NCBI GenBank assembly: GCA_020638655.1
Contig: JACKIC010000003.1
Coordinates: 136,990-200,989, forward strand
DNA from: Planctomycetota bacterium
Lineage (GTDB): Bacteria > Planctomycetota > UBA1135 > UBA2386
Length of the DNA stretch: 64,000 nucleotides
Direction of reading: 5' to 3'
In this document: positions 1 through 64,000 of the stretch, in pieces
Numbering within the stretch: the stretch's first letter is position 1
Layout: each line of letters starts with the position of its first letter
Notes under the pieces: generated by a model
Seen by the model: the letters and a program-made list of their open reading frames with translations, nothing else
Told to the model about the DNA's origin: nothing
Databases searched by the model: none
Translations under genes and position numbers: made by a program

Positions 1-1
1 A

Positions 2-892
2 GGCTGCAACGGCGCCGCCTCGAACAACTGCCTGAGCCTCAACGACGTCAATCCGGTGTTCACGCTGGCCTCGCTGCCGAACGAGTACGCCTACCCCGTG
101 ATCAACACGACTGGAATCCCGATCCAGATCGTCGGCTTCGAGATCTACACGCAGACCAACACCTCGCAGACGGAGACCGTCAACACCGGCCTGCTCTACG
201 ACAACTCGGGCCCGACCGCGACGGTGCACACGTCGCCGGCCGCCACCAACGTCGCCAACGGCACGATCACCGTCGATGCGTCGCCCAACTGGTATTCGAC
301 CTCGGTCTACCCGCCGATCACGATCCCCGCGGGTGGCGCGTTCTGGTTCCACGTCGACGCGTACTCGAAGGTCGCGCCACCGCAGCACTCGACCACCGGC
401 GGCGTCCCCGGGCCGACGAACAACTACTATCGACGTCCCAGCAACAACATGGTCTGGACGAACTCGGTGTCGGTGGCGCGGCAGATCTTCCGCATCCACT
501 GCAAGCCGGCGACGCCCACCGTGCCCTCGCTGGCCGCCACGGGCGCGCCGCAGCTCGGCACCAACTTCTCGCTGCAGGTCAGCGGCGGCACGCCGAACCT
601 GCCCGCGTTCGTGATCTACGCGTTCGACAACACGCAGTGGTTGACCCTGCCGACGCCGGTCGACCTGGCGCTGTTCGGCGCGCCCAACTGCTTCAACCAG
701 ACCAGCAACGACTTCGTCTCGCTGTTGCTGCTCGACGCGGCGGGACAGGGCACGACCCTGCCGCTGGCGATCCCCAGCGCGCCCGCCTTCAACGGCCTCA
801 CCTGGTACAACCAGGCCGCGGCGCTCACGCCGGGCGTCAACGCGATCGACCTGTTGGTGACCAACGCGGGAACCGCGGTGGTCGGCAACTGA
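2..892 (+). CDS. Exported surface-type protein, 5' end outside the window; ends in the recurrent C-terminal module
   Basis: The frame is open from the window edge to TGA 890-892. Composition is T/N/S/P-rich, not Arg-rich. The last ~125 aa (PQLGTNFSLQVSGG...LPTPVDLALFGAPNCF...AIPSAPAFNGLTWYNQAA...VVGN) align with the C-termini of CDSs 25101-27302, 29535-31685(-) and 31993-34137(-). Confidence 0.7.
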   Translation, partial: GCNGAASNNCLSLNDVNPVFTLASLPNEYAYPVINTTGIPIQIVGFEIYTQTNTSQTETVNTGLLYDNSGPTATVHTSPAATNVANGTITVDASPNWYSTSVYPPITIPAGGAFWFHVDAYSKVAPPQHSTTGGVPGPTNNYYRRPSNNMVWTNSVSVARQIFRIHCKPATPTVPSLAATGAPQLGTNFSLQVSGGTPNLPAFVIYAFDNTQWLTLPTPVDLALFGAPNCFNQTSNDFVSLLLLDAAGQGTTLPLAIPSAPAFNGLTWYNQAAALTPGVNAIDLLVTNAGTAVVGN

Positions 893-912
893 ACGCCGCC
901 TAGGATGGCCGC

Positions 913-2601
913 ATGCGTGCACTCGCCTGCGGCCTGCTGTCGTTCGTCTGTCCGTCCGTGGTCCTGTTCGCGCAGCAGGACCTGCGTGAGCGCATCGAGC
1001 TGTTCTCGGCCGACCTGGCCGACTTGAACCGCCGCTACGACGTGCCGCTGTCGGGTGAGCGCGTCGACCACCTGCGGGCGCGGCTGCAGCAAGAACAGCG
1101 GCAGCTGGCGGCGCTCGACTTCGACGCGCTGGCGCACGACGCGCGCATCGACTGGCTGCTGCTCGACCAGCACGTGCGCACGTTGCTGCAGCGCCTCGAC
1201 GAGGAGCAGCGCCGCGACGCCGCGGTCGCCGACCTGTTGCCGTTCGCGGCCGCGATCGTGCGCTTCGGGGAGGCGCACCGGCGCATGGAGGCCGACGACC
1301 CAGAGGCCGCCGCCGCGACCGTCGTACAGATCGCCGCGGCGTGCAGCGGCGAGGCCACGGCGCGGCTCGGCGAGATCGCCGCGGCCGACGGCGGCACGCA
1401 GCGGCTGTTGCGCGCCGCCGACCGCACCGCCGACCTGCGCCGCACGCTCGATCGCTGGTTCCGGTTCCGCGACGGCTACGACCCGCTGTTCTCCTGGTGG
1501 GTGCGCGCGCCGTTCGAGACGGCCGCCAAGGCCCTGCTCGACTACGAACAGGCGCTGCGCCGCGCGGTCGGCAGCCAGGCCGGTGACAGCTCGCTGGTCG
1601 GCGCGCCGATCGGTGAGGCGGCGCTGCTGCGCGCGCTGCAGCACGAGTGGATCCCGTACTCGCCGGCGGAGCTGGTCGCGATCGCCGAGCGCGAGTTCGC
1701 GTGGTGCGACGCGGAGATGGCGAAGGCGAGCGCCGAGATGGGCAACGGCGACGACTGGCGCGCCGCGCTCGAGAAGGTCAAGGGCCTGCACCGCGCGCCC
1801 GGCGAGCAGCCGCAGCTGATCAAGGAGCTGGCGCACGAGGCGATCGCATTCCTCGAACAGCGCGACCTGATCACCATCCCCGAGCTGGCCAAGGACTGCT
1901 GGCGCATGCGCATGATGAGCCCGGCCGCGCAGCGCGTGAACCCGTTCTTCCTCGGCGGCGAGACGATCTTGGTCTCGTTCCCGACCGACGCGATGGCGCA
2001 CATCGAGAAGCTGCAGAGCCTGCGCAGCAACAACGAGCACTTCTGCCGCGCCACCGTGCACCACGAGCTGATCCCCGGGCACTGGCTGCAGCAGTACTCG
2101 CAGGCCCGCTATCGCACCTATCGCGCGCCGTTCGACACGCCGTTCTGGATCGAGGGTTGGGCGCTCTACTGGGAGATGCGGCTCTACGGCATGGGGTTCG
2201 CGAAGAGCGCCGAGGACCGCGTCGGCATGCTCTATTGGCGCAAGCACCGCTGCGCGCGCATCGTGTTCTCGCTCAACTTCCACCTCGGCCGCTGGACGGG
2301 ACCCGAGTGCGTGAAGTACCTGATCGACCGCGTCGGTCACGAGCCCGCGGCGGCCGAGGGCGAGGTGCGGCGGTCGGTCAGCGGCGGCTACGGTCCCCTG
2401 TACCAGGCGGCCTACATGCTCGGCGGTCTGCAGATCCGCGCGCTGCACGACGAACTGGTCGTGCCGGGGTCGAAGTGGACCGAGCGCGCCTTCCACGACG
2501 CGGTGCTGCGGCAGAACGCGATGCCGATCGCGGTGCTGCGCGCGGCGCTGCAGGGCGAGCTGCCGCCGCGGCAGCTGCCGGTGTGGCGCTTCGCGGACTG
2601 A
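913..2601 (+). CDS. DUF885-family protein (putative exported metallo-hydrolase-like)
   Basis: ATG start with a signal-like N-terminus (MRALACGLLSFVCPSVVLFAQQ). The motif HHELIPGHWLQ and a ~560 aa length are typical of DUF885. The opposite-strand ORF 616-2496 is Arg-rich and was rejected. Confidence 0.8.
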   Translation: MRALACGLLSFVCPSVVLFAQQDLRERIELFSADLADLNRRYDVPLSGERVDHLRARLQQEQRQLAALDFDALAHDARIDWLLLDQHVRTLLQRLDEEQRRDAAVADLLPFAAAIVRFGEAHRRMEADDPEAAAATVVQIAAACSGEATARLGEIAAADGGTQRLLRAADRTADLRRTLDRWFRFRDGYDPLFSWWVRAPFETAAKALLDYEQALRRAVGSQAGDSSLVGAPIGEAALLRALQHEWIPYSPAELVAIAEREFAWCDAEMAKASAEMGNGDDWRAALEKVKGLHRAPGEQPQLIKELAHEAIAFLEQRDLITIPELAKDCWRMRMMSPAAQRVNPFFLGGETILVSFPTDAMAHIEKLQSLRSNNEHFCRATVHHELIPGHWLQQYSQARYRTYRAPFDTPFWIEGWALYWEMRLYGMGFAKSAEDRVGMLYWRKHRCARIVFSLNFHLGRWTGPECVKYLIDRVGHEPAAAEGEVRRSVSGGYGPLYQAAYMLGGLQIRALHDELVVPGSKWTERAFHDAVLRQNAMPIAVLRAALQGELPPRQLPVWRFAD

Positions 2602-2652
2602 GCCCTAGACTCCGGCGCCCCGTCACCCGGAAGAACCGCCCTCACCGCCCCG

Positions 2653-3399
2653 ATGTCGAACGAGTCCCCTGACGACTTCCCCGCCTTCGCGCGCGCCGTG
2701 CGCAAACGCCACGCCGAAGGCCGCGCCGATGCCGGCCCGCACCCCGAGTATCCGTTCTGCCTGCAGGACGGCGACGGCAGGCGTTACGACGCGATGGCGC
2801 AGGCACGCGGCACGCTCAAGGGGCTGTTCGCGATCCTGCTCGGCATCGCCGCGGCGATCACGGCGATCTTCACCTTCGGGGTGGTGCTGTGGGTGCTCGC
2901 GGGCCTGTTCGTGATCAGCCTGCTGCTGTGGCTGCTGCACGACAGGACCTTGCGCCGGCTCGGTGAGGAATGGCGCCGGCAGGCCGAGGCCTATCCCGCG
3001 GCGCTGGTGATGGTCAACAGCAGCGCGATGCAGCCCGGCCGTTCGATCGTGCCCGGCTCGATGCTGGTCGACTTCGGCGACCGCCCCGACGTCGAGCGGC
3101 TCGAGCGCGCCGCGCACCGCGTGTTCGAACTGACCGAGCAGGAGCACGTGCCGGCCGCGCACGCGCCGCTGCGCGACTGGCTGGTCACCGAGATGCAGCG
3201 CGCCCGCTTCGGTCGCCTGCACCTGCCCGCCTCGCTCGCCGGCTCCGACGACTGCTGGCTCGTGAGCCTGCGTTTCGACCGGAACATGATGCCGCAGGGC
3301 TTCGTCGACCGTTCGTTGTGGTTCGTGGCGGCCCGCCGTGACCGCGATGAGTCGTGTGAGATCGCGCCGTCGCGCTACTGGGCCGGCGAAACCGGCTGA
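2653..3399 (+). CDS. Hypothetical membrane protein
   Basis: ATG start and balanced composition. It has two adjacent hydrophobic helices (LFAILLGIAAAITAIFTFGVVLWVLAGLFVISLLLWLL). No family recognised. Confidence 0.55.
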   Translation: MSNESPDDFPAFARAVRKRHAEGRADAGPHPEYPFCLQDGDGRRYDAMAQARGTLKGLFAILLGIAAAITAIFTFGVVLWVLAGLFVISLLLWLLHDRTLRRLGEEWRRQAEAYPAALVMVNSSAMQPGRSIVPGSMLVDFGDRPDVERLERAAHRVFELTEQEHVPAAHAPLRDWLVTEMQRARFGRLHLPASLAGSDDCWLVSLRFDRNMMPQGFVDRSLWFVAARRDRDESCEIAPSRYWAGETG

Positions 3400-3439
3400 G
3401 CGTCGCGCCGACGCCGCATCCTGCTATCGTCGTCGCACG

Positions 3440-4279
3440 TTGAACGAGCCCACCGCCAAGCGCTTCGCCGGCAAGGTCGCCATGGTCACCGGCGGCGGCT
3501 GGAACATCGGTCGCGCGATCGCCGTGCGCCTGGCCGCCGAGGGCGCCAAGGTGGTCGTGGCGGCGCGCCGGGCGGCCCTGCTCGACGAGACCGTGGCGCG
3601 CATCACCGCGGCGGGGGGCGCGGCGCTCGCAGTGGTGGCCGACGTCACCGTCGCCGCGGACATGGAACGTGCCGCGCGGCAGGCCGAGGACGCGTTCGGG
3701 CCGGTCGACTGCTGCGCGGCGATCGCCGGCGGCAGCGGCGCGCACCAGCCGATCGACCGCGTCGATCCGGCGGAGTGGGCGCGCGTCGTGCAGGTCAACC
3801 TGATCGGCGCGTTCCACACGATCCGCGCGGTGTTGCCGCGCATGCGCGAGCGGCGCGCGGGCACCCTCTTGACCTGCAGCGGCGGCGGCAGCTGGTTCCC
3901 GATGCTCGGCGAGTACTACACCGCCTACGCCGCGGCCAAGGCCGGCATCTGTCGGCTCACCGACCAGCTCGCCGTCGAGCTGCTCGACGCCGGCATCCGC
4001 GTGAACTGCCTGCAGCCGGGCATGGTCTGGCACGAGGAGCGCGAACGCGCGGTCGCTGCCGAGGAGCAACGCACGGGCGTGCCGCACCCGCAGCGCGCCC
4101 AGAACCGCCCGCCCGAGCGCGCCGCGGAGCTCGCCGCGTTCCTGCTCGCCGACGAGAGCGCGCCGCTGACCGGCCGCATCGCCTCGGTCGACGAGAACTG
4201 GTGGCGCGATCCGCAGCAGGTGCAGGCCGTCGCGCAGACCCATCACGCGTATTGCCTGCGGCGCATCGACCACCTGTGA
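3440..4279 (+). CDS. Short-chain dehydrogenase/reductase (SDR)
   Basis: It has the TGGGWNIG dinucleotide-binding motif (TGxxxGxG) and the catalytic YAAAK (YxxxK). The ORF opens at 3338, but that extension overlaps the previous gene by 62 nt. In-frame TTG 3440 gives a canonical SDR N-terminus (LNEPTAKRFAGKVAMVTGGG). The start is uncertain. Confidence 0.8.
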   Translation: MNEPTAKRFAGKVAMVTGGGWNIGRAIAVRLAAEGAKVVVAARRAALLDETVARITAAGGAALAVVADVTVAADMERAARQAEDAFGPVDCCAAIAGGSGAHQPIDRVDPAEWARVVQVNLIGAFHTIRAVLPRMRERRAGTLLTCSGGGSWFPMLGEYYTAYAAAKAGICRLTDQLAVELLDAGIRVNCLQPGMVWHEERERAVAAEEQRTGVPHPQRAQNRPPERAAELAAFLLADESAPLTGRIASVDENWWRDPQQVQAVAQTHHAYCLRRIDHL

Positions 4280-4298
4280 ACCGCCGAAGGAGCCGAGC

Positions 4299-5072
4299 AT
4301 GACCGAACCGATCGCAACCGTCGTCCGCATCGCCTCGACTCCCGAGCAGGCGAAGATCTTCGTGGCGATGCTGCAGGCCGAGGGCATCCCCGCGACCGTC
4401 GAGGGCGATTCGCTCGCCGACGAGGTCGCCGTCAGCCGGCGGCTCATGAACCTCGGCGGCACCAAGGTGATGGTGCCGTCCGCGAGCCTCGAGCGCGCCA
4501 AGGAGATCCTCGACATCGGCGCGATCGACGCTGCCGAGCTCGAGGCCCAGGCGCTCGCCGCGGACCCCGACGCCGCGGTGGTGGCCCCTCGGGCGGCGAC
4601 CGTCGCGCCGACCATCGCGTCGACCGTCGCGGCGCCGCGCCGAACGCCCTGGCTGCTGATCGGCTGCGCCGGCGCCGCGGTGCTGTTCCTGGGCTTGTGG
4701 CTCAGCGAGGTCGACGCGCGCGCCGACATGCGCAACCCGAGCATCCGCTACGAGCCGCTGCGCGAAGGCCTGCGCGAGGTGCGCCGCTCGGACGGCAAGG
4801 TGATCGCCGACTACTTCGACGAGGACCGCGACGGCAGCTACGAGCGGGTGGTGGTCTACGCCGAAGGCGGCGAGCAGCTGCTCAGCATCGACTCCGACCA
4901 CGATCTCCGCTACGAGCGCTACACCGAGAATCGCGGCGGGCTGGTCTACGGCTGGGTCGACCAGGACCGCGACGGCACCTTCGACGTCTGCACGGTGACC
5001 GACGCGGACGGCAAGAAGGTGCAGGAGCTGCGCTACGTGCCCATGCGCGGCTTCGTGCTGCAGCAGTACTGA
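4299..5072 (+). CDS. Membrane protein with DUF2007-like N-terminal domain
   Basis: A GAAGGAG RBS lies just upstream of the ATG. The N-terminal ~70 aa resemble the DUF2007 putative signal-transducing fold. There is a central TM helix (WLLIGCAGAAVLFLGLWL). The C-terminal part has three D-x-D-R/H-D-G/L-like units (DEDRDGSYE, DSDHDLRYE, DQDRDGTFD). Confidence 0.65.
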   Translation: MTEPIATVVRIASTPEQAKIFVAMLQAEGIPATVEGDSLADEVAVSRRLMNLGGTKVMVPSASLERAKEILDIGAIDAAELEAQALAADPDAAVVAPRAATVAPTIASTVAAPRRTPWLLIGCAGAAVLFLGLWLSEVDARADMRNPSIRYEPLREGLREVRRSDGKVIADYFDEDRDGSYERVVVYAEGGEQLLSIDSDHDLRYERYTENRGGLVYGWVDQDRDGTFDVCTVTDADGKKVQELRYVPMRGFVLQQY

Positions 5073-5166
5073 GCGGCGCGGAGGTTCTCCGTAGGGGTGG
5101 GGTGTGCGGCGCCGCGCCGCGCGCACTACACTGCCCGCCTTCCTCACCCCGCAACGGAGACCTCGA

Positions 5167-5493
5167 ATGCAGCTTGCGACCCCGAAGCTGTGCGCCCTGG
5201 CCTGCAGCGGCCTGGCGCTTTCCATCACCGGCCTGATCGCGCAGCAGCCGTCGCAGTTCGCGACGCCCGTGCGGCTCATGGCCGGCGAGACGTTCCTCGG
5301 CGTCGATCGCCTCTACCCGTCGCCGATGTTGCACGACATGAACGGCGACGGCCTCGCCGACATCGTCGTCGGCGACCTGCGCGGCCGCATCACCGTCGCG
5401 CTGCGCCAGCCCGGTGACGGCCCGGCGCGCTACGCCGCCGAGACCAAGCTGATGGCGCTGGACGGCAAGGAACTCGACTTCGCCAATTGGTGA
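5167..5493 (+). CDS. FG-GAP/VCBS repeat protein, N-terminal fragment (signal peptide plus first blade) ending at an in-frame TGA
   Basis: GGAGA lies 6 nt upstream of ATG 5167. The signal peptide is MQLATPKLCALACSGLALSITGLIAQQ and the first FG-GAP unit is DMNGDGLADIVVG. TGA 5491-5493 is in the same frame as the next ORF. Confidence 0.6.
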   Translation: MQLATPKLCALACSGLALSITGLIAQQPSQFATPVRLMAGETFLGVDRLYPSPMLHDMNGDGLADIVVGDLRGRITVALRQPGDGPARYAAETKLMALDGKELDFANW

Positions 5494-5502
5494 TGCATCG
5501 GC

Positions 5503-6528
5503 ATGAGTCCACAGTTCGTGGACTTCAACGCTGACGGTCACCTGGACATCGTCGCCGGCATCTTCGACGGATCGCCGCACGTCGCGTTCGGCGACGGCAA
5601 GGGCTGGCAGCAGCCGGTCGGGATCCTCGACAAGGACGGCGCCCGCATCGTCATGAACGACTTCTGGAACTTCGACACCAAGAAGTGGGACGCGACGACG
5701 CGCTGTGATCCCGCGGGCGCCGCGGTGGTCACGGGCCATCTGACCTCGACCTGGGCCGCCGACTGGGACGGCGACGGCGACTTCGACCTGTTGCTCGGCG
5801 ACCACAAGGGCGGTCAGGTGATGGTGCGCATCAACGAGGGCAGCAATGCGCAGCCGTCGTTCGCGACCAAGAACGTGCCGGTGCTCGCCGGCGGCAAGCC
5901 GATGGTCGTGCCGGGTACGGTTACGACGCTGCGGCTCGTCGACTGGAACGGCGACGGCGTGCAGGACCTGCTCGTCGGCAGCATGGGCGACAGCTACGGC
6001 AACCGGACCGGCGGCGGCGTGTTCGTCTACCTCAACGAGGGCAGCGACGCGGCGCCGAAGTTCGACGCGGCGACGACGCTGATCGAGCCCAGCGCCAAGG
6101 GCGCGGCGGCGCCGGCCCGGCCCGACTCGGGGCTCTACATGGACGTCGGCGACGTCGACGGCGACGGCGATCTCGACCTGATCGTCGGCGGCTACGCGAT
6201 CTGGACGCCGCCTGCCCCCGCGCTCGATGCGGCCCAGCAGGTCCGCGTCGCGGAGCTGCAGAAGGAGCTCGCCGATCTGAACGCGGTGATGCAGGACTTC
6301 TACAAGAGCATCGAAGAGGCCACCAAGGGGCTCGACGAGGCGGCCGCGACGGCCAAACGTGCGGAGCTGCTCAAGGAGCGCAACCAGGTGTTCCAGGAGA
6401 TGAGCAAGAAGCGCGCGGCGGTGCAGCGTGAACTCGAGCCCCTGACCCCCGGTCAGAAGCGCAAGTCGTTCACGTGGCTCTACGAGAACCTGGGCAAGGG
6501 CGCGGTCGACGCCAGCGCGCGTCGTTAG
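5503..6528 (+). CDS. FG-GAP/VCBS repeat protein, C-terminal portion (four blades plus coiled-coil tail); same frame as 5167-5493
   Basis: It contains the repeats DFNADGHLDIVAG, DWDGDGDFDLLLG, DWNGDGVQDLLVG and DVDGDGDLDLIVG. There is no signal peptide of its own, and the first ATG (5503) sits inside a repeat unit. It therefore most likely continues 5167-5493. Confidence 0.6.
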   Translation: MSPQFVDFNADGHLDIVAGIFDGSPHVAFGDGKGWQQPVGILDKDGARIVMNDFWNFDTKKWDATTRCDPAGAAVVTGHLTSTWAADWDGDGDFDLLLGDHKGGQVMVRINEGSNAQPSFATKNVPVLAGGKPMVVPGTVTTLRLVDWNGDGVQDLLVGSMGDSYGNRTGGGVFVYLNEGSDAAPKFDAATTLIEPSAKGAAAPARPDSGLYMDVGDVDGDGDLDLIVGGYAIWTPPAPALDAAQQVRVAELQKELADLNAVMQDFYKSIEEATKGLDEAAATAKRAELLKERNQVFQEMSKKRAAVQRELEPLTPGQKRKSFTWLYENLGKGAVDASARR

Positions 6529-6908
6529 GAGTCGGCGCGGGGCCGGCAGATCAGCCGGTCCAGCGCCAGCGCCAGGACCGCGCCCAGCGCGTAGGCCACC
6601 AGGTCGGCCCACTGAAAACCCTGGCCGAGCAGCAGCGCGCCGACGCGGGTCGAGCGCAGGGCGGCGAGCCAGGCCCAGTCGAGCAGCTGGCTGACCTCGA
6701 CCAGCGCCGACAGGCCCCACGCGAGCACCGCCAGCGCGAGCGGCCGTGCCGCGGGCTGCGCGCAGGCGAGCGCCCAGAACACGGCGACTGTGTAGAGCGC
6801 GTCGCCGGTGTGCTCCGCGAACCAGCCCGGCAGCGGAAACGCCCGCGACAGCAGCCCCAACGCGATGGTCGCGCCCAGGGCGAGGAGGTACGGCAGCCGC
6901 GCGGTCAT
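6525..6908 (-). CDS. DUF2809-family small membrane protein
   Basis: ATG at 6908. It has four hydrophobic helices with the family-like landmarks GDALYTV and VEVSQLL...LLGQGFQWADLVAY. Its start overlaps the upstream stop in an ATGA (6905-6908). Confidence 0.7.
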   Translation of the reverse strand: MTARLPYLLALGATIALGLLSRAFPLPGWFAEHTGDALYTVAVFWALACAQPAARPLALAVLAWGLSALVEVSQLLDWAWLAALRSTRVGALLLGQGFQWADLVAYALGAVLALALDRLICRPRADS

Positions 6909-7876
6909 CGCGTCGAGACTCTCGAGCGGTCGATGTCGAACTCGAGCACCGGATCGAAGTAGATCTCGGTCACCGCGTGCAGGGTGCGTCGCGCGCGCAG
7001 CTGCTGGCGGTTGCGCGGCGGCTCGCGCAGGTCGAGCAGGATCAGGTCGATGAGCTGCCTGCCCTGCTCGTCGACGCTGGGGCGCCACGATTGCAGGAAC
7101 GGCGCGACCTCCGGGCCGAGGTGGTGCAGCGCGTGGGCCGCCATCAACGCATCGCCGCTGACGTCGTTGTCCTGCAGGTGGGTGATGAGCTCGCGCACCA
7201 GCACCGCGAGGTTGTCGGTGTCGCCGTCGCAGGCCAGCAGGAACGCGGCCAGCCAGCGCTGCTGCGGGTCACCGCTCCACAGGGCGCGCCGCAGCGCCGG
7301 TCTGGTGCCCTGGCGGTGGTGGTAGAGATACCGCGTCGCGTCGGGCGAGGTCCGGCTGATCAGCGTGCGGTGCAACTCCTGGTCGACGCGGGAGTGCAGG
7401 GACTCGACGCTCACCTCGAGCAGCCGCGGCGTCGGGCGAATCGTCATCTGCCGGAGCAGGTGCGCCGCGAGTTGTCGTTGCTGCAGGTCGAGGGAGGCCA
7501 GCGCTTCGTGCAGCAACGGCGCGGCGTCGGGGTCGCGCAGGCTGCGCATCGCGGCGAGGGCGTTGCCGGCGATATGGTCGTTGGCCAGGTCGCGGATCTT
7601 CTGCTGATGCCGGCGCCGTTGCTCCGGGGTCGGCGGCGCGAGCTCCGCGGGCGGGTCCGTGGCGGGGTCCACGGTCTCGAGGATGCGCAGCAAGGGGCCG
7701 GCATCCGAGTCGACGATGCCGATCGAGGTTCTGGAGTCGTCTTCCGGAGCGGCCGGCTCCGGATTCTGGCTCACGTCGAGCGGAACCGCGGCAGCGGTCG
7801 TGCGCAGGAGCAACACGACGCCGGTGCAGGCCAGCGCCATGAGGACGGTCATCACGATCCCGCGCCCCGCCAGCAT
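6905..7876 (-). CDS. Hypothetical membrane-anchored protein with HEAT/armadillo-like helical repeats
   Basis: ATG 7876 and an N-terminal anchor (VMTVLMALACTGVVLLL). The composition is helical and Leu/Ala/His-rich with repeated ...AAHLL..., ...AAFLL... and ...AAHAL... segments. It is coupled to the DUF2809 gene. Confidence 0.6.
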   Translation of the reverse strand: MLAGRGIVMTVLMALACTGVVLLLRTTAAAVPLDVSQNPEPAAPEDDSRTSIGIVDSDAGPLLRILETVDPATDPPAELAPPTPEQRRRHQQKIRDLANDHIAGNALAAMRSLRDPDAAPLLHEALASLDLQQRQLAAHLLRQMTIRPTPRLLEVSVESLHSRVDQELHRTLISRTSPDATRYLYHHRQGTRPALRRALWSGDPQQRWLAAFLLACDGDTDNLAVLVRELITHLQDNDVSGDALMAAHALHHLGPEVAPFLQSWRPSVDEQGRQLIDLILLDLREPPRNRQQLRARRTLHAVTEIYFDPVLEFDIDRSRVSTR

Positions 7877-7997
7877 GGCGGAATCCTAGGCATCACTTCG
7901 CCCGATCCAAGGGCCGCCGACGAGGGGGAGTCGTCCTTGGCAGGGACGGCCGGGCGAGTCCTCGCGGTGCGCTCCGCGGCTCGGATGGCGTTCGTGA

Positions 7998-8016
7998 GAC
8001 ATCGTAGGAAGATGTC
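7998..8016. promoter_or_regulatory. Small palindrome GACATC-N7-GATGTC in the divergent intergenic region upstream of the NRPS-PKS genes
   Basis: Read directly from the sequence. It lies in a locally AT-richer patch between divergent genes 6905-7876(-) and 8163-9968(+). Function unknown. Confidence 0.2.
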
Positions 8017-8162
8017 GAGGGCTCGGCGCCGATGGGGGTGTGGGGGATTGGGGTCGGCCCTCGCCGAGTCCGACCAGAGGGCCGGGGTCCGTGCGCTCGT
8101 TCCGCCCCCGCTGATTCGCAAGCAGATTGCGGGCAGCCCGAGAGTTGTGGCGGCGCCGCAGT

Positions 8163-9968
8163 ATGTTCTTCCCACCCATGGTCGAGAGTGTCGTCGACAG
8201 GTTCGAAGCGGTGGTCGCGGCACACGCCGACCGACCGGCGCTGACGTTCCGCCGCGGGCCGACCTGGCAGTCCCTGACCTACGGCCGGTTGCGCGAGCGG
8301 GCCGCAGCCATCGCCGAGCAGCTGCGCAGCGCCGGGGTGCAGGCGGGCGACGCGGTCGTCGTCGTGGCGCGTCGGCACCCGGACACGATCGCGACCTTCC
8401 TCGCGGCCCTGCGTCTGGGCGGCTACTACGTGCCCGTCGATCCGCGCGATCCGCCGGCGCGGCGGCAGTTGGTCTTCGACGCCGTGCGCGCCGAAGTCCT
8501 CGTCGAGCCGTCGCCAGATGAGGGCCCGCAAGGGGATGTGGAGCAGGGGCCGCGGATGTCGCGGCGGCAGTTCGGAGGAGTTCGCCAGCCGGGGCGGCCC
8601 GAGTCCGGGAACGCGGCCGCAGAGCAGCCGGTCTACGTGATGTTCACGTCGGGATCGACGGGGCGACCGAAGGGGGTGGTCGTGCCGCACCGCGCGATCG
8701 TGCGGCTCGTCACCGGGCAGGACTACCTGCGTTTCGACCACGGGCGCGTCTTCCTGCAGTCGATCCCGCTCGCCTTCGACGCCTCGGGGCTCGAGATCTA
8801 CGGTGCCCTGTTGCACGGCGGCAACCTGGTGCTGTTCCCGACGGACATGCTGCCGAGCCCGGCGGGGCTGCGCGAGGTCGTCGCCGCGCAGCGCGTCACC
8901 ACGGCCTGCTTCACCGCGCCTCTGTTCCACGCGCTGGTGGACGGTGACGTCACCTGCATGCGCGGACTCGAAGAGATCGTCGTCGGCGGCGAGCGCCTGA
9001 GCGTGCCGCACGTCCGGCGGGCGCTCGAGGCGCTGCCAGGAACGCAGCTCGTCAACGGCTACGGCCCCACCGAGAACGGCGTGCAGTCGACCAGCTATCG
9101 CATCCCGTCCACGCTGCCTGCGGCGGCGCGCGTGCCGATCGGTGTGCCGCTGCGCGGCACCGAGGTGATCGTCGTCGACGAGCAGTTGCGCGAACAGCCG
9201 GTCGGCGTGCCCGGTGAGCTGGTCGTCCTCGGCGATGGCCTGGCGCTGGGTTACCTCGACGAGTCGCCCGCGCGGGGTTCGGCCTTCGTGACCTTGGAGC
9301 GGCGCGGGCAGCGGCAGCGCGCCTACCGCACCGGCGACCGCGGCGTGCAGCTCGCGGACGGCAACTTCGACTTCCTCGGGCGCATCGATCGACAGGTGAA
9401 GATCCAGGGACACCGCGCCGAGCCCGAAGAGGTCGAGCGGGTGTTCGCCGGTCTCGACGGCGTGACGGCGTGCCGCGTGGTGGTGGCTCAGGATCCCGCC
9501 GGCGTCGCGCGTCTGGTCGCCTACGTGGTGCTGGCCGCGGGCGCGGAGCTCGCGGCGGTGTCGGCAGCGGCGGCGGCCCAGTTGCCGTCGTTCCTCGTGC
9601 CCGGTCAAGTCGTCGTGTTGACGGCCCTGCCACTGGGCAACAACGGCAAGGTCGACGACGCGGCGCTGCCCTCGCCGTGGGCGGCAGCGGCGGCGAAGGT
9701 CGAGGCTGCCGTGCCATCCGCTCCCGCAACGACGCCGGCGGCGCTGCGACGCGCCGTCCAGGCGGCCTGGCGCGAAGTCCTCGGCCGGGATCCGGCCGGC
9801 GCCGCAGGCTTCTTCGAGGCCGGCGGACGCTCGCTCGACGCCGTGCGCCTGCACGAGCAACTCGAACGCGCGAGCGGTCGCGCGCTCGAGCCGACGTTCG
9901 TCTACGAGTTCCCGACGCTGCAGCGTCAGGTGGAGGCGCTGACCAAGATGGTCGAGGGAGGGTCGTGA
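8163..9968 (+). CDS. NRPS adenylation-thiolation (A-T) didomain protein
   Basis: A-domain cores present: MFTSGSTGRPKGV, FDASGLE, NGYGPTE, YRTGD, GRIDRQVKIQGHR and NGKVD. The carrier motif is FFEAGGRSLDAV (Ser codon ~9831). The ORF opens at TTG 8127, ATG 8163 is preferred, and ATG 8178 is also possible. Confidence 0.9.
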   Translation: MFFPPMVESVVDRFEAVVAAHADRPALTFRRGPTWQSLTYGRLRERAAAIAEQLRSAGVQAGDAVVVVARRHPDTIATFLAALRLGGYYVPVDPRDPPARRQLVFDAVRAEVLVEPSPDEGPQGDVEQGPRMSRRQFGGVRQPGRPESGNAAAEQPVYVMFTSGSTGRPKGVVVPHRAIVRLVTGQDYLRFDHGRVFLQSIPLAFDASGLEIYGALLHGGNLVLFPTDMLPSPAGLREVVAAQRVTTACFTAPLFHALVDGDVTCMRGLEEIVVGGERLSVPHVRRALEALPGTQLVNGYGPTENGVQSTSYRIPSTLPAAARVPIGVPLRGTEVIVVDEQLREQPVGVPGELVVLGDGLALGYLDESPARGSAFVTLERRGQRQRAYRTGDRGVQLADGNFDFLGRIDRQVKIQGHRAEPEEVERVFAGLDGVTACRVVVAQDPAGVARLVAYVVLAAGAELAAVSAAAAAQLPSFLVPGQVVVLTALPLGNNGKVDDAALPSPWAAAAAKVEAAVPSAPATTPAALRRAVQAAWREVLGRDPAGAAGFFEAGGRSLDAVRLHEQLERASGRALEPTFVYEFPTLQRQVEALTKMVEGGS

Positions 9969-12900
9969 GCTCTGCCGACGAGTCGTTGCCCCCGCACGCG
10001 ATCGCCGTGGTCGGGTTCGCCGGGCGGTTCCCCGGCGCGCCGGACGCGGAGTCGTTGTTCGCCAACCTCTGCGCGGGACGCGAAGGCGTGACGTTCTTCC
10101 GCGACGAAGACCTCGATCCGTCGATCGCCGCGGCGGTGCGCAACGCCCCCGACTACCGCAAGGCGCGCGGCATCCTCGCCGACTACGACTGCTTCGACGC
10201 CGACTTCTTCGGCATCCTGGCGTCCGAGGCCGAGGTCATGGATCCGCAGCATCGCCTGCTGCTCGAACTGTCGTGGGCCGCGCTCGAGCGCAGCGGGCAT
10301 CGGCCGACCGACTGCGGCGGTCGCACCGGTGTCTACCTCGGCGCGCAGTGGAGCCACTACCTGCGGCACAACGTCTCGACCCGCGCCGACGTGCTCGAAC
10401 GCTTCGGCGAGGGCAACGTCACGCTCGCGAACGAGCAGGACTTCCTGGCGACCAGGGTGTCCTACCGGCTCGGACTGCGCGGCCCGAGCTTCACCGTCAC
10501 CACGGCGTGCTCGACGTCGTTGGTCGCGATCGCGCAGGCCGCCCGGGCGTTGCTCGACGGCGACTGCGACCTCGCGCTCGCGGGCGGGGCATCGATCGTC
10601 GTGCCGGTGCGCTCCGGCTACCGCTACGAGCCCGGCAGCATGCTGTCGGCCGACGGCCACTGCCGCCCGTTCGACCGCGCCGCCGCGGGCACGACCTTCG
10701 GCGACGGCGCCGGGGTGGTGGTGCTGCGGCGCCTCGCCGACGCCATGGCCGACGGCGACCCGATCCACGCGGTGATGCGCGGCTTCGCGGTCAACAACGA
10801 CGGCGACGACAAGGTCAGCTTCACGGCGCCGAGCATCTCGGGGCAGACCGCCGTGCTGAGCGCCGCCCTCGGGCACGCGCAGGTCGATCCGCTCTCGGTC
10901 GGCTACGTCGAGGCCCACGGCACCGCGACGCCGATGGGGGACCCGATCGAGTTCGCCGCGCTGACGCGCGCCTATCGCGGGCTCGAGCCGGGGGCTCCGC
11001 CGTGTGTGATCGGTTCGGTGAAGAGCTCGGTGGGGCACCTCGTGCACGCGGCGGGCGTCGCGGGCTTCCTCAACGCGACCTTCGCGGTGCGCGACGGTGT
11101 GCTGCCGCCGACGCTGCACTTCCAGGAACCCAATCCCCGGCTGCAGCTCGAACGCACGCGCTTCCGCGTCGCGCCGCAACCGCAGCCGTGGAACGTCGGC
11201 GCCGGTCCTCGGCGCGCGGCGGTGAGCTCGTTCGGGGTCGGTGGCACCAACGCCCACGTCGTGCTCGAGGAGCCGCCGCCACAGCCGGCGCCGTCGGCCG
11301 ACAGCGGCCCGCAGTGGCTGCGCCTCTCGGCGCGCACGCCGGCGGCGCTGCAGCGGCGCATCGACGACCTGCGGACCTACCTGGAACAGGCGGGCGTCGA
11401 GGTGCGGCTCGCGGACGTGGCGCACACGCTGGACGTCGGCCGCGTGCCGATGCGCCACCGCGCCGCGGTGCGCGCCGACTCGGTCGAGGATGCCCTGCGC
11501 GCGATGGCCGATCCGCGGCGCCTGCGTCGCGGTGAGGCGACGGAGGTCCGGGACGTCGTGCTGCAGTTCCCCGGGCACGGCGTGCAGCGCATCGGCATGG
11601 CCAGGTGGTTGCACGCGGAGTTCCCGGCGAGCCGCGAGCGCATCGAGGCCGGCATCGCGCACGTGCTGCGCAGCGGCGGGCCCGATCTGCGCGCGGTGTT
11701 GCTCGGCGGTGCACCGGCCGCGGCGCTCGACGACGTGCTGCTGGCGCACCCGGCCCTGTTCGTCTGCGAGTGTGCGCTCGCCGACGCGCTCGCGGCGCTC
11801 GGGCTGCGGCCCGCGGCGGTGCTGGGTTGCAGTCTCGGCGAGTTCGCGGCCGCGACGGTCGCCGGTGTGGTGTCGTTCGAGGACGCGCTCACCGCGGTCG
11901 TGGCCAGCGGTCGGGCGATCCTGGCGACGGCGCCGGGATCGATGTTCACGGCGTACTGCAGCGAGGACGAGGCGCGCGCGCTGGCCGGGGACGCGGCCAT
12001 CGCCGCGGTCTACGACGACGACGCCGTCGTGTTGTCCGGCGAGGCACAGGCGGTGGCCGAGGCGCGACAGCGCTGCGAGAGAGCGGGCGTGCGCACCGCG
12101 CCGCTGCGCGCCGATCGCGGCTTCCACTCACCGCTCATGGCATCGGCGGTGGCCGAGCTGGAGCGCGTGTTCGCCGCCCTGACCTGGCGGGCGCCGGGTC
12201 TGCCGATGTTCTCGGCGGCCGTCGGCGGCGCGTTGTCTGCCGAATCGGCGCAATCGCCGCGCCACTGGGCCGGCATCCTGAGCGCGCCGGTTCGCTATCG
12301 GGATGCGCTCACCGCGCTCGGTGAGCAGGTGGCGCACGTGCTGGTCGAGACGGGGCCGGGGGTGAGCCTCACCGCGGTCGCGTTGCAGCGCCGCGCGGGG
12401 GCCGTGCCGGTGGCGGCGATGCCCGGGTCGGGCGCCGATGCCATGACGGTCGCCGACCTGCGCGCCGTCATCGCGCACTGCTGGGCGAATGGCGTCGAAG
12501 AGGCCGCGTCCGTCCAGGTGCCACCTTCGCCGCGGCGCCTGTCGTTGCCGAGCTATCCGTTCGCGCGCACGCGGCACTGGCTGCAGCCGGGAACGGTCGT
12601 CGCTGCCGGATCGCCAGCCGGTGCGGACGCTGCGGAGGACCTGCAACGTGCCGACGCCGGCGCGCGGTTGGCGGCGATCCTCGAAGGGGCCACGGGCATG
12701 TCCGTGCCGTTGACCGAGGACCGGCACTGGGCGGAGCTCGGCTTCGACTCCCTGGTGACGACGCAGGTCGCGATCGGCGTGCGGCGGCAGTTCTCGGTCG
12801 AGCTGGGTTTCCGCGATCTGATGGAGCGGCTGACGTCGCCGCAGGTGCTGTTGGCCTGGCTCGAGGACGTGGCCCCGGCGGTCGAGGCGCCGGCGCCCGC

Positions 12901-14503
12901 GGCGCCGACCTCCGCCGCGGCCACCTCGCCCTCCGCGTCCGCTTCGGCGGCTGCGCCGCGGCCGAGCCCCGGCGCCCGCATCGAGCGCACGGTGTCGGAC
13001 CGCTACAAGACGACGCCCGAGCAGCAGCAGTTCCTGGCGCGCTTCTGCGCCGACTACGCGCAGCGCACCGCGCGTTCGAAGGCGTTCGCGCAGGAGCACC
13101 GCCGCCAGCTCGCCGATCCGCGCACGGTGACCGGGTTCCACCCGTCGTGGAAGGAGATCGTCTACCCGATCGTCACCGAGCGCTCGCGCGGCTCGCGGCT
13201 GTGGGATCTCGACGGCAACGAGTACATCGACCTGCTGAACGGTTTCGGCAGCATCCTGTTCGGTCACTCGCCCGACTTCCTCACCGAGGCGGTGCGCGCC
13301 CAGCTCGAGCGCGGCATCGAGATCGGGCCGCAGTCGGCGCTCGCCGGCGAGGTCGCCCGCCTGTTCTGCGACCTGACGGGCAATGAACGCGTGGGCTTCG
13401 CGAACACCGGGTCCGAGGCCGTGACGGCGGCGCTGCGCATCGCGCGCACGGTCACGGGGCGCGACAAGGTCGTGATGTTCGAGGGGTCCTATCACGGCAT
13501 CTTCGACGAGGTCCTGGCGCGGCCCGGGTTCGGCGGCGGGGTGTCCCCGGCATCGCCCGGGGTGCCGCAGTCGCACGTCGGCGAGATGGTCGTGCTGCCC
13601 TACGGCGAGCCGGCCAGTCTCGCGGCGATCGAGGGCATGGCCGGGCAGCTGGCCGCGGTGCTGGTCGAACCGGTGCAGGGGCGCAATCCCAACCTGCAGC
13701 CTCGCGAGTTCCTGCAGCGGTTGCGCGAGATCACCAAGGCCAACGGGTGCGCGTTGATTTTCGATGAGGTGGTCACCGGTTTCCGCGCACACCCAGGCGG
13801 CATCCAGGCTCTGTTCGGCATCGACGCCGACATCGCCCTGTATGGAAAGGTCGTCGCCGGGGGACACCCGATCGGCCTGGTCGCCGGCAAGGCGCGCTAC
13901 CTCGACGCCCTCGACGGCGGTCACTGGAGCTTCGGCGACGACAGCGTGCCCGAGGTCGGGGTCACGTTCTTCGCCGGGACGTTCGTGCGCCACCCGATCG
14001 CCCTGGCCGCGGCGCGCGCGACGCTGCAGCGCATCGCCGAGGAAGGGCCGGGGCTGCAGGAAGCGCTGGCCGCGCGCACGGCCGGGATGATCGCGCAGCT
14101 CCAGGAGTGCCTGCTGCAGAGCGGCGTGGGGATCAGCGTCGGCACCTTCCGCTCCGCCTTCTACTTGTCGGTGAAGTCCGATGAGCCTTGGGGTAGCTTG
14201 CTGTTCGCAATGCTGCGCCACCGGGGAATCCACATCTGGGAGCAGTTCCCGTGCTTCCTGACCACGAGCCACACCGACGACGATGTGGCCGTGTTCGTGC
14301 GCCACTTCCGCGACAGCATCGCCGAACTGCAGCGCGTCGGTCTGCTGACACCGGCCCCGGCGCGTCCGCGCGCGGCGGTGGATCGGCCGCCGCTCGCCGG
14401 TGCGCGGTTGGGGCAGCGCGCCGACGGCACCCTGGCCTGGTTCGTCCCGGACCCCGGGCGTCCCGGCCGATACCGCGAAGTCGCGGACGCGGAGTTGCCT
14501 TGA
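9965..14503 (+). CDS. Type I PKS module with C-terminal class-III aminotransferase: KS-AT-ACP-AMT
   Basis: GTG 9965 overlaps the upstream TGA (GTGA). KS motifs are TACSTSLVAI (Cys ~10508), EAHGTATPMGD and GSVKSSVGH. AT motifs are GCSLGEF (Ser ~11831) and GFHSPLM. The ACP motif is LGFDSLV (~12748). AMT motifs are NTGSEAV, LIFDEVVTGFR and YGKVVAGGHP (Lys codon 13847-13849). No KR, DH or ER domain is seen. Confidence 0.9.
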   Translation: MSSADESLPPHAIAVVGFAGRFPGAPDAESLFANLCAGREGVTFFRDEDLDPSIAAAVRNAPDYRKARGILADYDCFDADFFGILASEAEVMDPQHRLLLELSWAALERSGHRPTDCGGRTGVYLGAQWSHYLRHNVSTRADVLERFGEGNVTLANEQDFLATRVSYRLGLRGPSFTVTTACSTSLVAIAQAARALLDGDCDLALAGGASIVVPVRSGYRYEPGSMLSADGHCRPFDRAAAGTTFGDGAGVVVLRRLADAMADGDPIHAVMRGFAVNNDGDDKVSFTAPSISGQTAVLSAALGHAQVDPLSVGYVEAHGTATPMGDPIEFAALTRAYRGLEPGAPPCVIGSVKSSVGHLVHAAGVAGFLNATFAVRDGVLPPTLHFQEPNPRLQLERTRFRVAPQPQPWNVGAGPRRAAVSSFGVGGTNAHVVLEEPPPQPAPSADSGPQWLRLSARTPAALQRRIDDLRTYLEQAGVEVRLADVAHTLDVGRVPMRHRAAVRADSVEDALRAMADPRRLRRGEATEVRDVVLQFPGHGVQRIGMARWLHAEFPASRERIEAGIAHVLRSGGPDLRAVLLGGAPAAALDDVLLAHPALFVCECALADALAALGLRPAAVLGCSLGEFAAATVAGVVSFEDALTAVVASGRAILATAPGSMFTAYCSEDEARALAGDAAIAAVYDDDAVVLSGEAQAVAEARQRCERAGVRTAPLRADRGFHSPLMASAVAELERVFAALTWRAPGLPMFSAAVGGALSAESAQSPRHWAGILSAPVRYRDALTALGEQVAHVLVETGPGVSLTAVALQRRAGAVPVAAMPGSGADAMTVADLRAVIAHCWANGVEEAASVQVPPSPRRLSLPSYPFARTRHWLQPGTVVAAGSPAGADAAEDLQRADAGARLAAILEGATGMSVPLTEDRHWAELGFDSLVTTQVAIGVRRQFSVELGFRDLMERLTSPQVLLAWLEDVAPAVEAPAPAAPTSAAATSPSASASAAAPRPSPGARIERTVSDRYKTTPEQQQFLARFCADYAQRTARSKAFAQEHRRQLADPRTVTGFHPSWKEIVYPIVTERSRGSRLWDLDGNEYIDLLNGFGSILFGHSPDFLTEAVRAQLERGIEIGPQSALAGEVARLFCDLTGNERVGFANTGSEAVTAALRIARTVTGRDKVVMFEGSYHGIFDEVLARPGFGGGVSPASPGVPQSHVGEMVVLPYGEPASLAAIEGMAGQLAAVLVEPVQGRNPNLQPREFLQRLREITKANGCALIFDEVVTGFRAHPGGIQALFGIDADIALYGKVVAGGHPIGLVAGKARYLDALDGGHWSFGDDSVPEVGVTFFAGTFVRHPIALAAARATLQRIAEEGPGLQEALAARTAGMIAQLQECLLQSGVGISVGTFRSAFYLSVKSDEPWGSLLFAMLRHRGIHIWEQFPCFLTTSHTDDDVAVFVRHFRDSIAELQRVGLLTPAPARPRAAVDRPPLAGARLGQRADGTLAWFVPDPGRPGRYREVADAELP

Positions 14504-17500
14504 CCGCAGCCGAAGACCCCGTGGTGCCCGAACACGATCCCTTTCGTTTCGGTGCGATCGCGCAGGTGGTGCCGACCACCGATGCGCAGCGCGAGGTGCT
14601 CGCGGCGGCGGCGCTCGGCGATCTCGCCAACTGCGCCTACAACGAGGCGGTCTCGATCCGCCTGACCGGTGCTCTCGATGCGACCCTCGTCGAGCGCGCG
14701 CTCGCGGCGCTCGTCGATCGCCACGACGCCTTGCGCGCGTCGTTCACGCCGCAGCTCGACGCGATGTGCATCCGCGCCGAGGTCGCGGTGCCGCTGCAGC
14801 GCAGCGACCTCACGGCGCTCGAGCCGAAGGCGCGCGAGCTGGCGGTGCAGGCGGCGCGGCGCGAATGCGTCAGCACGCCGTTCGCGCTGGTGCAGGGCCC
14901 GCTGCTCCGCGCGCACTGGTTGCAGCTCGGTGCCGATTCGGCCGAGCTGCTGCTGGTGGCGCATCACGCCGTCTGCGACGGCTGGTCCTACCACGTGCTG
15001 CTGCGCGACCTCGAGCAGCTGTGTGGGGCGTCGGGTGGCGCGCCGGCGACGCCGGCGCCGTCGTTCGCGGAATTCGCCGTCGAGCGCGCCGCCGGCGCAG
15101 GGCGGGCGCACGGCGGCTACTGGCTGCGCAAGTTCTCGACCACGCCGCCGCCGCTCGACCTGCCCCTGGATCGCCCCAGAGGCCCCCAGCGCGCGTTCGC
15201 GGCCGAGCGCGTCGAGCGACTGCTCTCGCCGCAGGTGCGGCTGCCCGCGCTCGCCAGCGCGCTGCGCGTCAGCCCGGTGACCGTGGTGGTCGCCGGCGTG
15301 GCGGCGCTGCTGCACCGGCTCACCGGCAACGAGGACCTCGTCCTGGGCATGCCGGTCGCGCGTCAGGCGCTCGAGGACCGCGGCGGCCTGGTCGGGCACT
15401 GCGTGCAGCTGCTGCCCGTGCGGCTCGGCGTCGACGGGGACACGCCGTTCGCGGCGCTCGCGGCCGCCGCGCAGAAGGAGGTGCTCGACGCCACCGAACA
15501 CTACGACTTCACCTTCGGCAGCCTGGTGCAGGCGCTGCGACGCTCCGGCGACGCCGGGCGCGTGCCGCTGATCCCCGTGCTGGTCAACATCGACCAGCCC
15601 GCCGAGGAGCTGCAGATCGGCGCGGCGCGCGGCGCGGTGGCGACGGTGCCGCGCGTGGCCGAGAGCTTCGAGGTGTTCTTGAACGTCGTGCCGCAGGCGG
15701 GCGGCTTCCTGCTCGAGGCGACGTTCCAGTCGGAGCTGTTCGACGCGGCGAGCGTGTCGACCTGGCTCGCGGCCCTCGAGCAACTGCTGATCGGCGCCGC
15801 CGCCGCGCCGCAGGCCGCGATCGGATCGCTGGCGCTGCAATCCGCGGAGGATGTCGAGCAGGGCGCGGTCGGCGCTGCAGTGCCGCTGCGGTTCACGCAC
15901 TGGTTGCAGGCTCTGCAGCAGGTGGTTGCCAGCAGTCCCGACGCGGCAGCCGTGCGCGACGATCAGGGAGTGCTGAGCTACGCCGCGCTGTGGCAGCGCA
16001 TCACCGCGCTCGCGGCCGACCTGCGCCGGCGCGGCGTCGGGCGGGGCGACGTCGTCGGCCTGTGTGTCGGGCGGTCGCGTTCGCTGGTCGTCGCGATGGC
16101 GGCGGTGCACGCCTGCGGCGCGGCCCATCTCCCGCTCGATCCGTCGTTCCCGATCGCGCGGCTGCGGCAGCTGCGCGAAGACTCGGGTGCGGCGCTGGTC
16201 GTCGTGGACGCGGAGGGAGCGGCGCTCGGCCTGGGTGCCGAGTGCCTCGACCTCGACGCGGTCGCCGCGGACCGGGCGACGGGGGAGGCGATGCCGGAGG
16301 CGCCGCCGAACGGCGACGACGCCGCCTACCTGATCTACACCTCGGGCTCCACCGGCGTGCCCAAGGGCGTGAAGGTCTCGCACCGCTCGTTGGCCAACCT
16401 GCTGGCCGGCGTCGCCGTCGCGCCCGGCTTCTCCGCGGCCGACACGTTGCTGGCCGTCACCACGATGTCGTTCGACATCTCGCTGCTCGAGCTGCTGTTG
16501 CCGCTCACGGTCGGCGGCTGCGTCGCCGTGGCGCCGCGCGCCGAGGTCGAGGATCCGCAGAAGCTCGCCGCGCTGTTGCTCCGGCACCGCGCGACCGTGA
16601 TGCAGGCCACGCCGGCGACCTGGCGCATGCTCGTCGACGACGGCTGGAGCGGCGCCGCCGATCTGGTCGCGTTCTGTGGCGGCGAGCGCCTGCCCGTGGA
16701 GCTGGCGCGCAGCCTGCTGCCGCGCGTGCGCGCGCTGTGGAACCTCTACGGACCGACGGAGACGACCGTGTGGTCGACGGTGGCGCAGGTCCTCGACGCG
16801 GACGCGGCGCCCGGCATCGGCCGCCCCCTGCAGAACAGCTCGGTGTTCGTGCTCGACGGTCGCGGCGGCGTCCTGCCGCGCGGTGTGCCCGGCGAGCTGT
16901 GCATCGGCGGCGAAGGCGTCGCGATCGGCTACCACGAGCGGGAGGAACTGACGGCGGAGCGCTTCTTCGTGCATCCCATCCTGGGGCGCCTGTATCGGAC
17001 CGGTGACCGGGGGCGTGTGCGCCCGGACGGGACGCTCGAGTGCTTCGGGCGCGTCGATCAGCAGGTGAAGGTGCGGGGCTATCGCATCGAGCTCGGCGAG
17101 ATCGAGGCCGCGCTGCGCAGCTGTGCGGATGTGGTGGAGGCGGTCGTGGTCGTGCAGGGTGATGACGCGCAGGCCGCCCGCCTCGTCGGGTTCGTGGTCA
17201 CGTCGTCCGGCGCGTTGCCCGACGGTTGGCGCGAGCAGCTGCAGCGCACCCTGCCGGTCTACATGGTGCCGCACCAATTGGCGTTGCTGGCTGCGCTGCC
17301 CCGCCTGCCCAACGGCAAACTCGATCGGCGCGCCTTGCCGACGCTGACCGCCACGACCCAGGATGCCGCGTCGTTCGTCGAACCCGCGACGCCCGAAGAG
17401 CGGCTGGTTGCGACCGAGATGGCGGCCGTGCTGGGCGTCGAGCGCGTGGGGGCGACCGAGGACTTCTTCGCCGCGGGAGGGCACTCGCTGCTCGCGGCGC

Positions 17501-20058
17501 AGCTGGTGGTGCGCCTCAACCGCGCGTCGGCGGGTGACCTCACGATGCGTGCGGTGTTCGAGGCGCCGACGCCGCGCGCCCTCGCCGCGCGGCTCGGCAC
17601 CGAGACCGGGGACCGGCTGCCGCGGGTGGTGCGGCGCGCGCGGCGGGACGTGGCTCCCGCCACGCTCGTGCAGGAGCGCATGTGGCATCTCGAGCAGATG
17701 GCCACCGGTCGCAACGGCTACAACCTGCCCTCGGCGCACCGGCTTCGCGGCCCGCTCGACGAAGCCGTGCTGCTGGCGGCGCTGCAGGAGATCGTCAACC
17801 GGCAAGCCGCCCTGCGCACCACCTTCGAGCGGCGCGACGGCGCGGTCTGGCAGGTCGTGCACGAACACCTGCGCCTGCAGTGCCCGCCGCTCGAGGATCT
17901 GTCCGAGCTGCCGCCCGCGGAGCGGCAGCGCCGGCTCGAGGCACGGCTCGACGAGTTGGCCGCGGAGTCGTTCGACCTGGGGCGCCTGCCGCTGTTCCGG
18001 CTGCAGTTGTTCCGCCTCGCCGCCGACGAGCACGTGTTCTTCTTCATGCCGCACCACGTCATCTGGGACGGTTGGTCCTTCGACCTGCTGTACCAGGAGA
18101 TCGACGCGCTGTACGCCGCGTTCGCGGCCGGGCAGCCGTCGCCGCTGCCGGCGCTGACCATCGAGATGGGGGACATCGCGCAGTGGCAGCGCGATCGGCA
18201 GGCGTCGCCTGCCGCGGCGCAGCGCGTGCGCATCGTCCGCGAGCGGCTGGAGCGCTTCGGTCCGGTGCGGCCCCTGCCCGTCGACCACGGCCGCAGGCCC
18301 GGCATGTCGGGGCGCGGCGCGTGCGAGTGGCTCAACCTGTCTGCCGACGTCGCCCGCGCCCTGCACGAGTTCGCCGGCGCGCGCGGCCTGACGCTGTTCC
18401 ACACCTCGCTCGCGATCTACGCCGTGCTGCTGCACGAGTATTCGCAGCAGTCCCGCGTGCTGTTGGCGACGCCGGTCCGCGGCCGCAACACGCCGGAGCA
18501 GGAAGCGGTCATGGGCTGCTGCAATACGCTGGTGCCCGTGCCGCTCGACGTCGGCGCGCAGGCCAGCTTCGACAGCCTGGCCCGCGCGGTGCGGGCGACG
18601 GTGCTCGAAGGCCTGGCCACCGCGGACGTCACGCTCGAACAGCTCGGCGGCGCCGGGGCGCGCCGGGGCTCGGTGCTCTACCAGGCGCTGTTCTCGTTCC
18701 AGGACGTGCGCGGGCGCCGCACCTGCTGGGGGCCGCTGGAGCACGAGATGATCCCGCTGTTCCAGCGCGGCGCGACCGAGGACCTCGGCCTGTGGTTCGT
18801 GGAGCGCGAGAACGGACTCGACGGCGTGCTCACCTACAACGCGGACACGCTGGACGGCGCGACGGTGCGCCGCCTTCGCGATCGATTCACCGAACTCGCC
18901 TCGGCCCTGGTGGCGGCGCCGCAGGAGTCGTTCGTCGGGCTGCTGCACGAAGTCGCTGCCGTCGCCGCGGAGTCCGAGCCGCAGTCCGAGCCGGAGCCGG
19001 ACCGGTCGGCACCCGCTGTGACCGAACCCGCCGCCGACGCGCCGGCGGCGCCGCTGCCGCAGGCCGAGGACTTCGAGCTGATCCTGACGCGGATCTGGCG
19101 CGAGATCCTCGGCGTGCCTGAGGTCGGGCTGCACGACGACTTCTTCGAACTCGGCGGCAACTCCCTGACCGCGATCCGGTGCGTCGATCGCTTCGAAGCG
19201 GCGACGGGCCTGATGATCGATCTCGGCGAGGTGTTCCGCTCGCCGACGGTGGCGCAGCTGGCTGCATCGCTGGCGTCGCGTTCGCAGCGCTCGGGGCCGA
19301 TGTTGATCCCGCTGCAGGAGCGCGGCGACGAGCCGCCGCTGTTCTGCCTGTTGGGCATCCAGATCTACCGCCACCTGGCCCACGGTCTGGGTGAGCGCCA
19401 GCCCGTCTTCGGCGTCTACGTGCCCGAGGAGCAGGGCATGGTCGAGGGGCTGCCGGGTTCCCGCTCGTCGTCGGTGTCCATCGATCGGCTCGCCGACGCC
19501 TATGTCGAGGTGATCCGCAGCAGTCACCCGAGCGGGCCCTACCGCCTGGCGGGGCTCTCGTTCGGCGGCGTGGTGGCGCTCGAGGTGGCCCGGCGTCTGG
19601 TCGCGCTCGGCGACGCAGTCGATCGTGTGGTGCTGCTCGACACGATCTTGCCCCAGAGCTTCCGGCGCCGCTGGTGGCACGTGCCGGCGCGCTCGTGGCT
19701 GCGGTCGCTGCGCGCCGCCGCCCGGAGCTTCGCGGGGCTGGTCACGAGGCGCAACGGCAGCGAAGACTCCGCGGGCAGGCCGCGGCACGACCACGCGTTC
19801 CGCAGCGTGCAGGCGGCGATGCAGCGTGAGGTGCTCCGGTGGCAGGCCTCGTTCGTACCGCCGCCCTGTCCGGTCCTGTTGCTGCGGGCGCGAGACAACT
19901 GGTGGGGACGCGGCTACGTCGCGCTGCCCGACTACGGTTGGGGCGGCATCATCGGCCCTTCGCTGCAGGTGCAGTCGATCCCGGGCGACCACCTGGGCAT
20001 CCTGCTGACGCCGGATCTGGGCGATCTGGCGCGCGCCGTGACCGCGTTCCTGGCGTGA
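14500..20058 (+). CDS. NRPS: C-A-T-C-T-TE
   Basis: TTG 14500 overlaps the PKS TGA (TTGA), but the start is approximate. C1 is HHAVCDGWS (~14962). A-domain cores are IYTSGSTGVPKGV, NLYGPTE, YRTGD, GRVDQQVKVRGYR and NGKLD. T1 is AGGHSLLA (~17485). C2 is HHVIWDGWS (~18052) and is followed directly by T2 (LGGNSLTA, ~19162) with no A domain. TE is GLSFGG (~19558) plus PGDHLG. Confidence 0.9.
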   Translation: MTAAEDPVVPEHDPFRFGAIAQVVPTTDAQREVLAAAALGDLANCAYNEAVSIRLTGALDATLVERALAALVDRHDALRASFTPQLDAMCIRAEVAVPLQRSDLTALEPKARELAVQAARRECVSTPFALVQGPLLRAHWLQLGADSAELLLVAHHAVCDGWSYHVLLRDLEQLCGASGGAPATPAPSFAEFAVERAAGAGRAHGGYWLRKFSTTPPPLDLPLDRPRGPQRAFAAERVERLLSPQVRLPALASALRVSPVTVVVAGVAALLHRLTGNEDLVLGMPVARQALEDRGGLVGHCVQLLPVRLGVDGDTPFAALAAAAQKEVLDATEHYDFTFGSLVQALRRSGDAGRVPLIPVLVNIDQPAEELQIGAARGAVATVPRVAESFEVFLNVVPQAGGFLLEATFQSELFDAASVSTWLAALEQLLIGAAAAPQAAIGSLALQSAEDVEQGAVGAAVPLRFTHWLQALQQVVASSPDAAAVRDDQGVLSYAALWQRITALAADLRRRGVGRGDVVGLCVGRSRSLVVAMAAVHACGAAHLPLDPSFPIARLRQLREDSGAALVVVDAEGAALGLGAECLDLDAVAADRATGEAMPEAPPNGDDAAYLIYTSGSTGVPKGVKVSHRSLANLLAGVAVAPGFSAADTLLAVTTMSFDISLLELLLPLTVGGCVAVAPRAEVEDPQKLAALLLRHRATVMQATPATWRMLVDDGWSGAADLVAFCGGERLPVELARSLLPRVRALWNLYGPTETTVWSTVAQVLDADAAPGIGRPLQNSSVFVLDGRGGVLPRGVPGELCIGGEGVAIGYHEREELTAERFFVHPILGRLYRTGDRGRVRPDGTLECFGRVDQQVKVRGYRIELGEIEAALRSCADVVEAVVVVQGDDAQAARLVGFVVTSSGALPDGWREQLQRTLPVYMVPHQLALLAALPRLPNGKLDRRALPTLTATTQDAASFVEPATPEERLVATEMAAVLGVERVGATEDFFAAGGHSLLAAQLVVRLNRASAGDLTMRAVFEAPTPRALAARLGTETGDRLPRVVRRARRDVAPATLVQERMWHLEQMATGRNGYNLPSAHRLRGPLDEAVLLAALQEIVNRQAALRTTFERRDGAVWQVVHEHLRLQCPPLEDLSELPPAERQRRLEARLDELAAESFDLGRLPLFRLQLFRLAADEHVFFFMPHHVIWDGWSFDLLYQEIDALYAAFAAGQPSPLPALTIEMGDIAQWQRDRQASPAAAQRVRIVRERLERFGPVRPLPVDHGRRPGMSGRGACEWLNLSADVARALHEFAGARGLTLFHTSLAIYAVLLHEYSQQSRVLLATPVRGRNTPEQEAVMGCCNTLVPVPLDVGAQASFDSLARAVRATVLEGLATADVTLEQLGGAGARRGSVLYQALFSFQDVRGRRTCWGPLEHEMIPLFQRGATEDLGLWFVERENGLDGVLTYNADTLDGATVRRLRDRFTELASALVAAPQESFVGLLHEVAAVAAESEPQSEPEPDRSAPAVTEPAADAPAAPLPQAEDFELILTRIWREILGVPEVGLHDDFFELGGNSLTAIRCVDRFEAATGLMIDLGEVFRSPTVAQLAASLASRSQRSGPMLIPLQERGDEPPLFCLLGIQIYRHLAHGLGERQPVFGVYVPEEQGMVEGLPGSRSSSVSIDRLADAYVEVIRSSHPSGPYRLAGLSFGGVVALEVARRLVALGDAVDRVVLLDTILPQSFRRRWWHVPARSWLRSLRAAARSFAGLVTRRNGSEDSAGRPRHDHAFRSVQAAMQREVLRWQASFVPPPCPVLLLRARDNWWGRGYVALPDYGWGGIIGPSLQVQSIPGDHLGILLTPDLGDLARAVTAFLA

Positions 20059-20091
20059 GCCGAACGCCGTGGCCCCGGTGCCGTGGCCGGG

Positions 20092-20203
20092 ACTGATTCC
20101 TTCCGTGGTGCACTTGCGTCGGTTCGACGCGGCGACTGGACTTACGACCGGTATCGGGGTTCCAGGGCGGCGGTTTGCCGCGTACGCCACGGAAGGAATC
20201 AGT
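20092..20203. repeat. Perfect 17-bp inverted repeat (ACTGATTCCTTCCGTGG ... CCACGGAAGGAATCAGT) with 78-nt spacer
   Basis: The arms are 20092-20108 and 20187-20203, read directly. It lies between the NRPS stop (20058) and the FG-GAP gene start (20317). The arm sequence recurs at 42240-42255. Confidence 0.85.
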
Positions 20204-20316
20204 GCTGTGTGGATGCTCTCGACCGCACGAGTCCGGTCGGGGGGGCGGTTCTCCTGTTCGCCGAACCTCCATAACATGACGCGCTCGCATTCTCGCCACG
20301 CCATTCGAATCAAGCC

Positions 20317-22140
20317 ATGCAACGCCTACTGTTCGTACTCTCTCTCAGCGGTGCCTGCTTCGCCCAGGCACCATCGGTGGTCTCCACTTCGCCGTCAGCA
20401 TTCGGGATCACGGGGCCGTTCGACCCGATCGAGGTGCTGTTCGCCGCGCCCATCGACCCGCTGACGGTGACGCCGCACAGCTTCGCGGTGTTCGGCCACT
20501 GGACCGGTGTGGTGCCGGGAACCCTCAGCGTCGACGCATCCAATACGCGGATCACGTTCCAGCCGACGCGGCCGATCTTCGTCGGCGACGCCGTGCACGT
20601 CGATCTCGCGGCGTCGATCGCCGCGCCCGGTGGGCTGGGCCTGCCCGGCGGACATCACTTCGAGTTTCTGGTGCGCACCGCGCCGGGCAGCGGCGTGTTC
20701 CAGTCGACCCAGACGATCTCGTTCCGCCTGCCCAACGAGGGCCAGATCTCGACCTACGGCATCCACGCCGGTGACGTCGACCGCGACGGCGCGCCCGACA
20801 TCACCGCGATCAACGAGTACTCGCACGACCTGCGCACCTTCCACAGCGACGGGTGCATGACCTTCGGGCCGATGGTCCAGGTCGCCGACGGTCAGAACTG
20901 GCCGAGCCCGCACGAGAGCGCCGACTTCAACCGCGACGGTTGGATGGATCTGGTCACGGGCGATTACGCGTTCGGCAACGTCTCGGTGTTCATGAACGAC
21001 GGCGCGGGCAACTACACGGCTCCGATCACCCTGGTGGGCGGCAACTACGTGCGCAGCGTCGGCGCCGGCGACCTCGACGGCGACGGCTACCCCGACGTGG
21101 TGGCGGGCAACGGCGGCACGACCCTGGTCTGGCTGAACAACGGCTCGGGCGGCTTCCTGCCGCCGGTGCTCTACTCCGGGCCCAACGGCAGCGCCGAGCT
21201 CAACCTCGTCGACGCCAACGAGGACGGCCACCTCGACATCGTGTCGTGCAACCTCGTACCTGGCCAGACGTGGGTGATGCTGGGCAACGGCGACGGCACG
21301 TTCACCGGCAACGCGACGCTGACGAACATCGGCGGGGCGCCGTTCGCCAGCGCGGCCGGCGACCTGAACGGCGACGGCCACGTCGACCTCGCCTACTGCT
21401 GCCACAACCCCGATTCGTTCACGTGGATGCTCGGCGACGGCGCCGGCGGCTTCGTGCTCGGTGGCTCGATGGCCGCCGGTGGCGGCCCGACCTCGGTGCA
21501 TCTGGGCGATCTCGAGGGCGACGGCGATCTCGACGCCGTCATCTCGCACTACTACTCGGGCGACTTCTACGTCTACCTCAACAACGGGCAGGGCAGCTTC
21601 GCGGCTCCCTACATCCTGCCCGCGGTGTCCGCGGCCGCGTGCACCACGCTCGCCGACTTCGATCGCGACGGCGACCTGGACATCATGGTGGCCGACGAGA
21701 ACGCGGACGTCGGCATCCTCTACTCGCAGCAGAGCCTGCCCGTGCCGGGCATCCAGCCGTCCGACTGTGACGCGACGCTGCGAATCGACCAGCGCGCCGA
21801 CGGCGCCGGCTTCGGCGGCCGGCCGGCGGTGCCCGTGCACATCGGCAACCAGATGGCGCTGTCGGTGTCCGGACCGCCCAACGCGTTGACGCTGCTGGCG
21901 GTGGGCTTCCCGTCGACGGTGAGCGTGCAGCTCGCGCACCTCGGGTTGATGAGCTTCGATCAGACCCTGCCGCTGGCCATCATGCAGGTCACGCTGCTCG
22001 ATCCGAACGGCGAGTTCAACCGGCCGTACTCGTTGCCGCTGTGGGTGCCGTCCGGCTTCGTCATGTGCCTGCAGGCGGGCGTGCTGTCGCCGACGCGCGA
22101 ACTGTTGACCAACCCGATGCAGTTCGTCATGGTTCCGTGA
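20317..22140 (+). CDS. Exported FG-GAP/VCBS repeat protein with N-terminal Ig-like (SbsA/Big_5-type) domain and C-terminal recurrent module (Cys-less variant)
   Basis: The signal peptide is MQRLLFVLSLSGACFAQA. There are multiple D-x-D/N-x-DG-x-x-D repeats (DVDRDGAPDI, DFNRDGWMDL, DLDGDGYPDV, DANEDGHLDI, DLNGDGHVDL, DLEGDGDLDA, DFDRDGDLDI). The C-terminal ~120 aa align with the tails of 49964-51499 and 51563-52762(-). Confidence 0.85.
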   Translation: MQRLLFVLSLSGACFAQAPSVVSTSPSAFGITGPFDPIEVLFAAPIDPLTVTPHSFAVFGHWTGVVPGTLSVDASNTRITFQPTRPIFVGDAVHVDLAASIAAPGGLGLPGGHHFEFLVRTAPGSGVFQSTQTISFRLPNEGQISTYGIHAGDVDRDGAPDITAINEYSHDLRTFHSDGCMTFGPMVQVADGQNWPSPHESADFNRDGWMDLVTGDYAFGNVSVFMNDGAGNYTAPITLVGGNYVRSVGAGDLDGDGYPDVVAGNGGTTLVWLNNGSGGFLPPVLYSGPNGSAELNLVDANEDGHLDIVSCNLVPGQTWVMLGNGDGTFTGNATLTNIGGAPFASAAGDLNGDGHVDLAYCCHNPDSFTWMLGDGAGGFVLGGSMAAGGGPTSVHLGDLEGDGDLDAVISHYYSGDFYVYLNNGQGSFAAPYILPAVSAAACTTLADFDRDGDLDIMVADENADVGILYSQQSLPVPGIQPSDCDATLRIDQRADGAGFGGRPAVPVHIGNQMALSVSGPPNALTLLAVGFPSTVSVQLAHLGLMSFDQTLPLAIMQVTLLDPNGEFNRPYSLPLWVPSGFVMCLQAGVLSPTRELLTNPMQFVMVP

Positions 22141-23267
22141 CCGGTGCCGCGACCGGCACCGGGGTGCGCCGCCGGCACCGGCGCGGCGTCCTAGTCGCGT
22201 TGTCGGCGCTGCTGCTGATCATGGTCGCTTCTGCAAGCCTGGCTGGCAGCGGATTGCTCGCCGACTCCTACCGCGTGCGCGCCGCCGACGACCGGCGCGT
22301 GCCGCTCGCCGTGCTCGGGGACTCGGACAGTCACGGCTACCGCGACAGCCTGGCGTTCCCTCCGGGTTCCGCGGCGCGCGGCGGCCGGTACCGCCAGGCC
22401 GCGGCGCAGTGGACCGAGGTCCTGGACGAGCTCGCCGGCGATCGGGTGGACTGCGGCGACTTCGGCATCTGGGGCGGGCGGCAGAGCGTCGTGCGGGCGC
22501 TCGAGGCGATCGGCTGCGAGCGCCGGGCCCCGCGCAAGCAGGACCACCAGTTCAACCTGGCCTTCAGCGGCGCGCGCTGCGCGGACCTGCTGCGGGGCCC
22601 GCGGCGGCAGGTGCCGCGGCTGTTGACGCTGATGGCGGAAGAACCGGCGCGGTGGCGCGGCGGCGTGGTCGTGATCCGGATCGGCATCGTCGACCTGGGC
22701 GGAGAACCGCAGCTCGATCGGATGGCGACCGACCCCGACGACGCGGAACTCGCGGCGACCGTCGCGAGCTGCATCGCGGACATCACCGCCGCGCGCGCGG
22801 CGATCCGGGCGGCGCACCCGCAGACCCGGGTCGTGCTCGTCGGCCTGTTCGACAACGCCGAGGTGCCGTCGTTCCAGGAGCGCTGGCGCACGCGGCTGGC
22901 GACCAGCAACCGGCGCGCCGTGCTCGACCGCTTCGACGGCGCGCTGCGGGCGCTCGCGGCGGCGGATTCGCTCACGGCCTTCTTCGACGATCGCGCGTGG
23001 TTCGCGGCGCGGTGGGGCGGTCGCGACGACGACGGTGTGCCCGCGTATCGCGCCGTGCAACTGGCCGGCCTGCGGGTCGAGCACGGCGCCGGCGACGAGC
23101 CGACGCACACCGCGTTGGCCGACGGTCACGCCGGACTGGTCGTGAACGCGGTGTGGGCCCAGTCGCTGTCGCGGTTGTTGGCCGAGGAGCTGCAGCTGCC
23201 GGTGCGGCCGATCACGGACGCCGAGGTCGAGACCTTCGTGCGTGGGCGCTACCCTGCTGCACGCTGA
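22137..23267 (+). CDS. Putative SGNH/GDSL-like hydrolase, membrane-anchored
   Basis: GTG 22137 overlaps the upstream TGA (GTGA). The N-terminal anchor is VLVALSALLLIMVASASLAG. Block-I-like LGDSDSHGY is present, with a later ADGHAG that may be block V. The assignment is tentative. Confidence 0.5.
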   Translation: MTGAATGTGVRRRHRRGVLVALSALLLIMVASASLAGSGLLADSYRVRAADDRRVPLAVLGDSDSHGYRDSLAFPPGSAARGGRYRQAAAQWTEVLDELAGDRVDCGDFGIWGGRQSVVRALEAIGCERRAPRKQDHQFNLAFSGARCADLLRGPRRQVPRLLTLMAEEPARWRGGVVVIRIGIVDLGGEPQLDRMATDPDDAELAATVASCIADITAARAAIRAAHPQTRVVLVGLFDNAEVPSFQERWRTRLATSNRRAVLDRFDGALRALAAADSLTAFFDDRAWFAARWGGRDDDGVPAYRAVQLAGLRVEHGAGDEPTHTALADGHAGLVVNAVWAQSLSRLLAEELQLPVRPITDAEVETFVRGRYPAAR

Positions 23268-23272
23268 CCCGC

Positions 23273-24082
23273 ATGACCTTCGACACAGCCCACCGCCTGA
23301 TCGATCGATTCGCCGACCTGCCCGGACTGCGCGGCTGGCGGCGCCGGCGCTACGAGTTGCGCTTCCAGGGGCGGCTCGGGCACGCCTTCTGGGGCGTGCA
23401 CCCGACGTTCGCGGCGGCGGCGGCGGCGGTGCCCGCGGGGTTGCCTGGCGACTACGACAACGACGAGGCCGCGGGGCTGTACGTCGAGCGGGTGCAGGTC
23501 GACGACCACGATCGCGCGCCGCTGTTCTGGCTGCTCGAGGCGCTGGTGAGGGGCGCGCGCCGGATCTGCGATCTCGGCGGCAGCACCGGCATCAAGTACT
23601 ACGCCTTCGCGCCGCTGCTGAAGCCGGCCGCGGCCGTGAACTGGCACGTGATCGAGGTCCCGGCTGCGGCGGCGCTCGGCGCGCGCCTCGCCGCGCAGCA
23701 CGGCGTCGGCGACCAACTCACCTTCGGCAGCGACCGGGCAGCGGCCTCGGGTTGCGACGTCCTGTTCCTCTCCGGCGCGCTGCAGTACCTGCCGCAATCG
23801 CTCGGGCAGATCCTCGCCGCGCTGACCGAGAAGCCGCGGCGCGTGCTCGTCAACACCACGCCGATCCACCCGCACCGCTCCTACTTCACGCTCAACAACA
23901 TCGGCGCCGCGTGCTGTCCGTATCGGGTCACGGCGCGCGGCGAATTCGTCGACGAGGTGGTCGCGCAGGGCTACGCGCTGCGCGACGAGTGGCGGAACAT
24001 CGGCAAGTGCCTCGAGCTGCCGTTCGATCGGGACCTCTCGATCGAGCACTACTCCGGCTTCTGCTTCGAGCGGCAGGGTTGA
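23273..24082 (+). CDS. Putative SAM-dependent methyltransferase (TIGR04325 / LIC12133-like family)
   Basis: ATG 23273 lies 5 nt after the upstream stop. Family-like landmarks are DLGGSTGIKYY, WHVIEVPAA, LFLSGALQYLPQ and LVNTTPIH. The long upstream extension of ORF 22409-24082 is Arg-rich and was rejected. Confidence 0.6.
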   Translation: MTFDTAHRLIDRFADLPGLRGWRRRRYELRFQGRLGHAFWGVHPTFAAAAAAVPAGLPGDYDNDEAAGLYVERVQVDDHDRAPLFWLLEALVRGARRICDLGGSTGIKYYAFAPLLKPAAAVNWHVIEVPAAAALGARLAAQHGVGDQLTFGSDRAAASGCDVLFLSGALQYLPQSLGQILAALTEKPRRVLVNTTPIHPHRSYFTLNNIGAACCPYRVTARGEFVDEVVAQGYALRDEWRNIGKCLELPFDRDLSIEHYSGFCFERQG

Positions 24083-24148
24083 CCGCGTCCGCGGATCCGC
24101 GCCGCTGATTCGATCCTGCGGCCTCGGCCCGCTACAACGGCGCGCCGG

Positions 24149-25060
24149 ATGCCGCCCGTGCCCACCCGCTTCGTCGTGCCGTTCGCGATCGGTCTCTTGT
24201 GCCTGGTCTGGAGCAGCACGTGGTACGGGATCCGCATCTGCCTGCTCGAACAGCCGCCGCTGACATCGGCCGCGGTGCGGTTCCTGGTCGCGGGACTGGC
24301 GATGGCTGCGGTCGCGCCGCGGCTGCGCGCGCGAGAGGACGCGCCCGCGCCGCCGGCGTGGCTGTGGCTCACGGCCGGTGCGCTGAGCTTCGCGGGTTCG
24401 TACGGGATCCTCTATCACGCCGAGCAGTTCGTGCCGTCGGGCATCGCGGCGGTGTTGTGGGGCATCTTCCCGCTGCTGATGGCGGTCAGCGGCCTGCTGT
24501 TCCTCGGCGAGCGGCTCGGGTTGCGCAAGCTGCTCGGCATGCTGATCGCCTTCGGGGGCATCGTCACGGTGTTCGGCGGCGGGCTCGGCGGTATCGACGC
24601 CGGCAACGTGCACTACGCGCTGGTGCTGCTGCTGAGCCCGGTGGTGTCGGCAGTCGGCACGACCTTGATCAAGAAGTTCGGCAGCGGCACCAGCTCGGTG
24701 GTGCTCAACCGCAACGGCATGCTGGTCGGTTCGGTGTGGCTCGGCATCGCGGCGTTCGTGCTCGAAGACCCGCTGGCGGCGACCTGGAGCCTGCGCGGCG
24801 TGTTGGCGCTGACCTACCTGGCCCTGTTCGGCACGGCGCTGACCTTCGGCATCTACTTCTGGCTGCTGCGCACCACGCCGGCGTCGCGGCTGGCCCTGAT
24901 CACCTACGTGACGCCGGTCCTGGCGATGGCGCTCGGCGCTGCGGTCGGCGACGGTGACATGGACAAGAACGCGTGGGCCGGTACGGCGGCCGTCGTGTTC
25001 GGCATCGGGCTCGTGGTCAGCAAGGGCCGTGCGGCCAACGCCCCGGCGCCGGCCCGCTAG
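24149..25060 (+). CDS. EamA/DMT-family transporter
   Basis: About 10 hydrophobic helices in two EamA-like halves, ~300 aa, with an ATG start. Confidence 0.8.
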   Translation: MPPVPTRFVVPFAIGLLCLVWSSTWYGIRICLLEQPPLTSAAVRFLVAGLAMAAVAPRLRAREDAPAPPAWLWLTAGALSFAGSYGILYHAEQFVPSGIAAVLWGIFPLLMAVSGLLFLGERLGLRKLLGMLIAFGGIVTVFGGGLGGIDAGNVHYALVLLLSPVVSAVGTTLIKKFGSGTSSVVLNRNGMLVGSVWLGIAAFVLEDPLAATWSLRGVLALTYLALFGTALTFGIYFWLLRTTPASRLALITYVTPVLAMALGAAVGDGDMDKNAWAGTAAVVFGIGLVVSKGRAANAPAPAR

Positions 25061-25100
25061 ACTGGGCGGCCCCCCGCGTCCTCGAATCCAGGAGTCGTGC

Positions 25101-27302
25101 GTGTCCCCGTCGCGCCCCTTCCGCGCCCCGATGCTCGGGGCCGCGCTCGTGTTCTCGTCCCTGATCGCGCCCGCTGCCGCCCAGGGAGACCTGATCGGCT
25201 TCGGCTCGCAGCGCTTCGACAGCCGGCTCGACGACGCCACCGACTACGTCGAGGTCGCCTGCGGCGACGGCCACGTGATCGCGCGGCGCCAGAGCGGCGA
25301 GGTCGTCGCGTTCGGCAGCAACAGCTTCGGTCAGTGCAACGTGCCGGCGCTGCCCCAGGGCATCAGCTGGGTCGAGCTGCGCGCCGGGGACCGGCACACG
25401 TTGTTGCGGCGTTCGGACGGCCAGGTGGTCGCGTTCGGGCGCAACACGCACGGACAGTGCAACGTGCCGGCGCTGCCGGTCGGCGTCGTCTACTCGCAGG
25501 TCGACGGCGGCGGCCTGCACTCGGTGGCGCTGCGCAGCGACGGGCTCGCGGTGGCGTTCGGGGACAACGCCTACGGGCAGTGCAACGTGCCGGCGCTGCC
25601 GTCCGGAGTCACCTACGTCGAAGCTGCGGCCGGCGAACGTCACACGGTGCTGCGGCGCTCGGACGGCGTCGTGCTCGCGTTCGGCGAGAACCTCTACGGT
25701 CAGTGCAACGTCGTCGCGCCGCCGCCCGGCTTGACCTACACCAAGGTCGACGCCGGGGTCTACCACACGATCTGCGTGCGGTCGGACGGCGCGATCGTCG
25801 GCTGGGGCGACAACTTCTTCGCGGTGCTCAACATCCTGCCGTTGCCGCCGGGGCTCAGCTACGTCGACGTCGTCGCGGGGCGTGGACAGAGCGTGGCGAT
25901 GCGCTCGGACGGCTCCGTGGTCGCGTGGGGCTACAACTACTTCCACGAGTGTGACGTGCCGGCGTTGCCGCCGGGGCTCGTCTACGTGCAGATCGCGGCC
26001 GGCGAGTACCAGTCGATGGCGCGCCGCTCCGACGGCCGCATGATCCGCTGGGGCTACAACTACTACAGCCAGCTCGGCGCGCCGGCGCTGCCCGCGGGGC
26101 TCGCCTACACGAAGGTCTCGGCCGGCGGCGGCAACACGCTGGCTCTGCGCTCGGACGGCGAGGTGATCGCCTGGGGCGACAACTACCAGGGGCAGAGCGC
26201 GCCGGTGCCGCTGCCGCCGGGGCTGACCTACGTCGACGTCGACGCGGGCTACGCGCACATGGTGGCGCTGCGTTCCGACGGCAGCGCGGTGGGCTGGGGC
26301 TACAACTTCAGCTACCAGGCGACGCCGCCGCCGTTGCCGCCGGGCCTCACCTACACCAAGGTCGTCGCCGGCGGTGAGCACTCGCTGGGGCTGCGCTCGG
26401 ACGGCTCGTTGATCGGGTGGGGTTTCAACGGGTTCGGCCCGACGACCATCCCGACGCTGCCGGCGGGCACGACCTGGCGCGACATCGACGCGGGTGGCGA
26501 GCACTCGCTGGCGCTGTTGTCGGACGGCTCGGTGCTGGCGTGGGGGCGCAACCTCGAAGGGCAGTGCAACGTGCCGGCGCTGCCGCTGCCCGTGCTGCAG
26601 ATCGCCGCGGGCATCGGTCACAGCGCCGTGCGACTCGCCGACGGTTCGCTGCGCGTCTGGGGCTGGAACGCGTTCGGGCAGTGCAACGTGCCGCCGCTGC
26701 CCGCGGGCGTGACATTCGTCGACGTGATCGCGGGGGGCAACCACACCGTGGCGCGGCGCTCGGACGGCCAGGTCGTGGCCTGGGGACGCAACCTGGAATC
26801 GCAGGTCGACGTGCCGGACCTGCCGGCTGGCGTCGGCTTCACCGAGGTGACCTGCGGCTACGACCACACGGTGGGACGGCTCGGCGCGGTCAGCCGGTGC
26901 GTGGTGTTCGGCGCGGGCTGCGCCGGTTCGGGGCCCGCGCCGCGCCTCGTGCCCGAAGACACGCCGCGGCTGGGGCGCGACTTCGCGCTGCGGTTGTTCG
27001 ACCTGCCCGCCAATGCCGCGCTGCTCTGTGCCGGCTTCAGCGACACCCAGGCCGCGGCCGGGCCGCTGCCCCTGGCGATGGCGCCCTACGGCATGCCGGG
27101 CTGCCAGTTGCACTGCAGCATCGAGGCGGTGACCTTCGTGGCCGGCACCGGCGGCGCGGCCCGCTCGGTGTTCGCCGTGCCGGGCAACCAGGCCCTGATC
27201 GGGCTGCGCTTCTTCCAGCAGGCCATGGTGTTCGACCCGGGCGCCGGCAACGGGCTGGCGGCCGTGATGTCCGATGCCATCGCCGCGACCGTGGGGGGCT
27301 GA
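25101..27302 (+). CDS. Exported RCC1-like beta-propeller repeat protein (13 repeats) with C-terminal recurrent module
   Basis: GGAG lies 6 nt upstream of GTG 25101 (alternative start ATG 25131). The signal peptide is ...MLGAALVFSSLIAPAAAQ. There are 13 units of ~39-41 aa carrying G-x-N-x-x-GQCNVPALP. The C-terminus is FGAGCAGSG...PLPLAMAPYGMPGCQL...VPGNQALIGLRFFQQAMVFD... Confidence 0.85.
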   Translation: MSPSRPFRAPMLGAALVFSSLIAPAAAQGDLIGFGSQRFDSRLDDATDYVEVACGDGHVIARRQSGEVVAFGSNSFGQCNVPALPQGISWVELRAGDRHTLLRRSDGQVVAFGRNTHGQCNVPALPVGVVYSQVDGGGLHSVALRSDGLAVAFGDNAYGQCNVPALPSGVTYVEAAAGERHTVLRRSDGVVLAFGENLYGQCNVVAPPPGLTYTKVDAGVYHTICVRSDGAIVGWGDNFFAVLNILPLPPGLSYVDVVAGRGQSVAMRSDGSVVAWGYNYFHECDVPALPPGLVYVQIAAGEYQSMARRSDGRMIRWGYNYYSQLGAPALPAGLAYTKVSAGGGNTLALRSDGEVIAWGDNYQGQSAPVPLPPGLTYVDVDAGYAHMVALRSDGSAVGWGYNFSYQATPPPLPPGLTYTKVVAGGEHSLGLRSDGSLIGWGFNGFGPTTIPTLPAGTTWRDIDAGGEHSLALLSDGSVLAWGRNLEGQCNVPALPLPVLQIAAGIGHSAVRLADGSLRVWGWNAFGQCNVPPLPAGVTFVDVIAGGNHTVARRSDGQVVAWGRNLESQVDVPDLPAGVGFTEVTCGYDHTVGRLGAVSRCVVFGAGCAGSGPAPRLVPEDTPRLGRDFALRLFDLPANAALLCAGFSDTQAAAGPLPLAMAPYGMPGCQLHCSIEAVTFVAGTGGAARSVFAVPGNQALIGLRFFQQAMVFDPGAGNGLAAVMSDAIAATVGG
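25240..26880 (+). repeat. In-frame tandem coding repeats (period 117-123 nt) of the RCC1-like gene
   Basis: The exact 23-mer CAGTGCAACGTGCCGGCGCTGCC occurs at 25332, 25455, 25578 and 26562. Near-copies occur at 25701 and 26679. Confidence 0.8.
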
Positions 27303-27346
27303 CCGGCCACCTTTCCTTCGCGGCCGGCCCGGGTAGGCTTCTGCCC

Positions 27347-27622
27347 ATGCTCAAGACCCTCGCTGTCCTGGTTCTGTCGTTCGGGCTGGCTGGTTGTGGT
27401 GGCTCGGCCGATGCCGCGGCCGTGGATTCCGGCGCCAAGTCCGACGCCGTGCTCGCGGCGCCTGCCGAAGGTGGCGGCGGCTGCTGTGGCGGTTGCGCCG
27501 ACGAAGGCGCCGCGCCGGCCGGCGAGGCCTGCTGCGCGGGCGAGGCGAAGGGCGGCGGCTGCTGCAGCGAAGGGCTGGTCGTGCCGCCCGCCGAGGCCAA
27601 GAAGGCCGACGGCAAGAACTGA
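27347..27622 (+). CDS. Small lipoprotein with three vicinal cysteine pairs
   Basis: ATG 27347. The signal peptide plus lipobox is MLKTLAVLVLSFGLAG|C. The mature part is Gly/Ala/Glu-rich with GGGGCCGGC, EACCAGE and GGGCCSEG, and ends in a Lys-rich tail. Confidence 0.55.
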   Translation: MLKTLAVLVLSFGLAGCGGSADAAAVDSGAKSDAVLAAPAEGGGGCCGGCADEGAAPAGEACCAGEAKGGGCCSEGLVVPPAEAKKADGKN

Positions 27623-27661
27623 TCGGGAAGAACGGATCGCGGCGCGTCGCGGCGTGTCGCG

Positions 27662-29383
27662 TCACTCAGTGTCGAGCGGCCGCTTCGCGAGTTTGCGCAG
27701 CGCCGCGCGCAGCTTCTTGTGGGCGTCGAGGCGCCGCACGTAGTCCGACTCGCGCGGGCCGCCCTTGGCGCGCGCGACCTCGGCCAGGTCCTGTAGTTCG
27801 CCCGCGCTCCAGTCGCTGACGCCGGGCAGGCACAGGATCAGCGGGCTCCAGCGCTGCCAGGCGCGCCGCTCGTCCTTGGACCAGCGCGTCCAGTCGCGCG
27901 CGCCGCAGAGCTCGGCGGCCTCGTCGGCGCAGACCTCGAGGCCGCGCTCGCGGTCGGCGCCGAAGCGCCGCGCCAGCAGGTCGGTAACGGCGACGCCGAG
28001 GTTGGCGATCGGGAACACGCCGACGACGTCGTCGCGCGTCTTGCCCGTCGACCAGTAGACGTTGTGCTCGGCGAGCTGCTGCAGCGTCGCGATCGAGGTG
28101 CGGTGGCCGGGCTTCTTGCGCATCTTCGCGAGCTCGCGTTCCATCGCCTTCAGGACCTGCGGGTCGCGCGCCCGGAAACCGAGCTTCTGGTAGAACCACC
28201 ACGCGCCCGACTGCAGGCCCTCGTCGTTGCCGCCGCCGCCCAGCTGATACGGGTAGATCGCGAAGGTGTCCGAGCCGTAGAGCTGCTGGGTCACCGCCAG
28301 CGCGCGGCCGTAGACGTGGCCGGCTTCGCCGCCGCGCCACGTGTCGAAGACGTTGTAGGCGACCTCGCTGCTGCCGAACAGGCCGCTGGTCAGCACGTAG
28401 CCGATCGGGACGCCGTTCTTGAGCGTCAGGTAGGCGTAGACGCCCTCGACGAGCAGTCGCCGATCGGGCCGCATGCCGACGACGGCGAACTCGAGCCCGT
28501 CCCCGCACTCGAACAGGCGCACGTCGCGCGGATCGCCGTAGGCGAACGCGTCGAGGTCGCGGTGGCGCACCACCATGGCGTCGCGGGCCAGCGCGATGAC
28601 GCGCGCGCCGTTCTTGTCGTTGAGTTCGACCTCGCGGGCACGGAACTTCACCGCCTGCTTCAGGTCGGGACGCGCGCGCTGCAGCGGCTCGACCTGGTAG
28701 TGCACGGGGCGGCCGTGCAGCAGCGCCCGCGATCGCGACGGCGCGCCGATCCGCGGCAGCAGGTCGAACTCGAAGTCGAGCTCCTCGAGGAAGGTCTCGC
28801 GCTCCTGCTCGGTGCGGCCGAGCCGCGCGCAGCGTTCGATCACGAAGTCCGCATCGGTCGTGCTCGGGCCGGCGAGGCGCCGGATCCACTCCTGCACGCT
28901 CCACTCGACCTCGTCGAGGCCGGGGGTCTCGGGCCACGTGGCCAGCAGCGCCAGCCGCTGCGCCAGTAGCTCCTCCTTCTCGAAGCTGTCCCAGACGATC
29001 TCGAGCGCGCCGGGCAGGCGCCGCGACAGCCAGATCGCGGTCGTCGCGAAGAACGCGAAGCGCGTCGTCGTGCCGGCGATGCCCGTGTCGCGCAGCGCCT
29101 CGCGGTGCGCGAGCAGGTCGTCGCGCGAGTCGAACCGGTCGAGGCACTCGACGACCTTGTCCAGCAGCGCGGCGTGGTCGGGGTAGGCGCGCAGGTGGCA
29201 CAGCACCTCGTGCAGGCGCTGCACGTCGTCGGCCGAGCGCAGGCGGCTGTGTTCGAGGAGGCGCAGCAGCTCGAACTTGCGGTCGCCGGAGCCGTCGCCG
29301 AAGTGGGAGGCGAGCTGCTCGAGCTCGGCGAGCAGCTTCTTCGAGGAGTCGCGGGTCGCGGACGTCTTGTTGACCTTGGCCAC
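27662..29383 (-). CDS. Large conserved-hypothetical protein with an embedded GNAT-like acyltransferase motif
   Basis: GTG 29383 is the only start near the ORF top. Composition is balanced (E/L/D/R). The segment ...GVPIGYVLTS...GGEAGHVYGRALAV...GAWWFYQKLGFR resembles the GNAT core. The N- and C-terminal helical regions are unassigned. Confidence 0.6.
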   Translation of the reverse strand: MAKVNKTSATRDSSKKLLAELEQLASHFGDGSGDRKFELLRLLEHSRLRSADDVQRLHEVLCHLRAYPDHAALLDKVVECLDRFDSRDDLLAHREALRDTGIAGTTTRFAFFATTAIWLSRRLPGALEIVWDSFEKEELLAQRLALLATWPETPGLDEVEWSVQEWIRRLAGPSTTDADFVIERCARLGRTEQERETFLEELDFEFDLLPRIGAPSRSRALLHGRPVHYQVEPLQRARPDLKQAVKFRAREVELNDKNGARVIALARDAMVVRHRDLDAFAYGDPRDVRLFECGDGLEFAVVGMRPDRRLLVEGVYAYLTLKNGVPIGYVLTSGLFGSSEVAYNVFDTWRGGEAGHVYGRALAVTQQLYGSDTFAIYPYQLGGGGNDEGLQSGAWWFYQKLGFRARDPQVLKAMERELAKMRKKPGHRTSIATLQQLAEHNVYWSTGKTRDDVVGVFPIANLGVAVTDLLARRFGADRERGLEVCADEAAELCGARDWTRWSKDERRAWQRWSPLILCLPGVSDWSAGELQDLAEVARAKGGPRESDYVRRLDAHKKLRAALRKLAKRPLDTE

Positions 29384-29448
29384 GGCGCGACCCTAGCAGC
29401 CGGGCCGTCGCGCCGCCATGCGTCGATGGGTGTAGGCCCCTGGAAGTG

Positions 29449-29489
29449 GAACGGGGCCGCGGCTGCCGGTGGCGGCCGCGACCCCGTTC
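29449..29489 (-). terminator. Strong GC hairpin downstream of PKD gene 1 (candidate intrinsic terminator, no clear U-tract)
   Basis: It forms a ~19-position stem with one mismatch and one G-U pair (GAACGGGGCCGCGGCTGCC / GGCGGCCGCGACCCCGTTC) and a 3-nt loop, 46 nt past stop 29535. A related GAACGGGGCCG...CGGCCCCTTC hairpin follows paralogue 2 at ~31912-31949. Confidence 0.45.
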
Positions 29490-29534
29490 GGCGCCCGTGG
29501 ACCGCGGAGGTCCCGGGCAAGCTTGCGCACGCGA

Positions 29535-31050
29535 TCAGTTGCCGATCAGCATGCCGGTGGCGTCCGACATCACCGCGCCGGCCGCGTTGGCCGCGAAGTC
29601 GATGACGATCGCCTGGTTGAAGAACTGCTGGCCCGAGAATGCCGGGTTGTTCGGGATGCTGAAGTTCCACACGACCTGGTTGTTGACGCCGGTCAGGAAC
29701 AGCGGCGCCTCGGTGGAGACGCGCAGGAAGCAACCCGCAGCGCCGAGTGAGGTCAGGTCGAGCGGCAGCGGGCCGAACAGCGACGTCGAGTTGCCGTAGC
29801 CGGTGACCATGATCGCGTTCGACAGGGGCAGGTTGTCGACGGTGATGCTCAGGTTGGTGCCGACGAGCGGCGCGCCGCTCGGCGTCAGCGCCGAGACCTG
29901 GCCCAGCGAGTTGGCGCAGCCGGTGCCGGCGAAGCCGATGCTCGCGGCGCCGTCATCGCTCCACGTCGAGTAGTGGAACGCGCCGTTGAAGACGCGCGGC
30001 GAGTTGGCGCCGGTGCCGAACAGGTTGTACTTGCCGAGGCCGCCGGCGACCGTCGGGTTGGGGCTGATCACCATGTTGGCGTCCGCGAACGGCCCCCAGT
30101 TGGCGGCCGAGCCGGTCGTGTAGCAAACACCCGCGCTGCCGGTCTGGAACGTCATCATCACCGCGAGGCTGAAGTTGCCCTGGGGCAGGTAGGCGGTGGT
30201 GTTGAGCGGCACGAACGTCAGCTGCGAGGTGGTGGTGGTGCCACCGACCGAGGTCGCCGTGCCGGTGCCGATCAGGCGCCAGGCGCTGGGCACCTGGTGA
30301 CGCACGACGCCGCCGACGAGGTCGAGGTAGCTGCCGTCCGAGGCGTACAGGTCCATCGTGAACGGACCGCTGTAGTTGTAGGGACGGCAGGTCACGCCGC
30401 AGATCTTGACGCCGTCGGGGTTGGTCACCTGCACGTCGAAGATGTTGCCGGCCGAGGCGCCGGTCGTGCCGTTGCCGCCCGAGTTGGCCGCGGCCAGCGT
30501 GCTCGGGGTGAGCACGATCGTATCCGTGGCAGTCGACGGGGCGCCGCACAGGCGGCTGGCCGTCAGCGTCACGTTCGCGGCGGTGCAGGTCGAGGCGTAG
30601 AAGTGCGCCGGGTTCTGCGTGGTGTCGTCGATGACGCTGTCACCGTCGAAGTCCCAGGCCCAGCTGGTCGGCGTCGGCACCGAGGTGTCGGTGAACAGCA
30701 CGACGCCCGGCGCGAGCAGCGAGTAGGTGAAGCTCGCGGCCACCGCGTCGGTGTTGATGTAGGCCGTGCGCGTGATCGTGTTCGGCGCGTGCGACGCGTC
30801 GACGACCGTCAGCGTGACGTCGTAGGAGCCGCAGTTGGGGTAGACGAACGTCGGGTTCTGCAGCGTGCTGTCGATGACGCTGTCGCCGTCGAAGTCCCAG
30901 GCCCAGCCGAGCACGCCGGCGGGGTCGCTGCTGTAGGAGTTGTCGCTGAAGTTGACGGACAGCGGCGAGGCGCCTCCTTGGACGTCGCTGCTGAACCCGG
31001 CGTAGAGGCCCTGCGCGGGCACATAGGTCACCTCGACGACGATGCCGTGG
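29535..31050 (-). repeat. Copy A of a ~1.5-kb tandemly duplicated segment (3' two-thirds of the PKD genes)
   Basis: By-eye alignment with 31993-33510 shows long identical runs (for example the first 50 nt, TCAGTTGCCGATCAGCATGCCGGTGGCGTCCGACATCACCGCGCCGGCC) and only scattered substitutions. Identity collapses 5' of ~31050/33510. Confidence 0.8.
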
Positions 31051-31685
31051 TTCGTCGTGGTGCCGTTGGGGGTCGGGTAGAGCGAACTCGAGAAGACGCG
31101 GCTCGACAGGGCCGTGGCCGTGCCGTCGATGTCCATGCTCGTCAGTGTGCCGCCCGAGAAGTTCGTGCCCCCCGGGAAGTCGGTGTCGATGGCGAGGTCG
31201 CCGGCGGCCGGGTCGTAGAGGAACGGCGTCGTGAAGGTCACGCCGACGTGCCAGGGGCCGGGCACACCCGTGCCGTTGCCGGTGCCGGGCAGGACGGTGA
31301 CAGGGCCGTTGTAGCAAACGGTGAGGTCAGGGCCGTGGTTGGCTGCGAACGACGCGCTCGTCACCGCGGCCTGATCGACCGCGGCGGTCGACAGGCTGAC
31401 CGTGCCCTGCGCGTAGGTGCCGCCGGTCCACGACGCGGTGCTGTCGTTGGCGCGCCAGCGCAGGCCCTGGATCAGGATCGGATAGTTGATCGACGCGGCG
31501 GTGAAGTTGGAGCTGTCGTAGCAGGCCAGGATCTTGAGGCCGGTCCAACCGGAGGCCGTGGTGCCCCAGGGGAAGGCGTTCGACGTGCTGCCGGCGGCGT
31601 TGGCCATGCCGACGGGAAGGACCGTGGTGAGCTGCGCGGTCGCGACGCTGGCGAGCGCGGCGACGGCGAGGAGGGTGCGTTGCAT
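29535..31685 (-). CDS. Exported multi-domain surface protein: N-terminal AFPWG domain, 2 PKD domains, beta-rich domain, C-terminal recurrent module (paralogue 1)
   Basis: ATG 31685 with signal peptide MQRTLLAVAALASVATAQ. The two PKD-type units carry WAWDFDGDSVID. The C-terminus is FAGTGCANSLG...PLPLDLTSLGAAGCFL...IPNNPAFSGQQFFNQAIVID...MLIGN. Confidence 0.85.
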   Translation of the reverse strand: MQRTLLAVAALASVATAQLTTVLPVGMANAAGSTSNAFPWGTTASGWTGLKILACYDSSNFTAASINYPILIQGLRWRANDSTASWTGGTYAQGTVSLSTAAVDQAAVTSASFAANHGPDLTVCYNGPVTVLPGTGNGTGVPGPWHVGVTFTTPFLYDPAAGDLAIDTDFPGGTNFSGGTLTSMDIDGTATALSSRVFSSSLYPTPNGTTTNHGIVVEVTYVPAQGLYAGFSSDVQGGASPLSVNFSDNSYSSDPAGVLGWAWDFDGDSVIDSTLQNPTFVYPNCGSYDVTLTVVDASHAPNTITRTAYINTDAVAASFTYSLLAPGVVLFTDTSVPTPTSWAWDFDGDSVIDDTTQNPAHFYASTCTAANVTLTASRLCGAPSTATDTIVLTPSTLAAANSGGNGTTGASAGNIFDVQVTNPDGVKICGVTCRPYNYSGPFTMDLYASDGSYLDLVGGVVRHQVPSAWRLIGTGTATSVGGTTTTSQLTFVPLNTTAYLPQGNFSLAVMMTFQTGSAGVCYTTGSAANWGPFADANMVISPNPTVAGGLGKYNLFGTGANSPRVFNGAFHYSTWSDDGAASIGFAGTGCANSLGQVSALTPSGAPLVGTNLSITVDNLPLSNAIMVTGYGNSTSLFGPLPLDLTSLGAAGCFLRVSTEAPLFLTGVNNQVVWNFSIPNNPAFSGQQFFNQAIVIDFAANAAGAVMSDATGMLIGN

Positions 31686-31992
31686 GCGGATTCTCTCGAA
31701 GGGGGGGGCAGGGGTGCCGCACGGAACCTCCCGTTTGGCGAAATAGACTAGCGCGACCATCCGCCTCTCCCGGCACGAGTCGCGAGTTCTCTTCCAGTCC
31801 GCGTGAGGACCCTTCGTTCGCACCGGCGCAACCGTTCGGTGGCGGGCCATGCCATCGGGCGCTTCGTCTCGACAGGCCACGGGTGACGTCGCCGCGATCG
31901 TCCCGAAACGAGAACGGGGCCGCTCCCCGAGTCGAGGAACGGCCCCTTCGTGCCGACCGATCAGCGGCCGGCAGATCGCATTCCGATCGAGA

Positions 31993-33510
31993 TCAGTTGC
32001 CGATCAGCATGCCGGTGGCGTCCGACATCACCGCGCCGGCCGAGTTGGCCGCGAAGTCGATGACGATCGCCTGGTTGTAGAACTGCTGGCCCGAGAACGC
32101 CGGGTTGTTCGGGATGTTGAAGTTCCAGACGATCTGGTTGTTGGCGCCGGCGACGAACAGCACCGCCTCGGTCGAGACGCGCAGGAAGCAGTCCGGCGCA
32201 CCGATCGAGGTGAGATCGAGCGGCAGCGGGCCGAACAGCGACGTCGTGTTGCCGTAGCCGGTGCACATGATCGCGTTCGACAGCGGCAGGTTGTCGGCCG
32301 TCAGCGTCAGGGTCGAGCCGACGGTCGGGTTGCCGCTCGGCGTCAGCGCCGAGACCTGGCCCAGCGAGTTGGCGCAGCCGGTGCCCGCGAAGCCGATGCC
32401 CGCGGCGCCGTCGTCGCTCCACGTCGAGTAGTGGAACCCGCCGTTGAAGACGCGCGGCGAGTTGGCGCCGGTGCCGAACAGGTTGTACTTGCCGAGGCCA
32501 CCAGCCACGGTCGGGTTGGGGCTGATCACCATGTTGGCGTCCGCGAACGGACCCCAGTTGGCGGCCGAGCCGGTCGTGTAGCAGACGCCGGCGCTGCCGG
32601 TCTGGAACGTCATCATCACCGCGAGGCTGAAGTTGCCCTGCGGCAGGTAGGCGTTGCTGGTCAGCGGCACGAAGGTCAGCTGCGAGGTGGTGGTGGTGCC
32701 ACCGACCGAGGTCGCGGTGCCGGTGCCGATCAGGCGCCAGGCGCTGGGCACCTGGTGACGCACGACGCCGCCGACGAGGTCGAGGTAGCTGCCGTCCGAG
32801 GCGTACAGGTCCATCGTGAACGGACCCGCGTAGTTGTAGGGACGGCAGGTCACGCCACAGATGTTGACGCCGTCGGGGTTGATCACCTGCACGTCGAAGA
32901 TGTTGCCGGCAGAGGCGCCGGTCGTGCCGTTGCCGCCCGCGTTGGCCGCGGCCAGCGTGCTCGGCGAGATCACGATCGCCTGGGTCGCGGTCGACGGGGC
33001 GCCGCACAGGCGGTTGGCCGTCAGGGTGACGGTCGCGCCGGTGCAGGCCGCCGCGTAGAAGTGCGCGGGGTTCTGCGTGGTGTCGTCGATGACGTTGTCA
33101 CCGTCGAAGTCCCAGGCCCAGCTGGTCGGCGTCGGCACCGAGGTGTCGGTGAACTGCATCACGCCCGGCGCGATCAGCGCGTAGGTGAAGCTCGCGGCCA
33201 CCGCGTCGGTGTTGATGTAGGCCGTGCGCGTCAGCGTGCTCGGCGAGTGCGAGGCGTCGACGACCGTCAGCGTGACGTCGTACGTGCCGCAGTTCTGGTA
33301 GACGAACGTCGGGTTCTGCAGCGTGCTGTCGACGACGCTGTCGCCGTCGAAGTCCCAGGCCCAGCCGAGCACGCCGGCGGGGTCGCTGCTGAAGGAGTTG
33401 TCGGTGAAGTTGACGGTCAGCGGCGAGGCGCCGCCCTGGACGTCGCTGCCGAAGCCCGCGTAGAGGCCCTGGGCCGGCACGTAGGTCACTTCGACCACGA
33501 CGCCGTGGCT
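31993..33510 (-). repeat. Copy B of the ~1.5-kb duplicated segment
   Basis: See copy A. The boundaries are approximate. Confidence 0.8.
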
Positions 33511-34137
33511 GGTGCCGATGGTGCCCGTCGTGTTCGGGTAGACCGTGGTGCTGCTGTTGTAGATGCGACTCGCCAGCGCGCCCGTCGACTGCACGTCGAG
33601 CTGCAGGCCGGGGTTGCCCGTGATCGGGCTGGTCGCCGGAGGCGGGATGTGGCTGAAGATGACCAGGTCGTTGCCGCTGGTCGGGTCGTAGAGGAAGTTG
33701 CTGGTCAGCGGCACGTCGACGGCCCAGATGCCGGGGGTCGAGGCCGTGACCGGCAGGACCGTGACCGGACCCGAGTAGACCTGCGTGAGGTCGGGGCCCA
33801 TGTTCGAGGCGAACGTCGTCGACGGCGTCAGCGCGTCGACCGTCGCCGTCGCCATGTCGACCGTGCACGAGCTGTACGTGCCGCCCGCCGAGGTCGCGCC
33901 GCCGTTGGCGCGGTAACGCAGACCTTGGATGATGATCGGGAAGTTCACGCCTTGCAGCGTGAAGTCGGTGCTGTCGTAGATCGTCTGGATCTCGAGCGAG
34001 CCCGTCGTGCCGCGGCCCCACGGGAACGCATTGCTGCTGTTGCCCTCGGTGGTGGCGGTGCCGTTCGGGATGACGACTGTGAATTGTGCGGTCGCGGCGC
34101 TGGCCAGCGCGACGATGGCGAGGAGTGAGCGTTGCAT
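31993..34137 (-). CDS. Exported multi-domain surface protein, tandem paralogue 2 of 29535-31685
   Basis: ATG 34137 with signal peptide MQRSLLAIVALASAATAQ. The architecture is the same as paralogue 1. The C-terminal ~500 aa are near-identical to paralogue 1 and the N-terminal ~210 aa have diverged. Confidence 0.85.
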   Translation of the reverse strand: MQRSLLAIVALASAATAQFTVVIPNGTATTEGNSSNAFPWGRGTTGSLEIQTIYDSTDFTLQGVNFPIIIQGLRYRANGGATSAGGTYSSCTVDMATATVDALTPSTTFASNMGPDLTQVYSGPVTVLPVTASTPGIWAVDVPLTSNFLYDPTSGNDLVIFSHIPPPATSPITGNPGLQLDVQSTGALASRIYNSSTTVYPNTTGTIGTSHGVVVEVTYVPAQGLYAGFGSDVQGGASPLTVNFTDNSFSSDPAGVLGWAWDFDGDSVVDSTLQNPTFVYQNCGTYDVTLTVVDASHSPSTLTRTAYINTDAVAASFTYALIAPGVMQFTDTSVPTPTSWAWDFDGDNVIDDTTQNPAHFYAAACTGATVTLTANRLCGAPSTATQAIVISPSTLAAANAGGNGTTGASAGNIFDVQVINPDGVNICGVTCRPYNYAGPFTMDLYASDGSYLDLVGGVVRHQVPSAWRLIGTGTATSVGGTTTTSQLTFVPLTSNAYLPQGNFSLAVMMTFQTGSAGVCYTTGSAANWGPFADANMVISPNPTVAGGLGKYNLFGTGANSPRVFNGGFHYSTWSDDGAAGIGFAGTGCANSLGQVSALTPSGNPTVGSTLTLTADNLPLSNAIMCTGYGNTTSLFGPLPLDLTSIGAPDCFLRVSTEAVLFVAGANNQIVWNFNIPNNPAFSGQQFYNQAIVIDFAANSAGAVMSDATGMLIGN

Positions 34138-34318
34138 CTAGATGCTGCCTGGTTTGGGTTGGTGCCTTCGGGAACTCCCCGATGGGCGCGCAGAAGCTAG
34201 CGAGCGGCGCGAATTGCGGTAGTGGCTCCCCGGCCCGTTTCGCGGGGTCAGCCACTCTTGGTGCAACTCGCGGTCGATGCTCCCGGGCGCATCTCCCAGG
34301 CGCGGTCGATCGGCGTGT

Positions 34319-35920
34319 TCAGTCGCCTTCGATCTTGACGACGCGGTAGCCGCCCTTGCTGCGGAAGTAGACGAGCAGCAGCAGGTAGATCACGGCCATC
34401 GTGCCCGGGATCCACGCGTCGGCGCGCAGGGTGCGGCGGTCGCCGACGATGCTCGCCTCGTAGACCGCGCGTTCGGCCGGCGTCAACTTGTCGATGGCAC
34501 CGGCGGGATCCTGACCGGCCTCGGCGAGGTCGGCGCGCGCCGCGTTGAGCTTCTCGGTGATCGCGCCGAACTGCTTGCCGTCGATGCCGTGGGCCTCTTC
34601 GAAGATCGTGAACTTGCTCGCCGTCTCCGCCTTGTATTCGGCGTAGGCGGCGGGGTTCTTGGCCTGCAGTTCCTCACCGGCGAAACGGTCCTTGGCGTAG
34701 CCGAGGCCCGGGCCGCCGAGCAGGCCGCCCGACATCATGCCGATGCCGCCCATGATCGAGATCGCGACCGCGCCCGTGCGCGGGAAGCGGTCGGAGGCGA
34801 CGGCCAGCATCGTCGGCCAGAAGAACGTCTTGCCGACCGCGTAGATCGCCAGGGCGATGATCGCCATCGCGAAGGTCTCGATCGTGCTCGACAGATACAA
34901 CCCGGCGCAGGCCAGCGCGGCGCAGCAGCACAGCAGGCCGACCGGCGAGAGCTTGAGCGTGCGCTCGATCCAGTGCGCGCAGAAGCGCAGGCCGAACATG
35001 ATCAGCGAGGTCCAGATGAACAGGAACTTGCCCTGCTCGGAGCTGAACAGGTTGCCGGTGATGTTCTGGATCCAGCCGTCGGTGCCGAGCTCGACGGCGC
35101 CGACCAGCGCGTGCGTGACGAACAGCACGAACAGCACGAGCGAGCCGAGCGACCACTTCGTCACGAAGCCCACGGCGAGCAGCAGCGCGCCGGCGATCGC
35201 ATAGGAGACGCCGGTGGGCAGGCCGACCGCGCCGGAGAAGAACAGGAAGAGCAGGTAGCAGATCACCAGGGCGCCGAGCAGGCCGACGTCGTGGAACATG
35301 TCGGCGAGCTTCATGCCCTTCGCCGAGGCTTCGCTCTTGGGCATGTGCTGGCCCAGGAACATCGCGCCGTAGCCGACGGTCGCCACCAGGAACAGCGTCA
35401 GCTGGATCTTCCAGTGCACGTGGTAGAGGTCGTCGAGCACCCAGCCGATCGCGGCGCCGAGCACGAGGCCGAGCGGCCACGAGGCGTGCAGGATGTTGAG
35501 GTAGTGGGTGCGGCGGTGCGGGAAGAGCGTCGCGACGAGCGGGTTGGCGACGGCCTCGAGCGTGCCGTTCGCGAAGGCGAACAGGAACATGCCCCAGTAG
35601 AGCATCGAGTAGGCGCTCTCACCGCCAGCGAGCAGCGTGACCACCGCCGAGAGGAAGTGCATCAGGAACGCGGCGATGACCAGCTTGCCGTAGCCGATGC
35701 GGTCGGCGATCACGCCGCCGATGATGATGCCGAAGCAGAAGCCGGTCAGGCCGCTGCCCGTGATCTCGCCGATCTGCGCACCCGTGAAGCCGAACTCGGC
35801 GCTCCAGTTGTCGAGGATGCCGCCGCGGATCGAGAAGCCGATGCCGGTGGCGAGGATGGCGACGAAGCCCGCCCAGAGCAGGCGGGATGCGTTGGGAGCG
35901 GTGGCGTTGGCGTCTTGCAT
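34319..35920 (-). CDS. MFS transporter with a soluble insertion before the last helix
   Basis: ATG 35920. It has about 12 or more hydrophobic helices with MFS-like loops ([16 protein letters not shown]). A ~100-aa hydrophilic segment precedes the final TM ([12 protein letters not shown]). Confidence 0.8.
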
Positions 35921-35975
35921 GGGACGAGCGGAGCGGGGAGAGCGGTGAGGGCGGGGAGAGGGAGAGGCAGGCGGC

Positions 35976-37097
35976 TCAGAGCGTGAACGCGGGCAGCTTG
36001 ATCAGCTTGCCGCCGTTCAGCGCCGACTCGTGCGCGCACAGGCCGACGCACGTCCAGTTCGCGGACTGCTTCGCGTTGGGGAACGGCTGGCGCTTCTCGA
36101 CGAGCGCCATCGCGAACTCGTGCGCGAGGTGCGGGTGGCTGCCGCCGTGGCCGCTGCCCTGCGTGAACGACAGGTGCGTCTTCTTGCTGGTGTCGTAGAC
36201 ACCCTTGGTCGTGTACTTCGCGATGCTCTTGGGCAGGCGCCTGGCGAAGTCGGGCGTCTTGATCAGCTTGGGGATCTTCGGCTCGGGCTTCTTGGCCGTG
36301 TGCATCACGAGCGGCTGGTGTTCGATCAGCGGCCACTCGACCGACTGCTTGCTGCCGTAGACGTCGATGCTCTCGCGGTACTGGCGCGCGGTGTCGAACA
36401 GCGAGCGGATGATGCGCGCGCTGACGTCGCTGCCCTTGAACGCGACGTGCGCGGTCTCGACCGCGAACGGGCTGCCGTAGTGCTTCTGCAGCGCCTTGCG
36501 GATCGTGCCCGAGCCGAAGCACGACACGTACTCGGCGGGCTTGCCGATCAGGCCGGCGACGGGGCCGACGCAGTGCGTCGCGTACCACATCGGCGGCAGG
36601 CCCGGCCAGTAGTTGGGCCAGCCGTCCATGTCCTGCTGGTGGCTCGCCTGCACGAACTGCAGCTTGCCGAGGTCGCCGTCGTCGAGCAGCTGCTTCATGA
36701 ACAGGTACTCCCGCGCGTAGACGACCGTCTCCATCATCATGTAGGTGAGGCCGGTCTTGGCGACGAGGTCGACGATGCGCTTGCAGTCGGCGATGTTGGT
36801 CGCCATCGGCACCGTGCAGGCGACGTGTTTGCCGGCCTTGAGCGCGGCGATCGACATCGCAGCGTGGTCGGGGATCGGCGTGTTGATGTGCACGGCGTGC
36901 ACGTCGGGGTCGCGCAGCAGCTCGGTGTAGCTGCGGTAGCGCTTCTGCACGCCGAAGTAGTCACCGACCGCGTCGAGCTTCTTCTTGTCGCGCTGGCAGA
37001 TCGCGTAGCACGCGGTGTGGGGGTGCTTCTGCCAGATCGGGATGAACTCGGCGCCGAAACCGAGGCCGATCACGGCCACGTTGATGGGCTGCTGCAT
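35976..37097 (-). CDS. Gfo/Idh/MocA-family oxidoreductase
   Basis: The N-terminal Rossmann motif is [14 protein letters not shown], with ...[30 protein letters not shown].... Length ~370 aa. It is adjacent to the MFS gene on the same strand. Confidence 0.85.
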
Positions 37098-37122
37098 GAA
37101 CCTTCCTGCGAAGAGCGTGGGA

Positions 37123-37142
37123 GGGCGTGCGCGGGCACGCCC
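37123..37142 (-). terminator. GC hairpin (GGGCGTGC-GCGG-GCACGCCC) between the HD-GYP gene end and the oxidoreductase start
   Basis: Perfect 8-bp stem with a 4-nt loop. It has no U-tract, so its function as a terminator is uncertain. Confidence 0.3.
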
Positions 37143-37222
37143 GGGCGAGTTGCAGGAGTGCAGCGGCGGCGCCGCGGCGAGTCAACGCCGAACCTCCGCG
37201 GTGGCGCAGAACGGCGCCCGGC

Positions 37223-38689
37223 TCAGTCCCAGCGCAGCGGGCTCTTGCGCGCGGCCGCGGGCTCGTCCTCGGCGGGTTCGGGGCGCGGCGCGGCGGGCTG
37301 CCGCTCCTCTTCGAGGCGGTCCGGGGTCAGCTCGAGCAGGATCGAGCGCGCGGCGCAGCAGCTGACGTCGCTGAGGTCGAGCAGCTGCTCCTCCTCGGCC
37401 GCGACGCCGTCGCCGTCGGCGGGGTCGAGCAGCTCCACGACCGGGCGCTGCGGGTCCTGGCTCTGGGACCGGACGACCGCGATCGCGCCGTCGTCGAGCT
37501 TGACGTGCTGGCCGATCGGGAAGATGCCGTTGATCTGCACGAAGCGGTTCAGCAGCCGCTGGTCGAGCTTGTCGCCCATCGCGATCATCACGCGGTAGGC
37601 GCGGATCGGGGACATCGGCCGCTTGTAGGGGCGGGCCGCCGTCAGGGCCTCGTAGATGTCGCAGATCTTGACGATGCTGGTGACCATCGTCGTCTCGTGC
37701 TCGTGCAGGGTGCGCGGGTAGCCGGTGCCGCCCGGGCCCCGGTGGTGACCAAAGGCCGCGGCGATCGCGAGCGGATCCGAGTCGGCGTGGTCGAGCAGGC
37801 ACTCGGCGCCCAGCGGCGCGTGGGTGTCCATGACGCGCCGCTCCTCGGCGCTCAGTGCGTTCTGCGAGTGCAGCAGCTCGAACGGGATCAGCGACTTGCC
37901 GACGTCGTGCAGCAGCGCGGCGGTGCCGATGCGGATCAGCAGCTCGCGGTCGTCGGTGAGCTCGCGCGCGAAGTTCATCGCCAGCACCGCGACCCGCACC
38001 GAGTGGCCGAACGTGAACGCGTCGTACTGGTCCTGGCGCGCGAGGCCGAGCACCGGCGCGTCCTTGCTCTCGAGTTGGGCCAGCACCTGTTCGGCGTGGG
38101 CCTGCACCGGCGCGAAGTCGATGCGCCCGCCGCGGCACACCGACACGGTGACGCTCTGCAGCAGGTCGACGACCGTCTGGTAGAACTGCACGCCGACGCG
38201 CATGCGCCCCGCCTTGGCGTTGCGTTCGGCGCCGGCCAGGCCGTCGTCGTACGGGGGCAGCAGGCGCAGGTTGCGGCACTGCTTGGCGACCAGCTGGGTG
38301 TTGAGCCAGGTGTAGTCCTTGCCCGGCTGCGGCTTGCTGCCGATGCCCGTGAGCAGCTCCTCGAGCTCGGTCGCGCTGGCCCCGTCCCACAGCTCGAGCC
38401 CGCCCGATCCCCATTGCTCGAGGCACTGGACCAGCCGCGCCGCGCCGATGCTCGCGCCCATCAGCGGCCGCTGGTCGAACACCACGAGCCCGTCGGCCAC
38501 GCCCAGGCACACCGGGTTGTTGCGCGACTCCTCGACCAGCTCGTGCAGGCGCTGCAGCACCGCCTGCACGGCGTCGCGCACGCGCGGATGGCTGCTGGCG
38601 TAGATCTTGGCGTTGACCAGGCAGACGACGAGCTCGTCGACGAGCTGGGTCGCCTGCGTCGTGACGTTCGTCTTGGCAACGGTGCTCAC
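37223..38689 (-). CDS. HD-GYP domain phosphodiesterase with N-terminal sensor-like domain
   Basis: GTG 38689 overlaps the upstream TGA (GTGA). The motifs are HDVGK and GHHRGPGGTGYP. The upstream part of ORF 37223-39094 is Arg-rich and overlaps the previous gene, so it was rejected. Confidence 0.85.
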   Translation of the reverse strand: MSTVAKTNVTTQATQLVDELVVCLVNAKIYASSHPRVRDAVQAVLQRLHELVEESRNNPVCLGVADGLVVFDQRPLMGASIGAARLVQCLEQWGSGGLELWDGASATELEELLTGIGSKPQPGKDYTWLNTQLVAKQCRNLRLLPPYDDGLAGAERNAKAGRMRVGVQFYQTVVDLLQSVTVSVCRGGRIDFAPVQAHAEQVLAQLESKDAPVLGLARQDQYDAFTFGHSVRVAVLAMNFARELTDDRELLIRIGTAALLHDVGKSLIPFELLHSQNALSAEERRVMDTHAPLGAECLLDHADSDPLAIAAAFGHHRGPGGTGYPRTLHEHETTMVTSIVKICDIYEALTAARPYKRPMSPIRAYRVMIAMGDKLDQRLLNRFVQINGIFPIGQHVKLDDGAIAVVRSQSQDPQRPVVELLDPADGDGVAAEEEQLLDLSDVSCCAARSILLELTPDRLEEERQPAAPRPEPAEDEPAAARKSPLRWD

Positions 38690-40653
38690 CGCGACCCTCC
38701 GCTCTCGATGGTGATCAGGGTCTCCGCCGCGACGCGCCGCACGGCGCGGGCCGCGCTGGAGAACTGGGTGAAGCGGCCGCGGCGCGAGAGTTCGAGCAGC
38801 AGCTGCTCGGTGTCGGGCGACGGCACGTGGCGCAGGTTGGCGATGGCCTCGACCAGGGTCGCCGTCGGCAACTCCTCGAGACCCGCCAGCACGTAGGCGC
38901 GCAGCGTCTCCTCGCTGAGGGTGCGCATGGTCGCATCGAAGCGGCCCTTGATCGCGGCCTCGAACAACGCCCGCAGGTAGCCGCGCGGCACGACCTCGGC
39001 GGGTTGCAGGCAGCTCAGGATCGCGCGCTCGGGGCTCGGCAGGTCGAGGCGGGACGTGTAGGCCACGACGCGCGCCAGGCACGTGTCCGGGCATTGCTCG
39101 GCGATCGCGGGCATCAGATGCAGCGCCACCTTGCCGCCCAACCGCAGCAGCGCCTCGACGACCTCCTCGGACTTCAGCACGCCGATCTGCTCGGCGGTCT
39201 CGGCGCCGCCGATCGCCAGCATCGGCGCCAGCGCCTCGAGCCCGCGGCGGAACTGGTCGATGTCGGGCTGTCGCGACATCAGCACCTTGGCAGCGATCGG
39301 CAGGGAGTGCGGGAAGCAGCGGGTCACGAAGTCGGCGTCGACGTAGCCGTAGTTGCGCACCGTCTCGGCCTGGCCGGCTTCGACCATCATCGCGATCAGC
39401 TGCGAGCGCAGCCGCTCGGGGATCGCGTTCGGCGTGCCCGGCTCCTGCAGGTAGGCGGCGATGCAGGCGAGCAGGCCGAGGTCCATGGTGCGCAGCTGCG
39501 CGACGATGTGGGCCCGGGCGGCGGCGCGCACCTCCTCGCGTTCGGTGTTGACGAAGGTGTGCAGGAAGATGCCGAACAGCTCGCGCGTGATCTTGGTCGC
39601 CGTCGCCTGCAGCTCGGTGGCGACCGGCAGGCGAACCTTGCGGCCGTCGGGCAGGGTCGCGAGCTCGCGCGTGAGCTCCTCGAGGCTCGCCTGGATGGCC
39701 TCGTCGCCGGGGCGGCCGCTGGGCAGGTTGTGGCGCACCGGCAGCTCGGGCGCCTCGGTCTGGAAGTACTTGCGCGCGACGCGCAGGGCGGTGCGCAGCA
39801 GGTCGCCTTCGTCGAGCCGCTCGCCGTCGCGCAGCGCGTTGGGCAGTTCGCGTTCGAGCGCCGCCAGGATCTCGACGATCTTCTCGGCTGCGACTTCGGG
39901 GTGGGCCGCGATCTCGGCGGGCAGCAGGTCGGCGATCGCCGCGAACAGGTCGAGCTCGTGGCCCATCTCGCCGGCGTGGCCGCAGGCGCCCTGCAGCGAG
40001 CTCATGCGTTCTTCGAGCCGCGTATCCCTGGCCAGGTGTTCGAGCACGGCGACGCGGCGCTTCTGCGCCGTCGCGTCCAGCGGTCCGAGGTTGCCCGCGC
40101 CGGCATCGGGGCCGCCCTGCCCCGTCTCACCGAACTCGCCGTCGGTCTCGCGGAACGTGCCGCTGAACACCAGGTCGTGCGCGCGGATGCGCGGGTGGGC
40201 GTCGGGCCACAGCGTGCGGAACGCCACGCCGGTGCGCGTGCGCGCCTGGTTGAGGGTCAGCGCGAACTCGACGATGTCCTGCGGCGTGCACGTCGGCTCG
40301 AAGGTGAAGCCGCGCAGGCCGGCGTCGCGCAGGCGGTTGAGCAGCCACGTCGCCTGGCCGTCCTCGGCGGGCAGGCGCAGGCTGTCGACCCACAGCTCGT
40401 CGCCGCGCTGGCCGATGGTCGTGGCGCGACGCTCTTCGAGCCCGGTGGCGAGTCGGCCGACGAAGTCCGCCGCGGCTGCGGTGACGCGCGGATGTTCGGG
40501 CGGGTAGATCGCGACGTTGCGCAGCGCGAGCGCCAGAGCGGTAGCTGTCGCGGCGGCCTCTCGATGGTCGCCGGTCAGGGTCACTTGGCGCTTTGGGTTC
40601 TCCCTACCCACAGGCGAGCTATCGGTCCGTCTCGCGGGGCATCTGGCGCCCAT
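38686..40653 (-). CDS. Hypothetical helical-repeat protein whose N-terminal domain is paralogous to that of the HD-GYP protein
   Basis: LALALRNVAIYPPEHPRVTAAAADFVGRL... aligns with LVVCLVNAKIYASSHPRVRDAVQAVLQRL... of the next gene. The rest is Leu/Ala/Glu-rich and helical. The start is uncertain: ATG 40653 or GTG 40584. Confidence 0.65.
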   Translation of the reverse strand: MGARCPARRTDSSPVGRENPKRQVTLTGDHREAAATATALALALRNVAIYPPEHPRVTAAAADFVGRLATGLEERRATTIGQRGDELWVDSLRLPAEDGQATWLLNRLRDAGLRGFTFEPTCTPQDIVEFALTLNQARTRTGVAFRTLWPDAHPRIRAHDLVFSGTFRETDGEFGETGQGGPDAGAGNLGPLDATAQKRRVAVLEHLARDTRLEERMSSLQGACGHAGEMGHELDLFAAIADLLPAEIAAHPEVAAEKIVEILAALERELPNALRDGERLDEGDLLRTALRVARKYFQTEAPELPVRHNLPSGRPGDEAIQASLEELTRELATLPDGRKVRLPVATELQATATKITRELFGIFLHTFVNTEREEVRAAARAHIVAQLRTMDLGLLACIAAYLQEPGTPNAIPERLRSQLIAMMVEAGQAETVRNYGYVDADFVTRCFPHSLPIAAKVLMSRQPDIDQFRRGLEALAPMLAIGGAETAEQIGVLKSEEVVEALLRLGGKVALHLMPAIAEQCPDTCLARVVAYTSRLDLPSPERAILSCLQPAEVVPRGYLRALFEAAIKGRFDATMRTLSEETLRAYVLAGLEELPTATLVEAIANLRHVPSPDTEQLLLELSRRGRFTQFSSAARAVRRVAAETLITIESGGSR

Positions 40654-40656
40654 CCG

Positions 40657-40673
40657 CAGAAATCGGATTTCTG
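40657..40673. promoter_or_regulatory. Perfect 8+1+8 palindrome CAGAAATC-G-GATTTCTG upstream of the HD-GYP operon
   Basis: Read directly. It is AT-rich in a GC-rich context. It lies 4 nt upstream of ATG 40653, or 73 nt upstream of the alternative GTG 40584. Operator-like. Confidence 0.4.
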
Positions 40674-40801
40674 TTCAAGTCCGACCGGGCGGCCGCTTGC
40701 TCCGCGCACGCCTGCCTCCGGACGTCGCCTCGGTTCACGTCGGAAACTGGAGTCCGAGACGGCGCGGGGAAACCCCTACGAACCCCGCCTTTCCATGGCC
40801 G

Positions 40802-41581
40802 TCACTTGCCGTCGGCGGGTGCGGCGACGCGGATCCAGGTCGCCACGATCGCGGGCGTTTCCGGCAACGCATCGCCGTCCTTCTCGACGCCGCAGGCTTC
40901 GATCGCCTTGAGCACCTCGAGTCCTTCGACCACCTGACCGTAGACGGTGTGCTTGCCGTCCAGATGCGGCGTCGGCACGAAGGTCAGGAAGAACTGGGAG
41001 CCGTCGGTGTTCGGCGCGCCCGAGTTGGCGGCGCTCAGCGTGCCGGCGGCCTCGTGCTTGCGCGGCTTGTCGAATTCGCCGTCGAGCGTGTAGCCGGCGT
41101 TGCCCGCGGTGCTGTTCAGGGGGCTGCCGCCCTGGGCCATGAAGCCCTTGAGGATGCGCGGGAACTGCAGCCCGTCGTAGAAGCCGGTGCGCGCCAGGTA
41201 GATCGCGCTCGCGACGTGCTTGGGCGCCGTGTCGGGGAACAGGCGCACGACCAGCACGCCCTTCGTCGTCTGCACGTGCCAGAAGTAATCGCGCTCGGCC
41301 GTGAACTCGAGCTCGGGCGGCGCCGGCAGCGCGGTCTTCCAGTCGGCGCGTTTGGTGCTGACCTTCTTCTTGGCGAACTTGTCGATCGTCACGATCGCCT
41401 TGTCCTTGGCCGTGACGGGGTCGTCCTTGGCGGGCTTGAGGCTCGCGACCTTCTCGCCCTTCTCGTCCTTCTGGGCCTTGGGCGGCTTGTCGTCCTTCGG
41501 CCTCTTGCCCTGCGCCGCGATCGGGGCAGCGGCGGCGAACAGGACGGCGAGCGCGGCGGCGAGGCGGATCGGTGTGCTCAT
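40802..41581 (-). CDS. Exported cyclophilin-type peptidyl-prolyl cis-trans isomerase with Lys-rich N-terminal linker
   Basis: The signal peptide is MSTPIRLAAALAVLFAAAAPIAAQ. The cyclophilin cores are FPRILKGFMAQGG and GTLSAANSGAPNTDGSQFFLTF...HLDGKHTVYG. Confidence 0.9.
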   Translation of the reverse strand: MSTPIRLAAALAVLFAAAAPIAAQGKRPKDDKPPKAQKDEKGEKVASLKPAKDDPVTAKDKAIVTIDKFAKKKVSTKRADWKTALPAPPELEFTAERDYFWHVQTTKGVLVVRLFPDTAPKHVASAIYLARTGFYDGLQFPRILKGFMAQGGSPLNSTAGNAGYTLDGEFDKPRKHEAAGTLSAANSGAPNTDGSQFFLTFVPTPHLDGKHTVYGQVVEGLEVLKAIEACGVEKDGDALPETPAIVATWIRVAAPADGK

Positions 41582-41660
41582 GGCGGCGACATCCTAGCTG
41601 TCGGGCCGGGGCATCGTCAGCAAGTGAGACGCCGCACTTCCGCCTCGCGGGCGAGGTGGC

Positions 41661-42080
41661 TCAGAAGCCGTCGACCTGCAGGCCGTTCGTCGTCTCGACG
41701 GCGCGGCCGCGGCGGTTGAAGTCGATCGTGGCGGCCTGCAGGTGCACGGTGAACGGCACCGTCGACGGCAGGCGCAGGCCGAAGCTGGCGTTGCCCCGGC
41801 CGTCGGTGATGGTCGCCTCGGTGCCGCGCGGATCGACGAGCAGCATGCAGTTCGTGCCCGGCAGCGGCTGCGGGACCGCCGCCAGGCTGCCCAGGACCAG
41901 GACGGTGACGGTGTTGGGCGAGGCGTGCGCCACGCGCAGGCGCAACCCAGCGCCGAGCGGCGTGTTGACGACCTGCCCGTGCAAGGTGCCGCCGCAGCGC
42001 ACACCGAACGGGGTCACCGTGTAGGTCTGGGCGAAGGCGGGCGCGCAGAGCAGCGCGGCGCAGAGGAGTTTGCTGAGCAT
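41661..42080 (-). CDS. Small exported protein consisting only of signal peptide plus the recurrent module
   Basis: ATG 42080 with signal peptide MLSKLLCAALLCAPAFAQ. The mature ~120 aa (TPFGVRCGG...TPLGAGLRLRV...PQPLPGTNCMLLV...DGRGNASFGLRLPSTVP...HLQAATIDF...) align with the C-termini of the large repeat proteins. Confidence 0.7.
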   Translation of the reverse strand: MLSKLLCAALLCAPAFAQTYTVTPFGVRCGGTLHGQVVNTPLGAGLRLRVAHASPNTVTVLVLGSLAAVPQPLPGTNCMLLVDPRGTEATITDGRGNASFGLRLPSTVPFTVHLQAATIDFNRRGRAVETTNGLQVDGF

Positions 42081-42233
42081 GGGAACCTCGACTGGTCCAG
42101 GTCAGGCGGACGCGAGGCGCACGATAGTCGAAAGCGGGGGTGGGGCAACGTCGCAGGATTGTCGCGGCAGCGGACTTCCGAGGCTGGTCCGCGCGGCGGT
42201 GATGGGGCAGCATCTGGCCGCCCACAGGGTTCC

Positions 42234-43922
42234 ATGCCCACTGATTCCTTCCGTGTTGCTCTGCGAGACCTCGCTTCGGCCCGGGGTCTCGACGTTGCCC
42301 CGACCGTCGCGGACGCCTGCGCCGACACGGGTTGGGACCTGACCGACAGCGGCTGCCTGGTTGGGCGGGACGAGCCCTGGCTGCTCGCCGGCCTGCGCGC
42401 CGCGGCCGGTGACCCCGACCCGGTCGCGCGGGCGCGGGCGGCGATCGCGGGGGTCGCCGGCAACGACGCGCCGGTGGCCCTGTTCGCGAACGAGGCGGCG
42501 GCGGCCCTGCGACTCGCCGCGGTGTCTGGGCCGGGGGCGTTGCTGGTCGTCGACGAGGCCCTCGGCGGGACCGGCGCCAGCGAGGTGGCGCGCTGTACGT
42601 TCGCGCAGGTGACGGCCGAGCGCCTCGGCGGTGTCGGAATGCTCGTAGTCGAGCCGACCGTGGCCGCCGCCGACCTGACGCGAGTGCTCGAGGTGGCCGC
42701 GGCGGCGGGCGTGAGCGTCGTCTTCGACGAGCGCCGCACTGCGTGTCGGGCCGCGGCGGCGAGCGTCGCCGCGGCGCGCGTCGCGGCCGGAGGGCGCGGT
42801 CCCGACATGGTGCTGTTCGGGCGTTCGCTGGCGGCGGGTTTGCCGTTCGCCGCGATCGTCGGGGACGCCGACGCGACCGGGATCGACGCGGTGACGGCGG
42901 GCGTCGTCGCGGTGATCGCCGAGCAGATGCTGCGCGCGCCGGTCGCCGCCGAGCTCGAACGCACGGCCGCCGAGATCGTCGCCGCGGTCGACGCCGCGGC
43001 GGCGCGCGAGGAGCTGCGCATCGCATGGTCGGGCCCCGCGGCGATGCCGAGCCTCTCGTTCGCCGATCAGGACAGCGCCGAGGGCGTGCTGATCCTGCAT
43101 CACTTCGGCCTCGAGCTCGCCGCGGCCGGCTGCACCAGCGCGGGGCCGCTGCTGCTGCCACCGGCGCTGCGCCGCGGCGGCGCGGCGCCGGTGCTCGGCA
43201 TGTTCACGCACGCCGTGGCGCGCGTGCGCACGCTGCTGATCGAATACAACTCGTACCTGTCGGGCGGCATCCCGTTCGTGTTTCCGGGCGGCGACCCGGT
43301 GCTGTGCGCGCGCGGCGCGACGCGCTACCGGTACCCCAGGCTCGCCGAGGTCGACGTCGACGCGCGCGAAGACGGCATCCGCATCCACTTCGCCGCCGGC
43401 GAACTCGGCGCGGTGACCTCGTCGGGTTTCTACGTGCCGACGCGACTCGTGGGCGACGTCGACGTCGCGATCCGCTACGTCGTGCCGCAGTTCTCCGCGG
43501 GGCCGGACGCGACGTGCCTGGGGCTGTTCCTGCAGAACGAGGCGTCGACGGCGCGCTACTACGCGCAGCTGATGAGCACCAGCGACGCGCCGGCCGCGCG
43601 CAGCGTCGCGCTCGGCCATGCCGGCGCCGTGATCGGGCGGCGGCCGGTGTCCGGGGACACGGGTTGGTTGCGGCTGCTGCGCCGCGGCGGCGAGGTGATC
43701 GCCTTCTTCCGTGCCGACACGCAGGCGCCTTGGCAGGAGCTGGGCCGCGTTCCGGCGACCGCCGACGAGCTCGTGGTCGGCGCCAAGATCTGGTCCAAGC
43801 AGCGCACCGACGGCCTGATCGGCGACCTGTTCGACCTGTCGATCGACGCGGCGCTGGCGGCCGATCAGCCGCCGGTGTTGGAGAGTCGCCCCGATCCGAG
43901 GGTCGAAGCCAGGAAGCGGTAG
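42234..43922 (+). CDS. Degenerate class-III aminotransferase-fold protein (catalytic Lys replaced by Arg) fused to a jelly-roll/ConA-like C-terminal domain
   Basis: ATG 42234. VVFDERRTACR / PDMVLFGRSLAAGLPFAAIVG align with LIFDEVVTGFR / ADIALYGKVVAGGHPIGLVAG of the PKS AMT domain, with Arg codon 42822-42824 in place of Lys. The C-terminal ~200 aa carry GWLRLLRRGGEVIAFFRADTQAPWQEL, which is typical of ConA-like domains. Composition is Ala-rich but not Arg-biased. Its 3' end overlaps the convergent RND gene by 58 nt. Confidence 0.6.
   Translation: MPTDSFRVALRDLASARGLDVAPTVADACADTGWDLTDSGCLVGRDEPWLLAGLRAAAGDPDPVARARAAIAGVAGNDAPVALFANEAAAALRLAAVSGPGALLVVDEALGGTGASEVARCTFAQVTAERLGGVGMLVVEPTVAAADLTRVLEVAAAAGVSVVFDERRTACRAAAASVAAARVAAGGRGPDMVLFGRSLAAGLPFAAIVGDADATGIDAVTAGVVAVIAEQMLRAPVAAELERTAAEIVAAVDAAAAREELRIAWSGPAAMPSLSFADQDSAEGVLILHHFGLELAAAGCTSAGPLLLPPALRRGGAAPVLGMFTHAVARVRTLLIEYNSYLSGGIPFVFPGGDPVLCARGATRYRYPRLAEVDVDAREDGIRIHFAAGELGAVTSSGFYVPTRLVGDVDVAIRYVVPQFSAGPDATCLGLFLQNEASTARYYAQLMSTSDAPAARSVALGHAGAVIGRRPVSGDTGWLRLLRRGGEVIAFFRADTQAPWQELGRVPATADELVVGAKIWSKQRTDGLIGDLFDLSIDAALAADQPPVLESRPDPRVEARKR
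42240..42255 (+). repeat. Third copy of the ACTGATTCCTTCCGTG motif, overlapping codons 3-8 of CDS 42234-43922
   Basis: Exact 16-nt match to 20092-20107 and to the reverse complement of 20188-20203. Confidence 0.85.
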
Positions 43923-46900
43923 GCGACGGGCGTCACGACGAGGCTCAGCACCAGGCTGAGCAGCTGGCCGCCGATCACCACGACCGAGATCGCCTTGCGT
44001 TCTTCGGCGCCGGGGCCCGAGCCGAGCGCCAGCGGGATCATGCCGGCGACGAACGCGAGCGTGGTCATCAGGATCGGCCGCAGCCGGTCGCGGCTGCCCT
44101 GGATCACCGCTTCGTCGAGCGGCATGCCGGCGCGCAACAGCTGGTTGCTGTGGTCGATCTGCAGGATCGAGTTCTTCTTGACCATGCCGAACAGCACCAG
44201 CACGCCGAGCGCCGAGTAGAGGTTCAGCGACTCGCCGGCGAGCAGCAGCGACAGCAGCGCGAACGGCGCCGCGAGCGGCAGCGCGAGCAGGATCACGACC
44301 GGCTGCAGCGCGCTCTCGAACTGCGCTGCGAGGATCATGTACATGAACAGCACGGACAGCAGGAAGGCGATGATGAACTCGTCGAACGTCTTCTCGAGCT
44401 CGCGGGCGCGGCCGGCGACCGCGGTGCTGTATTCGGGCCCCATGCCGAGCTTCGCCGCGGCATCGCGCAGCGCGGCGGTGCGGTCGGCGAGCGCGTAGCC
44501 GGCGGCGACCGAGCCGCGCAGGCTGTTCTGGCGCTGGCGGTCGAGGCGGTCGATGCGCGACGGGCTGAACGCGGGCACGATCTCGACGAGGTTGTCGAGG
44601 CGCACCGGCGGGCCGCTGCGGCGCGGCACCATCAGGCGCCCGAACTCGCCGACGTCGGCGCGGTCGACCTGTCGCAGCCGCAGGCGCACGTCGTATTCCT
44701 CGTCGAGCGACGGGTCGCGGAAGCGGCTGACCTGGCGGTCGCCGCCGACCATCAGGCGCAGCGCGAAGGCCACGTCCTCGATGTCGACACCGAGTTCTGC
44801 GGCGCGCGCGCGATCGACCTGTACGCGCAGCTCGGGTTGGGTCAGGCGCAGCGTGGTGTCGAGGTCGTCCATGCCGCCGAGCTCGCGCGCCATCTCCTTC
44901 ATGCGCTGGCCGAGCTGGTCGAGGGTCACGAGGTCGGGGCCGCGGATCGCGAAGTCGATGTCGAAGTAGCCGCCGCCCGTGAAGCTGCGCTGGTTGCGCA
45001 CCGAACAGCGCAGGTCCGGGAACTTGCGCAGCCGCCGCCGGATCTCGCTCATCACGTCGCGCTGCGTGTAGTTGCCGCGGAACGCCGCGAGCGGTTCGCC
45101 GGCGAGCGTGCAGTCGAGCAGGCGGCCGACCGAGAAGCGGCGCTGCTCGTGCGGTTCGATGCGCACGTAGAGCGAGCCGCTGCTGACGCCGCCGAGGAAG
45201 CCGCCGCCGGACTGCGCGAGGATCGTGGTCACGCCGCGCACCTGACGCACTTCGGCCTCGACGGCGCGCACGGCCTGGTCCATCGCCTCGTAGCCGACCT
45301 GGTCGGGGCCGCTGATGCGCACGTCGAACTCGCCTTCGTCGACGTCGGACGGGATGTAGTCCTGGCGCACGTGTTCGTAGATCGGCACCGTCGAACCCGC
45401 GACCGCGACGGCGACCAGCAGGGTCAGCCAGGGGTGCCGCAGGGCCTTGCGCAGCAGCCAGACGTAGGCGCGTTCGGAGATGCCCGCGTGCTGGCCGTGC
45501 ATCGCGGTCATCGAGTCGCTGCGCAGCCAGCGCGCGCTCAGCATCGGCGTCAGCGAGAACGACACCACCAGACTGACGAGCACCGCGGCTGCGGCGGTGA
45601 TGCCGAACTGGAACAGGAAGCGGCCGCTGATGCTCGACATGAACGAGACCGGCACGAAGATCACGACCAGGCTGAACGTCGTCGCCAGCACCGCGAGGCC
45701 GATCTCCTTGGTCGCGCCGCGCGCGGCCGCGAACGGCGTCATGCCCTTCTCGGTGGCCCAGCGGTGGATGTTCTCGAGCACGACGATCGCGTCGTCGATG
45801 ACCACGCCGACCATCAGCACCAGGGCCAGCATCGTGACGCTGTTGAGCGTGAAGCCCAGCGCCCACATCAGCCCGAACGTGGTGATCACCGAGGCCGGGA
45901 TCGCCAGCGCGGCGATCACCGTCGCGCGCCAGCTGCGCAGGAACATCAGCACCACGAGCGACGCGAAGATCGAGCCGATCACGAGGTGCAGCTCGATCTC
46001 GTGCAGCGCCGCGTGGATGTAGCGCGACTGGTCGCGGATCACCTCGAGGCGCAGGTCCGACGGCAGCTCGAGGCGCAGCCGTTCGATCGCCTCCTTGCAG
46101 CGGTCGATGACGGCGACGGTGTTCTCGCCCGACTGGCGGCGGATGTCGAGCTGCACGCACGGCACCCCGTCGAGGCGCGTCGCCGAGCGCGGCTCCTCGG
46201 TGCCGTCCTCGGCGCGGCCGATGTCGCCGATGCGCACGCCGACGCCGTCGCGCGTCTCGATCACGAGGTCGTCGAAGCGGCGCGGGTCGTAGATGCGGCC
46301 CATGGTGCGCAGCACGATCTCGCGGTCGGCGGTGCTGACGTTGCCGCCCGGCGTGTCGCTGTTCTGCCGCACCAGGGCTTCGCGCACCTTGGTGATCGGC
46401 AGCCCGTAGGCGGCGAGGCGGTCGGCATCGAGCCAGATGTTGATCGTGCGCTCGCGGCCGCCGTCGATGCGCACCTCGCCGACGCCGCCCTCGCGTTCGA
46501 GGCGCCGCTTGATGCGCTTGTCGGCGAACTCGGTGAGCTCGCGCAGGGGGCGGTTGCCCGACAGCGCCAGGGTCAGGATCGGCGAGCTGTCGCTGTCGAA
46601 CTTGGATACGACCGGCGGCTCGATGTCGCGCGGCAGGCGCCGCGCCGCGACGGCGACGCGGTCGCGCACGTCCTGCGCGGCGAGGTCGATGTCGCGCGAC
46701 AGGTCGAACGTGGCGATCACGAACGAGCTGCCGGTGCTCGAGATCGAGCGCAGCTCGTTGATGCCGGCCACCGAGTTGAGGGCCTCCTCGATCGGCTGCG
46801 AGACCGTGACCTCGACCTCCTCGGGCGAGGCGCCGGGCAGCGTCGCGCGCACCGACACGGTCGGCTGGTCGATCGACGGGAAGCGGTCGACGGACAGCTT

Positions 46901-46993
46901 GTTGAAGCCGACGGCGCCGACGACGGTCATCGCCAGCACGAGCATGCAGGCGAAGACGGGGCGGTTGATGCAGATCTCGGCGAGCTTCTGCAT
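43865..46993 (-). CDS. RND efflux transporter, inner-membrane subunit (AcrB/AcrD/AcrF family)
   Basis: 1042 aa. The N-terminus is the canonical MQKLAEICINRPVFACMLVLAMTVVG...DRFPSIDQPTVSV, and the 12-TM / two-large-loop layout is evident. Confidence 0.95.
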   Translation of the reverse strand: MQKLAEICINRPVFACMLVLAMTVVGAVGFNKLSVDRFPSIDQPTVSVRATLPGASPEEVEVTVSQPIEEALNSVAGINELRSISSTGSSFVIATFDLSRDIDLAAQDVRDRVAVAARRLPRDIEPPVVSKFDSDSSPILTLALSGNRPLRELTEFADKRIKRRLEREGGVGEVRIDGGRERTINIWLDADRLAAYGLPITKVREALVRQNSDTPGGNVSTADREIVLRTMGRIYDPRRFDDLVIETRDGVGVRIGDIGRAEDGTEEPRSATRLDGVPCVQLDIRRQSGENTVAVIDRCKEAIERLRLELPSDLRLEVIRDQSRYIHAALHEIELHLVIGSIFASLVVLMFLRSWRATVIAALAIPASVITTFGLMWALGFTLNSVTMLALVLMVGVVIDDAIVVLENIHRWATEKGMTPFAAARGATKEIGLAVLATTFSLVVIFVPVSFMSSISGRFLFQFGITAAAAVLVSLVVSFSLTPMLSARWLRSDSMTAMHGQHAGISERAYVWLLRKALRHPWLTLLVAVAVAGSTVPIYEHVRQDYIPSDVDEGEFDVRISGPDQVGYEAMDQAVRAVEAEVRQVRGVTTILAQSGGGFLGGVSSGSLYVRIEPHEQRRFSVGRLLDCTLAGEPLAAFRGNYTQRDVMSEIRRRLRKFPDLRCSVRNQRSFTGGGYFDIDFAIRGPDLVTLDQLGQRMKEMARELGGMDDLDTTLRLTQPELRVQVDRARAAELGVDIEDVAFALRLMVGGDRQVSRFRDPSLDEEYDVRLRLRQVDRADVGEFGRLMVPRRSGPPVRLDNLVEIVPAFSPSRIDRLDRQRQNSLRGSVAAGYALADRTAALRDAAAKLGMGPEYSTAVAGRARELEKTFDEFIIAFLLSVLFMYMILAAQFESALQPVVILLALPLAAPFALLSLLLAGESLNLYSALGVLVLFGMVKKNSILQIDHSNQLLRAGMPLDEAVIQGSRDRLRPILMTTLAFVAGMIPLALGSGPGAEERKAISVVVIGGQLLSLVLSLVVTPVAYRFLASTLGSGRLSNTGG

Positions 46994-46994
46994 C

Positions 46995-48179
46995 TCAGCG
47001 GCTCTCGACGCGCACGGCGTCTCCGTTGACGAGGTTGCCCGGTGCGGCCACGACCGAGTCGCCCGCGGCGACGCCGGCGAGCACCTCGACGCGGCCGTCG
47101 AGGCGCCGGCCGAGCGTCACCAGGTGCTCCACGGCCTTGCCCTCGGCGACCGTGAACAGGCGGTCGACGCCCGCGAACGAGGCCACTGCCTCGATCGGCA
47201 CCGCGACCGCGGGTTCGGCGGCGGCGACGACGATCGCGGCCCGGCAGAAGGCGCCGGGCAGCAGCTTGTGGTCCTGGTTGTCGACGGCGGCTTCGACCAG
47301 CAGCGTGCGGTTGACGCGGTCGATGCCGGAGCCCAGCCGCGTGACCTTGCCGGAGAACGACTCGCTCGAGCCGTCGACGGTGAACTCGACCTCGTGCCCG
47401 AGCCGCACCTCGACTGCCTGGCGTTCGGGCACCTCCATGCGCAACCGCAGCGGATCGACGCGCAGCAGGGTGACCACCGGCGAGCCCGCGGTCAGATACT
47501 GGCCGACCGCGGTGTGCCGCGTCGCGACCCGCCCCGGCCACGGCGCGCGGATCTCGGCGTCGAGCAGGCGCTTGTCGGCGATCGCGAGCTGCTGGCGCTT
47601 GACCTCGAGTTCGGCCAGCCACGTGCGCGCCTGGTCGCGGGCGCGTTGCACGCGGCTCTGCGCCACCGCGAGGGCGGCGTTGGCGGCGTCGAGTTCGGCC
47701 GGCGGCTTGAGCTGCTTCTGCACCAGCTCGAGCGTGCGGCCCTGCTGCAGCCGGGCGTCGGCGAGCACGGCCTCGGCCTCGCGGACCGCGGCCACGGTGC
47801 CGAGGTCGAGTTCCTGCCCCTCGGCGGTCTGCAGGCCGAGCTGGGCGCGCGCCTGATCGAGCTCCGCGGCGGCGCGGGCCCGGTCGAGTTCGAAGTCGCG
47901 GCGGTCGAGCGCGGCCAGCAGGTCGCCGGCGCCGACGTCGTCGCCGAGGTCGACGCGCAGGTCGACGAGGCGGCCGGTCACCTGGAAGCCGAGCACCAGC
48001 TCGTCGAGCGCCAGCAGGGTGCCGTGCACCTGCACGCGGCGCGCCAGCTCGACGCGCTCGACCTGGACCAGCGAAACGGCCCGTGCCGCGGGCGGTGTGC
48101 GCGCGGCGGCCTTGGTGTCCCCGCCGCCGCAGGCGGCGAGCAGCAGGGACACGGCGATGAGGCGGGGGTGGTGGGGCAT
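46995..48179 (-). CDS. RND efflux periplasmic adaptor (membrane fusion protein), lipoprotein
   Basis: ATG 48179 with lipobox LLLAAC. It has coiled-coil and HlyD-like barrel segments. Its stop lies 1 nt before the RND pump start. The upstream ORF extension to 48377 was rejected. Confidence 0.9.
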   Translation of the reverse strand: MPHHPRLIAVSLLLAACGGGDTKAAARTPPAARAVSLVQVERVELARRVQVHGTLLALDELVLGFQVTGRLVDLRVDLGDDVGAGDLLAALDRRDFELDRARAAAELDQARAQLGLQTAEGQELDLGTVAAVREAEAVLADARLQQGRTLELVQKQLKPPAELDAANAALAVAQSRVQRARDQARTWLAELEVKRQQLAIADKRLLDAEIRAPWPGRVATRHTAVGQYLTAGSPVVTLLRVDPLRLRMEVPERQAVEVRLGHEVEFTVDGSSESFSGKVTRLGSGIDRVNRTLLVEAAVDNQDHKLLPGAFCRAAIVVAAAEPAVAVPIEAVASFAGVDRLFTVAEGKAVEHLVTLGRRLDGRVEVLAGVAAGDSVVAAPGNLVNGDAVRVESR

Positions 48180-48303
48180 CGGGGTCGGATGGTAACAGGC
48201 GACCTGTTCGCGACATGCACCGAGCTGGCTGCGGGGCGCCACGATCGCGCAACAGTTCGGTCGCGCCGGCGGCCGCGCGGCCCTGGTGGTATGGTGCCGC
48301 CCC

Positions 48304-49938
48304 ATGCTGCTACGAACTGTCCTGGCCGGGAGCCTCGTCCTGGCCGCGGTCGTCGCCCAGGCGCCGCCTGGCTTCAAGACCTACGAGAACAAGCTCTCCG
48401 AACTGGTCTTCTACTACCCCGTCGTCTACCAGGAGGTGCCGGTCCCGCCGACCGAGCAGACCCTGGTCGCGCGCTACGTGCTCAAGGACAAGCCGCGCGA
48501 GCTCAAGAAGGTCGACGACCGCGTCTACAAGGCCGTCGAGCCGCAGCTCTACTTCTACAATTTCGAACTGCCGCAGGCGGTCACCGGCGCGCGCCCCGCG
48601 GACACCGCGGAGGACGGCAAGCCGACGACCGTGCGCGAGGCGATGGAGGCGAGCAGCCGGGTGTCGTCGTGGGAGGAGTTCGCCAAGCGGTTCGCCAACT
48701 GGCACCTGCAGGAGGACGCCAAGAACCCCGGCAACTTCGACATGGTGTTCGAGGGCCGGTGGCAGATCCCCGACGCCAAGCCGGTCGGCCGGCTGGTCAA
48801 GCTGCAGGAAGGCAACGTCATCTACGGCGCGTACGGCTTCGCCCTGAGCCCCTACCAGAAGGTCTTCGACCGCCACTTCGACAAGCTCGCCAAGGGCATC
48901 GAGCTCGGCGACGGCGCCGACGACGCCAGCGAGCGCGCCAGCGAGCGCATCGACCGCATCTACGCGAGCGGCGAGTACAGCGCGGTCGAGCTGCGCAAGA
49001 AGGCGCGCGTCGAGATGGCGCGCGGCTGGAAGGCGTACGACACGCCCAACTACCTGATCGTGCACCACTCGAAGAACGATGGCCTGATCAAGCGCATCGG
49101 CCGGGACATCGAGGCGATGCGCTCGCTCTACATGGAGCTGTTCCCGCCGACCAAGCCGGTCGACGCGGTCAGCATCGTGCGCGTCTGCCGCACCAAGGAG
49201 GAGTACGCCCAGTACGGCGGCCCGCCCGGCTCCGGCGGCTATTGGCACCCGGGCAACGAGGAGCTCGTCTTCTACGACTACTCGTACACGATGAAGACGC
49301 TCGACGACGACGAGCGCAAGGCGATGGGCAAGCGCAAGCTCACCGACGACGACTCGCTGCTCGTGCTCTACCACGAGGCCTTCCACCAGTACATCTTCTA
49401 CGCGGTCGGCGAGTTCGCGCCGCACGACTGGTTCAACGAGGGCTACGGCGACTACTTCTCGGGCACCGACATCGGCAAGTCGTCGGGCAAGGTGCAGGGC
49501 ATCGACCCGAGCCCCTGGCGCATCCACCTCGCCAAGGACATGTGCGAGTACGGCGAGGGCTTCGTGCCGCTCAAGGAGATCCTCAACGCCGAGCGCGCCG
49601 TGTTCTACAACCGCGCGCGCATCGGCTTCTTCTACGCCGGCGCGTGGTCGTTCATCTACTTCCTCAAGCAGTGCCCGGAGGTGCAGTCGCACCCCAAGTG
49701 GGCCGCGCTGCTGCAGACCTACTTCGACACCGCCAAGGCCGCGTACGCCGAAGAGCTGGCCAAGCTCGGCGAGAACCCCGACCTGAGCAAGAAGCAGGTC
49801 GCGCAGTTCATGGCCCGCAAGGCGGCGCTCAAGGCCGCGCTCGACGGCGTCGACCTCGACGAACTCGAGAAGGCGTGGAAGAAGTACGTCGTCGAGATGA
49901 AGGACCCGTGGCCGTCGCAGCGCAAGAAGCACAAGTAG
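48304..49938 (+). CDS. Exported putative zinc metallopeptidase-like protein (DUF1570-like, HExxH)
   Basis: ATG 48304 with signal peptide MLLRTVLAGSLVLAAVVAQA. It has the motif LYHEAFHQY followed by NEGYGDYF. The K/E/Y/F-rich composition is clearly coding in this GC-rich genome. Confidence 0.75.
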   Translation: MLLRTVLAGSLVLAAVVAQAPPGFKTYENKLSELVFYYPVVYQEVPVPPTEQTLVARYVLKDKPRELKKVDDRVYKAVEPQLYFYNFELPQAVTGARPADTAEDGKPTTVREAMEASSRVSSWEEFAKRFANWHLQEDAKNPGNFDMVFEGRWQIPDAKPVGRLVKLQEGNVIYGAYGFALSPYQKVFDRHFDKLAKGIELGDGADDASERASERIDRIYASGEYSAVELRKKARVEMARGWKAYDTPNYLIVHHSKNDGLIKRIGRDIEAMRSLYMELFPPTKPVDAVSIVRVCRTKEEYAQYGGPPGSGGYWHPGNEELVFYDYSYTMKTLDDDERKAMGKRKLTDDDSLLVLYHEAFHQYIFYAVGEFAPHDWFNEGYGDYFSGTDIGKSSGKVQGIDPSPWRIHLAKDMCEYGEGFVPLKEILNAERAVFYNRARIGFFYAGAWSFIYFLKQCPEVQSHPKWAALLQTYFDTAKAAYAEELAKLGENPDLSKKQVAQFMARKAALKAALDGVDLDELEKAWKKYVVEMKDPWPSQRKKHK

Positions 49939-49963
49939 GGCCACCGACAACCCCTGGAACCCC

Positions 49964-51499
49964 ATGCACCTGCACCGCACCTTCGCCGCTCTCCCGTTGC
50001 TCGCGCTCGCGCTGCCCGCGCAGTCGATCCTCTCCAGCCACCTCGTGAGCCTCGACCGCTCACCGCTGCCGCTGATGCGCGCGGCGGCGGACACCGACGG
50101 CGACGGGGTCGCCGACTTCCTGAGCTACGTGCGCATCGAGATCTCCCCCGGCGTGAGCGGCTACGAGGTCGTGCTGGCGTCGGGCGCCAGCGCGGCGCCG
50201 CTGCACACGTTCACGGCCAACGACTTCTCGGAGGTCAGGGACTGCGTCGGCTTCGGCGACGCCGATCTCGATGGCCGCGGTGACGTTGCCGTGGTGACGA
50301 TCGGCTCGTTGTACGTCTACTCGGGAGCGACCGGCAACCAACTCTACGTTCTGCCGGCGGGGTCGGGCTTCCAGTACCGGGGGATCACGGCGATCGGGGA
50401 CTGGAACGGTGACGGCCGCGCCGACGTCGCCGTGGTGCTCTACGGCAACGGCACCAACGTGGTGCGTCTGTTGCAGGGCCAGAGCGGCAATCTGCTGGCG
50501 ACGTCGGCGCCGATCCAGAACAACAACGCCGACGCCGAGATCCGCGCGATCGGCGACATCGACAACGACGGCCGTCAGGACGTGGTCGTCACCACGCGTC
50601 GCTACGACACGCACGTCTTGCAGACCAACCCGATGCTCGAGGTGCGAACGCTGGGGCTCACCGGCAGCGACAGTCGTCACCTTCGCGTCGCCGACCTCGA
50701 CGGCGACGGCATCGCCGAGCTCCTGCTGCATCGCGATGGCAATGCGGGCAACGGCACGCTCGGGCGCGTCGAGGTCGTCGACGCGATGACCGGCAATCTG
50801 CGACTCACGCTGCGCGCGCAGCAGCCGTTCGAGACCGGCATGGGCGTGGACGTCGCGCCGGTCGGGGATCTCGATCACGATGGCATGGTCGATCTCGCCG
50901 TGATCGTGACGGCTGCCAACGGCCCGATGCTGCGCGCGTCGTCCGGGCGGACGGGCGCGCGGCTGTGGGGCTTTGGCGACTCTCCCTACGTGCACGTGGG
51001 CAGCGCGCTGTGCGCGCTCGGCGACGTCGACGCCGACGGCTACGGCGACTTCGCGGTCGCCGCGACGGTAATGCTCGGTCGCGAAGGTTGGTGGGTGACG
51101 TCGGGCAAGGTGCTCGCCGACGTCACCGTGCAGACCGGTGCCTGCGGCGCGGGGCCGATCCTGCCGCGCAACCTCATGTCGCGGCCGATCCTCGGCCAGC
51201 CCGTGACGATCCTGGGCTTCGACGGGCCCGCCAACACCAACGGGTTGTTGCTGTTCAGCCTGCGTCCGAGCGCGCCGACCTACCTCGGCGCGAGTTCGTG
51301 CTTCGCCTGGTTCGCCTACGGCAACGCCTCGGTGCTGCAGGTGCTGACGGGGCCGCAGTGGAGCTTCACCGTGGGTCTGCCGCTGGTGCCGCAGCTCGCG
51401 GGACTCGAGGTTGCCGTGCAGAGCTACTACGCCCCGACCGCAGGGCCGCTCGGCTACGACCTCGGCAACGGCATCTGGGCGCGATTCGGGTACCAGTAG
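49964..51499 (+). CDS. Exported FG-GAP/VCBS repeat protein with C-terminal recurrent module
   Basis: The signal peptide is MHLHRTFAALPLLALALPAQS. The repeats are DTDGDGVADF, DADLDGRGDV, DWNGDGRADV, DIDNDGRQDV, DLDGDGIAEL, DLDHDGMVDL and DVDADGYGDF. The C-terminus is TGACGAGP...PILGQPVTILGFDGP...GASSCFAWF...LPLVPQLAGLEVAVQSYY... Confidence 0.85.
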   Translation: MHLHRTFAALPLLALALPAQSILSSHLVSLDRSPLPLMRAAADTDGDGVADFLSYVRIEISPGVSGYEVVLASGASAAPLHTFTANDFSEVRDCVGFGDADLDGRGDVAVVTIGSLYVYSGATGNQLYVLPAGSGFQYRGITAIGDWNGDGRADVAVVLYGNGTNVVRLLQGQSGNLLATSAPIQNNNADAEIRAIGDIDNDGRQDVVVTTRRYDTHVLQTNPMLEVRTLGLTGSDSRHLRVADLDGDGIAELLLHRDGNAGNGTLGRVEVVDAMTGNLRLTLRAQQPFETGMGVDVAPVGDLDHDGMVDLAVIVTAANGPMLRASSGRTGARLWGFGDSPYVHVGSALCALGDVDADGYGDFAVAATVMLGREGWWVTSGKVLADVTVQTGACGAGPILPRNLMSRPILGQPVTILGFDGPANTNGLLLFSLRPSAPTYLGASSCFAWFAYGNASVLQVLTGPQWSFTVGLPLVPQLAGLEVAVQSYYAPTAGPLGYDLGNGIWARFGYQ

Positions 51500-52245
51500 T
51501 CCGACGCGGCGACCGTCTCTGCGATCGCCTTCGATCACCCGCAGCATGGCGGCCGCCGCGGATCACTGGATCCAGACGTCGAGGCCGCTGGTCGCCGAGA
51601 ACCCCGTGCTGCTGCCCGGCGAGAAGTAGCCGGCCTGGAAGTAGAGGTGCAGGTCGCCGAACGCGGCCACGGGCGGCACCGCGAACGGCACCACGAGGCG
51701 GCCCTGGGCGTCGAGGCGGTGCGAGATCGACACCGTCATGTTGGTCAGCACGTCGACGCCGGCGATCTGCCAGTTGGCCGGGAACGTGCCCATCGCGAAC
51801 GCGCCGAGCGCGTTCGGTTCGCCTTGCACGGTCATCGTGAAGGTCTGGCCGAGGCGCGCGCAGCCGACCGCGGTCAGCGTCGGCGTGAGGCTCGCGCCGG
51901 GCGTGGCCCGACCGTAGCTCGTGATCGTGCCGCAGGTCGCGCCCAGGCGCATCGCGACGAGGCTGCCGTTGCCGCCCGTGAACAGGAAGTCGCCGCTGAT
52001 CGGGTCGATCGCGCCGCCGCCGTTGGAGCCCAGGCCGGTCAGCACCATCTGGCGCGTGTTCGGCAGCGGGTCGCCGTTGCCGTCGGTCCGGTAGGCGGTG
52101 ATGCCGGCGTTCCACTCGCAGACCATCACGCAGTCGCCGAGCAGCGGCGCGGTGACGGGCGGGTAGAGGATGCCTTCGGGCCCGCCCTGGATCTGCACGG
52201 GCGGCGCGCTGATCGTCGGCGCGAACGTGCCGTTGCCGTCCGGCG

Positions 52246-54480
<2,235 letters not shown>

Positions 54481-54658
54481 GAAACGAGGACCCGGCCTCG
54501 GCGGTATGCCGCTCCTTGGCGGTGGCGCCGCGAACATCGAATCAGGCGGGTCAGGCCAGCCGAATGTGCCGACAGAGGTCGGCGCTCCCTTTGGGCTGCA
54601 ACAGCAGTCGGACGGCGCTAGTGGGCGAACAGGATAGCGACGGCAGCGGCAATGGGAA

Positions 54659-54671
54659 GCCCCGACGGGGC
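54659..54671 (-). terminator. Short GC hairpin (GCCCC-GAC-GGGGC) downstream of egtB
   Basis: 5-bp stem, 62 nt past stop 54733, followed on the minus strand by UUCCCAUU. A weak candidate. Confidence 0.25.
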
Positions 54672-54732
54672 GCGGCCGACGAAGTAGGGCCGCAATGGGC
54701 TCGATCGCGGCGCCACGGCGCGTTCCGCGTCG

Positions 54733-56049
54733 TCACGTTCCCAGCGAGCGCGCCAGCCGCAGCCCCGTGAACTGCCAGCGCTTCTCGGGCTGGAAGAAGT
54801 TGCGGTAGGTGGGCCGGAAGTGCTCGCGCGGCGTCGCTACCGAGCCGCCGCGCAGGACGTTCTGGCCGCTCATGAACTTGCCGTTGTACTCGCCGAGCGC
54901 GCCTTCCAGCGGGCGGTAGCCCGGATAGGGCAGATACGCGGACGAGGTCCACTCCCAGGCGTCGCCGTACATCTGCCGCAGCCCCTCGGCGTCGTCGGGC
55001 GCCGCGCGCACGTGCAGGACCTGGTCGCCGAACAGGTTCGCGGCCGCGAGCGCCTCGCCCTGGTCGAGCTGCGCCGCGGCGTGCTCCCACTCGAACTCGG
55101 TCGGAAGGCGCGCCCCGGCCCAGCGCGCGAAGGCGTCGCTCTCGAAGCCGCTGACGTGCACGACGGGCGCGTCGGGCTCGAGCGGCGCGCGGCCGTGCAG
55201 GGTCGTCTCGCTCCAGCCGTCGCCGTCGCGTTCCCAATAGAGCGGCGCATACCAGCCCAGGCGCTGCACGGCGCTCCAGCCGTCGGACAGCCACAGCTCG
55301 GCGCGCGCGTAGCCGCCGTCCTCGACGAACTGCAGGTACTCGGCGTTGGTCACCAGCCGGTCGGCGAGGTCGAACGGCTCGAGCCAGACGCGGTGGCGCG
55401 GGGTCTCGTTGTCGAAGCCGAAGCCGGCGCCGTCGTGGCCGATCTCGACCAGCCCGCCGTCGAAGCGTCGCCACCGCGCGGCGCCGCGGTGCGTCGCGAT
55501 CCCGGCCGCGCCGCGCGCGGCGGGCTCGGGCGCCGGTCGGTACGCGGGGCGCTCGGGATTGCTGGCCAGGATGTGCTTGATGTCGGTCACGAGCAGCTCT
55601 TGGTGCTGTTGTTCGTGCTGCAGGCCGAGCTCGACGATCGCGGCGACCTTGGCCGGCAGGCCGGCGGCGAGCAGCTCGTGCATCTGCTCGTCGACGGCGC
55701 GGCGGTACTCGTGCACCCGCGCCAGCGTCGGCCGCGACAGCGCGCCGCGTGCGGCGCGTTCGGCGCGCGGCCCGACGGCTTCGTAGTAGGAGTTGAACAG
55801 GAAGCCGAAGTGCGGGTCGAACGGCCGGTGGTTCGCGGCGTTCGGCGCGAGCACGAAGGTCTCGAAGAACCAGGTGGTGTGCGCGAGGTGCCACTTCGGC
55901 GGCGAGACGTCGTCGATGGTCTGGACGACGTGGTCTTCGACGCACAGGGGCGCGGTGATCGCTTCGGTTCGCCGCCGCACCTGCTGGTAACGCGACGCGT
56001 CCACGACGGTGGTGTCGGTCGGGGGGCGCATCGGCGCAGGATGGGCCAC
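54733..56049 (-). CDS. egtB: Ergothioneine biosynthesis sulfoxide synthase EgtB (DinB_2 plus FGE-sulfatase domains)
   Basis: It has PPKWHLAHTTWFFETF, LGLQHEQQHQELL, the FGE-like core GDAWEWTSS and RGGS. The start is GTG 56049 or ATG 56031. Confidence 0.85.
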   Translation of the reverse strand: MAHPAPMRPPTDTTVVDASRYQQVRRRTEAITAPLCVEDHVVQTIDDVSPPKWHLAHTTWFFETFVLAPNAANHRPFDPHFGFLFNSYYEAVGPRAERAARGALSRPTLARVHEYRRAVDEQMHELLAAGLPAKVAAIVELGLQHEQQHQELLVTDIKHILASNPERPAYRPAPEPAARGAAGIATHRGAARWRRFDGGLVEIGHDGAGFGFDNETPRHRVWLEPFDLADRLVTNAEYLQFVEDGGYARAELWLSDGWSAVQRLGWYAPLYWERDGDGWSETTLHGRAPLEPDAPVVHVSGFESDAFARWAGARLPTEFEWEHAAAQLDQGEALAAANLFGDQVLHVRAAPDDAEGLRQMYGDAWEWTSSAYLPYPGYRPLEGALGEYNGKFMSGQNVLRGGSVATPREHFRPTYRNFFQPEKRWQFTGLRLARSLGT

Positions 56050-56082
56050 GACCCGGGGTGGTTCAACCGTTCGCGCCGAACC

Positions 56083-57198
56083 TCACTTCTTCGCGCCCGC
56101 GCGAGCCGGGGCGAAACGGCGGATGCACGCGCCCGCGACCGCGTCGCAGGCGGCGCCGGCCTCACCTTGGTTGCACGTGACGAGCACCCCGAACTTCGCT
56201 TCGGGGGCCAGCCACGCGACGCAGTACCACATGGTGTTGCTGCCCGAATGCGAGAGGATCGGGCCCTTGGCCCAGGGGCGGGTGGTGACGCCCCAGCCCA
56301 GCGCGTAGTCGGCGCCTTCGGGCGGCGTGTGCAGCTCGCGCAGGCGTTCGGCCGTGACCAGCGGCTCGTCGCCGGCGACGACGCCCAGGTGCAGCGCCGC
56401 GAACTTCGCCCAGTCGGCCAGCGTGCAGTGCACGGTGCCCGCGGGGCCCAGCGCCGGCGGGTTGTCACCGAAGATCGGCACGGGGCCCTTGGGTCCGGGG
56501 CGGTGCCCCCACGGCTGCGAGGTGTCGTCCTTGCTGCCCGGCGGACCGAAACCGGCGCTGCGCATGCCCAGCGGCGTGAACAGCTGGCGCTGCATCAGCT
56601 CCTCCCAGCTCGCGTCGGCGGCGCGCTCGGCGATCGCGCCGGCGATCATGTAGCTCGCGTTGGAGTAGAGGTAGCGCTCGCCGAGCGGCGCCTCGGGAGC
56701 GATGCCGAGCATCGCCGTCGCGACCTCGCGACGCGCCTCGCGCGTCGTGCCCTCGTAGCGGAACAGTTCGCGCCACAGCGGCTGCGGCGGGCCGCCGGGC
56801 AGGCCGGCGCGGTGCGTGAGCAGGTGCCGCACGGTGATCGCGCGCGCGTGTTCGTCGAACTTGCCGGCGAGGTCGGGCAGGCCGGCGGCGACGGTCGTCG
56901 ACCACTGCAGCTTGCCGGCGTCGACCTGCTGTGCGAGCAGCGTCGCGGTCATCGCCTTGGTGCAGGAGCCGAGGTGCCACAGGTCGTCCGTGGTGACCTT
57001 CTCTTCGTGGCCCTGGCGGCGCACGCCGGTGACGCCGAGCGCGACGACGGCGCCGTCGCGGATCACGGCGGCGCCGAGCGCGGGCACGCCATGCTCGGCG
57101 CGGATCGGCTCGAGCAGTGCGGCGAGGTCGGCGCGTTCCTGGGCGCAGAGCGCGCCCGAGAGCGCGGCGAAGGTGGCGAGGAGGTGGCTGGCGCGCAT
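56083..57198 (-). CDS. Exported serine hydrolase, beta-lactamase/transpeptidase-like (class C family)
   Basis: The signal peptide is MRASHLLATFAALSGALCAQ. The motifs are SxxK (SCTK) and YxN (YSN). Confidence 0.85.
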   Translation of the reverse strand: MRASHLLATFAALSGALCAQERADLAALLEPIRAEHGVPALGAAVIRDGAVVALGVTGVRRQGHEEKVTTDDLWHLGSCTKAMTATLLAQQVDAGKLQWSTTVAAGLPDLAGKFDEHARAITVRHLLTHRAGLPGGPPQPLWRELFRYEGTTREARREVATAMLGIAPEAPLGERYLYSNASYMIAGAIAERAADASWEELMQRQLFTPLGMRSAGFGPPGSKDDTSQPWGHRPGPKGPVPIFGDNPPALGPAGTVHCTLADWAKFAALHLGVVAGDEPLVTAERLRELHTPPEGADYALGWGVTTRPWAKGPILSHSGSNTMWYCVAWLAPEAKFGVLVTCNQGEAGAACDAVAGACIRRFAPARAGAKK

Positions 57199-57241
57199 CG
57201 CCGCAAAGCTATCACCGCCAGCCTGGCGCGTCAGCGTCGGC

Positions 57242-57757
57242 TCACAGGCCGATCGTCATCAGCGCCGCGTCCGACGTCGCGATCGCGTCGTAGTTGCAGC
57301 CGACGAAGCCGCACTGGGTGTGCAGCATGAGCCACTGCGCATAGACGTTGACGCCGATCAGCCACGTCGCGTTCGGGATCACGAAGTCGTAGTGGTCCTG
57401 GTACTGCGGCAGCACCGGATCGACCGGCATCGGGATCATCACATCGGCGGAGATCAGGCCCATGCAGCCGGCCGGCTGCTGCGGCAGGATCGACTGCGGG
57501 ATCGGGAACACCGACTGGTTGAAGCCCAGGCCGATCTGCGGCCAGGCGATCTGCTGCGCGAAGTTGTGGGTGTGGTTGGGGCCCGAGTAGGTGATGGTGC
57601 AGGTCGTGCCGAGTTGCGGCAGGCCCTGGTTGCCGATCGCCAACGTCTGGTTGTCGAAGGTGCAGCCGGCGCCGAACGGGGTGAACGACGCGTTCTGGGC
57701 GAGCGCCGCGGTGGTGGTCGCGGCGGAGAGGAACAGGGTGGTGAAGAGCTTGTGCAT
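57242..57757 (-). CDS. Small exported protein: signal peptide plus an expanded version of the recurrent module
   Basis: ATG 57757 with signal peptide MHKLFTTLFLSAATTTAALAQ. The mature part is FTPFGAGC...LPQLGTTCTITYSG...QQPAGCMGLI...IPNATWLIGVNVYAQWLML...ALMTIGL. The rest of ORF 57242-58912 upstream is Arg-rich and was rejected. Confidence 0.7.
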   Translation of the reverse strand: MHKLFTTLFLSAATTTAALAQNASFTPFGAGCTFDNQTLAIGNQGLPQLGTTCTITYSGPNHTHNFAQQIAWPQIGLGFNQSVFPIPQSILPQQPAGCMGLISADVMIPMPVDPVLPQYQDHYDFVIPNATWLIGVNVYAQWLMLHTQCGFVGCNYDAIATSDAALMTIGL

Positions 57758-57922
57758 TGGGGTTTCCAGGGACGTGCAGTAGCCGGCCGGGACGAACTTT
57801 CTACGCAGGCGGGAAACTGTCCCGGCGACGGCCACCAGTTTCAGCTCGGGGCAAGGTCGTGTCGATGGGGACGACAGCGCGGCGTCCGACCGTCGCGAAA
57901 ACCCCCGAACGCGAGCCCCACG

Positions 57923-58813
57923 ATGAGAACCGCGACGCTGTCCCTGCTGCCCCTGCTGTTCGTCGCCTGCCAGTCGCCGATGCCCGCAGCGCCGCGCTCT
58001 GCTGCGGCTGCCGTCGAGGCCGCCCTGCGGGGCACCGTATCCGCCGAGAACGCCGTCGCGGACGTGCCCGAGGCCGCGGTGCGCGCCGTCGACCCCGAAG
58101 TCGCCGCGCTGCTCAAGGCGACCTTGCGCGACTACTCGGTGCGGCGCCGCGTCGCGCTCGAGAATCTCGCCAACGTGCACACCACGGGCTACAAGCGGCG
58201 CGTCGTCGCGATCGCGCCGCGCGCGGCGCTTGGCAGCCAGGGCACTCCGGTCCCGGTACCCGCGAGCGCCGATGCCTGCCCGGTGTTCAGCAACGGCGCG
58301 TTGTTCGTCACCGAGCGCATGCTCGACCTGGCCATCGAGGGCGACGGGTTCTTCGCCGTGGTGCTGTGCGACGGCAGCACCGGCTACACGCGCGACGGGC
58401 GCCTGCACGTCGACCGCGGCGGCAAACTCACCACGACCGACGGGTGTGTGCTGCTGCCCGAGATCACGGTGCCTGGCGATGCGCTCGAGATCTCGATCGA
58501 CCCGAGTGGCCGGGTCAGCGGCCGCACCGCGGGCAGTCCGGACACCTCGACGGGCTTCGGCCAACTGACCCTTGCGCTCTTCGTCAACCCCGAGGGCCTG
58601 CTGCCTCGCTTCGGGCGCTGGCTGCAGACCGACAACTCCGGCCCGCCGTGCACCGGCGCACCTGGCACGATCGGGCTCGGGATGCTCAAGCAGGGCTGCC
58701 TCGAGGGTTCCAACGTGCAGTTCGGCGAAGAGATGATCGAACTGCAGGCCCTCGAGCGGCAGTACCAGGTGCTCACCGAGGTGATGCAGAAGTTCGGCCT
58801 GATCGCGCCCTGA
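57923..58813 (+). CDS. Flagellar basal-body rod protein homologue (FlgG/FlgF-like); ORF carries a lipoprotein-type leader
   Basis: The rod-protein motifs are ENLANVHTTGYKR, LDLAIEGDGFFAV, GYTRDGRLHVD and CLEGSNVQFGEEMIELQALERQY. ATG 57923 gives MRTATLSLLPLLFVAC. The alternative GTG 58079 (GAGG 5 nt upstream) gives a canonical leaderless ~244-aa rod protein. Confidence 0.8.
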   Translation: MRTATLSLLPLLFVACQSPMPAAPRSAAAAVEAALRGTVSAENAVADVPEAAVRAVDPEVAALLKATLRDYSVRRRVALENLANVHTTGYKRRVVAIAPRAALGSQGTPVPVPASADACPVFSNGALFVTERMLDLAIEGDGFFAVVLCDGSTGYTRDGRLHVDRGGKLTTTDGCVLLPEITVPGDALEISIDPSGRVSGRTAGSPDTSTGFGQLTLALFVNPEGLLPRFGRWLQTDNSGPPCTGAPGTIGLGMLKQGCLEGSNVQFGEEMIELQALERQYQVLTEVMQKFGLIAP

Positions 58814-58862
58814 GCAGCGCCGCGGTTGTGGGCTCGTCGTCGGCTGGCGATGATGCGCCGCG

Positions 58863-59483
58863 ATGGCCACCCTGCGAATCCGCGAACGGCTGCGCGCGGC
58901 GAAGCCCGGCAAGATCCTGCTCGAGCTGGTGATCGTATTCGTCGGCGTCTACGCCGCGTTCGTGCTCAACAACTACCAGGCAGAGCGCCAGGCGGCGCGC
59001 AGCCGGGGGCACGTGATCGAACTGCTGCGCGTCGGTCTCGACCGCTACGAGAAGCTGTTCGCCGGCTTCGTGCTGCGCCACGACAACACCAACCCGCAGT
59101 TCCGCGCCGCGCTCGACCGCGGCGAACTGCCCGCGTTCGGCGACGACTTCTATCCGGCGCCGCAGTATCCGATCGAGATGATCGACCACGTCGTGACCCA
59201 GGAGAGCTACGGCGTGTTCTCGGTAGACGTCTACGTGCCCCTGATCGCCTTCCAGAACGCCTTGCGCCGGCTGATGTACGTCGAGGAGAAGCTCGTCGAG
59301 CTGTCGACCGCGAGCGAGCCGCTGCCGCCAGCGGACCACCCCGACCACTCGTGGGTGCGGGCGCGCCAGGAGCAGCGCGCAGAGCGCTACTACCGGTATC
59401 TCGAGATCCGCCGGCGCACCAGCCAGGAACTGGCCGAGCGCGCCAAGGCCATCGGCGAGCAGCTCGACGCGCTGGCGAAGTGA
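58863..59483 (+). CDS. Single-pass membrane protein of unknown function
   Basis: ATG 58863. The N-terminal anchor KILLELVIVFVGVYAAFVLNNYQAE resembles the E-x-x-I-V-x-x-G-x-x-x-A-x-x-x-NN-W/Y anchor of an uncharacterised family common in Bacteroidota (I believe DUF6090, unverified). Composition is balanced and Y/F/E-rich. Confidence 0.65.
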   Translation: MATLRIRERLRAAKPGKILLELVIVFVGVYAAFVLNNYQAERQAARSRGHVIELLRVGLDRYEKLFAGFVLRHDNTNPQFRAALDRGELPAFGDDFYPAPQYPIEMIDHVVTQESYGVFSVDVYVPLIAFQNALRRLMYVEEKLVELSTASEPLPPADHPDHSWVRARQEQRAERYYRYLEIRRRTSQELAERAKAIGEQLDALAK

Positions 59484-59496
59484 GCTGCGGGCGCGG

Positions 59497-62400
59497 TCAG
59501 TTGCCGCTGGCCGGCAGCTCGGCGAGCTCGCGTTCGGTCTTGGCCGCCGCGTCTTCGTCGCCGGCCTGGCGATACAGCTCGATCAACGCGCGGCAGGCGG
59601 CTTCGACGCGGCCGCGGTTGCGCGCGGTGCGGCGGGAATCGAAGGCGAGCCGGTAACCGTCCACCACGCCGCGCTGCGCGGCTGCCGCCGCTGTCGGGGT
59701 GCCGAACTCGCGCTCGGTCGCGACCAGGAGCCCCAGCGTATTGCTGCGCATCACCGCGACCATCGGCGAGTTCGGGTCGTTGCGGTTGGAGCCGCTCGCC
59801 AGCGCCGCGGCGACGCCGTCGCGCGCGCGCTGCGCCATGCGATCGCGCCACGCGGCGTCGTCCTTGGCCGCGCGCGCGCCCTCGAGGGCCAGGCGGGCGA
59901 CCATCTCCTTGCCGATCCAGTCGAAGTCCGGGTCCTCGCCGAGCTCGAGGTAGTGCTGCATGCCGTCGAACGCGGTCTGGAACCGCTTGCCGGCGAGGTC
60001 GATGCGCACGCCGAGTTCGGCGAGCTCGCGGCGCTTGTTGAGGATCTGGCCGTTCGCCGGCAGCTTCGGCGCCAGTTCCTGGTGCAGTTGTGCCGCTGCG
60101 GCGACCAGCGCCGCGGCCTGCTCGTGCTCGCCGAGCTGCAGCAGGCTGCGGGCGAGGTTCTCGCGCACGTCGACGACGCGCGCGCCGATCCAGACCGAGT
60201 CCGGCTGCCGCGCGTAGAGCTGTTCGTATCTCTGCAGCGACTCGCGCTGCGCGGCGGCGGCGTCGGCCGGACGCTGCTGCAGCGCGCGCACGTCGCCGCG
60301 CATGCGCGCGGCTTCGGCGAGCAGCTCGTCCCAGCGCTGCGTCGCGGTGCTGGTGTTGTTCTTCGCCAGCTCGTCGGCGCGGGCCAGGGCGCGTTCAGCG
60401 TCGCTCCAGTCGACCTGCATGCCGTAGCGCGCCCGCATCGTGTCGTGGTGGGCGAGGTCGATCACGGCGCGCAGCAGCTGCTCGCGATAGTCGGTGGCCT
60501 CGGGGTGCTCGGCGAGCAGCTGGTCGTAGAGCGGCAACGCCTCGAGCAGCCCGGCGCGCGCCGCGTCCATCTTGCCGAGCCGTTCCTGCGCGAGCGCCGT
60601 GTTGACGAGCACGACGCCCAGGCCGTAGCGGTGGGCGGGCACGGCGGGGAAGTCGTGCGTGAGCGCGCGCCGCGCGGCGATCGCCGGGGCCAGCTCGTCG
60701 ACGACGCGCGCGAACTGCTCGGTGCGGTACCAGACGCCGGCGATCTCGACCATCGAGCTCAGGTAACGCGCCTGCTCGAGCGGGTCGGGGTCGCGTTCGA
60801 GCTCGGCCTTGGTCAGGCCGTGCAGCTGCTCGGCCGCCGCGATCGCCGCCGCGGGGTCGCCGATCTCGACCAGGAACTGGGCGTGTCTCGCCAGGACCCC
60901 GAACGCCTCGGCGAGCAGCGCGCGGTGTTCGGCGGGCGCGGCCAGCACCGGCTCGAGCAGGGCCACGGCCCGCTCGAACAGCGCGCGCGCGGCCGTCGCG
61001 TCGTCGCCGCGGCGGTGCATCGCGACGCGGCCGTAGATGCGGGCGCCGAGCAGGCGCTGGCTCGGCGTCGGCGCGCCGGCCGCGAGCAGCGTCTGCGCGC
61101 CGCGGAAGGCCTCGTCGAGCCGGGCCTCGCACGCGGCGACGGGCTTGCCCAGCGACTCCATCCACAGCGCCTGCGAGAAGGCCAGGTCGACGTCGAGCTG
61201 GTGCACCTCGGTGCGTTCCTGCTGCGACGCGGGCAGCGCGGTGAGGATCTTGCGCGCCTCGACCAGGCTGTTGATTGCCGGTTCGAACTCGCCGAGCTGG
61301 GCCTGCACGTTGCCGAGGCCGGCGAGCGCACGCGCGGTGCGCAGCTGCAGGCGGCGGCCGCCCGACGCGGCGGCGAGCCGGCGGTGCAGCGCCAGCGCCT
61401 CGCCGAGCAGCTCGCGCCGCACCTCCTCCATGCGCGGCACGATGTCGAGCCGGTCCTCGCCGGCCTTGACCATGCGCTCGACGGCCTCGAGCGCGACGTC
61501 GAGGCTGGCCTCGGACTCCTTGGCCTTGGCCATGGCCTCGGAGTAGAAGCCCAGGCTGGTCACCAGGCCGAGCAGCAGCGCCAGCACCACCGCCGCGAAC
61601 GAGCCGGCCTCGATGCGGTTGCGGCGCACGAACTTGCGCCAGCGGTACCAGGCGGTGCGCGGGCCCGCGCTGATCGGGTCGTTGCGCAGGTGGCCGCGCA
61701 GGTCGGCGGCGAGGTCCGCGGCCATGCCGTAGCGGCGGTTGCGGTCCTTCTCGATCGCCTTCTGCACGATCCAGTCGAGCTCGCCGCGCAGGCCGCGCGC
61801 CAGCGCCGCGGGGCTGCTGCGCCGCCGCCGCGCGCGCTCGTCGCAGCCGGCGCTGCCGTCGTCGGCGATCGCGCTCGGCGGCGGCGGCTCTTCGTCGCGC
61901 AGGATGCGCAGCAGCTCGCCAGGGCCGGCGCGGCGCAGCCGCTCGGAGGGGAACGGCAGGCGGCCGGTGAGCAACTCGTAGAGCACCACGCCGAGCGCGT
62001 GAACGTCGGTGCGCGTATCGACGTCGATCTCGTTGGCGGCCTGCTCGGGGCTCATGTACTCCGGGGTTCCGACCAGCTTGCCGTGGCCGGTGTAGAGCGT
62101 GACGTCGAGCAGGCGCGGGCCCAGCGACTTGGCGACGCCGAAGTCGATCACGGTCGGCCACGGCTTGCCGTCGCGGTCGCCGACCAGGATGTTCGAGGGC
62201 TTGAGGTCGCGGTGCAGGATGCCCTTCTGGTGCGCGGCGTGCACCGCGTCGCCGACCAGGGCGAGCAGCTCGAGGCGCTGCTCGATGCCGAGCGCACGTT
62301 CGTCGCAGTAGCGCGTGATCGGCTGACCCGCGACGTAGTCCATGCACAGGTACGGACGGCCGTCGGGCGTGGTGCCGGCGTCGAGCACGCGCGCGACGTT

Positions 62401-62793
62401 GGGGTGATCGAGCAGCGCCAGCGCCTGTCGTTCGACGGCGAAGCGCGCCAGCACCTCGCGCGAGTCCATGCCGGGGCGGATCACCTTGATCGCGACCTGC
62501 CGGCGCATCGGCTGCTCCTGCACGGCGAGGTAGACCGAACCGACGGCGCCGCTGCCCAGGCGTCGCAGCACGCGGTACTGCCCGATCTGCACCGGGTCCG
62601 GCATCGGCGGCGCGAGCAGGCCGGCGTCGCGCAGGGCGAGCAGTTGCGCGCGCGCCTCGGTGGCGAGCACGGGGTTGGCGGCGAGCAGCCCTTCGACCGC
62701 GCTCTCACCTTCTTGTTCGAAGGCGAGGATGCAGCGGGTGACGAGGCTGGAGAGGTCGTCGCGATCCGAGGGCGGGGTCAGATCGTGAGGCAT
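59497..62793 (-). CDS. Ser/Thr protein kinase with transmembrane segment and long TPR-like C-terminal region
   Basis: ATG 62793. The kinase motifs are GSGAVGSVY, AIK, HRDLKPSNIL, DFG and GTPEYMSPE. The TM helix is FAAVVLALLLGLVTSLGFY, followed by ~650 aa of helical-repeat sequence. The Arg-rich upstream ORF extension to 63687 was rejected. Confidence 0.9.
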   Translation of the reverse strand: MPHDLTPPSDRDDLSSLVTRCILAFEQEGESAVEGLLAANPVLATEARAQLLALRDAGLLAPPMPDPVQIGQYRVLRRLGSGAVGSVYLAVQEQPMRRQVAIKVIRPGMDSREVLARFAVERQALALLDHPNVARVLDAGTTPDGRPYLCMDYVAGQPITRYCDERALGIEQRLELLALVGDAVHAAHQKGILHRDLKPSNILVGDRDGKPWPTVIDFGVAKSLGPRLLDVTLYTGHGKLVGTPEYMSPEQAANEIDVDTRTDVHALGVVLYELLTGRLPFPSERLRRAGPGELLRILRDEEPPPPSAIADDGSAGCDERARRRRSSPAALARGLRGELDWIVQKAIEKDRNRRYGMAADLAADLRGHLRNDPISAGPRTAWYRWRKFVRRNRIEAGSFAAVVLALLLGLVTSLGFYSEAMAKAKESEASLDVALEAVERMVKAGEDRLDIVPRMEEVRRELLGEALALHRRLAAASGGRRLQLRTARALAGLGNVQAQLGEFEPAINSLVEARKILTALPASQQERTEVHQLDVDLAFSQALWMESLGKPVAACEARLDEAFRGAQTLLAAGAPTPSQRLLGARIYGRVAMHRRGDDATAARALFERAVALLEPVLAAPAEHRALLAEAFGVLARHAQFLVEIGDPAAAIAAAEQLHGLTKAELERDPDPLEQARYLSSMVEIAGVWYRTEQFARVVDELAPAIAARRALTHDFPAVPAHRYGLGVVLVNTALAQERLGKMDAARAGLLEALPLYDQLLAEHPEATDYREQLLRAVIDLAHHDTMRARYGMQVDWSDAERALARADELAKNNTSTATQRWDELLAEAARMRGDVRALQQRPADAAAAQRESLQRYEQLYARQPDSVWIGARVVDVRENLARSLLQLGEHEQAAALVAAAAQLHQELAPKLPANGQILNKRRELAELGVRIDLAGKRFQTAFDGMQHYLELGEDPDFDWIGKEMVARLALEGARAAKDDAAWRDRMAQRARDGVAAALASGSNRNDPNSPMVAVMRSNTLGLLVATEREFGTPTAAAAAQRGVVDGYRLAFDSRRTARNRGRVEAACRALIELYRQAGDEDAAAKTERELAELPASGN

Positions 62794-62855
62794 GGCTGAC
62801 GCGCCATGGTAAGCGCCTCGGGGCGAACTTGCCGGCCCCTCGCCGCGCTCCCGGG

Positions 62856-63458
62856 TCACGGCTGTACCCGGCCCAACTTCGCCGCCAGCCGGGCGAGCCC
62901 CCGCGCCGCGAGGCTGCGCACCGCTGCCTCGGAGACGCCCATCTGACTGGCGATCTGCGCGTACGAGATGCCGCCGATGCGGCTCAGCAGGACCACCTCC
63001 CGCTGGTTGTCGGGCAGCTCGTGCACCGCCTGCTCGACCCGGTCCAGTTCTTCGCGGGCGCCGGCGTTGCGCGAGGGCGTGATCATCTGCGCGAAGCTGG
63101 TCAGCAGCTCGCGCGCCTCGGCTTCGCTCGGCAGGTTCACCTCGCGCGCCGGGTCGCGCATCGCCATCTTGTGGTAGCGATAGCGGTCGACGACCTTGCG
63201 CGAGGCCTGCAGGAACAGGAAGGCCCGGAACGACTCCTCGTTGGGGAAGTGCAGCCGGGGCTGGTCGAGCAGCACCTCGCGGCAGACCGACTGGGCGAGG
63301 TCGCTGATCGATTCGCGGGCGGCGAGCGCGCCGCCGACGCGCGCCCGCAGGTAGGCGACCAGCGCCGGCAGGTTGCGCGCGAACAGCTGCTCGAGGGCCG
63401 CATCGGGCTCGGGTCGCGGGTCGCGGTCGGGGCTGGGGCTGTCGCCTGGTTGGCTCAC
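62856..63458 (-). CDS. ECF-type sigma-70 family RNA polymerase sigma factor
   Basis: The region-4 HTH is QREVVLLSRIGGISYAQIASQMGVSEAAVRSLAARGL. The region-2-like segment is DLAQSVCREVLL. GTG 63458 is proposed as the start but is uncertain. The gene lies 62 nt upstream of the kinase gene. Confidence 0.8.
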   Translation of the reverse strand: MSQPGDSPSPDRDPRPEPDAALEQLFARNLPALVAYLRARVGGALAARESISDLAQSVCREVLLDQPRLHFPNEESFRAFLFLQASRKVVDRYRYHKMAMRDPAREVNLPSEAEARELLTSFAQMITPSRNAGAREELDRVEQAVHELPDNQREVVLLSRIGGISYAQIASQMGVSEAAVRSLAARGLARLAAKLGRVQP

Positions 63459-63580
63459 GTGGTCCTGGTTGGTGGGGTGCGCGGCGGGAGTATCGCCGAA
63501 ACGGGCCGGGAATGGCGGGGCGCCTGCTCGCGCCACCTCGGGGCAGCGAGTTGCGGTGCGCCGGCGTTCGCGCATTCTGC

Positions 63581-63606
63581 GGAATCGTCCGGGTCGGATG
63601 CGCGTC
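63581..63606 (+). promoter_or_regulatory. Candidate ECF-type promoter GGAAT-N17-CGTC upstream of the second sigma gene
   Basis: GGAAT 63581-63585 and CGTC 63603-63606 lie ~65 nt upstream of ATG 63671. This is a pattern match only. Confidence 0.2.
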
Positions 63607-63670
63607 GGTGGGGGCCTCAAGATCCGGTGGAAAGGTGAATACCCTGGGCGCGCCCCCGAGACTGAGGAAC

Positions 63671-64000
63671 ATGCCCTTGCCTGCCACCGCCCGGACCGCC
63701 GTGCCATCGGCCCCTTTGCCGCTGGCGCCGTCGATCGAGCGTCAGGCGCGCGGCGTCTGGCGCTACCTGCGCATGCAGGGCGCGGCGCCGGGTGAGGCCG
63801 ACGACCTCGTGCAGGAGGCGTTCGTCGTGGCGCTGCAGAAGGGCGCGCTGCGGCTCGAGCCCGCCGCCGCGTTCACGTTCCTGCGGCGCACCGCACGGTT
63901 CCTGTTCCTGCGCCGGCGGCAGGGCGGACTCGAGGCGAACCTGCTGGCCGACGCGGTCGACGAGCTGTGGCAGCGCGACTGCGAGGCCGACGGCGGCGAC
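63671..64000 (+). CDS. Second ECF-type sigma factor, 3' end outside the window
   Basis: GAGGA lies 2 nt upstream of ATG 63671. My own translation is MPLPATARTAVPSAPLPLAPSIERQARGVWRYLRMQGAAPGEADDLVQEAFVVALQKG..., which is region-2-like. The frame is open to the window end. It is absent from the ORF track because it has no stop. Confidence 0.65.
   Translation, partial: MPLPATARTAVPSAPLPLAPSIERQARGVWRYLRMQGAAPGEADDLVQEAFVVALQKGALRLEPAAAFTFLRRTARFLFLRRRQGGLEANLLADAVDELWQRDCEADGGD

Follow-up and report, generated by a model that had tools for sequence, protein, structure and literature searches.

A TGA-split FG-GAP gene from a planctomycete as a probable exported beta-propeller selenoprotein and member of a mostly selenocysteine-containing family

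A gene interrupted by a single in-frame TGA in a Planctomycetota bacterium (5167-6528) is in all likelihood intact and encodes a 453-aa selenoprotein, an FG-GAP beta-propeller predicted to be exported, with the hairpin at 5505-5525 serving as a bacterial SECIS. Positions are those of the window, the whole stretch of 64,000 nt that was analysed, which belongs to a genome of 5.18 Mb (12 contigs, 71% G+C, 83% complete) that looks like a metagenome-assembled draft. The UGA at 5491-5493 very probably encodes selenocysteine (Sec), and the family to which the gene belongs is most likely a large, mostly Sec-containing group of exported FG-GAP propellers found mainly in Planctomycetota. The main elements of the gene are the following.

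5167..6528, + strand: predicted complete selenoprotein gene, 453 codons with the TGA read as Sec, ending at the stop TAG 6526-6528.
5167..5244, + strand: predicted signal peptide, approximately residues 1-26 (MQLATPKLCALACSGLALSITGLIAQ), recognised from the sequence.
5491..5493, + strand: UGA codon, probably for Sec (residue 109), falling in one alignment column where full-length homologues have Cys.
5494..5496, + strand: Cys110, partner in the putative vicinal Sec-Cys dyad, invariant in the orthologue alignment.
5505..5525, + strand: candidate bacterial SECIS core hairpin (stem 5505/5506-5512, loop AGUUC 5513-5517, stem 5518-5524/5525).

Inspection of the sequence shows that TGA 5491-5493 is the sole break between ORFs 5167-5493 and 5503-6528, which have a common frame. 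Reading through it gives a product of 453 aa (...KELDFANW-U-CIGMSPQFVDFNADGHLDIV..., or in a longer excerpt ...KELDFANW-U-CIGMSPQFVDFNADG...), whose orthologues can be aligned on either side of the TGA. The N-terminal piece contains one DxDxDG unit and a hydrophobic signal-like segment, in which a basic residue is followed by an 18-residue hydrophobic stretch, and the second piece has its first ATG within repeat unit 2. Equivalent hydrophobic stretches are present at the N-termini of the orthologues, and the 453-aa protein would be exported, judging from these segments. The initial annotation had described the two ORFs as one gene split by the TGA, with a downstream piece lacking a signal peptide and having its first ATG within a repeat unit, five FG-GAP repeats and a perfect 7-bp hairpin 12 nt past the TGA with an optional G-U pair. 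Conservation on both sides of the codon in the 453-aa read-through product agrees with the first of these points, the sequence and its translation confirm the second, five DxDxDG/FG-GAP units are visible, and the coordinates of the hairpin proved correct. A comparison of 14 loci with 4-kb flanks found no shared gene neighbours beyond the gene itself. The neighbours in the window (a 257-aa unknown protein, DUF2809, an SDR and an adenylation-carrier protein) are uninformative.

Downstream of the TGA, tgcatcggcatg (12 nt) is followed by AGTCCAC (5506-5512), the loop AGTTC (5513-5517) and GTGGACT (5518-5524), and G5505 and T5525 form a possible wobble pair that would extend the stem from 7 to 8 bp. 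The 25-nt hairpin has a folding energy of -11.4 kcal/mol (z = -3.9, with 1 of 200 shuffles as stable), and its 61-nt context (5485-5545) reaches -26.4 kcal/mol (z = -4.1, with none of 200 shuffles as stable). The bacterial SECIS (bSECIS) model, in the summary of the Zhang and Gladyshev consensus given in PMC13188914, requires an apical loop of 3-9 nt (here 5 nt), an upper stem of 4-16 bp (here 7-8 bp), a G as first or second base of the loop, as a rule with G or U after it (here A-G-U-U-C, with G second), a loop 16-37 nt away from the UGA (here 19 nt) and a minimum free energy of -7.5 kcal/mol or lower (here -11.4 kcal/mol).

Over the 30 orthologues, the stem is paired in 91.7% of the cells, versus 25-48% when the 3' arm is slid, and double-sided changes are found in four of the eight stem pairs, a number reached by 5 of 500 shuffles in a test that is only indicative, the sequences being related. 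Compensatory variants of AGTCCAC/GTGGACT include GGTCTAC/GTAGACC, AGTCCGC/GCGGAC and GCTCCAC/GTGGAG, and the stems of more distant members read AGTCTGC/GCAGACT and GGTCCGC/GCGGATC; in two cases a synonymous change of a Pro codon from CCA to CCG is matched by Val to Ala (GTG to GCG) on the opposite arm. Codon choice in the stem is also unusual. AGT and CCA account for only 2.0% of Ser codons and 2.9% of Pro codons, respectively, in the source genome. The Pro at the stem position is encoded by CCA in 18 of 20 genes, and the codon that precedes it ends in T in all 27 genes; the figures for the rest of these genes are 5.9% (of Pro codons) and 10.3%, respectively. Among 39 distinct Sec-form genes a mean of 6.4 of the 7 stem pairs is kept, and the hairpin is absent (2 of 7 stem pairs) from the sole Cys-Cys gene examined at the DNA level (locus L065). 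The SECIS likeness put forward in the initial annotation has thus held up, since the hairpin agrees with the published bSECIS criteria, its stem covaries and it contains rare codons. The selenocysteine reading of the TGA is strongly supported. A scan of positions 5300-5750 against Rfam, whose bacterial SECIS families are lineage-specific, gave chance-level matches only and no SECIS family.

The SECIS stem is placed within conserved coding sequence, and part of its conservation stems from the protein. The minimum-energy fold of 5485-5545 contains one further element.

5489..5542, + strand: possible extended lower SECIS stems enclosing the UGA.

This extension is not claimed here as part of the SECIS: its outer helix is 69% paired in the orthologues and shows no double-sided change. 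The inner lower helix is 92% paired in the orthologue alignment, and conserved amino acids may partly account for pairing in the lower stem.

The conservation of the TGA was analyzed in 300 other genomes of the phylum, which were searched in six frames, with stops read through, using the read-through protein as query. Matches were obtained in 38 of them, down to 31% identity (39 of 301 genomes and 34 of 238 genera when the source genome is included), and every one of the 43 column-spanning matches has the in-frame TGA, the sole TGA-less match being a C-terminal partial. In the 30 loci that were fetched, the first TGA falls at one shared alignment column, within the motif N-W-U-C-I-G-M-x-x-Q-F-V-D, and the orthologue alignment is invariant at N107, W108, U109, C110, I111, G112 and Q116. 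The source genome itself carries a paralogue (contig C7, 356785-358083) with 56% identity, the same TGA and an identical hairpin. A query with the Cys form from Novipirellula matched 67 of the 301 phylum genomes (22%), each column-spanning match having exactly one TGA, and one genome (G119) carries at least eight genes of the family. Among 201 sampled genomes of Verrucomicrobiota two gave matches, both with the TGA. Distant subfamilies, with 27-33% identity, retain the TGA-Cys pair, with the hairpin at an unchanged distance, in motifs such as Y-U-CIASSPQFVDY, NW-U-CVGASSQFVDM and G-U-CIGFGPQLVDL, one of them from a Verrucomicrobiota MAG. Judging from record titles, the named relatives are almost all Planctomycetota MAGs. 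Distinct Sec-form genes with the TGA at this column numbered 39, and then 72 in a wider set.

A recent nonsense mutation, which would make the gene a pseudogene, is in keeping with a single in-frame stop that divides the ORF and with a public annotation that has the downstream fragment only, but it is very improbable in view of the TGA at the same column in 72 or more homologues from two phyla, with identities as low as about 30%, of the paralogue in the source genome, and of the amino-acid conservation on either side of the codon. Even less credit can be given to the TGA being a sequencing or assembly error, or a sense codon by genome-wide reassignment (code 4 or 25). The source genome does resemble a metagenome-assembled draft, as might suit an error, but the TGA is common to independent assemblies from many studies; reassignment is contradicted by the use of TGA as the stop of 1233 of 1585 long high-GC3 ORFs (78%) in the source genome and by the single in-frame TGA of each family member. 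As TGA is a normal stop in this genome, any sense reading of it must be local. Pseudogene, sequencing error and reassigned code can be considered effectively excluded.

The selenocysteine proposal of the initial annotation depended on the presence of Sec-decoding genes in the genome, and selA, selB, selD and tRNA-Sec were all found there. Profile searches gave matches for selA (464 bits), for selD (365 bits), located immediately downstream of selA, and for selB (363 bits), together with one tRNA-Sec (76 bits, anticodon TCA), all of them exceeding curated cut-offs. The selD gene has its own in-frame TGA and reads SSSG-U-AAKL, which is the classical selenoprotein form of SelD. Of the 38 other carrier genomes, 37 gave a strong selB match (E <= 1e-83), G023 (93% complete) being the one that did not, and the baseline for the phylum is 214 of 301 sampled genomes with selB above cut-off; this co-occurrence counts as consistency and not as a statistical test, related genomes being non-independent.

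The way in which homologues are represented in databases points to the same codon. The best 120 database homologues are all 330-360 aa long and span only the C-terminal 73-75% of the query, a uniformity indicating that gene callers cut all of them at one place; the public names of these fragments are "FG-GAP-like repeat-containing protein" and "VCBS repeat-containing protein". Residues 30-208, in which the Sec is query position 80, served for an exhaustive phmmer search of 1.84 billion representatives. This search returned about 25 short proteins that stop at query position 79 and end in ...NW, about 50 C-terminal fragments whose own first residues start at query positions 81-102, and a small set of full-length proteins that cross the Sec column. 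Of 13 column-spanning proteins that were aligned, 8 are Cys-Cys (for example, NWCCTGMSLQFVDF and IYCCIGSSPHFVDL), and the other 5 have His-Cys, Gly-Cys, Trp-Ser, Trp-Tyr or Asn..Ser, so that Cys110 is retained in the Cys-Cys, His-Cys and Gly-Cys homologues. A Cys-Cys form is present in a cultured planctomycete, Novipirellula rosea JCM 17759 (locus L065). A column in which Sec alternates with Cys is the standard mark of a true selenoprotein family, and the expectation that this column would hold TGA or Cys was borne out, with TGA in the orthologues and Cys in rarer homologues.

Sec forms far outnumber Cys forms in this family. In a quick, unrooted maximum-likelihood tree of 86 sequences, 72 of them Sec forms, the deepest split has Sec forms on either side, and the forms with Cys or other residues are isolated leaves within Sec clades. 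One Cys form is sister to a Sec form (L061-Sec) with an SH-aLRT support of 100%, and well-supported branches force at least four residue switches. The Sec state is likely ancestral in the family, as far as an unrooted tree can indicate.

A conserved TGA could also act without selenium, either as a programmed termination signal that yields a short secreted N-terminal peptide or as a codon read by a near-cognate tRNA for Trp, Cys or Arg, the hairpin doing no more than slow the ribosome. Downstream RNA structure can stimulate stop-codon read-through, and the signal peptide does sit on the N-terminal fragment, as programmed termination would have it. Against this, the downstream 341 aa lack a signal peptide and begin within a repeat unit, so that they cannot fold or be exported alone; homologues have Cys, the chemical analogue of Sec, at the column, the spacing and loop of the hairpin fit the SelB-type model, and selB accompanies the gene in nearly all the other carriers (37/38), which makes both variants improbable. 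We infer that selenocysteine is actually inserted at residue 109. During translation, SelB carrying Sec-tRNA(Sec) would bind the hairpin 5505-5525, and selenocysteine would be delivered to the UGA 5491-5493 in place of termination by release factor 2, giving a product in which the invariant N-W-Sec-Cys-I-G motif opens repeat unit 2.

This recoding mechanism is the known bacterial one; the family is new, and the mechanism is not. As in genes of the SelB/SECIS type, whose archetype is E. coli fdhF, a stem-loop in the coding region comes directly after an in-frame UGA, and its small apical loop has G then U near its start and is placed 16-37 nt past the UGA; selA, selB, selC and selD are in the genome, and Cys homologues exist. 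Unlike the catalogued genes of this type, the hairpin sequence is family-specific and has no Rfam match, and Sec forms are unusually predominant.

The protein is composed of FG-GAP repeats. Pfam detects FG-GAP_3 (PF13517; 1.1e-18, 68 bits versus a cut-off of 26.9) and FG-GAP (PF01839; 7.5e-12, 45.3 bits versus a cut-off of 22.1) and nothing else above threshold, UnbV_ASPIC (PF07593) being absent at E <= 0.01; NCBIfam has no family model for this protein, and neither Pfam nor NCBIfam finds an oxidoreductase domain. An AlphaFold2 model built from 50 sequences (mean pLDDT 91.1, pTM 0.86) shows an all-beta repeat core, in which lie the five DxDxDG units counted from the sequence, and a disordered signal-like N-terminus (residues 1-25, pLDDT < 50). 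It also contains two C-terminal elements.

6229..6435, + strand: predicted long helical hairpin, residues 355-423 (AlphaFold2 helices 355-386, 391-404 and 406-423).
6457..6483, + strand: predicted C-terminal beta-strand, residues 431-439 (SFTWLYENL), an AlphaFold2 strand.

The helical hairpin is variable in sequence and missing in some subfamilies. The FVWLYE-type motif of the strand is conserved across Sec and Cys forms, and this strand probably closes the propeller in the model. In Foldseek, all matches are propellers (ITFG2, BBS, GH43 and integrin alpha-X), with TM scores of 0.3-0.55; there is no close solved structure, and a sequence search of them finds only integrin alpha-4 repeats, at 1e-4. 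The modelled fold of the 453-aa protein is that of a beta-propeller. With the FG-GAP/VCBS propellers (integrin alpha, ITFG2 and CRTAC1/ASPIC-like proteins) it shares FG-GAP repeats and DxDxDG motifs that resemble calcium loops, and its sequence or fold weakly matches integrin alpha-4, integrin alpha-X and ITFG2. It differs from them in having five repeat units rather than seven, a C-terminal helical hairpin with a closing strand, and a Sec-Cys dyad, which none of them has. Unlike the ASPIC/UnbV-type proteins, it lacks a C-terminal UnbV_ASPIC (PF07593).

The Sec-Cys pair directly precedes the I-G that is equivalent to the "FG" of repeat unit 2, and would therefore fall in the link that enters the innermost strand. 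Propellers of the integrin type have this link on their ligand-binding face, and FG-GAP topology suggests that the pair would lie on the upper, ligand-binding face of the propeller. Neighbouring Sec/Cys or Cys/Cys residues are able to close an eight-membered redox ring or to chelate soft metals, and the pair may, as a hypothesis, act as a selenenylsulfide redox centre or bind a soft metal or metalloid.

Two well-known enzymes have comparable pairs. Mammalian thioredoxin reductase carries a C-terminal Gly-Cys-Sec-Gly on a pyridine-nucleotide disulfide oxidoreductase, and the propeller of methanol dehydrogenase has a Cys103-Cys104 disulfide over PQQ. The present pair differs from that of thioredoxin reductase in being internal, in its reversed order (Sec-Cys) and in the lack of an oxidoreductase domain, and it resembles that of methanol dehydrogenase in being an adjacent chalcogen pair in a beta-propeller, a comparison drawn from established knowledge. 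Unlike both enzymes, the protein has no flavin or PQQ domain and is predicted to be exported. Adjacent Sec and Cys residues are also found in the 'CU'/'UC' metal-handling selenoproteins described in PMC13188914 (HgcA, SaoL, MbdU and CopZ-like GxUC). NCBIfam, solved-structure and fold searches gave no sequence or fold relationship to any of these vicinal-pair proteins. It is conceivable, although somewhat doubtful, that the family consists of ancestrally selenium-dependent exported propeller enzymes with a catalytic vicinal Sec-Cys selenenylsulfide on the propeller face, which would be a redox or soft-metal chemistry new to this fold.

The FG-GAP selenoprotein family is absent from the current selenoprotein catalogue, and its "broken" genes are annotated as truncated fragments. 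The catalogue of 2026, which covers 119 families of prokaryotic selenoproteins, has no such entry, and none of the terms FG-GAP, VCBS, ASPIC, propeller and Planctomycetes occurs in its text; neither the deep-Sep paper nor the GOS survey mentions an FG-GAP selenoprotein, and full-text literature searches gave nothing relevant on FG-GAP, VCBS or beta-propeller selenoproteins, nor on a Planctomycetota selenoproteome. The sole precedent found is a supplementary listing, Table S9 of Kim et al. 2016 (PMC4807772). As described in that table, its P1/P2 candidates are, like the present gene, FG-GAP proteins from Planctomycetes that annotation divides into two adjacent genes; most have a bSECISearch-positive hairpin, and several copies occur per genome, the family being multicopy here too. 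They are listed in the table without motif, alignment or discussion, with Gly aligned in the nearest match, and they differ from the 5167-6528 protein in that the latter has no ASPIC/UnbV match. Compared by description, the Table S9 candidates may well be members of this FG-GAP selenoprotein family.

Hundreds of "FG-GAP-like" or "VCBS repeat-containing" entries of about 340 aa are truncated at the Sec codon and miss the signal peptide, the first blade and the probable active site, and a family model would correct annotation throughout Planctomycetota; TGA-split FG-GAP genes in this group should not be taken as gene decay. Known prokaryotic selenoproteins mostly have thioredoxin-like folds and mostly have Cys homologues, and an exported propeller with a Sec-Cys pair, in which Sec forms dominate, would broaden the range of selenium-using proteins. 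The family offers a concrete target for asking why planctomycetes so widely keep the Sec machinery (selB in 214 of 301 genomes). If they are ancestrally selenium-dependent enzymes, these propellers, present in 22% of the sampled genomes, with at least eight copies in one of them and nearly always in the Sec form, may be among the main uses of selenium in Planctomycetota.

The genome that holds the window encodes a second copy of the family, whose protein is 56% identical to the window selenoprotein:

C7:356785-358083, second family copy, same assembly as the window

Both genes contain the motif NW-U-CIGMSPQFVDF (U being the in-frame TGA read as Sec), and the candidate SECIS hairpin of the second copy (AGTCCAC-AGTTC-GTGGACT) is identical to the window hairpin at the nucleotide level.

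G119, a sampled genome from the same taxonomic family as that of the window, contains at least eight paralogues with one in-frame TGA apiece, a marked lineage-specific expansion of the selenoprotein family. Examples from G119, and a tandem pair of Sec-form family genes on a single contig (locus L054), are the following:

G119 C10:1979808-1980815, paralogue
G119 C10:1295961-1296953, paralogue
G119 C9:1663775-1664743, paralogue
G119 C8:684868-685791, paralogue
L054:2550-5317, tandem pair

The motifs of the tandem pair are GVW-U-CTSSTPQFVDL and DNW-U-CIGMAPQFVDF. The L054 record carries the label Chitinophaga, probably a binning or label error, judging by its relatives. Two other family loci contain a second in-frame TGA, about 339 (L035) and 317 (L047) codons past the Sec codon, which is probably the ordinary stop codon of the gene, the open frame continuing beyond it.

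The selenoprotein gene has these downstream neighbors:

6525-7088, minus strand, DUF2809 gene, convergent with the selenoprotein gene
8127-9968, adenylation and carrier-protein gene (AMP-binding, PP-binding)

The end of the DUF2809 gene overlaps the TAG stop region of the selenoprotein gene by 4 nt, and the adenylation gene is unrelated to the selenoprotein finding. Upstream, a 257-aa ORF (4299-5072) had no match in Pfam.

Two genes for Sec decoding are adjacent on one strand in the genome that holds the window:

C10:292250-294552, selA and selD (loci L012 and L001)

The second of these, selD, is itself a selenoprotein (SSSG-U-AAKL), so Sec decoding feeds back on the enzyme that donates its selenium. 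Across the phylum, selB scored over the curated cut-off in 214 of the 301 sampled Planctomycetota genomes and, therefore, the Sec-decoding trait is unusually widespread in this phylum.

Follow-up and report, generated by a model that had tools for sequence, protein, structure and literature searches.

The window analysed in this study, a stretch of 64,000 nucleotides from an uncultured Planctomycetes-like bacterium, holds three genes that, judged from their sequences, form an intact hybrid NRPS-PKS line and a self-contained unit. On balance, it is probable that this line extends an amino acid by a two-carbon unit, adds an amine and couples the resulting diaminoacyl group to two glycines. The proposed route is built on the domain order, the motifs, the homology of the aminotransferase (AMT) domain to that of MycA, the adenylation (A) domain codes, family conservation and the descent of the second condensation domain (C2), and from these we infer each reaction of the route, the extender unit, how T2 is loaded and what the accessory genes do. 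Hundreds of species-level genomes carry amino-acid-primed, beta-aminating lines, among them genomes of Planctomycetota, Verrucomicrobiota, Bacteroidota, Acidobacteriota, Cyanobacteria and Proteobacteria. A literature search, including TIGR04325 and the A-domain codes, found no characterised pathway or product for amino-acid-primed AMT lines, a very widespread enzyme family.

Layout and conservation of the three-gene line

The three genes encode a stand-alone loading module (ORF1), a PKS module with an in-line AMT (ORF2) and an NRPS protein ending in a thioesterase (ORF3; Table 1). ORF1 and ORF2 overlap in the GTGA at 9965-9968, and ORF2 and ORF3 in the TTGA at 14500-14503; in each case the start of the downstream gene sits inside the overlap. 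These overlaps and the Pfam assignments agree with the initial annotation, which had described three translationally coupled genes with the domain orders A-T, KS-AT-ACP-AMT and C-A-T-C-T-TE, and had seen no KR, DH or ER domain in the PKS module; the Pfam search likewise found none in the three synthetase genes. ORF2 ends in a tail of about 45 aa that is conserved in the family (alignment of 18 homologues).

The three-gene set is found in other genomes with ORF2 protein identities of 47-84% and with differing flanks, which argues that the ORF pattern is not due to chance. The gene order is kept amid unrelated neighbours in the loci L004, L005 and L006. All condensation (C), carrier (T) and thioesterase (TE) motifs of ORF3 are conserved in seven orthologues, and there are no frameshifts or stops in the three synthetase genes. 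A promoter and terminator scan gave no signal above chance. The cluster is probably larger than the three genes, since a downstream SGNH hydrolase and a TIGR04325 methyltransferase are co-conserved with them. With three synthetase genes and about three accessory genes, the locus is a minimal version of the family and a tractable entry point to it.

Table 1. Positions of genes and domains of the assembly line and its downstream neighbours in the window
Feature	Position	Strand	Description	Basis
ORF1	8163..9968	+	A1-T0 stand-alone loading module, 601 aa	Pfam: AMP-binding, AMP-binding_C, PP-binding
A1	~8202-9650	+	specificity code DALCVGGVQK	code extraction
T0	~9753-9941	+	GGRSL	Pfam PP-binding
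ORF2	9965..14503	+	KS-AT-ACP-AMT, 1512 aa	Pfam: ketoacyl-synt N/C, KS-AT linker, Acyl_transf_1, PP-binding, Aminotran_3
KS	9998..11122	+	Cys-His-His intact: TACSTS C182, EAHGTAT H318, KSSVGH H358	Pfam, motifs
AT	11567..12379	+	GHG for GQG, GCSLG for GHSxG, DRGFHS for HAFHS	family alignment, solved PKS ATs
ACP	12665..12862	+	GFDSL	Pfam PP-binding, translation
AMT	13022..14359	+	class-III PLP aminotransferase domain; PLP Lys K1295 (YGKVVAGG), Asp D1267 (FDEVVTGF)	
ORF3	14500..20058	+	C1-A2-T1-C2-T2-TE, 1852 aa, TTG start	Pfam: Condensation x2, AMP-binding, PP-binding x2, Thioesterase
C1	14560..15852	+	HHAVCDGWS; condensation domain after AMT	
A2	15916..17319	+	code DILQFGLVWK, presumed glycine type	
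T1	17392..17589	+	GGHSL	
C2	17722..19029	+	HHVIWDGWS; module without A domain	
T2	19084..19266	+	GGNSL; no A domain between C2 and T2	
TE	19360..20055	+	GLSFGG Ser, LLDT Asp, GDH His	
Big_5 + FG-GAP repeat protein	20317..22140	+	between ORF3 and hydrolase gene, overlaps hydrolase start at 22137-22140	Pfam
SGNH/GDSL hydrolase	22137..23267	+	376 aa, predicted membrane-anchored or exported	Pfam, alignment, AF2 model
TIGR04325-family methyltransferase	23273..24082	+	269 aa	NCBIfam, 179 bits (cut-off 80)
EamA/DMT transporter	24149..25060	+	YedA-like	Pfam, NCBIfam

A predicted amino-acid starter module

The starter A domain (A1) is of the NRPS type, with LgrA and SrfA-C as its best PDB matches and a TIGR01733 score of 352 bits. 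Its A4 core reads LAFDASGLE and contains Asp235, in line with the FDAS core with Asp that had been noted before, and Lys517 is also present. The starter A codes of about 80 related loci are mostly of the Val type (DALWLGGTFK or DAFWLGGTFK), the remainder including Pro-, Thr- and Ser-type codes. In most relatives the KS follows A-T by direct fusion, and in the window the NRPS-type starter A-T is the immediate upstream neighbour of KS-AT-ACP-AMT, as in the superfamily. By these sequence features, amino-acid priming is a family trait, and the expectation of an amino-acid rather than a fatty-acid primer is borne out by the structural matches, TIGR01733 and the codes of the relatives. Iturin-like fatty-acid priming was ruled out on the same grounds, namely the NRPS-type A1 with Asp235 and Lys517 and the Val, Pro, Thr and Ser codes of relatives.

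Extraction of the codes of both A domains, which the initial annotation had suggested, gave those listed in Table 1. By its code, A1 is a derived variant of the textbook Val type, and the amino acid that it activates is probably related to valine but larger; to our knowledge, the code has no match among known A-domain codes.

KS and AMT of ORF2

The KS residues C182, H318 and H358 and the AMT residues K1295 and D1267 are invariant in an alignment of 18 homologues, so that the PLP lysine earlier reported in YGKVVAGG is indeed in place. An inactive KS or AMT would have spoken against a working line, and both catalytic sets were found intact. The AMT sits between the ACP and a C domain, and its YGK and DE(V/I) motifs are conserved with the MycA AMT. 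In the PDB it is matched best by the aminotransferase domain of MycA (6KFM), which aligns end to end with 424 bits, compared with about 190 bits for GSA aminomutases. These data support the assignment as a MycA-type beta-keto aminotransferase, in agreement with the earlier proposal of an iturin/MycA-like enzyme that would convert a beta-keto group to a beta-amine.

A probable glycine module and a module without A domain

The code of A2, read against the Stachelhaus table, is one that we take to be of the Gly type, and of 74 lines about 50 have such a code in the first module after the AMT. The terminal C-T-TE module lacks an A domain, and its motif set (HHxxxDG; GGxS; GxSxG, Asp and His) is intact. 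Placement of the C domains in a tree, another check that had been suggested, groups C2 with other A-less C2 domains in a clade of 17 (support 100), and one of the 17 still has a relic of an A domain. The C2 domains of the sister group are without exception followed by a Gly A domain. On this phylogeny, the A-less C2-T2 module descends from a Gly module. The second residue is therefore most likely Gly supplied by A2, and the chain predicted from the A2 code and this descent is (3,4-diaminoacyl)-Gly-Gly. One A-T-TE protein and one lone A-domain protein are encoded elsewhere in the genome, which counts against taking the loading of T2 by A2 as certain. The earlier prediction that the chain would be extended by one or two amino acids and then released by the TE is supported. 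The A-less module is a natural experiment, with the A domain lost here and a relic kept in one relative.

Proposed biosynthetic route

In the route considered here, A1 would adenylate an alpha-amino acid and load it on T0. The KS would take over the aminoacyl group and condense it with a two-carbon extender on the ACP, giving a gamma-amino-beta-ketoacyl thioester, and the AMT would convert the beta-keto group into an amine, yielding a 3,4-diaminoacyl thioester, i.e., a vicinal diamine. This unit would then be coupled by C1 to Gly on T1 and by C2 to the second residue on T2, most likely Gly loaded by A2, before the TE frees the chain by hydrolysis or cyclisation. Counting against the route on chemical reasoning, the gamma-amino-beta-ketoacyl thioester could lactamise before amination. 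A vicinal diamine made by an assembly line, if formed, would be an unusual building block that might serve in metal binding, or as a transition-state mimic in protease inhibition.

The non-canonical AT and alternative explanations

In an alignment to solved PKS acyltransferases (ATs), Gln11 is replaced by His in the AT of ORF2, and Ser648 takes the position of the carboxylate-binding Arg117. The nucleophile Ser623 and the catalytic His721 are kept, as is the Phe of the xAFH motif. The AT does not carry the set that marks canonical malonyl-ATs (GQG, GHSxG, Arg117 and HAFH). Across the superfamily, 185 ATs are fully canonical versus 22 variants, the latter in the window's clade, in which Arg117 is replaced by S, G, A, I, V or L and Gln11 by H, L, N or Y; all 22 have Cys instead of His91 and retain the nucleophilic Ser and the catalytic His. 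The ATs of this clade diverge faster than the canonical ones. The first HAFH position is Arg in most clade members but not in three, and a sister cassette with the same gene order (L006) has a canonical AT. The initial annotation had placed the AT closer to the malonyl type by its GFHS motif; the retained Phe agrees with this, while the lack of Arg117, Gln11 and His91 does not. Because the window-clade ATs are without the carboxylate-binding Arg, with GCSLG and an altered Gln11, the extender unit is uncertain, and malonyl loading by this AT is not assured. The domain can be seen as a natural experiment in which the malonyl clamp was lost and the domain is still under selection.

These features give weight to the explanation that the line works as proposed, except that the altered AT loads a non-malonyl unit, or is a transacylase or hydrolase, with FabD malonylating the ACP in trans. 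In the FAS R606 mutants of Rangan and Smith, loss of the Arg reportedly shifts the AT/MAT from dicarboxylic to monocarboxylic acyl groups, and in loading ATs and VinK-type ATs the lack of the Arg likewise goes with monocarboxylic acyl groups. With a non-malonyl unit, the backbone would differ from a plain two-carbon-extended diamino acid. The KS, however, keeps the full decarboxylating Cys-His-His set and should therefore still need a malonyl-type unit on the ACP, the Arg at the first HAFH position might compensate in those clade members that have it, and the canonical AT of L006 also points the other way. This variant is judged unlikely, though it is the alternative to be taken most seriously. 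Much less likely is an arrangement with in-trans loading of the A-less T2 by A1-T0 and a different acyl group as primer of the KS. ORF1 is indeed a separate protein, the module of T2 lacks an A domain, and there are precedents in AmbB, which charges T2 of AmbE, and in SyrB1/SyrC, which act on the final module of SyrE. Against this arrangement stand the fusion of A-T to the KS in most of the superfamily, the gene order and GTGA coupling that set A-T right before the KS, and the codes of the closest C2 relatives with an A domain, which are of the Gly type and not that of the starter.

Two further explanations concern the AMT and the integrity of the line. GSA aminomutase acts on an alpha-amino carbonyl via a vicinal diamine intermediate, and the substrate of the AMT here would carry a neighbouring amine, unlike that of MycA; as the AMT also matches HemL models (246 bits), it might act as an aminomutase on the alpha-amino ketone and give a beta-amino-gamma-keto acid instead of a diamine. 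We consider this very improbable given the 424-bit match to MycA, as no aminomutase exceeds 190 bits, and given that MycA is described as a net transaminase with Gln as donor in a passage of PMC3870968 that credits Aron et al. Decay of the cluster, so that nothing is made, would account for an AT that is substituted at three canonical positions and diverges faster, and for a last module without A domain. The reading frames are uninterrupted, though, no catalytic Ser, His, Cys or Lys has been lost in orthologues from several genomes, even at 47-53% identity, and the variant AT pattern is itself conserved, with Cys, Ser and His invariant in all 22 sequences, which leaves decay the least credible of these explanations.

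Relation to known systems

The closest characterised relatives of the proposed diaminoacyl-Gly-Gly line in terms of the AMT are MycA and ItuA (mycosubtilin/iturin, Bacillus; AL-ACP-KS-AT-ACP-AMT-C-A-T), which share the order KS-AT-ACP-AMT followed by a C domain. The MycA AMT is homologous over its full length with conserved PLP Lys and Asp, and the same step, from beta-ketoacyl-ACP to beta-aminoacyl-ACP, is expected. MycA and ItuA are primed by a fatty-acyl ligase and lead to a lipopeptide, whereas the window line is primed by an NRPS-type amino-acid A domain with Asp235, is split over three proteins, has an AT without the malonyl-binding Arg and is predicted to yield a short diamino peptide. 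McyE and NdaF (microcystin/nodularin; KS-AT-ACP-AMT-C-A-T-C) share the in-line AMT at the PKS-NRPS junction followed by C-A-T-C, a likeness by architecture in the literature, where their module is listed as KS-AT-ACP-AMT (PMC9783101). These modules stand mid-line, act on a long polyketide (Adda) and have an A domain that activates Glu. The final C-T-TE without its own A domain, loaded from elsewhere, recalls AmbB/AmbE (AMB antimetabolite, Pseudomonas aeruginosa) and SyrB1/SyrE; those systems are without PKS or AMT, and in the window line the comparative evidence favours the neighbouring A2 (Gly) over the separate A-T protein. By analogy only, the chemistry resembles BioF/BioA in biotin synthesis (KAPA to DAPA), where Claisen condensation of an amino acid leads to an alpha-amino ketone that a class-III aminotransferase turns into a vicinal diamine; BioF and BioA are free-standing and act on free acids, and the condensing enzyme BioF is a PLP oxoamine synthase instead of a KS.

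The window line is a member of an A-T-KS-AT-ACP-AMT-C-A(Gly)-T superfamily with the same domain logic, Gly after the AMT and recurring TIGR04325 and SGNH partners. This superfamily is itself already known as an orphan architecture, amino-acid-primed lines such as the Pedobacter 'Nrp-Mal-Gly' and that of Thiocapsa having been listed as such in 2013 (PMC3870968). What the window adds is the variant AT of its clade and the starter code derived from the Val type, in a stand-alone three-gene form. Two candidates for a characterised example were set aside, namely flavipulchrin (PMC12819058), which is fatty-acid-primed and iturin-like, and the floridanemamide preprint, which concerns hydroxy-acid-primed cyanobacterial lines.

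Accessory genes and genome context

Downstream of ORF3, the membership of the Big_5/FG-GAP protein in the cluster is doubtful, as it is conserved only in close relatives (tblastn, L001 and L003). The SGNH hydrolase has an N-terminal helix at residues 9-38 and the invariant residues G61-D62-S63, a Gly, N140 and D329/H331, which correspond to blocks I, II, III and V. Its AF2 model (pLDDT 94.7) has GDSL acetylesterases and ChoE as nearest folds, and its homologues, in a family of at least 390 proteins, adjoin related assembly lines in L003, L004, L046, L047, L031, L110 and L112. For the TIGR04325 methyltransferase, 18 further loci spread over several phyla have a homologue no more than 10 kb from the cassette, and L112 has one as well. 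A sequence search of solved structures returned nothing useful for either protein. The EamA transporter, the position of which is kept only in close relatives, is a possible exporter. On this conservation, the SGNH hydrolase and the methyltransferase are probably accessory enzymes, and both of them, like the EamA transporter, probably form part of the cluster; a cytoplasmic methyltransferase, the exporter and an extracytoplasmic SGNH esterase or transferase would then probably modify, export and process the product. Solving the cluster would give a function to TIGR04325 methyltransferases and to this SGNH family.

More speculatively, and with rather low probability, the product could represent a novel metabolite class, a methylated vicinal-diamino acyl-Gly-Gly that is exported and then processed, or passed to an acceptor in the envelope or outside the cell, by a dedicated extracytoplasmic SGNH enzyme in a broadly Dlt-like or prodrug-like logic, with the AT (Arg117 lost, invariant Cys gained) retooled for a non-standard unit.

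The earlier remark that no PPTase or MbtH gene is nearby is right for the window. In the genome (83% complete), one Sfp-length PPTase gene, which speaks for activation of the line, lies on another contig, no MbtH gene was found, and no further C domain, i.e., no other NRPS, is present elsewhere. The other Aminotran_3 match in the genome, considered as a second PKS-AMT, is a 1483-aa protein without PKS domains. Within about 10 kb of the cluster in the window, there are no glycosyltransferase or sugar-nucleotide genes, a further difference from the wider superfamily; among the relatives, such genes adjoin L042 (GT2) and L110 (UDP-glucose dehydrogenase and epimerase).

Architecture of the assembly line

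The initial annotation placed a hybrid NRPS-PKS line of three genes at 8163-20058, in the order A-T, KS-AT-ACP-aminotransferase (AMT) and C-A-T-C-T-TE. Pfam and the sequence bear out both extent and order, and every motif cited was found in the translated ORFs; no KR, DH or ER domain was detected by Pfam in ORF1-ORF3. The C, T and TE motifs are all kept in seven orthologues, and the cluster is real and intact. The G+C content of the window is ~72%. A tail of ~45 residues follows the AMT in ORF2 (consensus ...PPVxGARLGRRxDGxxAWFVPDPxRPGKYREV); it is also conserved in stand-alone KS-AT-ACP-AMT proteins and may act as a docking element for ORF3.

Table. Coordinates of the line, its neighbours and related features (window unless a locus is named)
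Feature	Coordinates	Strand	Remarks
FG-GAP protein, upstream	5104-5493, 5503-6528		split by one in-frame TGA
same, relative L001	5970-6296, 6306-7343
same, relative L003	3584-3904, 3914-4948
DUF2809 gene	6525-7088	-	divergent, upstream of ORF1
323-aa gene	6905-7876	-	divergent, upstream of ORF1; no family match
ORF1	8163-9968	+	601 aa; A1-T0
ORF2	9965-14503	+	1512 aa; GTG start within GTGA
ORF2 tail	14360-14500	+	residues ~1466-1512
ORF3	14500-20058	+	1852 aa; TTG start within TTGA; C1-A2-T1-C2-T2-TE
FG-GAP protein, downstream	20317-22140		first gene after ORF3
GDSL/SGNH hydrolase	22137-23267		follows FG-GAP protein
TIGR04325-family methyltransferase	23273-24082		269 aa; 179 bits (cut-off 80)
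EamA transporter	24149-25060		follows methyltransferase
L042 (relative), split PKS	669-6386		KS-AT 669-3572; ACP-AMT 4242-6386
L042, GDSL-like fragment	3544-4149		201 aa
L078 (Luteibacter), degenerate A domain	~19561-21000		between C2 and T2
L093 ORF (contig G000:C1, own genome)	7276-11727	-	1483 aa
L097 A-T-TE (contig G000:C12, own genome)	1408-3984		858 aa
L100 lone A domain (contig G000:C7, own genome)	1408-3027		539 aa

An uncharacterised amino-acid-primed superfamily

Relatives of ORF2 are encoded in at least 568 stretches of species-representative genomes, the best 80 of which come from Planctomycetota, Verrucomicrobiota, Bacteroidota, Acidobacteriota, Cyanobacteria, Xanthomonadales, Variovorax and Aquabacterium. 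Domain mapping revealed a shared plan, A-T-KS-AT-ACP-AMT-C-A-T, beyond which the tail varies. Ten specificity residues per A domain were taken from MAFFT alignments anchored on core motifs. Most lines carry the starter code DALWLGGTFK or DAFWLGGTFK, which we take to be a valine code (Stachelhaus table), and other subfamilies have Pro-type (DVQFIAHVVK), Thr-type (DFWNIGMVHK) or Ser-type (DVWHLSLIDK) codes. In the window and its closest relatives the code is DALCVGGVQK, i.e., the valine code with W278C, L299V, T330V and F331Q, and because of these substitutions the pocket would be larger.

The best solved-structure matches of A1 are LgrA and SrfA-C, and its TIGR01733 score is 352 bits; judged from its sequence, A1 is clearly of the NRPS type. 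The amino-acid priming proposed initially therefore holds and, given the amino-acid codes of the relatives, extends to the whole family. The window's line belongs to an uncharacterised amino-acid-primed superfamily, which was already visible in 2013 as orphan 'Nrp-Mal-Gly' architectures (PMC3870968, Table 2) and for which no product was found in the open-access literature.

In the cyanobacterial loci L015, L043, L051-L058, L061 and L066, an extra 1-4 kb lies between AMT and C1, holding a TIGR04325-like methyltransferase in L043, L051, L052 and L066; the last A domain in most of these loci has the unusual code (D/N)(T/S)ENMGALTQ.

Predicted beta-amination and the peptide part

The last 493 residues of ORF2 align end to end with the structure-solved aminotransferase domain of the mycosubtilin synthase MycA (6KFM, 6KFU) at 424 bits, vs at most 190 bits for glutamate-1-semialdehyde aminomutases. 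Both the YGK lysine that binds PLP and the Asp of DEV coincide with their MycA counterparts, and neither varies in 18 homologues. As described in PMC3870968, the MycA domain transfers an amine from Gln to an ACP-bound beta-keto thioester. The same amination of an aminoacyl-primed ketide would yield a 3,4-diaminoacyl thioester, a step resembling BioF/BioA chemistry. The line has the beta-amination module logic and the AMT in common with MycA/ItuA, but two defining features of that family, fatty-acid priming and a canonical malonyl AT, are absent from it.

The A2 code, DILQFGLVWK, is of the glycine type, as are those of the module directly after the AMT in ~50 of 74 lines. The C2-T2 module lacks an A domain. 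A tree built from 129 C domains groups the window's C2 with other A-less C2 domains, 17 in all (support 100); in the sister clade (support 89) every C2 precedes a Gly-type A domain, and the next branch outward also takes in a Gly module. One of the 17, from L078, has kept a degenerate A domain (code PMIIVGLPAE, 31% identity, without Asp235 and Lys517), which looks like an intermediate stage of A-domain loss. These sequences are most simply explained by loss of the A domain from a C-A(Gly)-T module, with A2 then serving T1 as well as T2, which would give a diaminoacyl-Gly-Gly chain. A-less terminal modules can function, e.g., in AmbB/AmbE and SyrB1/SyrE. Two more NRPS-type adenylation proteins are encoded elsewhere in the window's genome, an A-T-TE tridomain and a lone A domain, either of which could load a carrier in trans.

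An altered AT domain

The AT had been judged closer to malonyl-type from GFHS alone. The Phe of that motif is kept, but alignment revealed four changes vs canonical malonyl ATs: GQG (Gln11, FabD numbering) is GHG, GHSxG (His91) is GCSLG, the carboxylate-binding Arg117 is Ser648, and HAFH is RGFH. Fully canonical sequences make up 185 of the ~208 superfamily ATs; the window's clade accounts for the other 22, with Gln11 replaced by H/L/N/Y, Arg117 by S/G/A/I/V/L, an invariant Cys preceding the Ser, and Ser and catalytic His invariant throughout. When KS divergence is equal, conservation of these variants falls ~two standard deviations below that of canonical ATs (e.g., AT identity 0.40-0.47 vs 0.53-0.59 at KS identity 0.62-0.68). 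The relative L006 retains a canonical AT in the same gene order as the window.

In FAS and loading-AT work, enzymes that lose this Arg are known to shift their preference from dicarboxylic to other acyl groups; the KS here nevertheless retains its decarboxylating His pair. The window's AT may still load malonyl, FabD may malonylate in trans, or another unit may be used.

Probable downstream accessory genes

Another 18 loci (Planctomycetota, Xanthomonadales, Cyanobacteria, Acidobacteriota and others) encode a methyltransferase homologue no more than 10 kb from the cassette, and SGNH hydrolase homologues adjoin the line in L003, L004, L046, L047 and L031. Three further SGNH family members were chosen independently of the PKS search: those of Caldimonas thermodepolymerans (L110) and a planctomycetote (L112) directly adjoin an A-T-KS...AMT megasynthase, with the methyltransferase also following in L112, and the third (L111) was not beside one. 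Given these recurring neighbours, the cluster probably reaches ~25060. In the hydrolase the GDS, Gly, Asn and DxH blocks are invariant, and a helix lies near the N terminus; the model is confident (pLDDT 94.7) and closest in fold to small-ester GDSL esterases such as ChoE. Methylation, export and extracytoplasmic de-esterification or transfer would be plausible accessory roles. The window's line is not set within a polysaccharide locus: neither glycosyltransferase nor sugar-nucleotide genes were found within ~10 kb of it. Sugar-nucleotide genes do adjoin the line in L110. In L042, the GDSL-like fragment gene sits between the two PKS halves, the TE nucleophile is Cys instead of Ser (GLCAGG), and a GT2 glycosyltransferase gene overlaps the NRPS gene end.

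Conservation and genomic context

The ORF2 search returned full-length homologues at 83, 80, 65, 58 and 53% identity, one identical but shortened copy, and thousands of weaker matches. L001 and L003, both close relatives, show synteny throughout the neighbourhood; the three-gene order is kept amid unrelated flanks in L004 (58%), L005 (53%, a Planctomycetota MAG) and L006 (47%, an 8.8-Mb genome). The distribution is patchy among the 40 relatives examined: two of the three other congeneric genomes, and one from another family, carry full-length orthologues.

The window's genome (5.18 Mb, 83% complete) holds one Sfp-length PPTase gene, on a different contig; no MbtH and no further PKS or NRPS condensation domain was found in it. 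The sole Pfam match of the 1483-aa L093 ORF is a C-terminal class-III aminotransferase (residues ~1238-1437), its first ~1200 residues matching no family. The divergent gene pair upstream of ORF1 recurs at that place in L003; L001 has the DUF2809 gene there, and more distant cassettes keep neither in that position. L001 and L003 share the two-gene arrangement of the upstream FG-GAP protein, so the split is a conserved feature rather than a recent disruption.

Follow-up and report, generated by a model that had tools for sequence, protein, structure and literature searches.

The open reading frame at positions 41661-42080 lies in a 64 kb stretch of planctomycete DNA (the window, meaning the whole of the DNA analysed here) and encodes a signal peptide followed by a single domain, and the same domain ends eight other exported proteins encoded in the window. 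What is this module, and what does it do at the end of proteins that otherwise have unrelated architectures? The window has a G+C content of 71.5%, and spurious ORFs are abundant in it. All nine of the module ORFs are present and translate cleanly, and their GC3 of 0.91-0.96 is of the coding type, which indicates that they are real genes.

Nine proteins and their C-terminal module

We refer to the nine proteins as A to I. On the forward strand lie A (2-892, with its 5' end cut by the window edge; module at 500-886), B (20317-22140; module at 21838-22131), D (25101-27302; module at 26907-27296), and C (49964-51499; module at 51131-51490). On the reverse strand lie E (29535-31685; module at 29541-29927), F (31993-34137; module at 31999-32385), H (41661-42080, 139 aa; module at 41673-42008), G (51563-52762; module at 51569-51916), and I (57242-57757, 171 aa; module at 57248-57676). 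E and F are tandem paralogs with modules that are 85% identical, and the module of I carries one insertion and an extra Cys pair. Sec-type signal peptides are found in all eight complete copies. The N-terminal portions, or cargo, had been called from the sequence as FG-GAP in B and C, RCC1-like in D, and PKD in E and F, and Pfam agrees in each case (FG-GAP_3 for C, RCC1_2 at 1.3e-101 for the β-propeller of D, and PKD_4 for E). In D, the linker between the last propeller blade and the module is short, at ∼8 residues. The cargo of A and that of G give no Pfam match, and neither do H and I, which appear in the NCBI annotation as the hypothetical proteins H6838_07970 and H6838_08020, respectively. 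The description of H and I as nothing more than a signal peptide and the module is borne out, and the structural model of H depicts a helix over residues 2-10 followed by a β-sandwich.

The initial annotation proposed that these nine exported proteins end in one homologous module. This holds for a module of about 115-130 aa, with eight of the copies statistically secure and B probable only. Pairwise BLAST with the last 135 residues of each protein as the input links A, D, E, and F to one another at 1e-10 to 1e-25, with weaker links between G and A (1e-6), I and E (8e-4), and B and G (2e-3), and with no link for C and H among the window copies (E ∼0.3-3). A profile built from the window alone reaches A, D, E, F, and G; this profile and pairwise BLAST are insufficient to place B, C, H, and I, for which external homologs are needed. 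A 5.8-billion-protein collection supplied 56 external homologs of A, D, E, F, and G, every one of them annotated as "hypothetical" and from a Planctomycetota MAG. A profile made from external sequences alone matches D (5.6e-46), F (3.9e-45), E (6e-44), A (1.6e-31), and G (3.4e-9), and it recovers I (iE 5.9e-6) and C (iE 1.1e-4, in register) over the full length of the module and at the C-terminal end. H has four orthologs across MAGs, with 55-91% identity, and the profile of this five-member set aligns with the external module profile at an hhalign probability of 94% (E 1.3e-7). The alignment spans all of the landmarks (FG.xC, LG, PxPLP, GxxC, the D turn, LP, and Q), and a combined profile matches H with an iE of 3e-20. 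The divergent, Cys-less copy in B is the least certain. Taken alone, B matches a profile that excludes it with an hhalign probability of 86% (E 5e-6) and an hmmsearch iE of 2.3e-3; as a family with its two homologs, it does so with an hhalign probability of 72%.

When the 473 six-frame ORFs in the window that are 60 aa or longer are scanned with the combined profile, exactly the nine proteins match and no tenth copy emerges. The matched segments align in register, and their G, P, C, P, and Q columns are invariant. The first Cys of C is displaced by one column, and the Cys pair is absent from only two of the copies, B and G, where three had been counted previously. We considered whether low-complexity, high-GC composition in Ala-, Gly-, Pro-, and Leu-rich proteins could have produced the similarity as an artefact, which the initial annotation had named as one way in which its proposal could fail. 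The G+C content of the window and the richness of the module in A, G, L, and P would be in keeping with such an artefact. We assign it a negligible probability, since the profile matches are confined to nine of 473 ORFs of the same composition, E-values extend down to 1e-46 after bias correction, the invariant columns are matched in register, and the AlphaFold2 model of the module is confident (pLDDT 97.5). The external-profile E-values, the specificity of the profile within the window, and the model refute the compositional reading.

A large family restricted to Planctomycetota

The earlier statement that the module belongs to no named family also stands. An hmmscan of the nine full proteins against Pfam-A and NCBIfam r20 returned no model over any C-terminal region, even at E≤1, and 47 isolated modules scanned against Pfam at the same threshold returned no CTD or CBM model. 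A profile search of PDB sequences gave nothing below E 0.19, and the matches to a complement C3 MG domain and to DUF3992 (E≥0.19) were dismissed as noise. A family HMM had been suggested as the check that could place the module in an already characterised family; no such family is present in Pfam, NCBIfam, or the PDB sequences. Searched exhaustively with HMMER, a set of 1.84 billion representatives yields 17,577 clusters (50% identity) with the module at E≤1e-3 and 8,893 at E≤1e-10, and the named sources are all Planctomycetota. When the HMM consensus sequence was run against one genome per GTDB species, 27 loci were confirmed, all from Planctomycetota MAGs of 64-72% G+C and all with the module at the stop codon; two adjacent module genes occur in 5 of the 27. 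The module is thus a very large, Planctomycetota-restricted domain family outside the coverage of Pfam and NCBIfam.

Its placement within proteins is nearly invariant. Among 143 representatives (the newly returned top matches), the module ends 0-14 residues from the stop in 140, and 1-2 residues from it in 134. It is single-copy in every one of the 143 and is never duplicated within a protein. The exceptions to terminal placement are P0131, P0144, and P0155, in which an FGE/SUMF1 domain follows the module; they are otherwise canonical, with a signal peptide, cargo where present, and then the module. Modification of the module Cys residues by the FGE domain was entertained and rejected, as neither Cys lies in a CxPxR context. 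The canonical subfamily likewise contains stand-alone module proteins that carry signal peptides (P0080 and P0194).

Cargo architectures number in the hundreds and are of the binding-scaffold type. In a Pfam census of 81 long representatives, PKD (28) and RCC1 (24) predominate, followed by Kelch (6), DUF5122/Rax2 propellers (4), and FGE (3), with WD40, TIG, and InlB-B repeats also present. The cargo is therefore diverse and yet of one kind, namely, extracellular-type binding scaffolds (PKD, RCC1, Kelch, other propellers, and FG-GAP). No enzymes were found among the cargo sampled, a sample that is biased to the top-scoring subfamily. The census, the model of H, and the occurrence of P0080 and P0194 together support the original observation of a module that is found both at the end of unrelated exported proteins and as a free-standing domain.

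Fold, composition, and gene context

The AlphaFold2 model of the D module, computed from a 47-sequence alignment, is all-β with eight main strands (pLDDT 97.5, pTM 0.89), and the model of the whole H protein places a signal-peptide helix at residues 2-10 and a ten-strand β-sandwich over residues 20-138 (pLDDT 87.9). The β-sandwich that had been suggested from the sequence is thus seen in both models, which are all-β sandwiches. With two antiparallel sheets and with MG, Ig, FN3, and Big domains as Foldseek neighbours, the predicted structures have the features of the Ig-like fold class, in which we would place the module in a generic structural sense only and not as a statement of homology. The Foldseek searches, proposed at the outset together with structure prediction, return generic sandwich neighbours only. 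Nothing reaches E≤1e-3 against the PDB (D and H models) or the viral library BFVD. The PDB neighbours comprise TEP1 and complement MG domains, SoxYZ, antibody V domains, the βGRP N-terminal domain, and glycosidase Ig-like domains, with a TM on the query of at most 0.52 for the D and H models, and BFVD gives Big-1, FN3, and Ig matches at a similar level.

Conservation is concentrated in the columns G4-C5-G7, P20, G23, P34, G43, P55, G62-P64-G65-C66, P92, Q105, D110, and N114. The strongest motifs (FGxGC, GPLPLDL..GMPGC, IPNxP, and DPxxN) fall mostly outside the predicted strands, and on the models, these inter-strand positions would fit a recognition surface. The Cys pair is kept together in 184 sequences and lost together in 2, and both residues are absent from G and from its homolog P0047. 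This behavior as a pair fits a disulfide formed outside the cytoplasm; judging from the alignment, the Cys of FGxGC and the Cys of GMPGC probably form one disulfide in most members.

The module proteins are also set apart by their composition. In the nine, charged residues make up 4.7-15.3%, Lys is at most 0.8%, and S+T+N+G account for 27-39%, whereas soluble neighbours in the window contain 19-30% charged residues. Two exported window proteins that do not carry the module, a cyclophilin (Lys 10%) and the product of the ORF at 48286-49935, group with the soluble proteins. Since the module proteins form a low-charge class separate from these module-less exported neighbours, the module marks a subset of exported proteins. 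The same trend extends to 140 representatives, in which Lys amounts to 0.2% of the module and 0.5% of the cargo. Low charge of this type is typical of extracellular or surface proteins, such as adhesins and passenger domains, and from it, we infer a surface localisation for the module proteins.

The nine module genes are interspersed among unrelated genes and account for about one in six genes of the window. Their neighbours include an NRPS-PKS cluster (8127-20058); DUF885, SDR, EamA, MFS, and GFO/IDH genes; an RND efflux pair; and genes for an HD-domain protein, the cyclophilin, a DEAD helicase, an EgtB-like enzyme, a β-lactamase-fold protein, a Ser/Thr kinase, and a TIGR04325 methyltransferase. 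No sortase-like, secretin, T9SS-like (PorU/PorV/SprA-like), or dedicated translocon gene occurs within the 64 kb, no scaffold protein with repeated partner domains is found in the window or in the 27 fetched loci, and no Rfam RNA family lies within the window. Nine genes in 64 kb, scattered and often in tandem, are typical of cargo that is served by a machine encoded elsewhere.

We note that one external member, P0018, is encoded between two secretin genes and adjoins an ExbB-ExbD-ExbD array. This lead was set aside: P0018 lacks a signal peptide, an upstream stop limits its ORF, and its 90% cluster also contains a 730-aa member. P0018 is probably a gene remnant, and chance may account for the adjacency. 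H and I have no secretin or ExbB-ExbD-like neighbours in the window.

A candidate surface handle and its counterparts in other lineages

What would a domain of this kind do? We propose that the module is a folded C-terminal handle for surface targeting or anchoring that follows a logic like that of the T9SS CTD while forming a separate family, a reading in which our confidence is evenly balanced. Sorting domains are single and terminal, in contrast to spacer Ig repeats or carbohydrate-binding modules, and the terminal position in 140 of 143 representatives, with no duplication, is the behavior of a sorting domain and not of spacer Ig repeats or CBMs. We word the proposal as targeting or anchoring because two observations oppose a strict secretion signal. 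The FGE domain that follows the module in three representatives indicates that a free C-terminus is not strictly required, and an internal module of this kind favors a binding domain somewhat over a secretion signal. In addition, the cargo-less proteins H, I, P0080, and P0194, together with the 55-91% conservation of H, imply that the domain must act on its own. A domain that binds or anchors would accommodate both the FGE fusions and the conserved proteins without cargo. Two further results count against the proposal as a whole, namely, that the window holds no candidate machinery gene and that the cargo sampled includes no enzyme.

As a mechanism, Sec signal peptides would direct these proteins to the periplasm, where the sandwich would fold and oxidise. 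The folded module could then serve as a common handle for one shared partner, which may be an outer-membrane export or attachment machine or, alternatively, a cell-surface receptor or polymer. In this way, a large and varied range of binding proteins of the β-propeller and PKD types would be displayed at the cell surface or outside the cell. The anatomy is that of a C-terminal sorting or anchoring tag, from which we infer the mechanism. More tentatively, and with doubt prevailing, this planctomycete lineage may have an as yet undescribed pathway for export across the outer membrane or for surface attachment, in which a folded, disulfide-bonded C-terminal β-sandwich is recognised, as an independent analogue of the T9SS CTD system of Bacteroidota; its propeller and PKD cargo would be very numerous, judging from the nine genes in 64 kb and the 17,577 clusters of the family.

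The main competitor is a module that acts as a lectin- or CBM-like ligand-binding sandwich and targets the propellers to an external polymer or prey surface. We consider this unlikely, and equally so the ligands that would come to mind under it, such as an algal or biofilm polysaccharide as opposed to the cell's own envelope. Its appeal lies in the existence of stand-alone secreted copies, in the tolerance of an internal position before an FGE domain (itself of a C-type-lectin-like fold), and in weak structural neighbours that include the βGRP N-terminal domain (TMt 0.63), the Ig-like domains of GH2/GH158, and LPMOs; the best CBM-type match, 3aqx_B, is a weak Foldseek match (TMt 0.63, E 0.029, 11% identity). 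However, these structural matches are all non-significant (E>1e-3, with TM≤0.52 on the query). CBMs, moreover, are not normally restricted to a protein end, are often duplicated, and usually accompany enzymes, whereas the module is terminal in 98% of copies and never duplicated, and the cargo sampled contains no enzyme. As between sorting or anchoring and ligand binding, the data lean to the former without settling the choice, given the strictly terminal position of the module, its occurrence as a single copy, and its presence on cargo of a distinct low-charge class.

The pattern of one terminal module per protein, with conserved loop motifs, conserved free-standing copies, and very many paralogs per genome, could also be produced by a docking or self-assembly domain of the cohesin-dockerin or S-layer type, with the stand-alone copies serving as caps or fillers. 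This seems quite unlikely to us, as there is no scaffold with repeated partner domains in the window or the fetched loci, the all-β module does not resemble the Ca-binding fold of dockerin, and oligomerisation is without support. The short linker in D and the dominance of propellers among the cargo would suit yet another role, a structural C-terminal cap or intramolecular chaperone for β-propeller and PKD proteins with no part in targeting. We give that role little credence, for the module is also carried by unrelated folds (PKD, β-rich domains of no assigned family, and FGE), exists alone behind a signal peptide, and conserves its loop motifs beyond the needs of a generic cap. The initial annotation had offered both a surface-anchoring or secretion domain and a ligand-binding β-sandwich, and every part of this hedged interpretation that was open to test held.

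Planctomycetota genomes encode many large exported proteins that are annotated only as "hypothetical". In the literature searched, we found no planctomycete C-terminal sorting domain or folded tag of such a kind, and nothing on how Planctomycetota cross the outer membrane with proteins or attach them to the surface. The module represents a new family and a new variation on the folded C-terminal tag. More than 17,000 clusters without a Pfam or NCBIfam model are an annotation gap of practical size; with a family model, tens of thousands of proteins would gain a label. Should the module prove to be a sorting or anchoring handle, profiling of genes against module copy number would offer a computational route to the machinery, the surface proteome of an uncultured lineage could be defined, and export signals that consist of a folded C-terminal domain would have a second, independent example. 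As a ligand-binding sandwich, it would represent a new but ordinary domain family.

Several known systems invite comparison. Like the LPXTG/sortase, PEP-CTERM/exosortase, MYXO-CTERM/myxosortase, and GlyGly-CTERM/rhombosortase signals, the module is a C-terminal tag on unrelated exported proteins within a lineage. These tripartite signals span ∼25-35 residues and consist of a motif, a TM helix, and a basic tail. The module differs in being a soluble β domain of 115-130 residues without a TM helix or basic tail; neither element is found in any of the nine proteins, in agreement with the earlier exclusion of PEP-CTERM, MYXO-CTERM, and LPXTG types, and the nine full proteins match no NCBIfam sorting-signal model. 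The window proteins end in sequences such as ...LIGN, ...TVGG, ...VVGN, ...WIQ, ...VDGF, and ...TIGL, and the last ∼10 residues form a β-strand of the predicted sandwich. An autotransporter or OMP C-terminal β-signal can be eliminated, as only 10 of 143 representatives end in F or W and the others mostly in N, R, L, Q, G, or S, and a barrel of that type can be eliminated as well, since 115-130 aa is too small and a sandwich is predicted. Generic Ig, FN3, and MG sandwiches (TEP1, C3/C5 MG, SoxYZ, the βGRP N-terminal domain/CBM39, and Big-1) share the architecture, with Foldseek probabilities up to 1.0, TMq of 0.4-0.52, and identities of 6-17%, none at E≤1e-3. Domains of the Ig/FN3/MG type occur in tandem or internally, whereas the planctomycete module is a single terminal tag.

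The closest counterpart is the CTD of the T9SS in Bacteroidota. That domain is found on many unrelated cargo proteins, at dozens or more per genome, with the cargo genes located away from those of the machine; it is removed by the PorU sortase, and the cargo is linked to A-LPS or released. The planctomycete module likewise occurs on many unrelated cargo proteins encoded by scattered genes. The T9SS CTD is a folded, Ig-like C-terminal signal (PMC4804311, PMC11285876), and the module resembles it as a folded Ig-like β-sandwich, as predicted, placed once per protein at the extreme C-terminus of Sec-exported proteins, with the terminal position in 140 of 143 representatives and signal peptides in the eight complete window copies. 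Small, nearly CTD-only proteins such as PorA exist in the T9SS (PMC7712824), and Gln at the +1 position of the signal peptide is common in the T9SS lineage (PMC5837995); signal peptides of the module proteins also often expose Gln at +1, as measured by counting h-regions directly before a Gln. There are differences as well. The T9SS CTD is a compact 3+4 sandwich of seven strands (PMC11285876), smaller than the planctomycete module with its 115-130 aa and 8-10 predicted strands, and the predicted conserved disulfide is a feature of the module, unlike the T9SS CTD. The CTD models (TIGR04183/PF18962 for type A and TIGR04131/PF13585 for type B) give no match by hmmscan at E≤1, and no T9SS CTD structure appears among the best 50 Foldseek PDB matches of the D and H models. 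The T9SS has been described as confined to Bacteroidota (PMC10202324), whereas the module is found in Planctomycetota only and the window carries no genes for components of the T9SS machine (SprA, PorV, PorU, or PorKLMN/GldKLMN). Membership in the T9SS CTD families is rejected on the grounds of no sequence match and the wrong phylum, while size and topology merely lean in the negative direction. By analogy, what the module shares with the T9SS CTD is its position and its logic.

Module fusions to FGE domains and the stand-alone protein I

Among the 143 top representatives returned by the family search, the module is followed by another domain only in P0131, P0144, and P0155/P0213, none of which comes from the window. 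In each of these proteins, which carry the NCBI name "formylglycine-generating enzyme family protein", the module precedes the same single domain, FGE-sulfatase/SUMF1. Within the window, the stand-alone module protein I (57245-57757, minus strand) differs from the other module copies by an insertion of ∼18 residues (HTHNFAQQIAWPQIGLGF) and by a second Cys pair close to its C-terminus (HTQCGFVGC), and its mature part contains no Arg, Lys, or Glu. We note that directly downstream of gene I, on the same strand, lie genes for a DinB_2 + FGE-sulfatase protein, which has the architecture of an EgtB-like sulfoxide synthase, and for a β-lactamase-fold protein (54736-57198, minus strand). No functional link between gene I and these two genes is evident.

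Paralogs and other coding regions of the window

The PKD-containing proteins E and F are encoded in tandem (29535-34137, minus strand). Each is 715 aa long with two PKD domains; their modules are 85% identical, and the proteins are near-identical over long internal stretches. Outside the PKD domains, most of E and F has no match in Pfam (∼230 aa at the N-terminus and ∼270 aa preceding the module). A hybrid NRPS-PKS cluster (8127-20058, plus strand) lies directly upstream of module gene B, whose product has FG-GAP cargo. The cluster encodes an adenylation-ACP protein, a 1677-aa PKS with KS-AT-ACP-aminotransferase organization, and a 1935-aa NRPS with C-A-T...T-TE organization. The long ORFs of this cluster overlap as listed, so their true starts need refinement.

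Neither Pfam nor NCBIfam has a match for five sizeable ORFs whose GC3 is of the coding type: 27665-29383, 38689-40653, and 6908-7876 on the minus strand, and 48286-49935 and 4299-5069 on the plus strand. The product of the ORF at 48286-49935 carries a signal peptide, and its C-terminus is rich in Lys. The ORF at 38689-40653 is overlapped by ∼400 nt by the listed HD domain ORF (37226-39094), which indicates that one of the two starts is wrong.

A secretin and ExbB-ExbD cluster beside a module ORF

In another planctomycete genome, the module ORF P0018 sits in a cluster (L028:187-15087; ENA ERZ25074583 ctg10031, a 7.19 Mb contig) with the order TPR-secretin, 949-aa TPR protein, unknown 390-aa protein, MotA/ExbB, ExbD, ExbD, P0018, globin-ankyrin protein, and second secretin; the synteny at a further locus, L029, is identical. 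P0018, which has no signal peptide, is probably a remnant, so its adjacency to these genes may be due to chance. Even so, a secretin with a PMF motor is the type of machine that a folded C-terminal signal could use.

Residues at the signal peptide ends

All signal peptides predicted in the window end in A-x-A followed by Gln, as in CFA|QAPS, ATA|QLTT, and IAA|QGKR. The pattern is found at the N-termini of the ORFs beginning at 20317, 49964, 25101, 48286, and 5104 and, on the minus strand, at 31685, 34137, 52762, 42080, 57757, and 41581, and it extends to exported proteins that lack the module. In module-family members from other MAGs, Gln directly follows the uncharged h-region in 66 of 115 (background Gln frequency, 3.2%). 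Judged from sequence, the Gln after signal peptides in the window and the module family looks like the "Q-rule" of pyroglutamate N-termini, which was described as Bacteroidetes-specific (PMC5837995).
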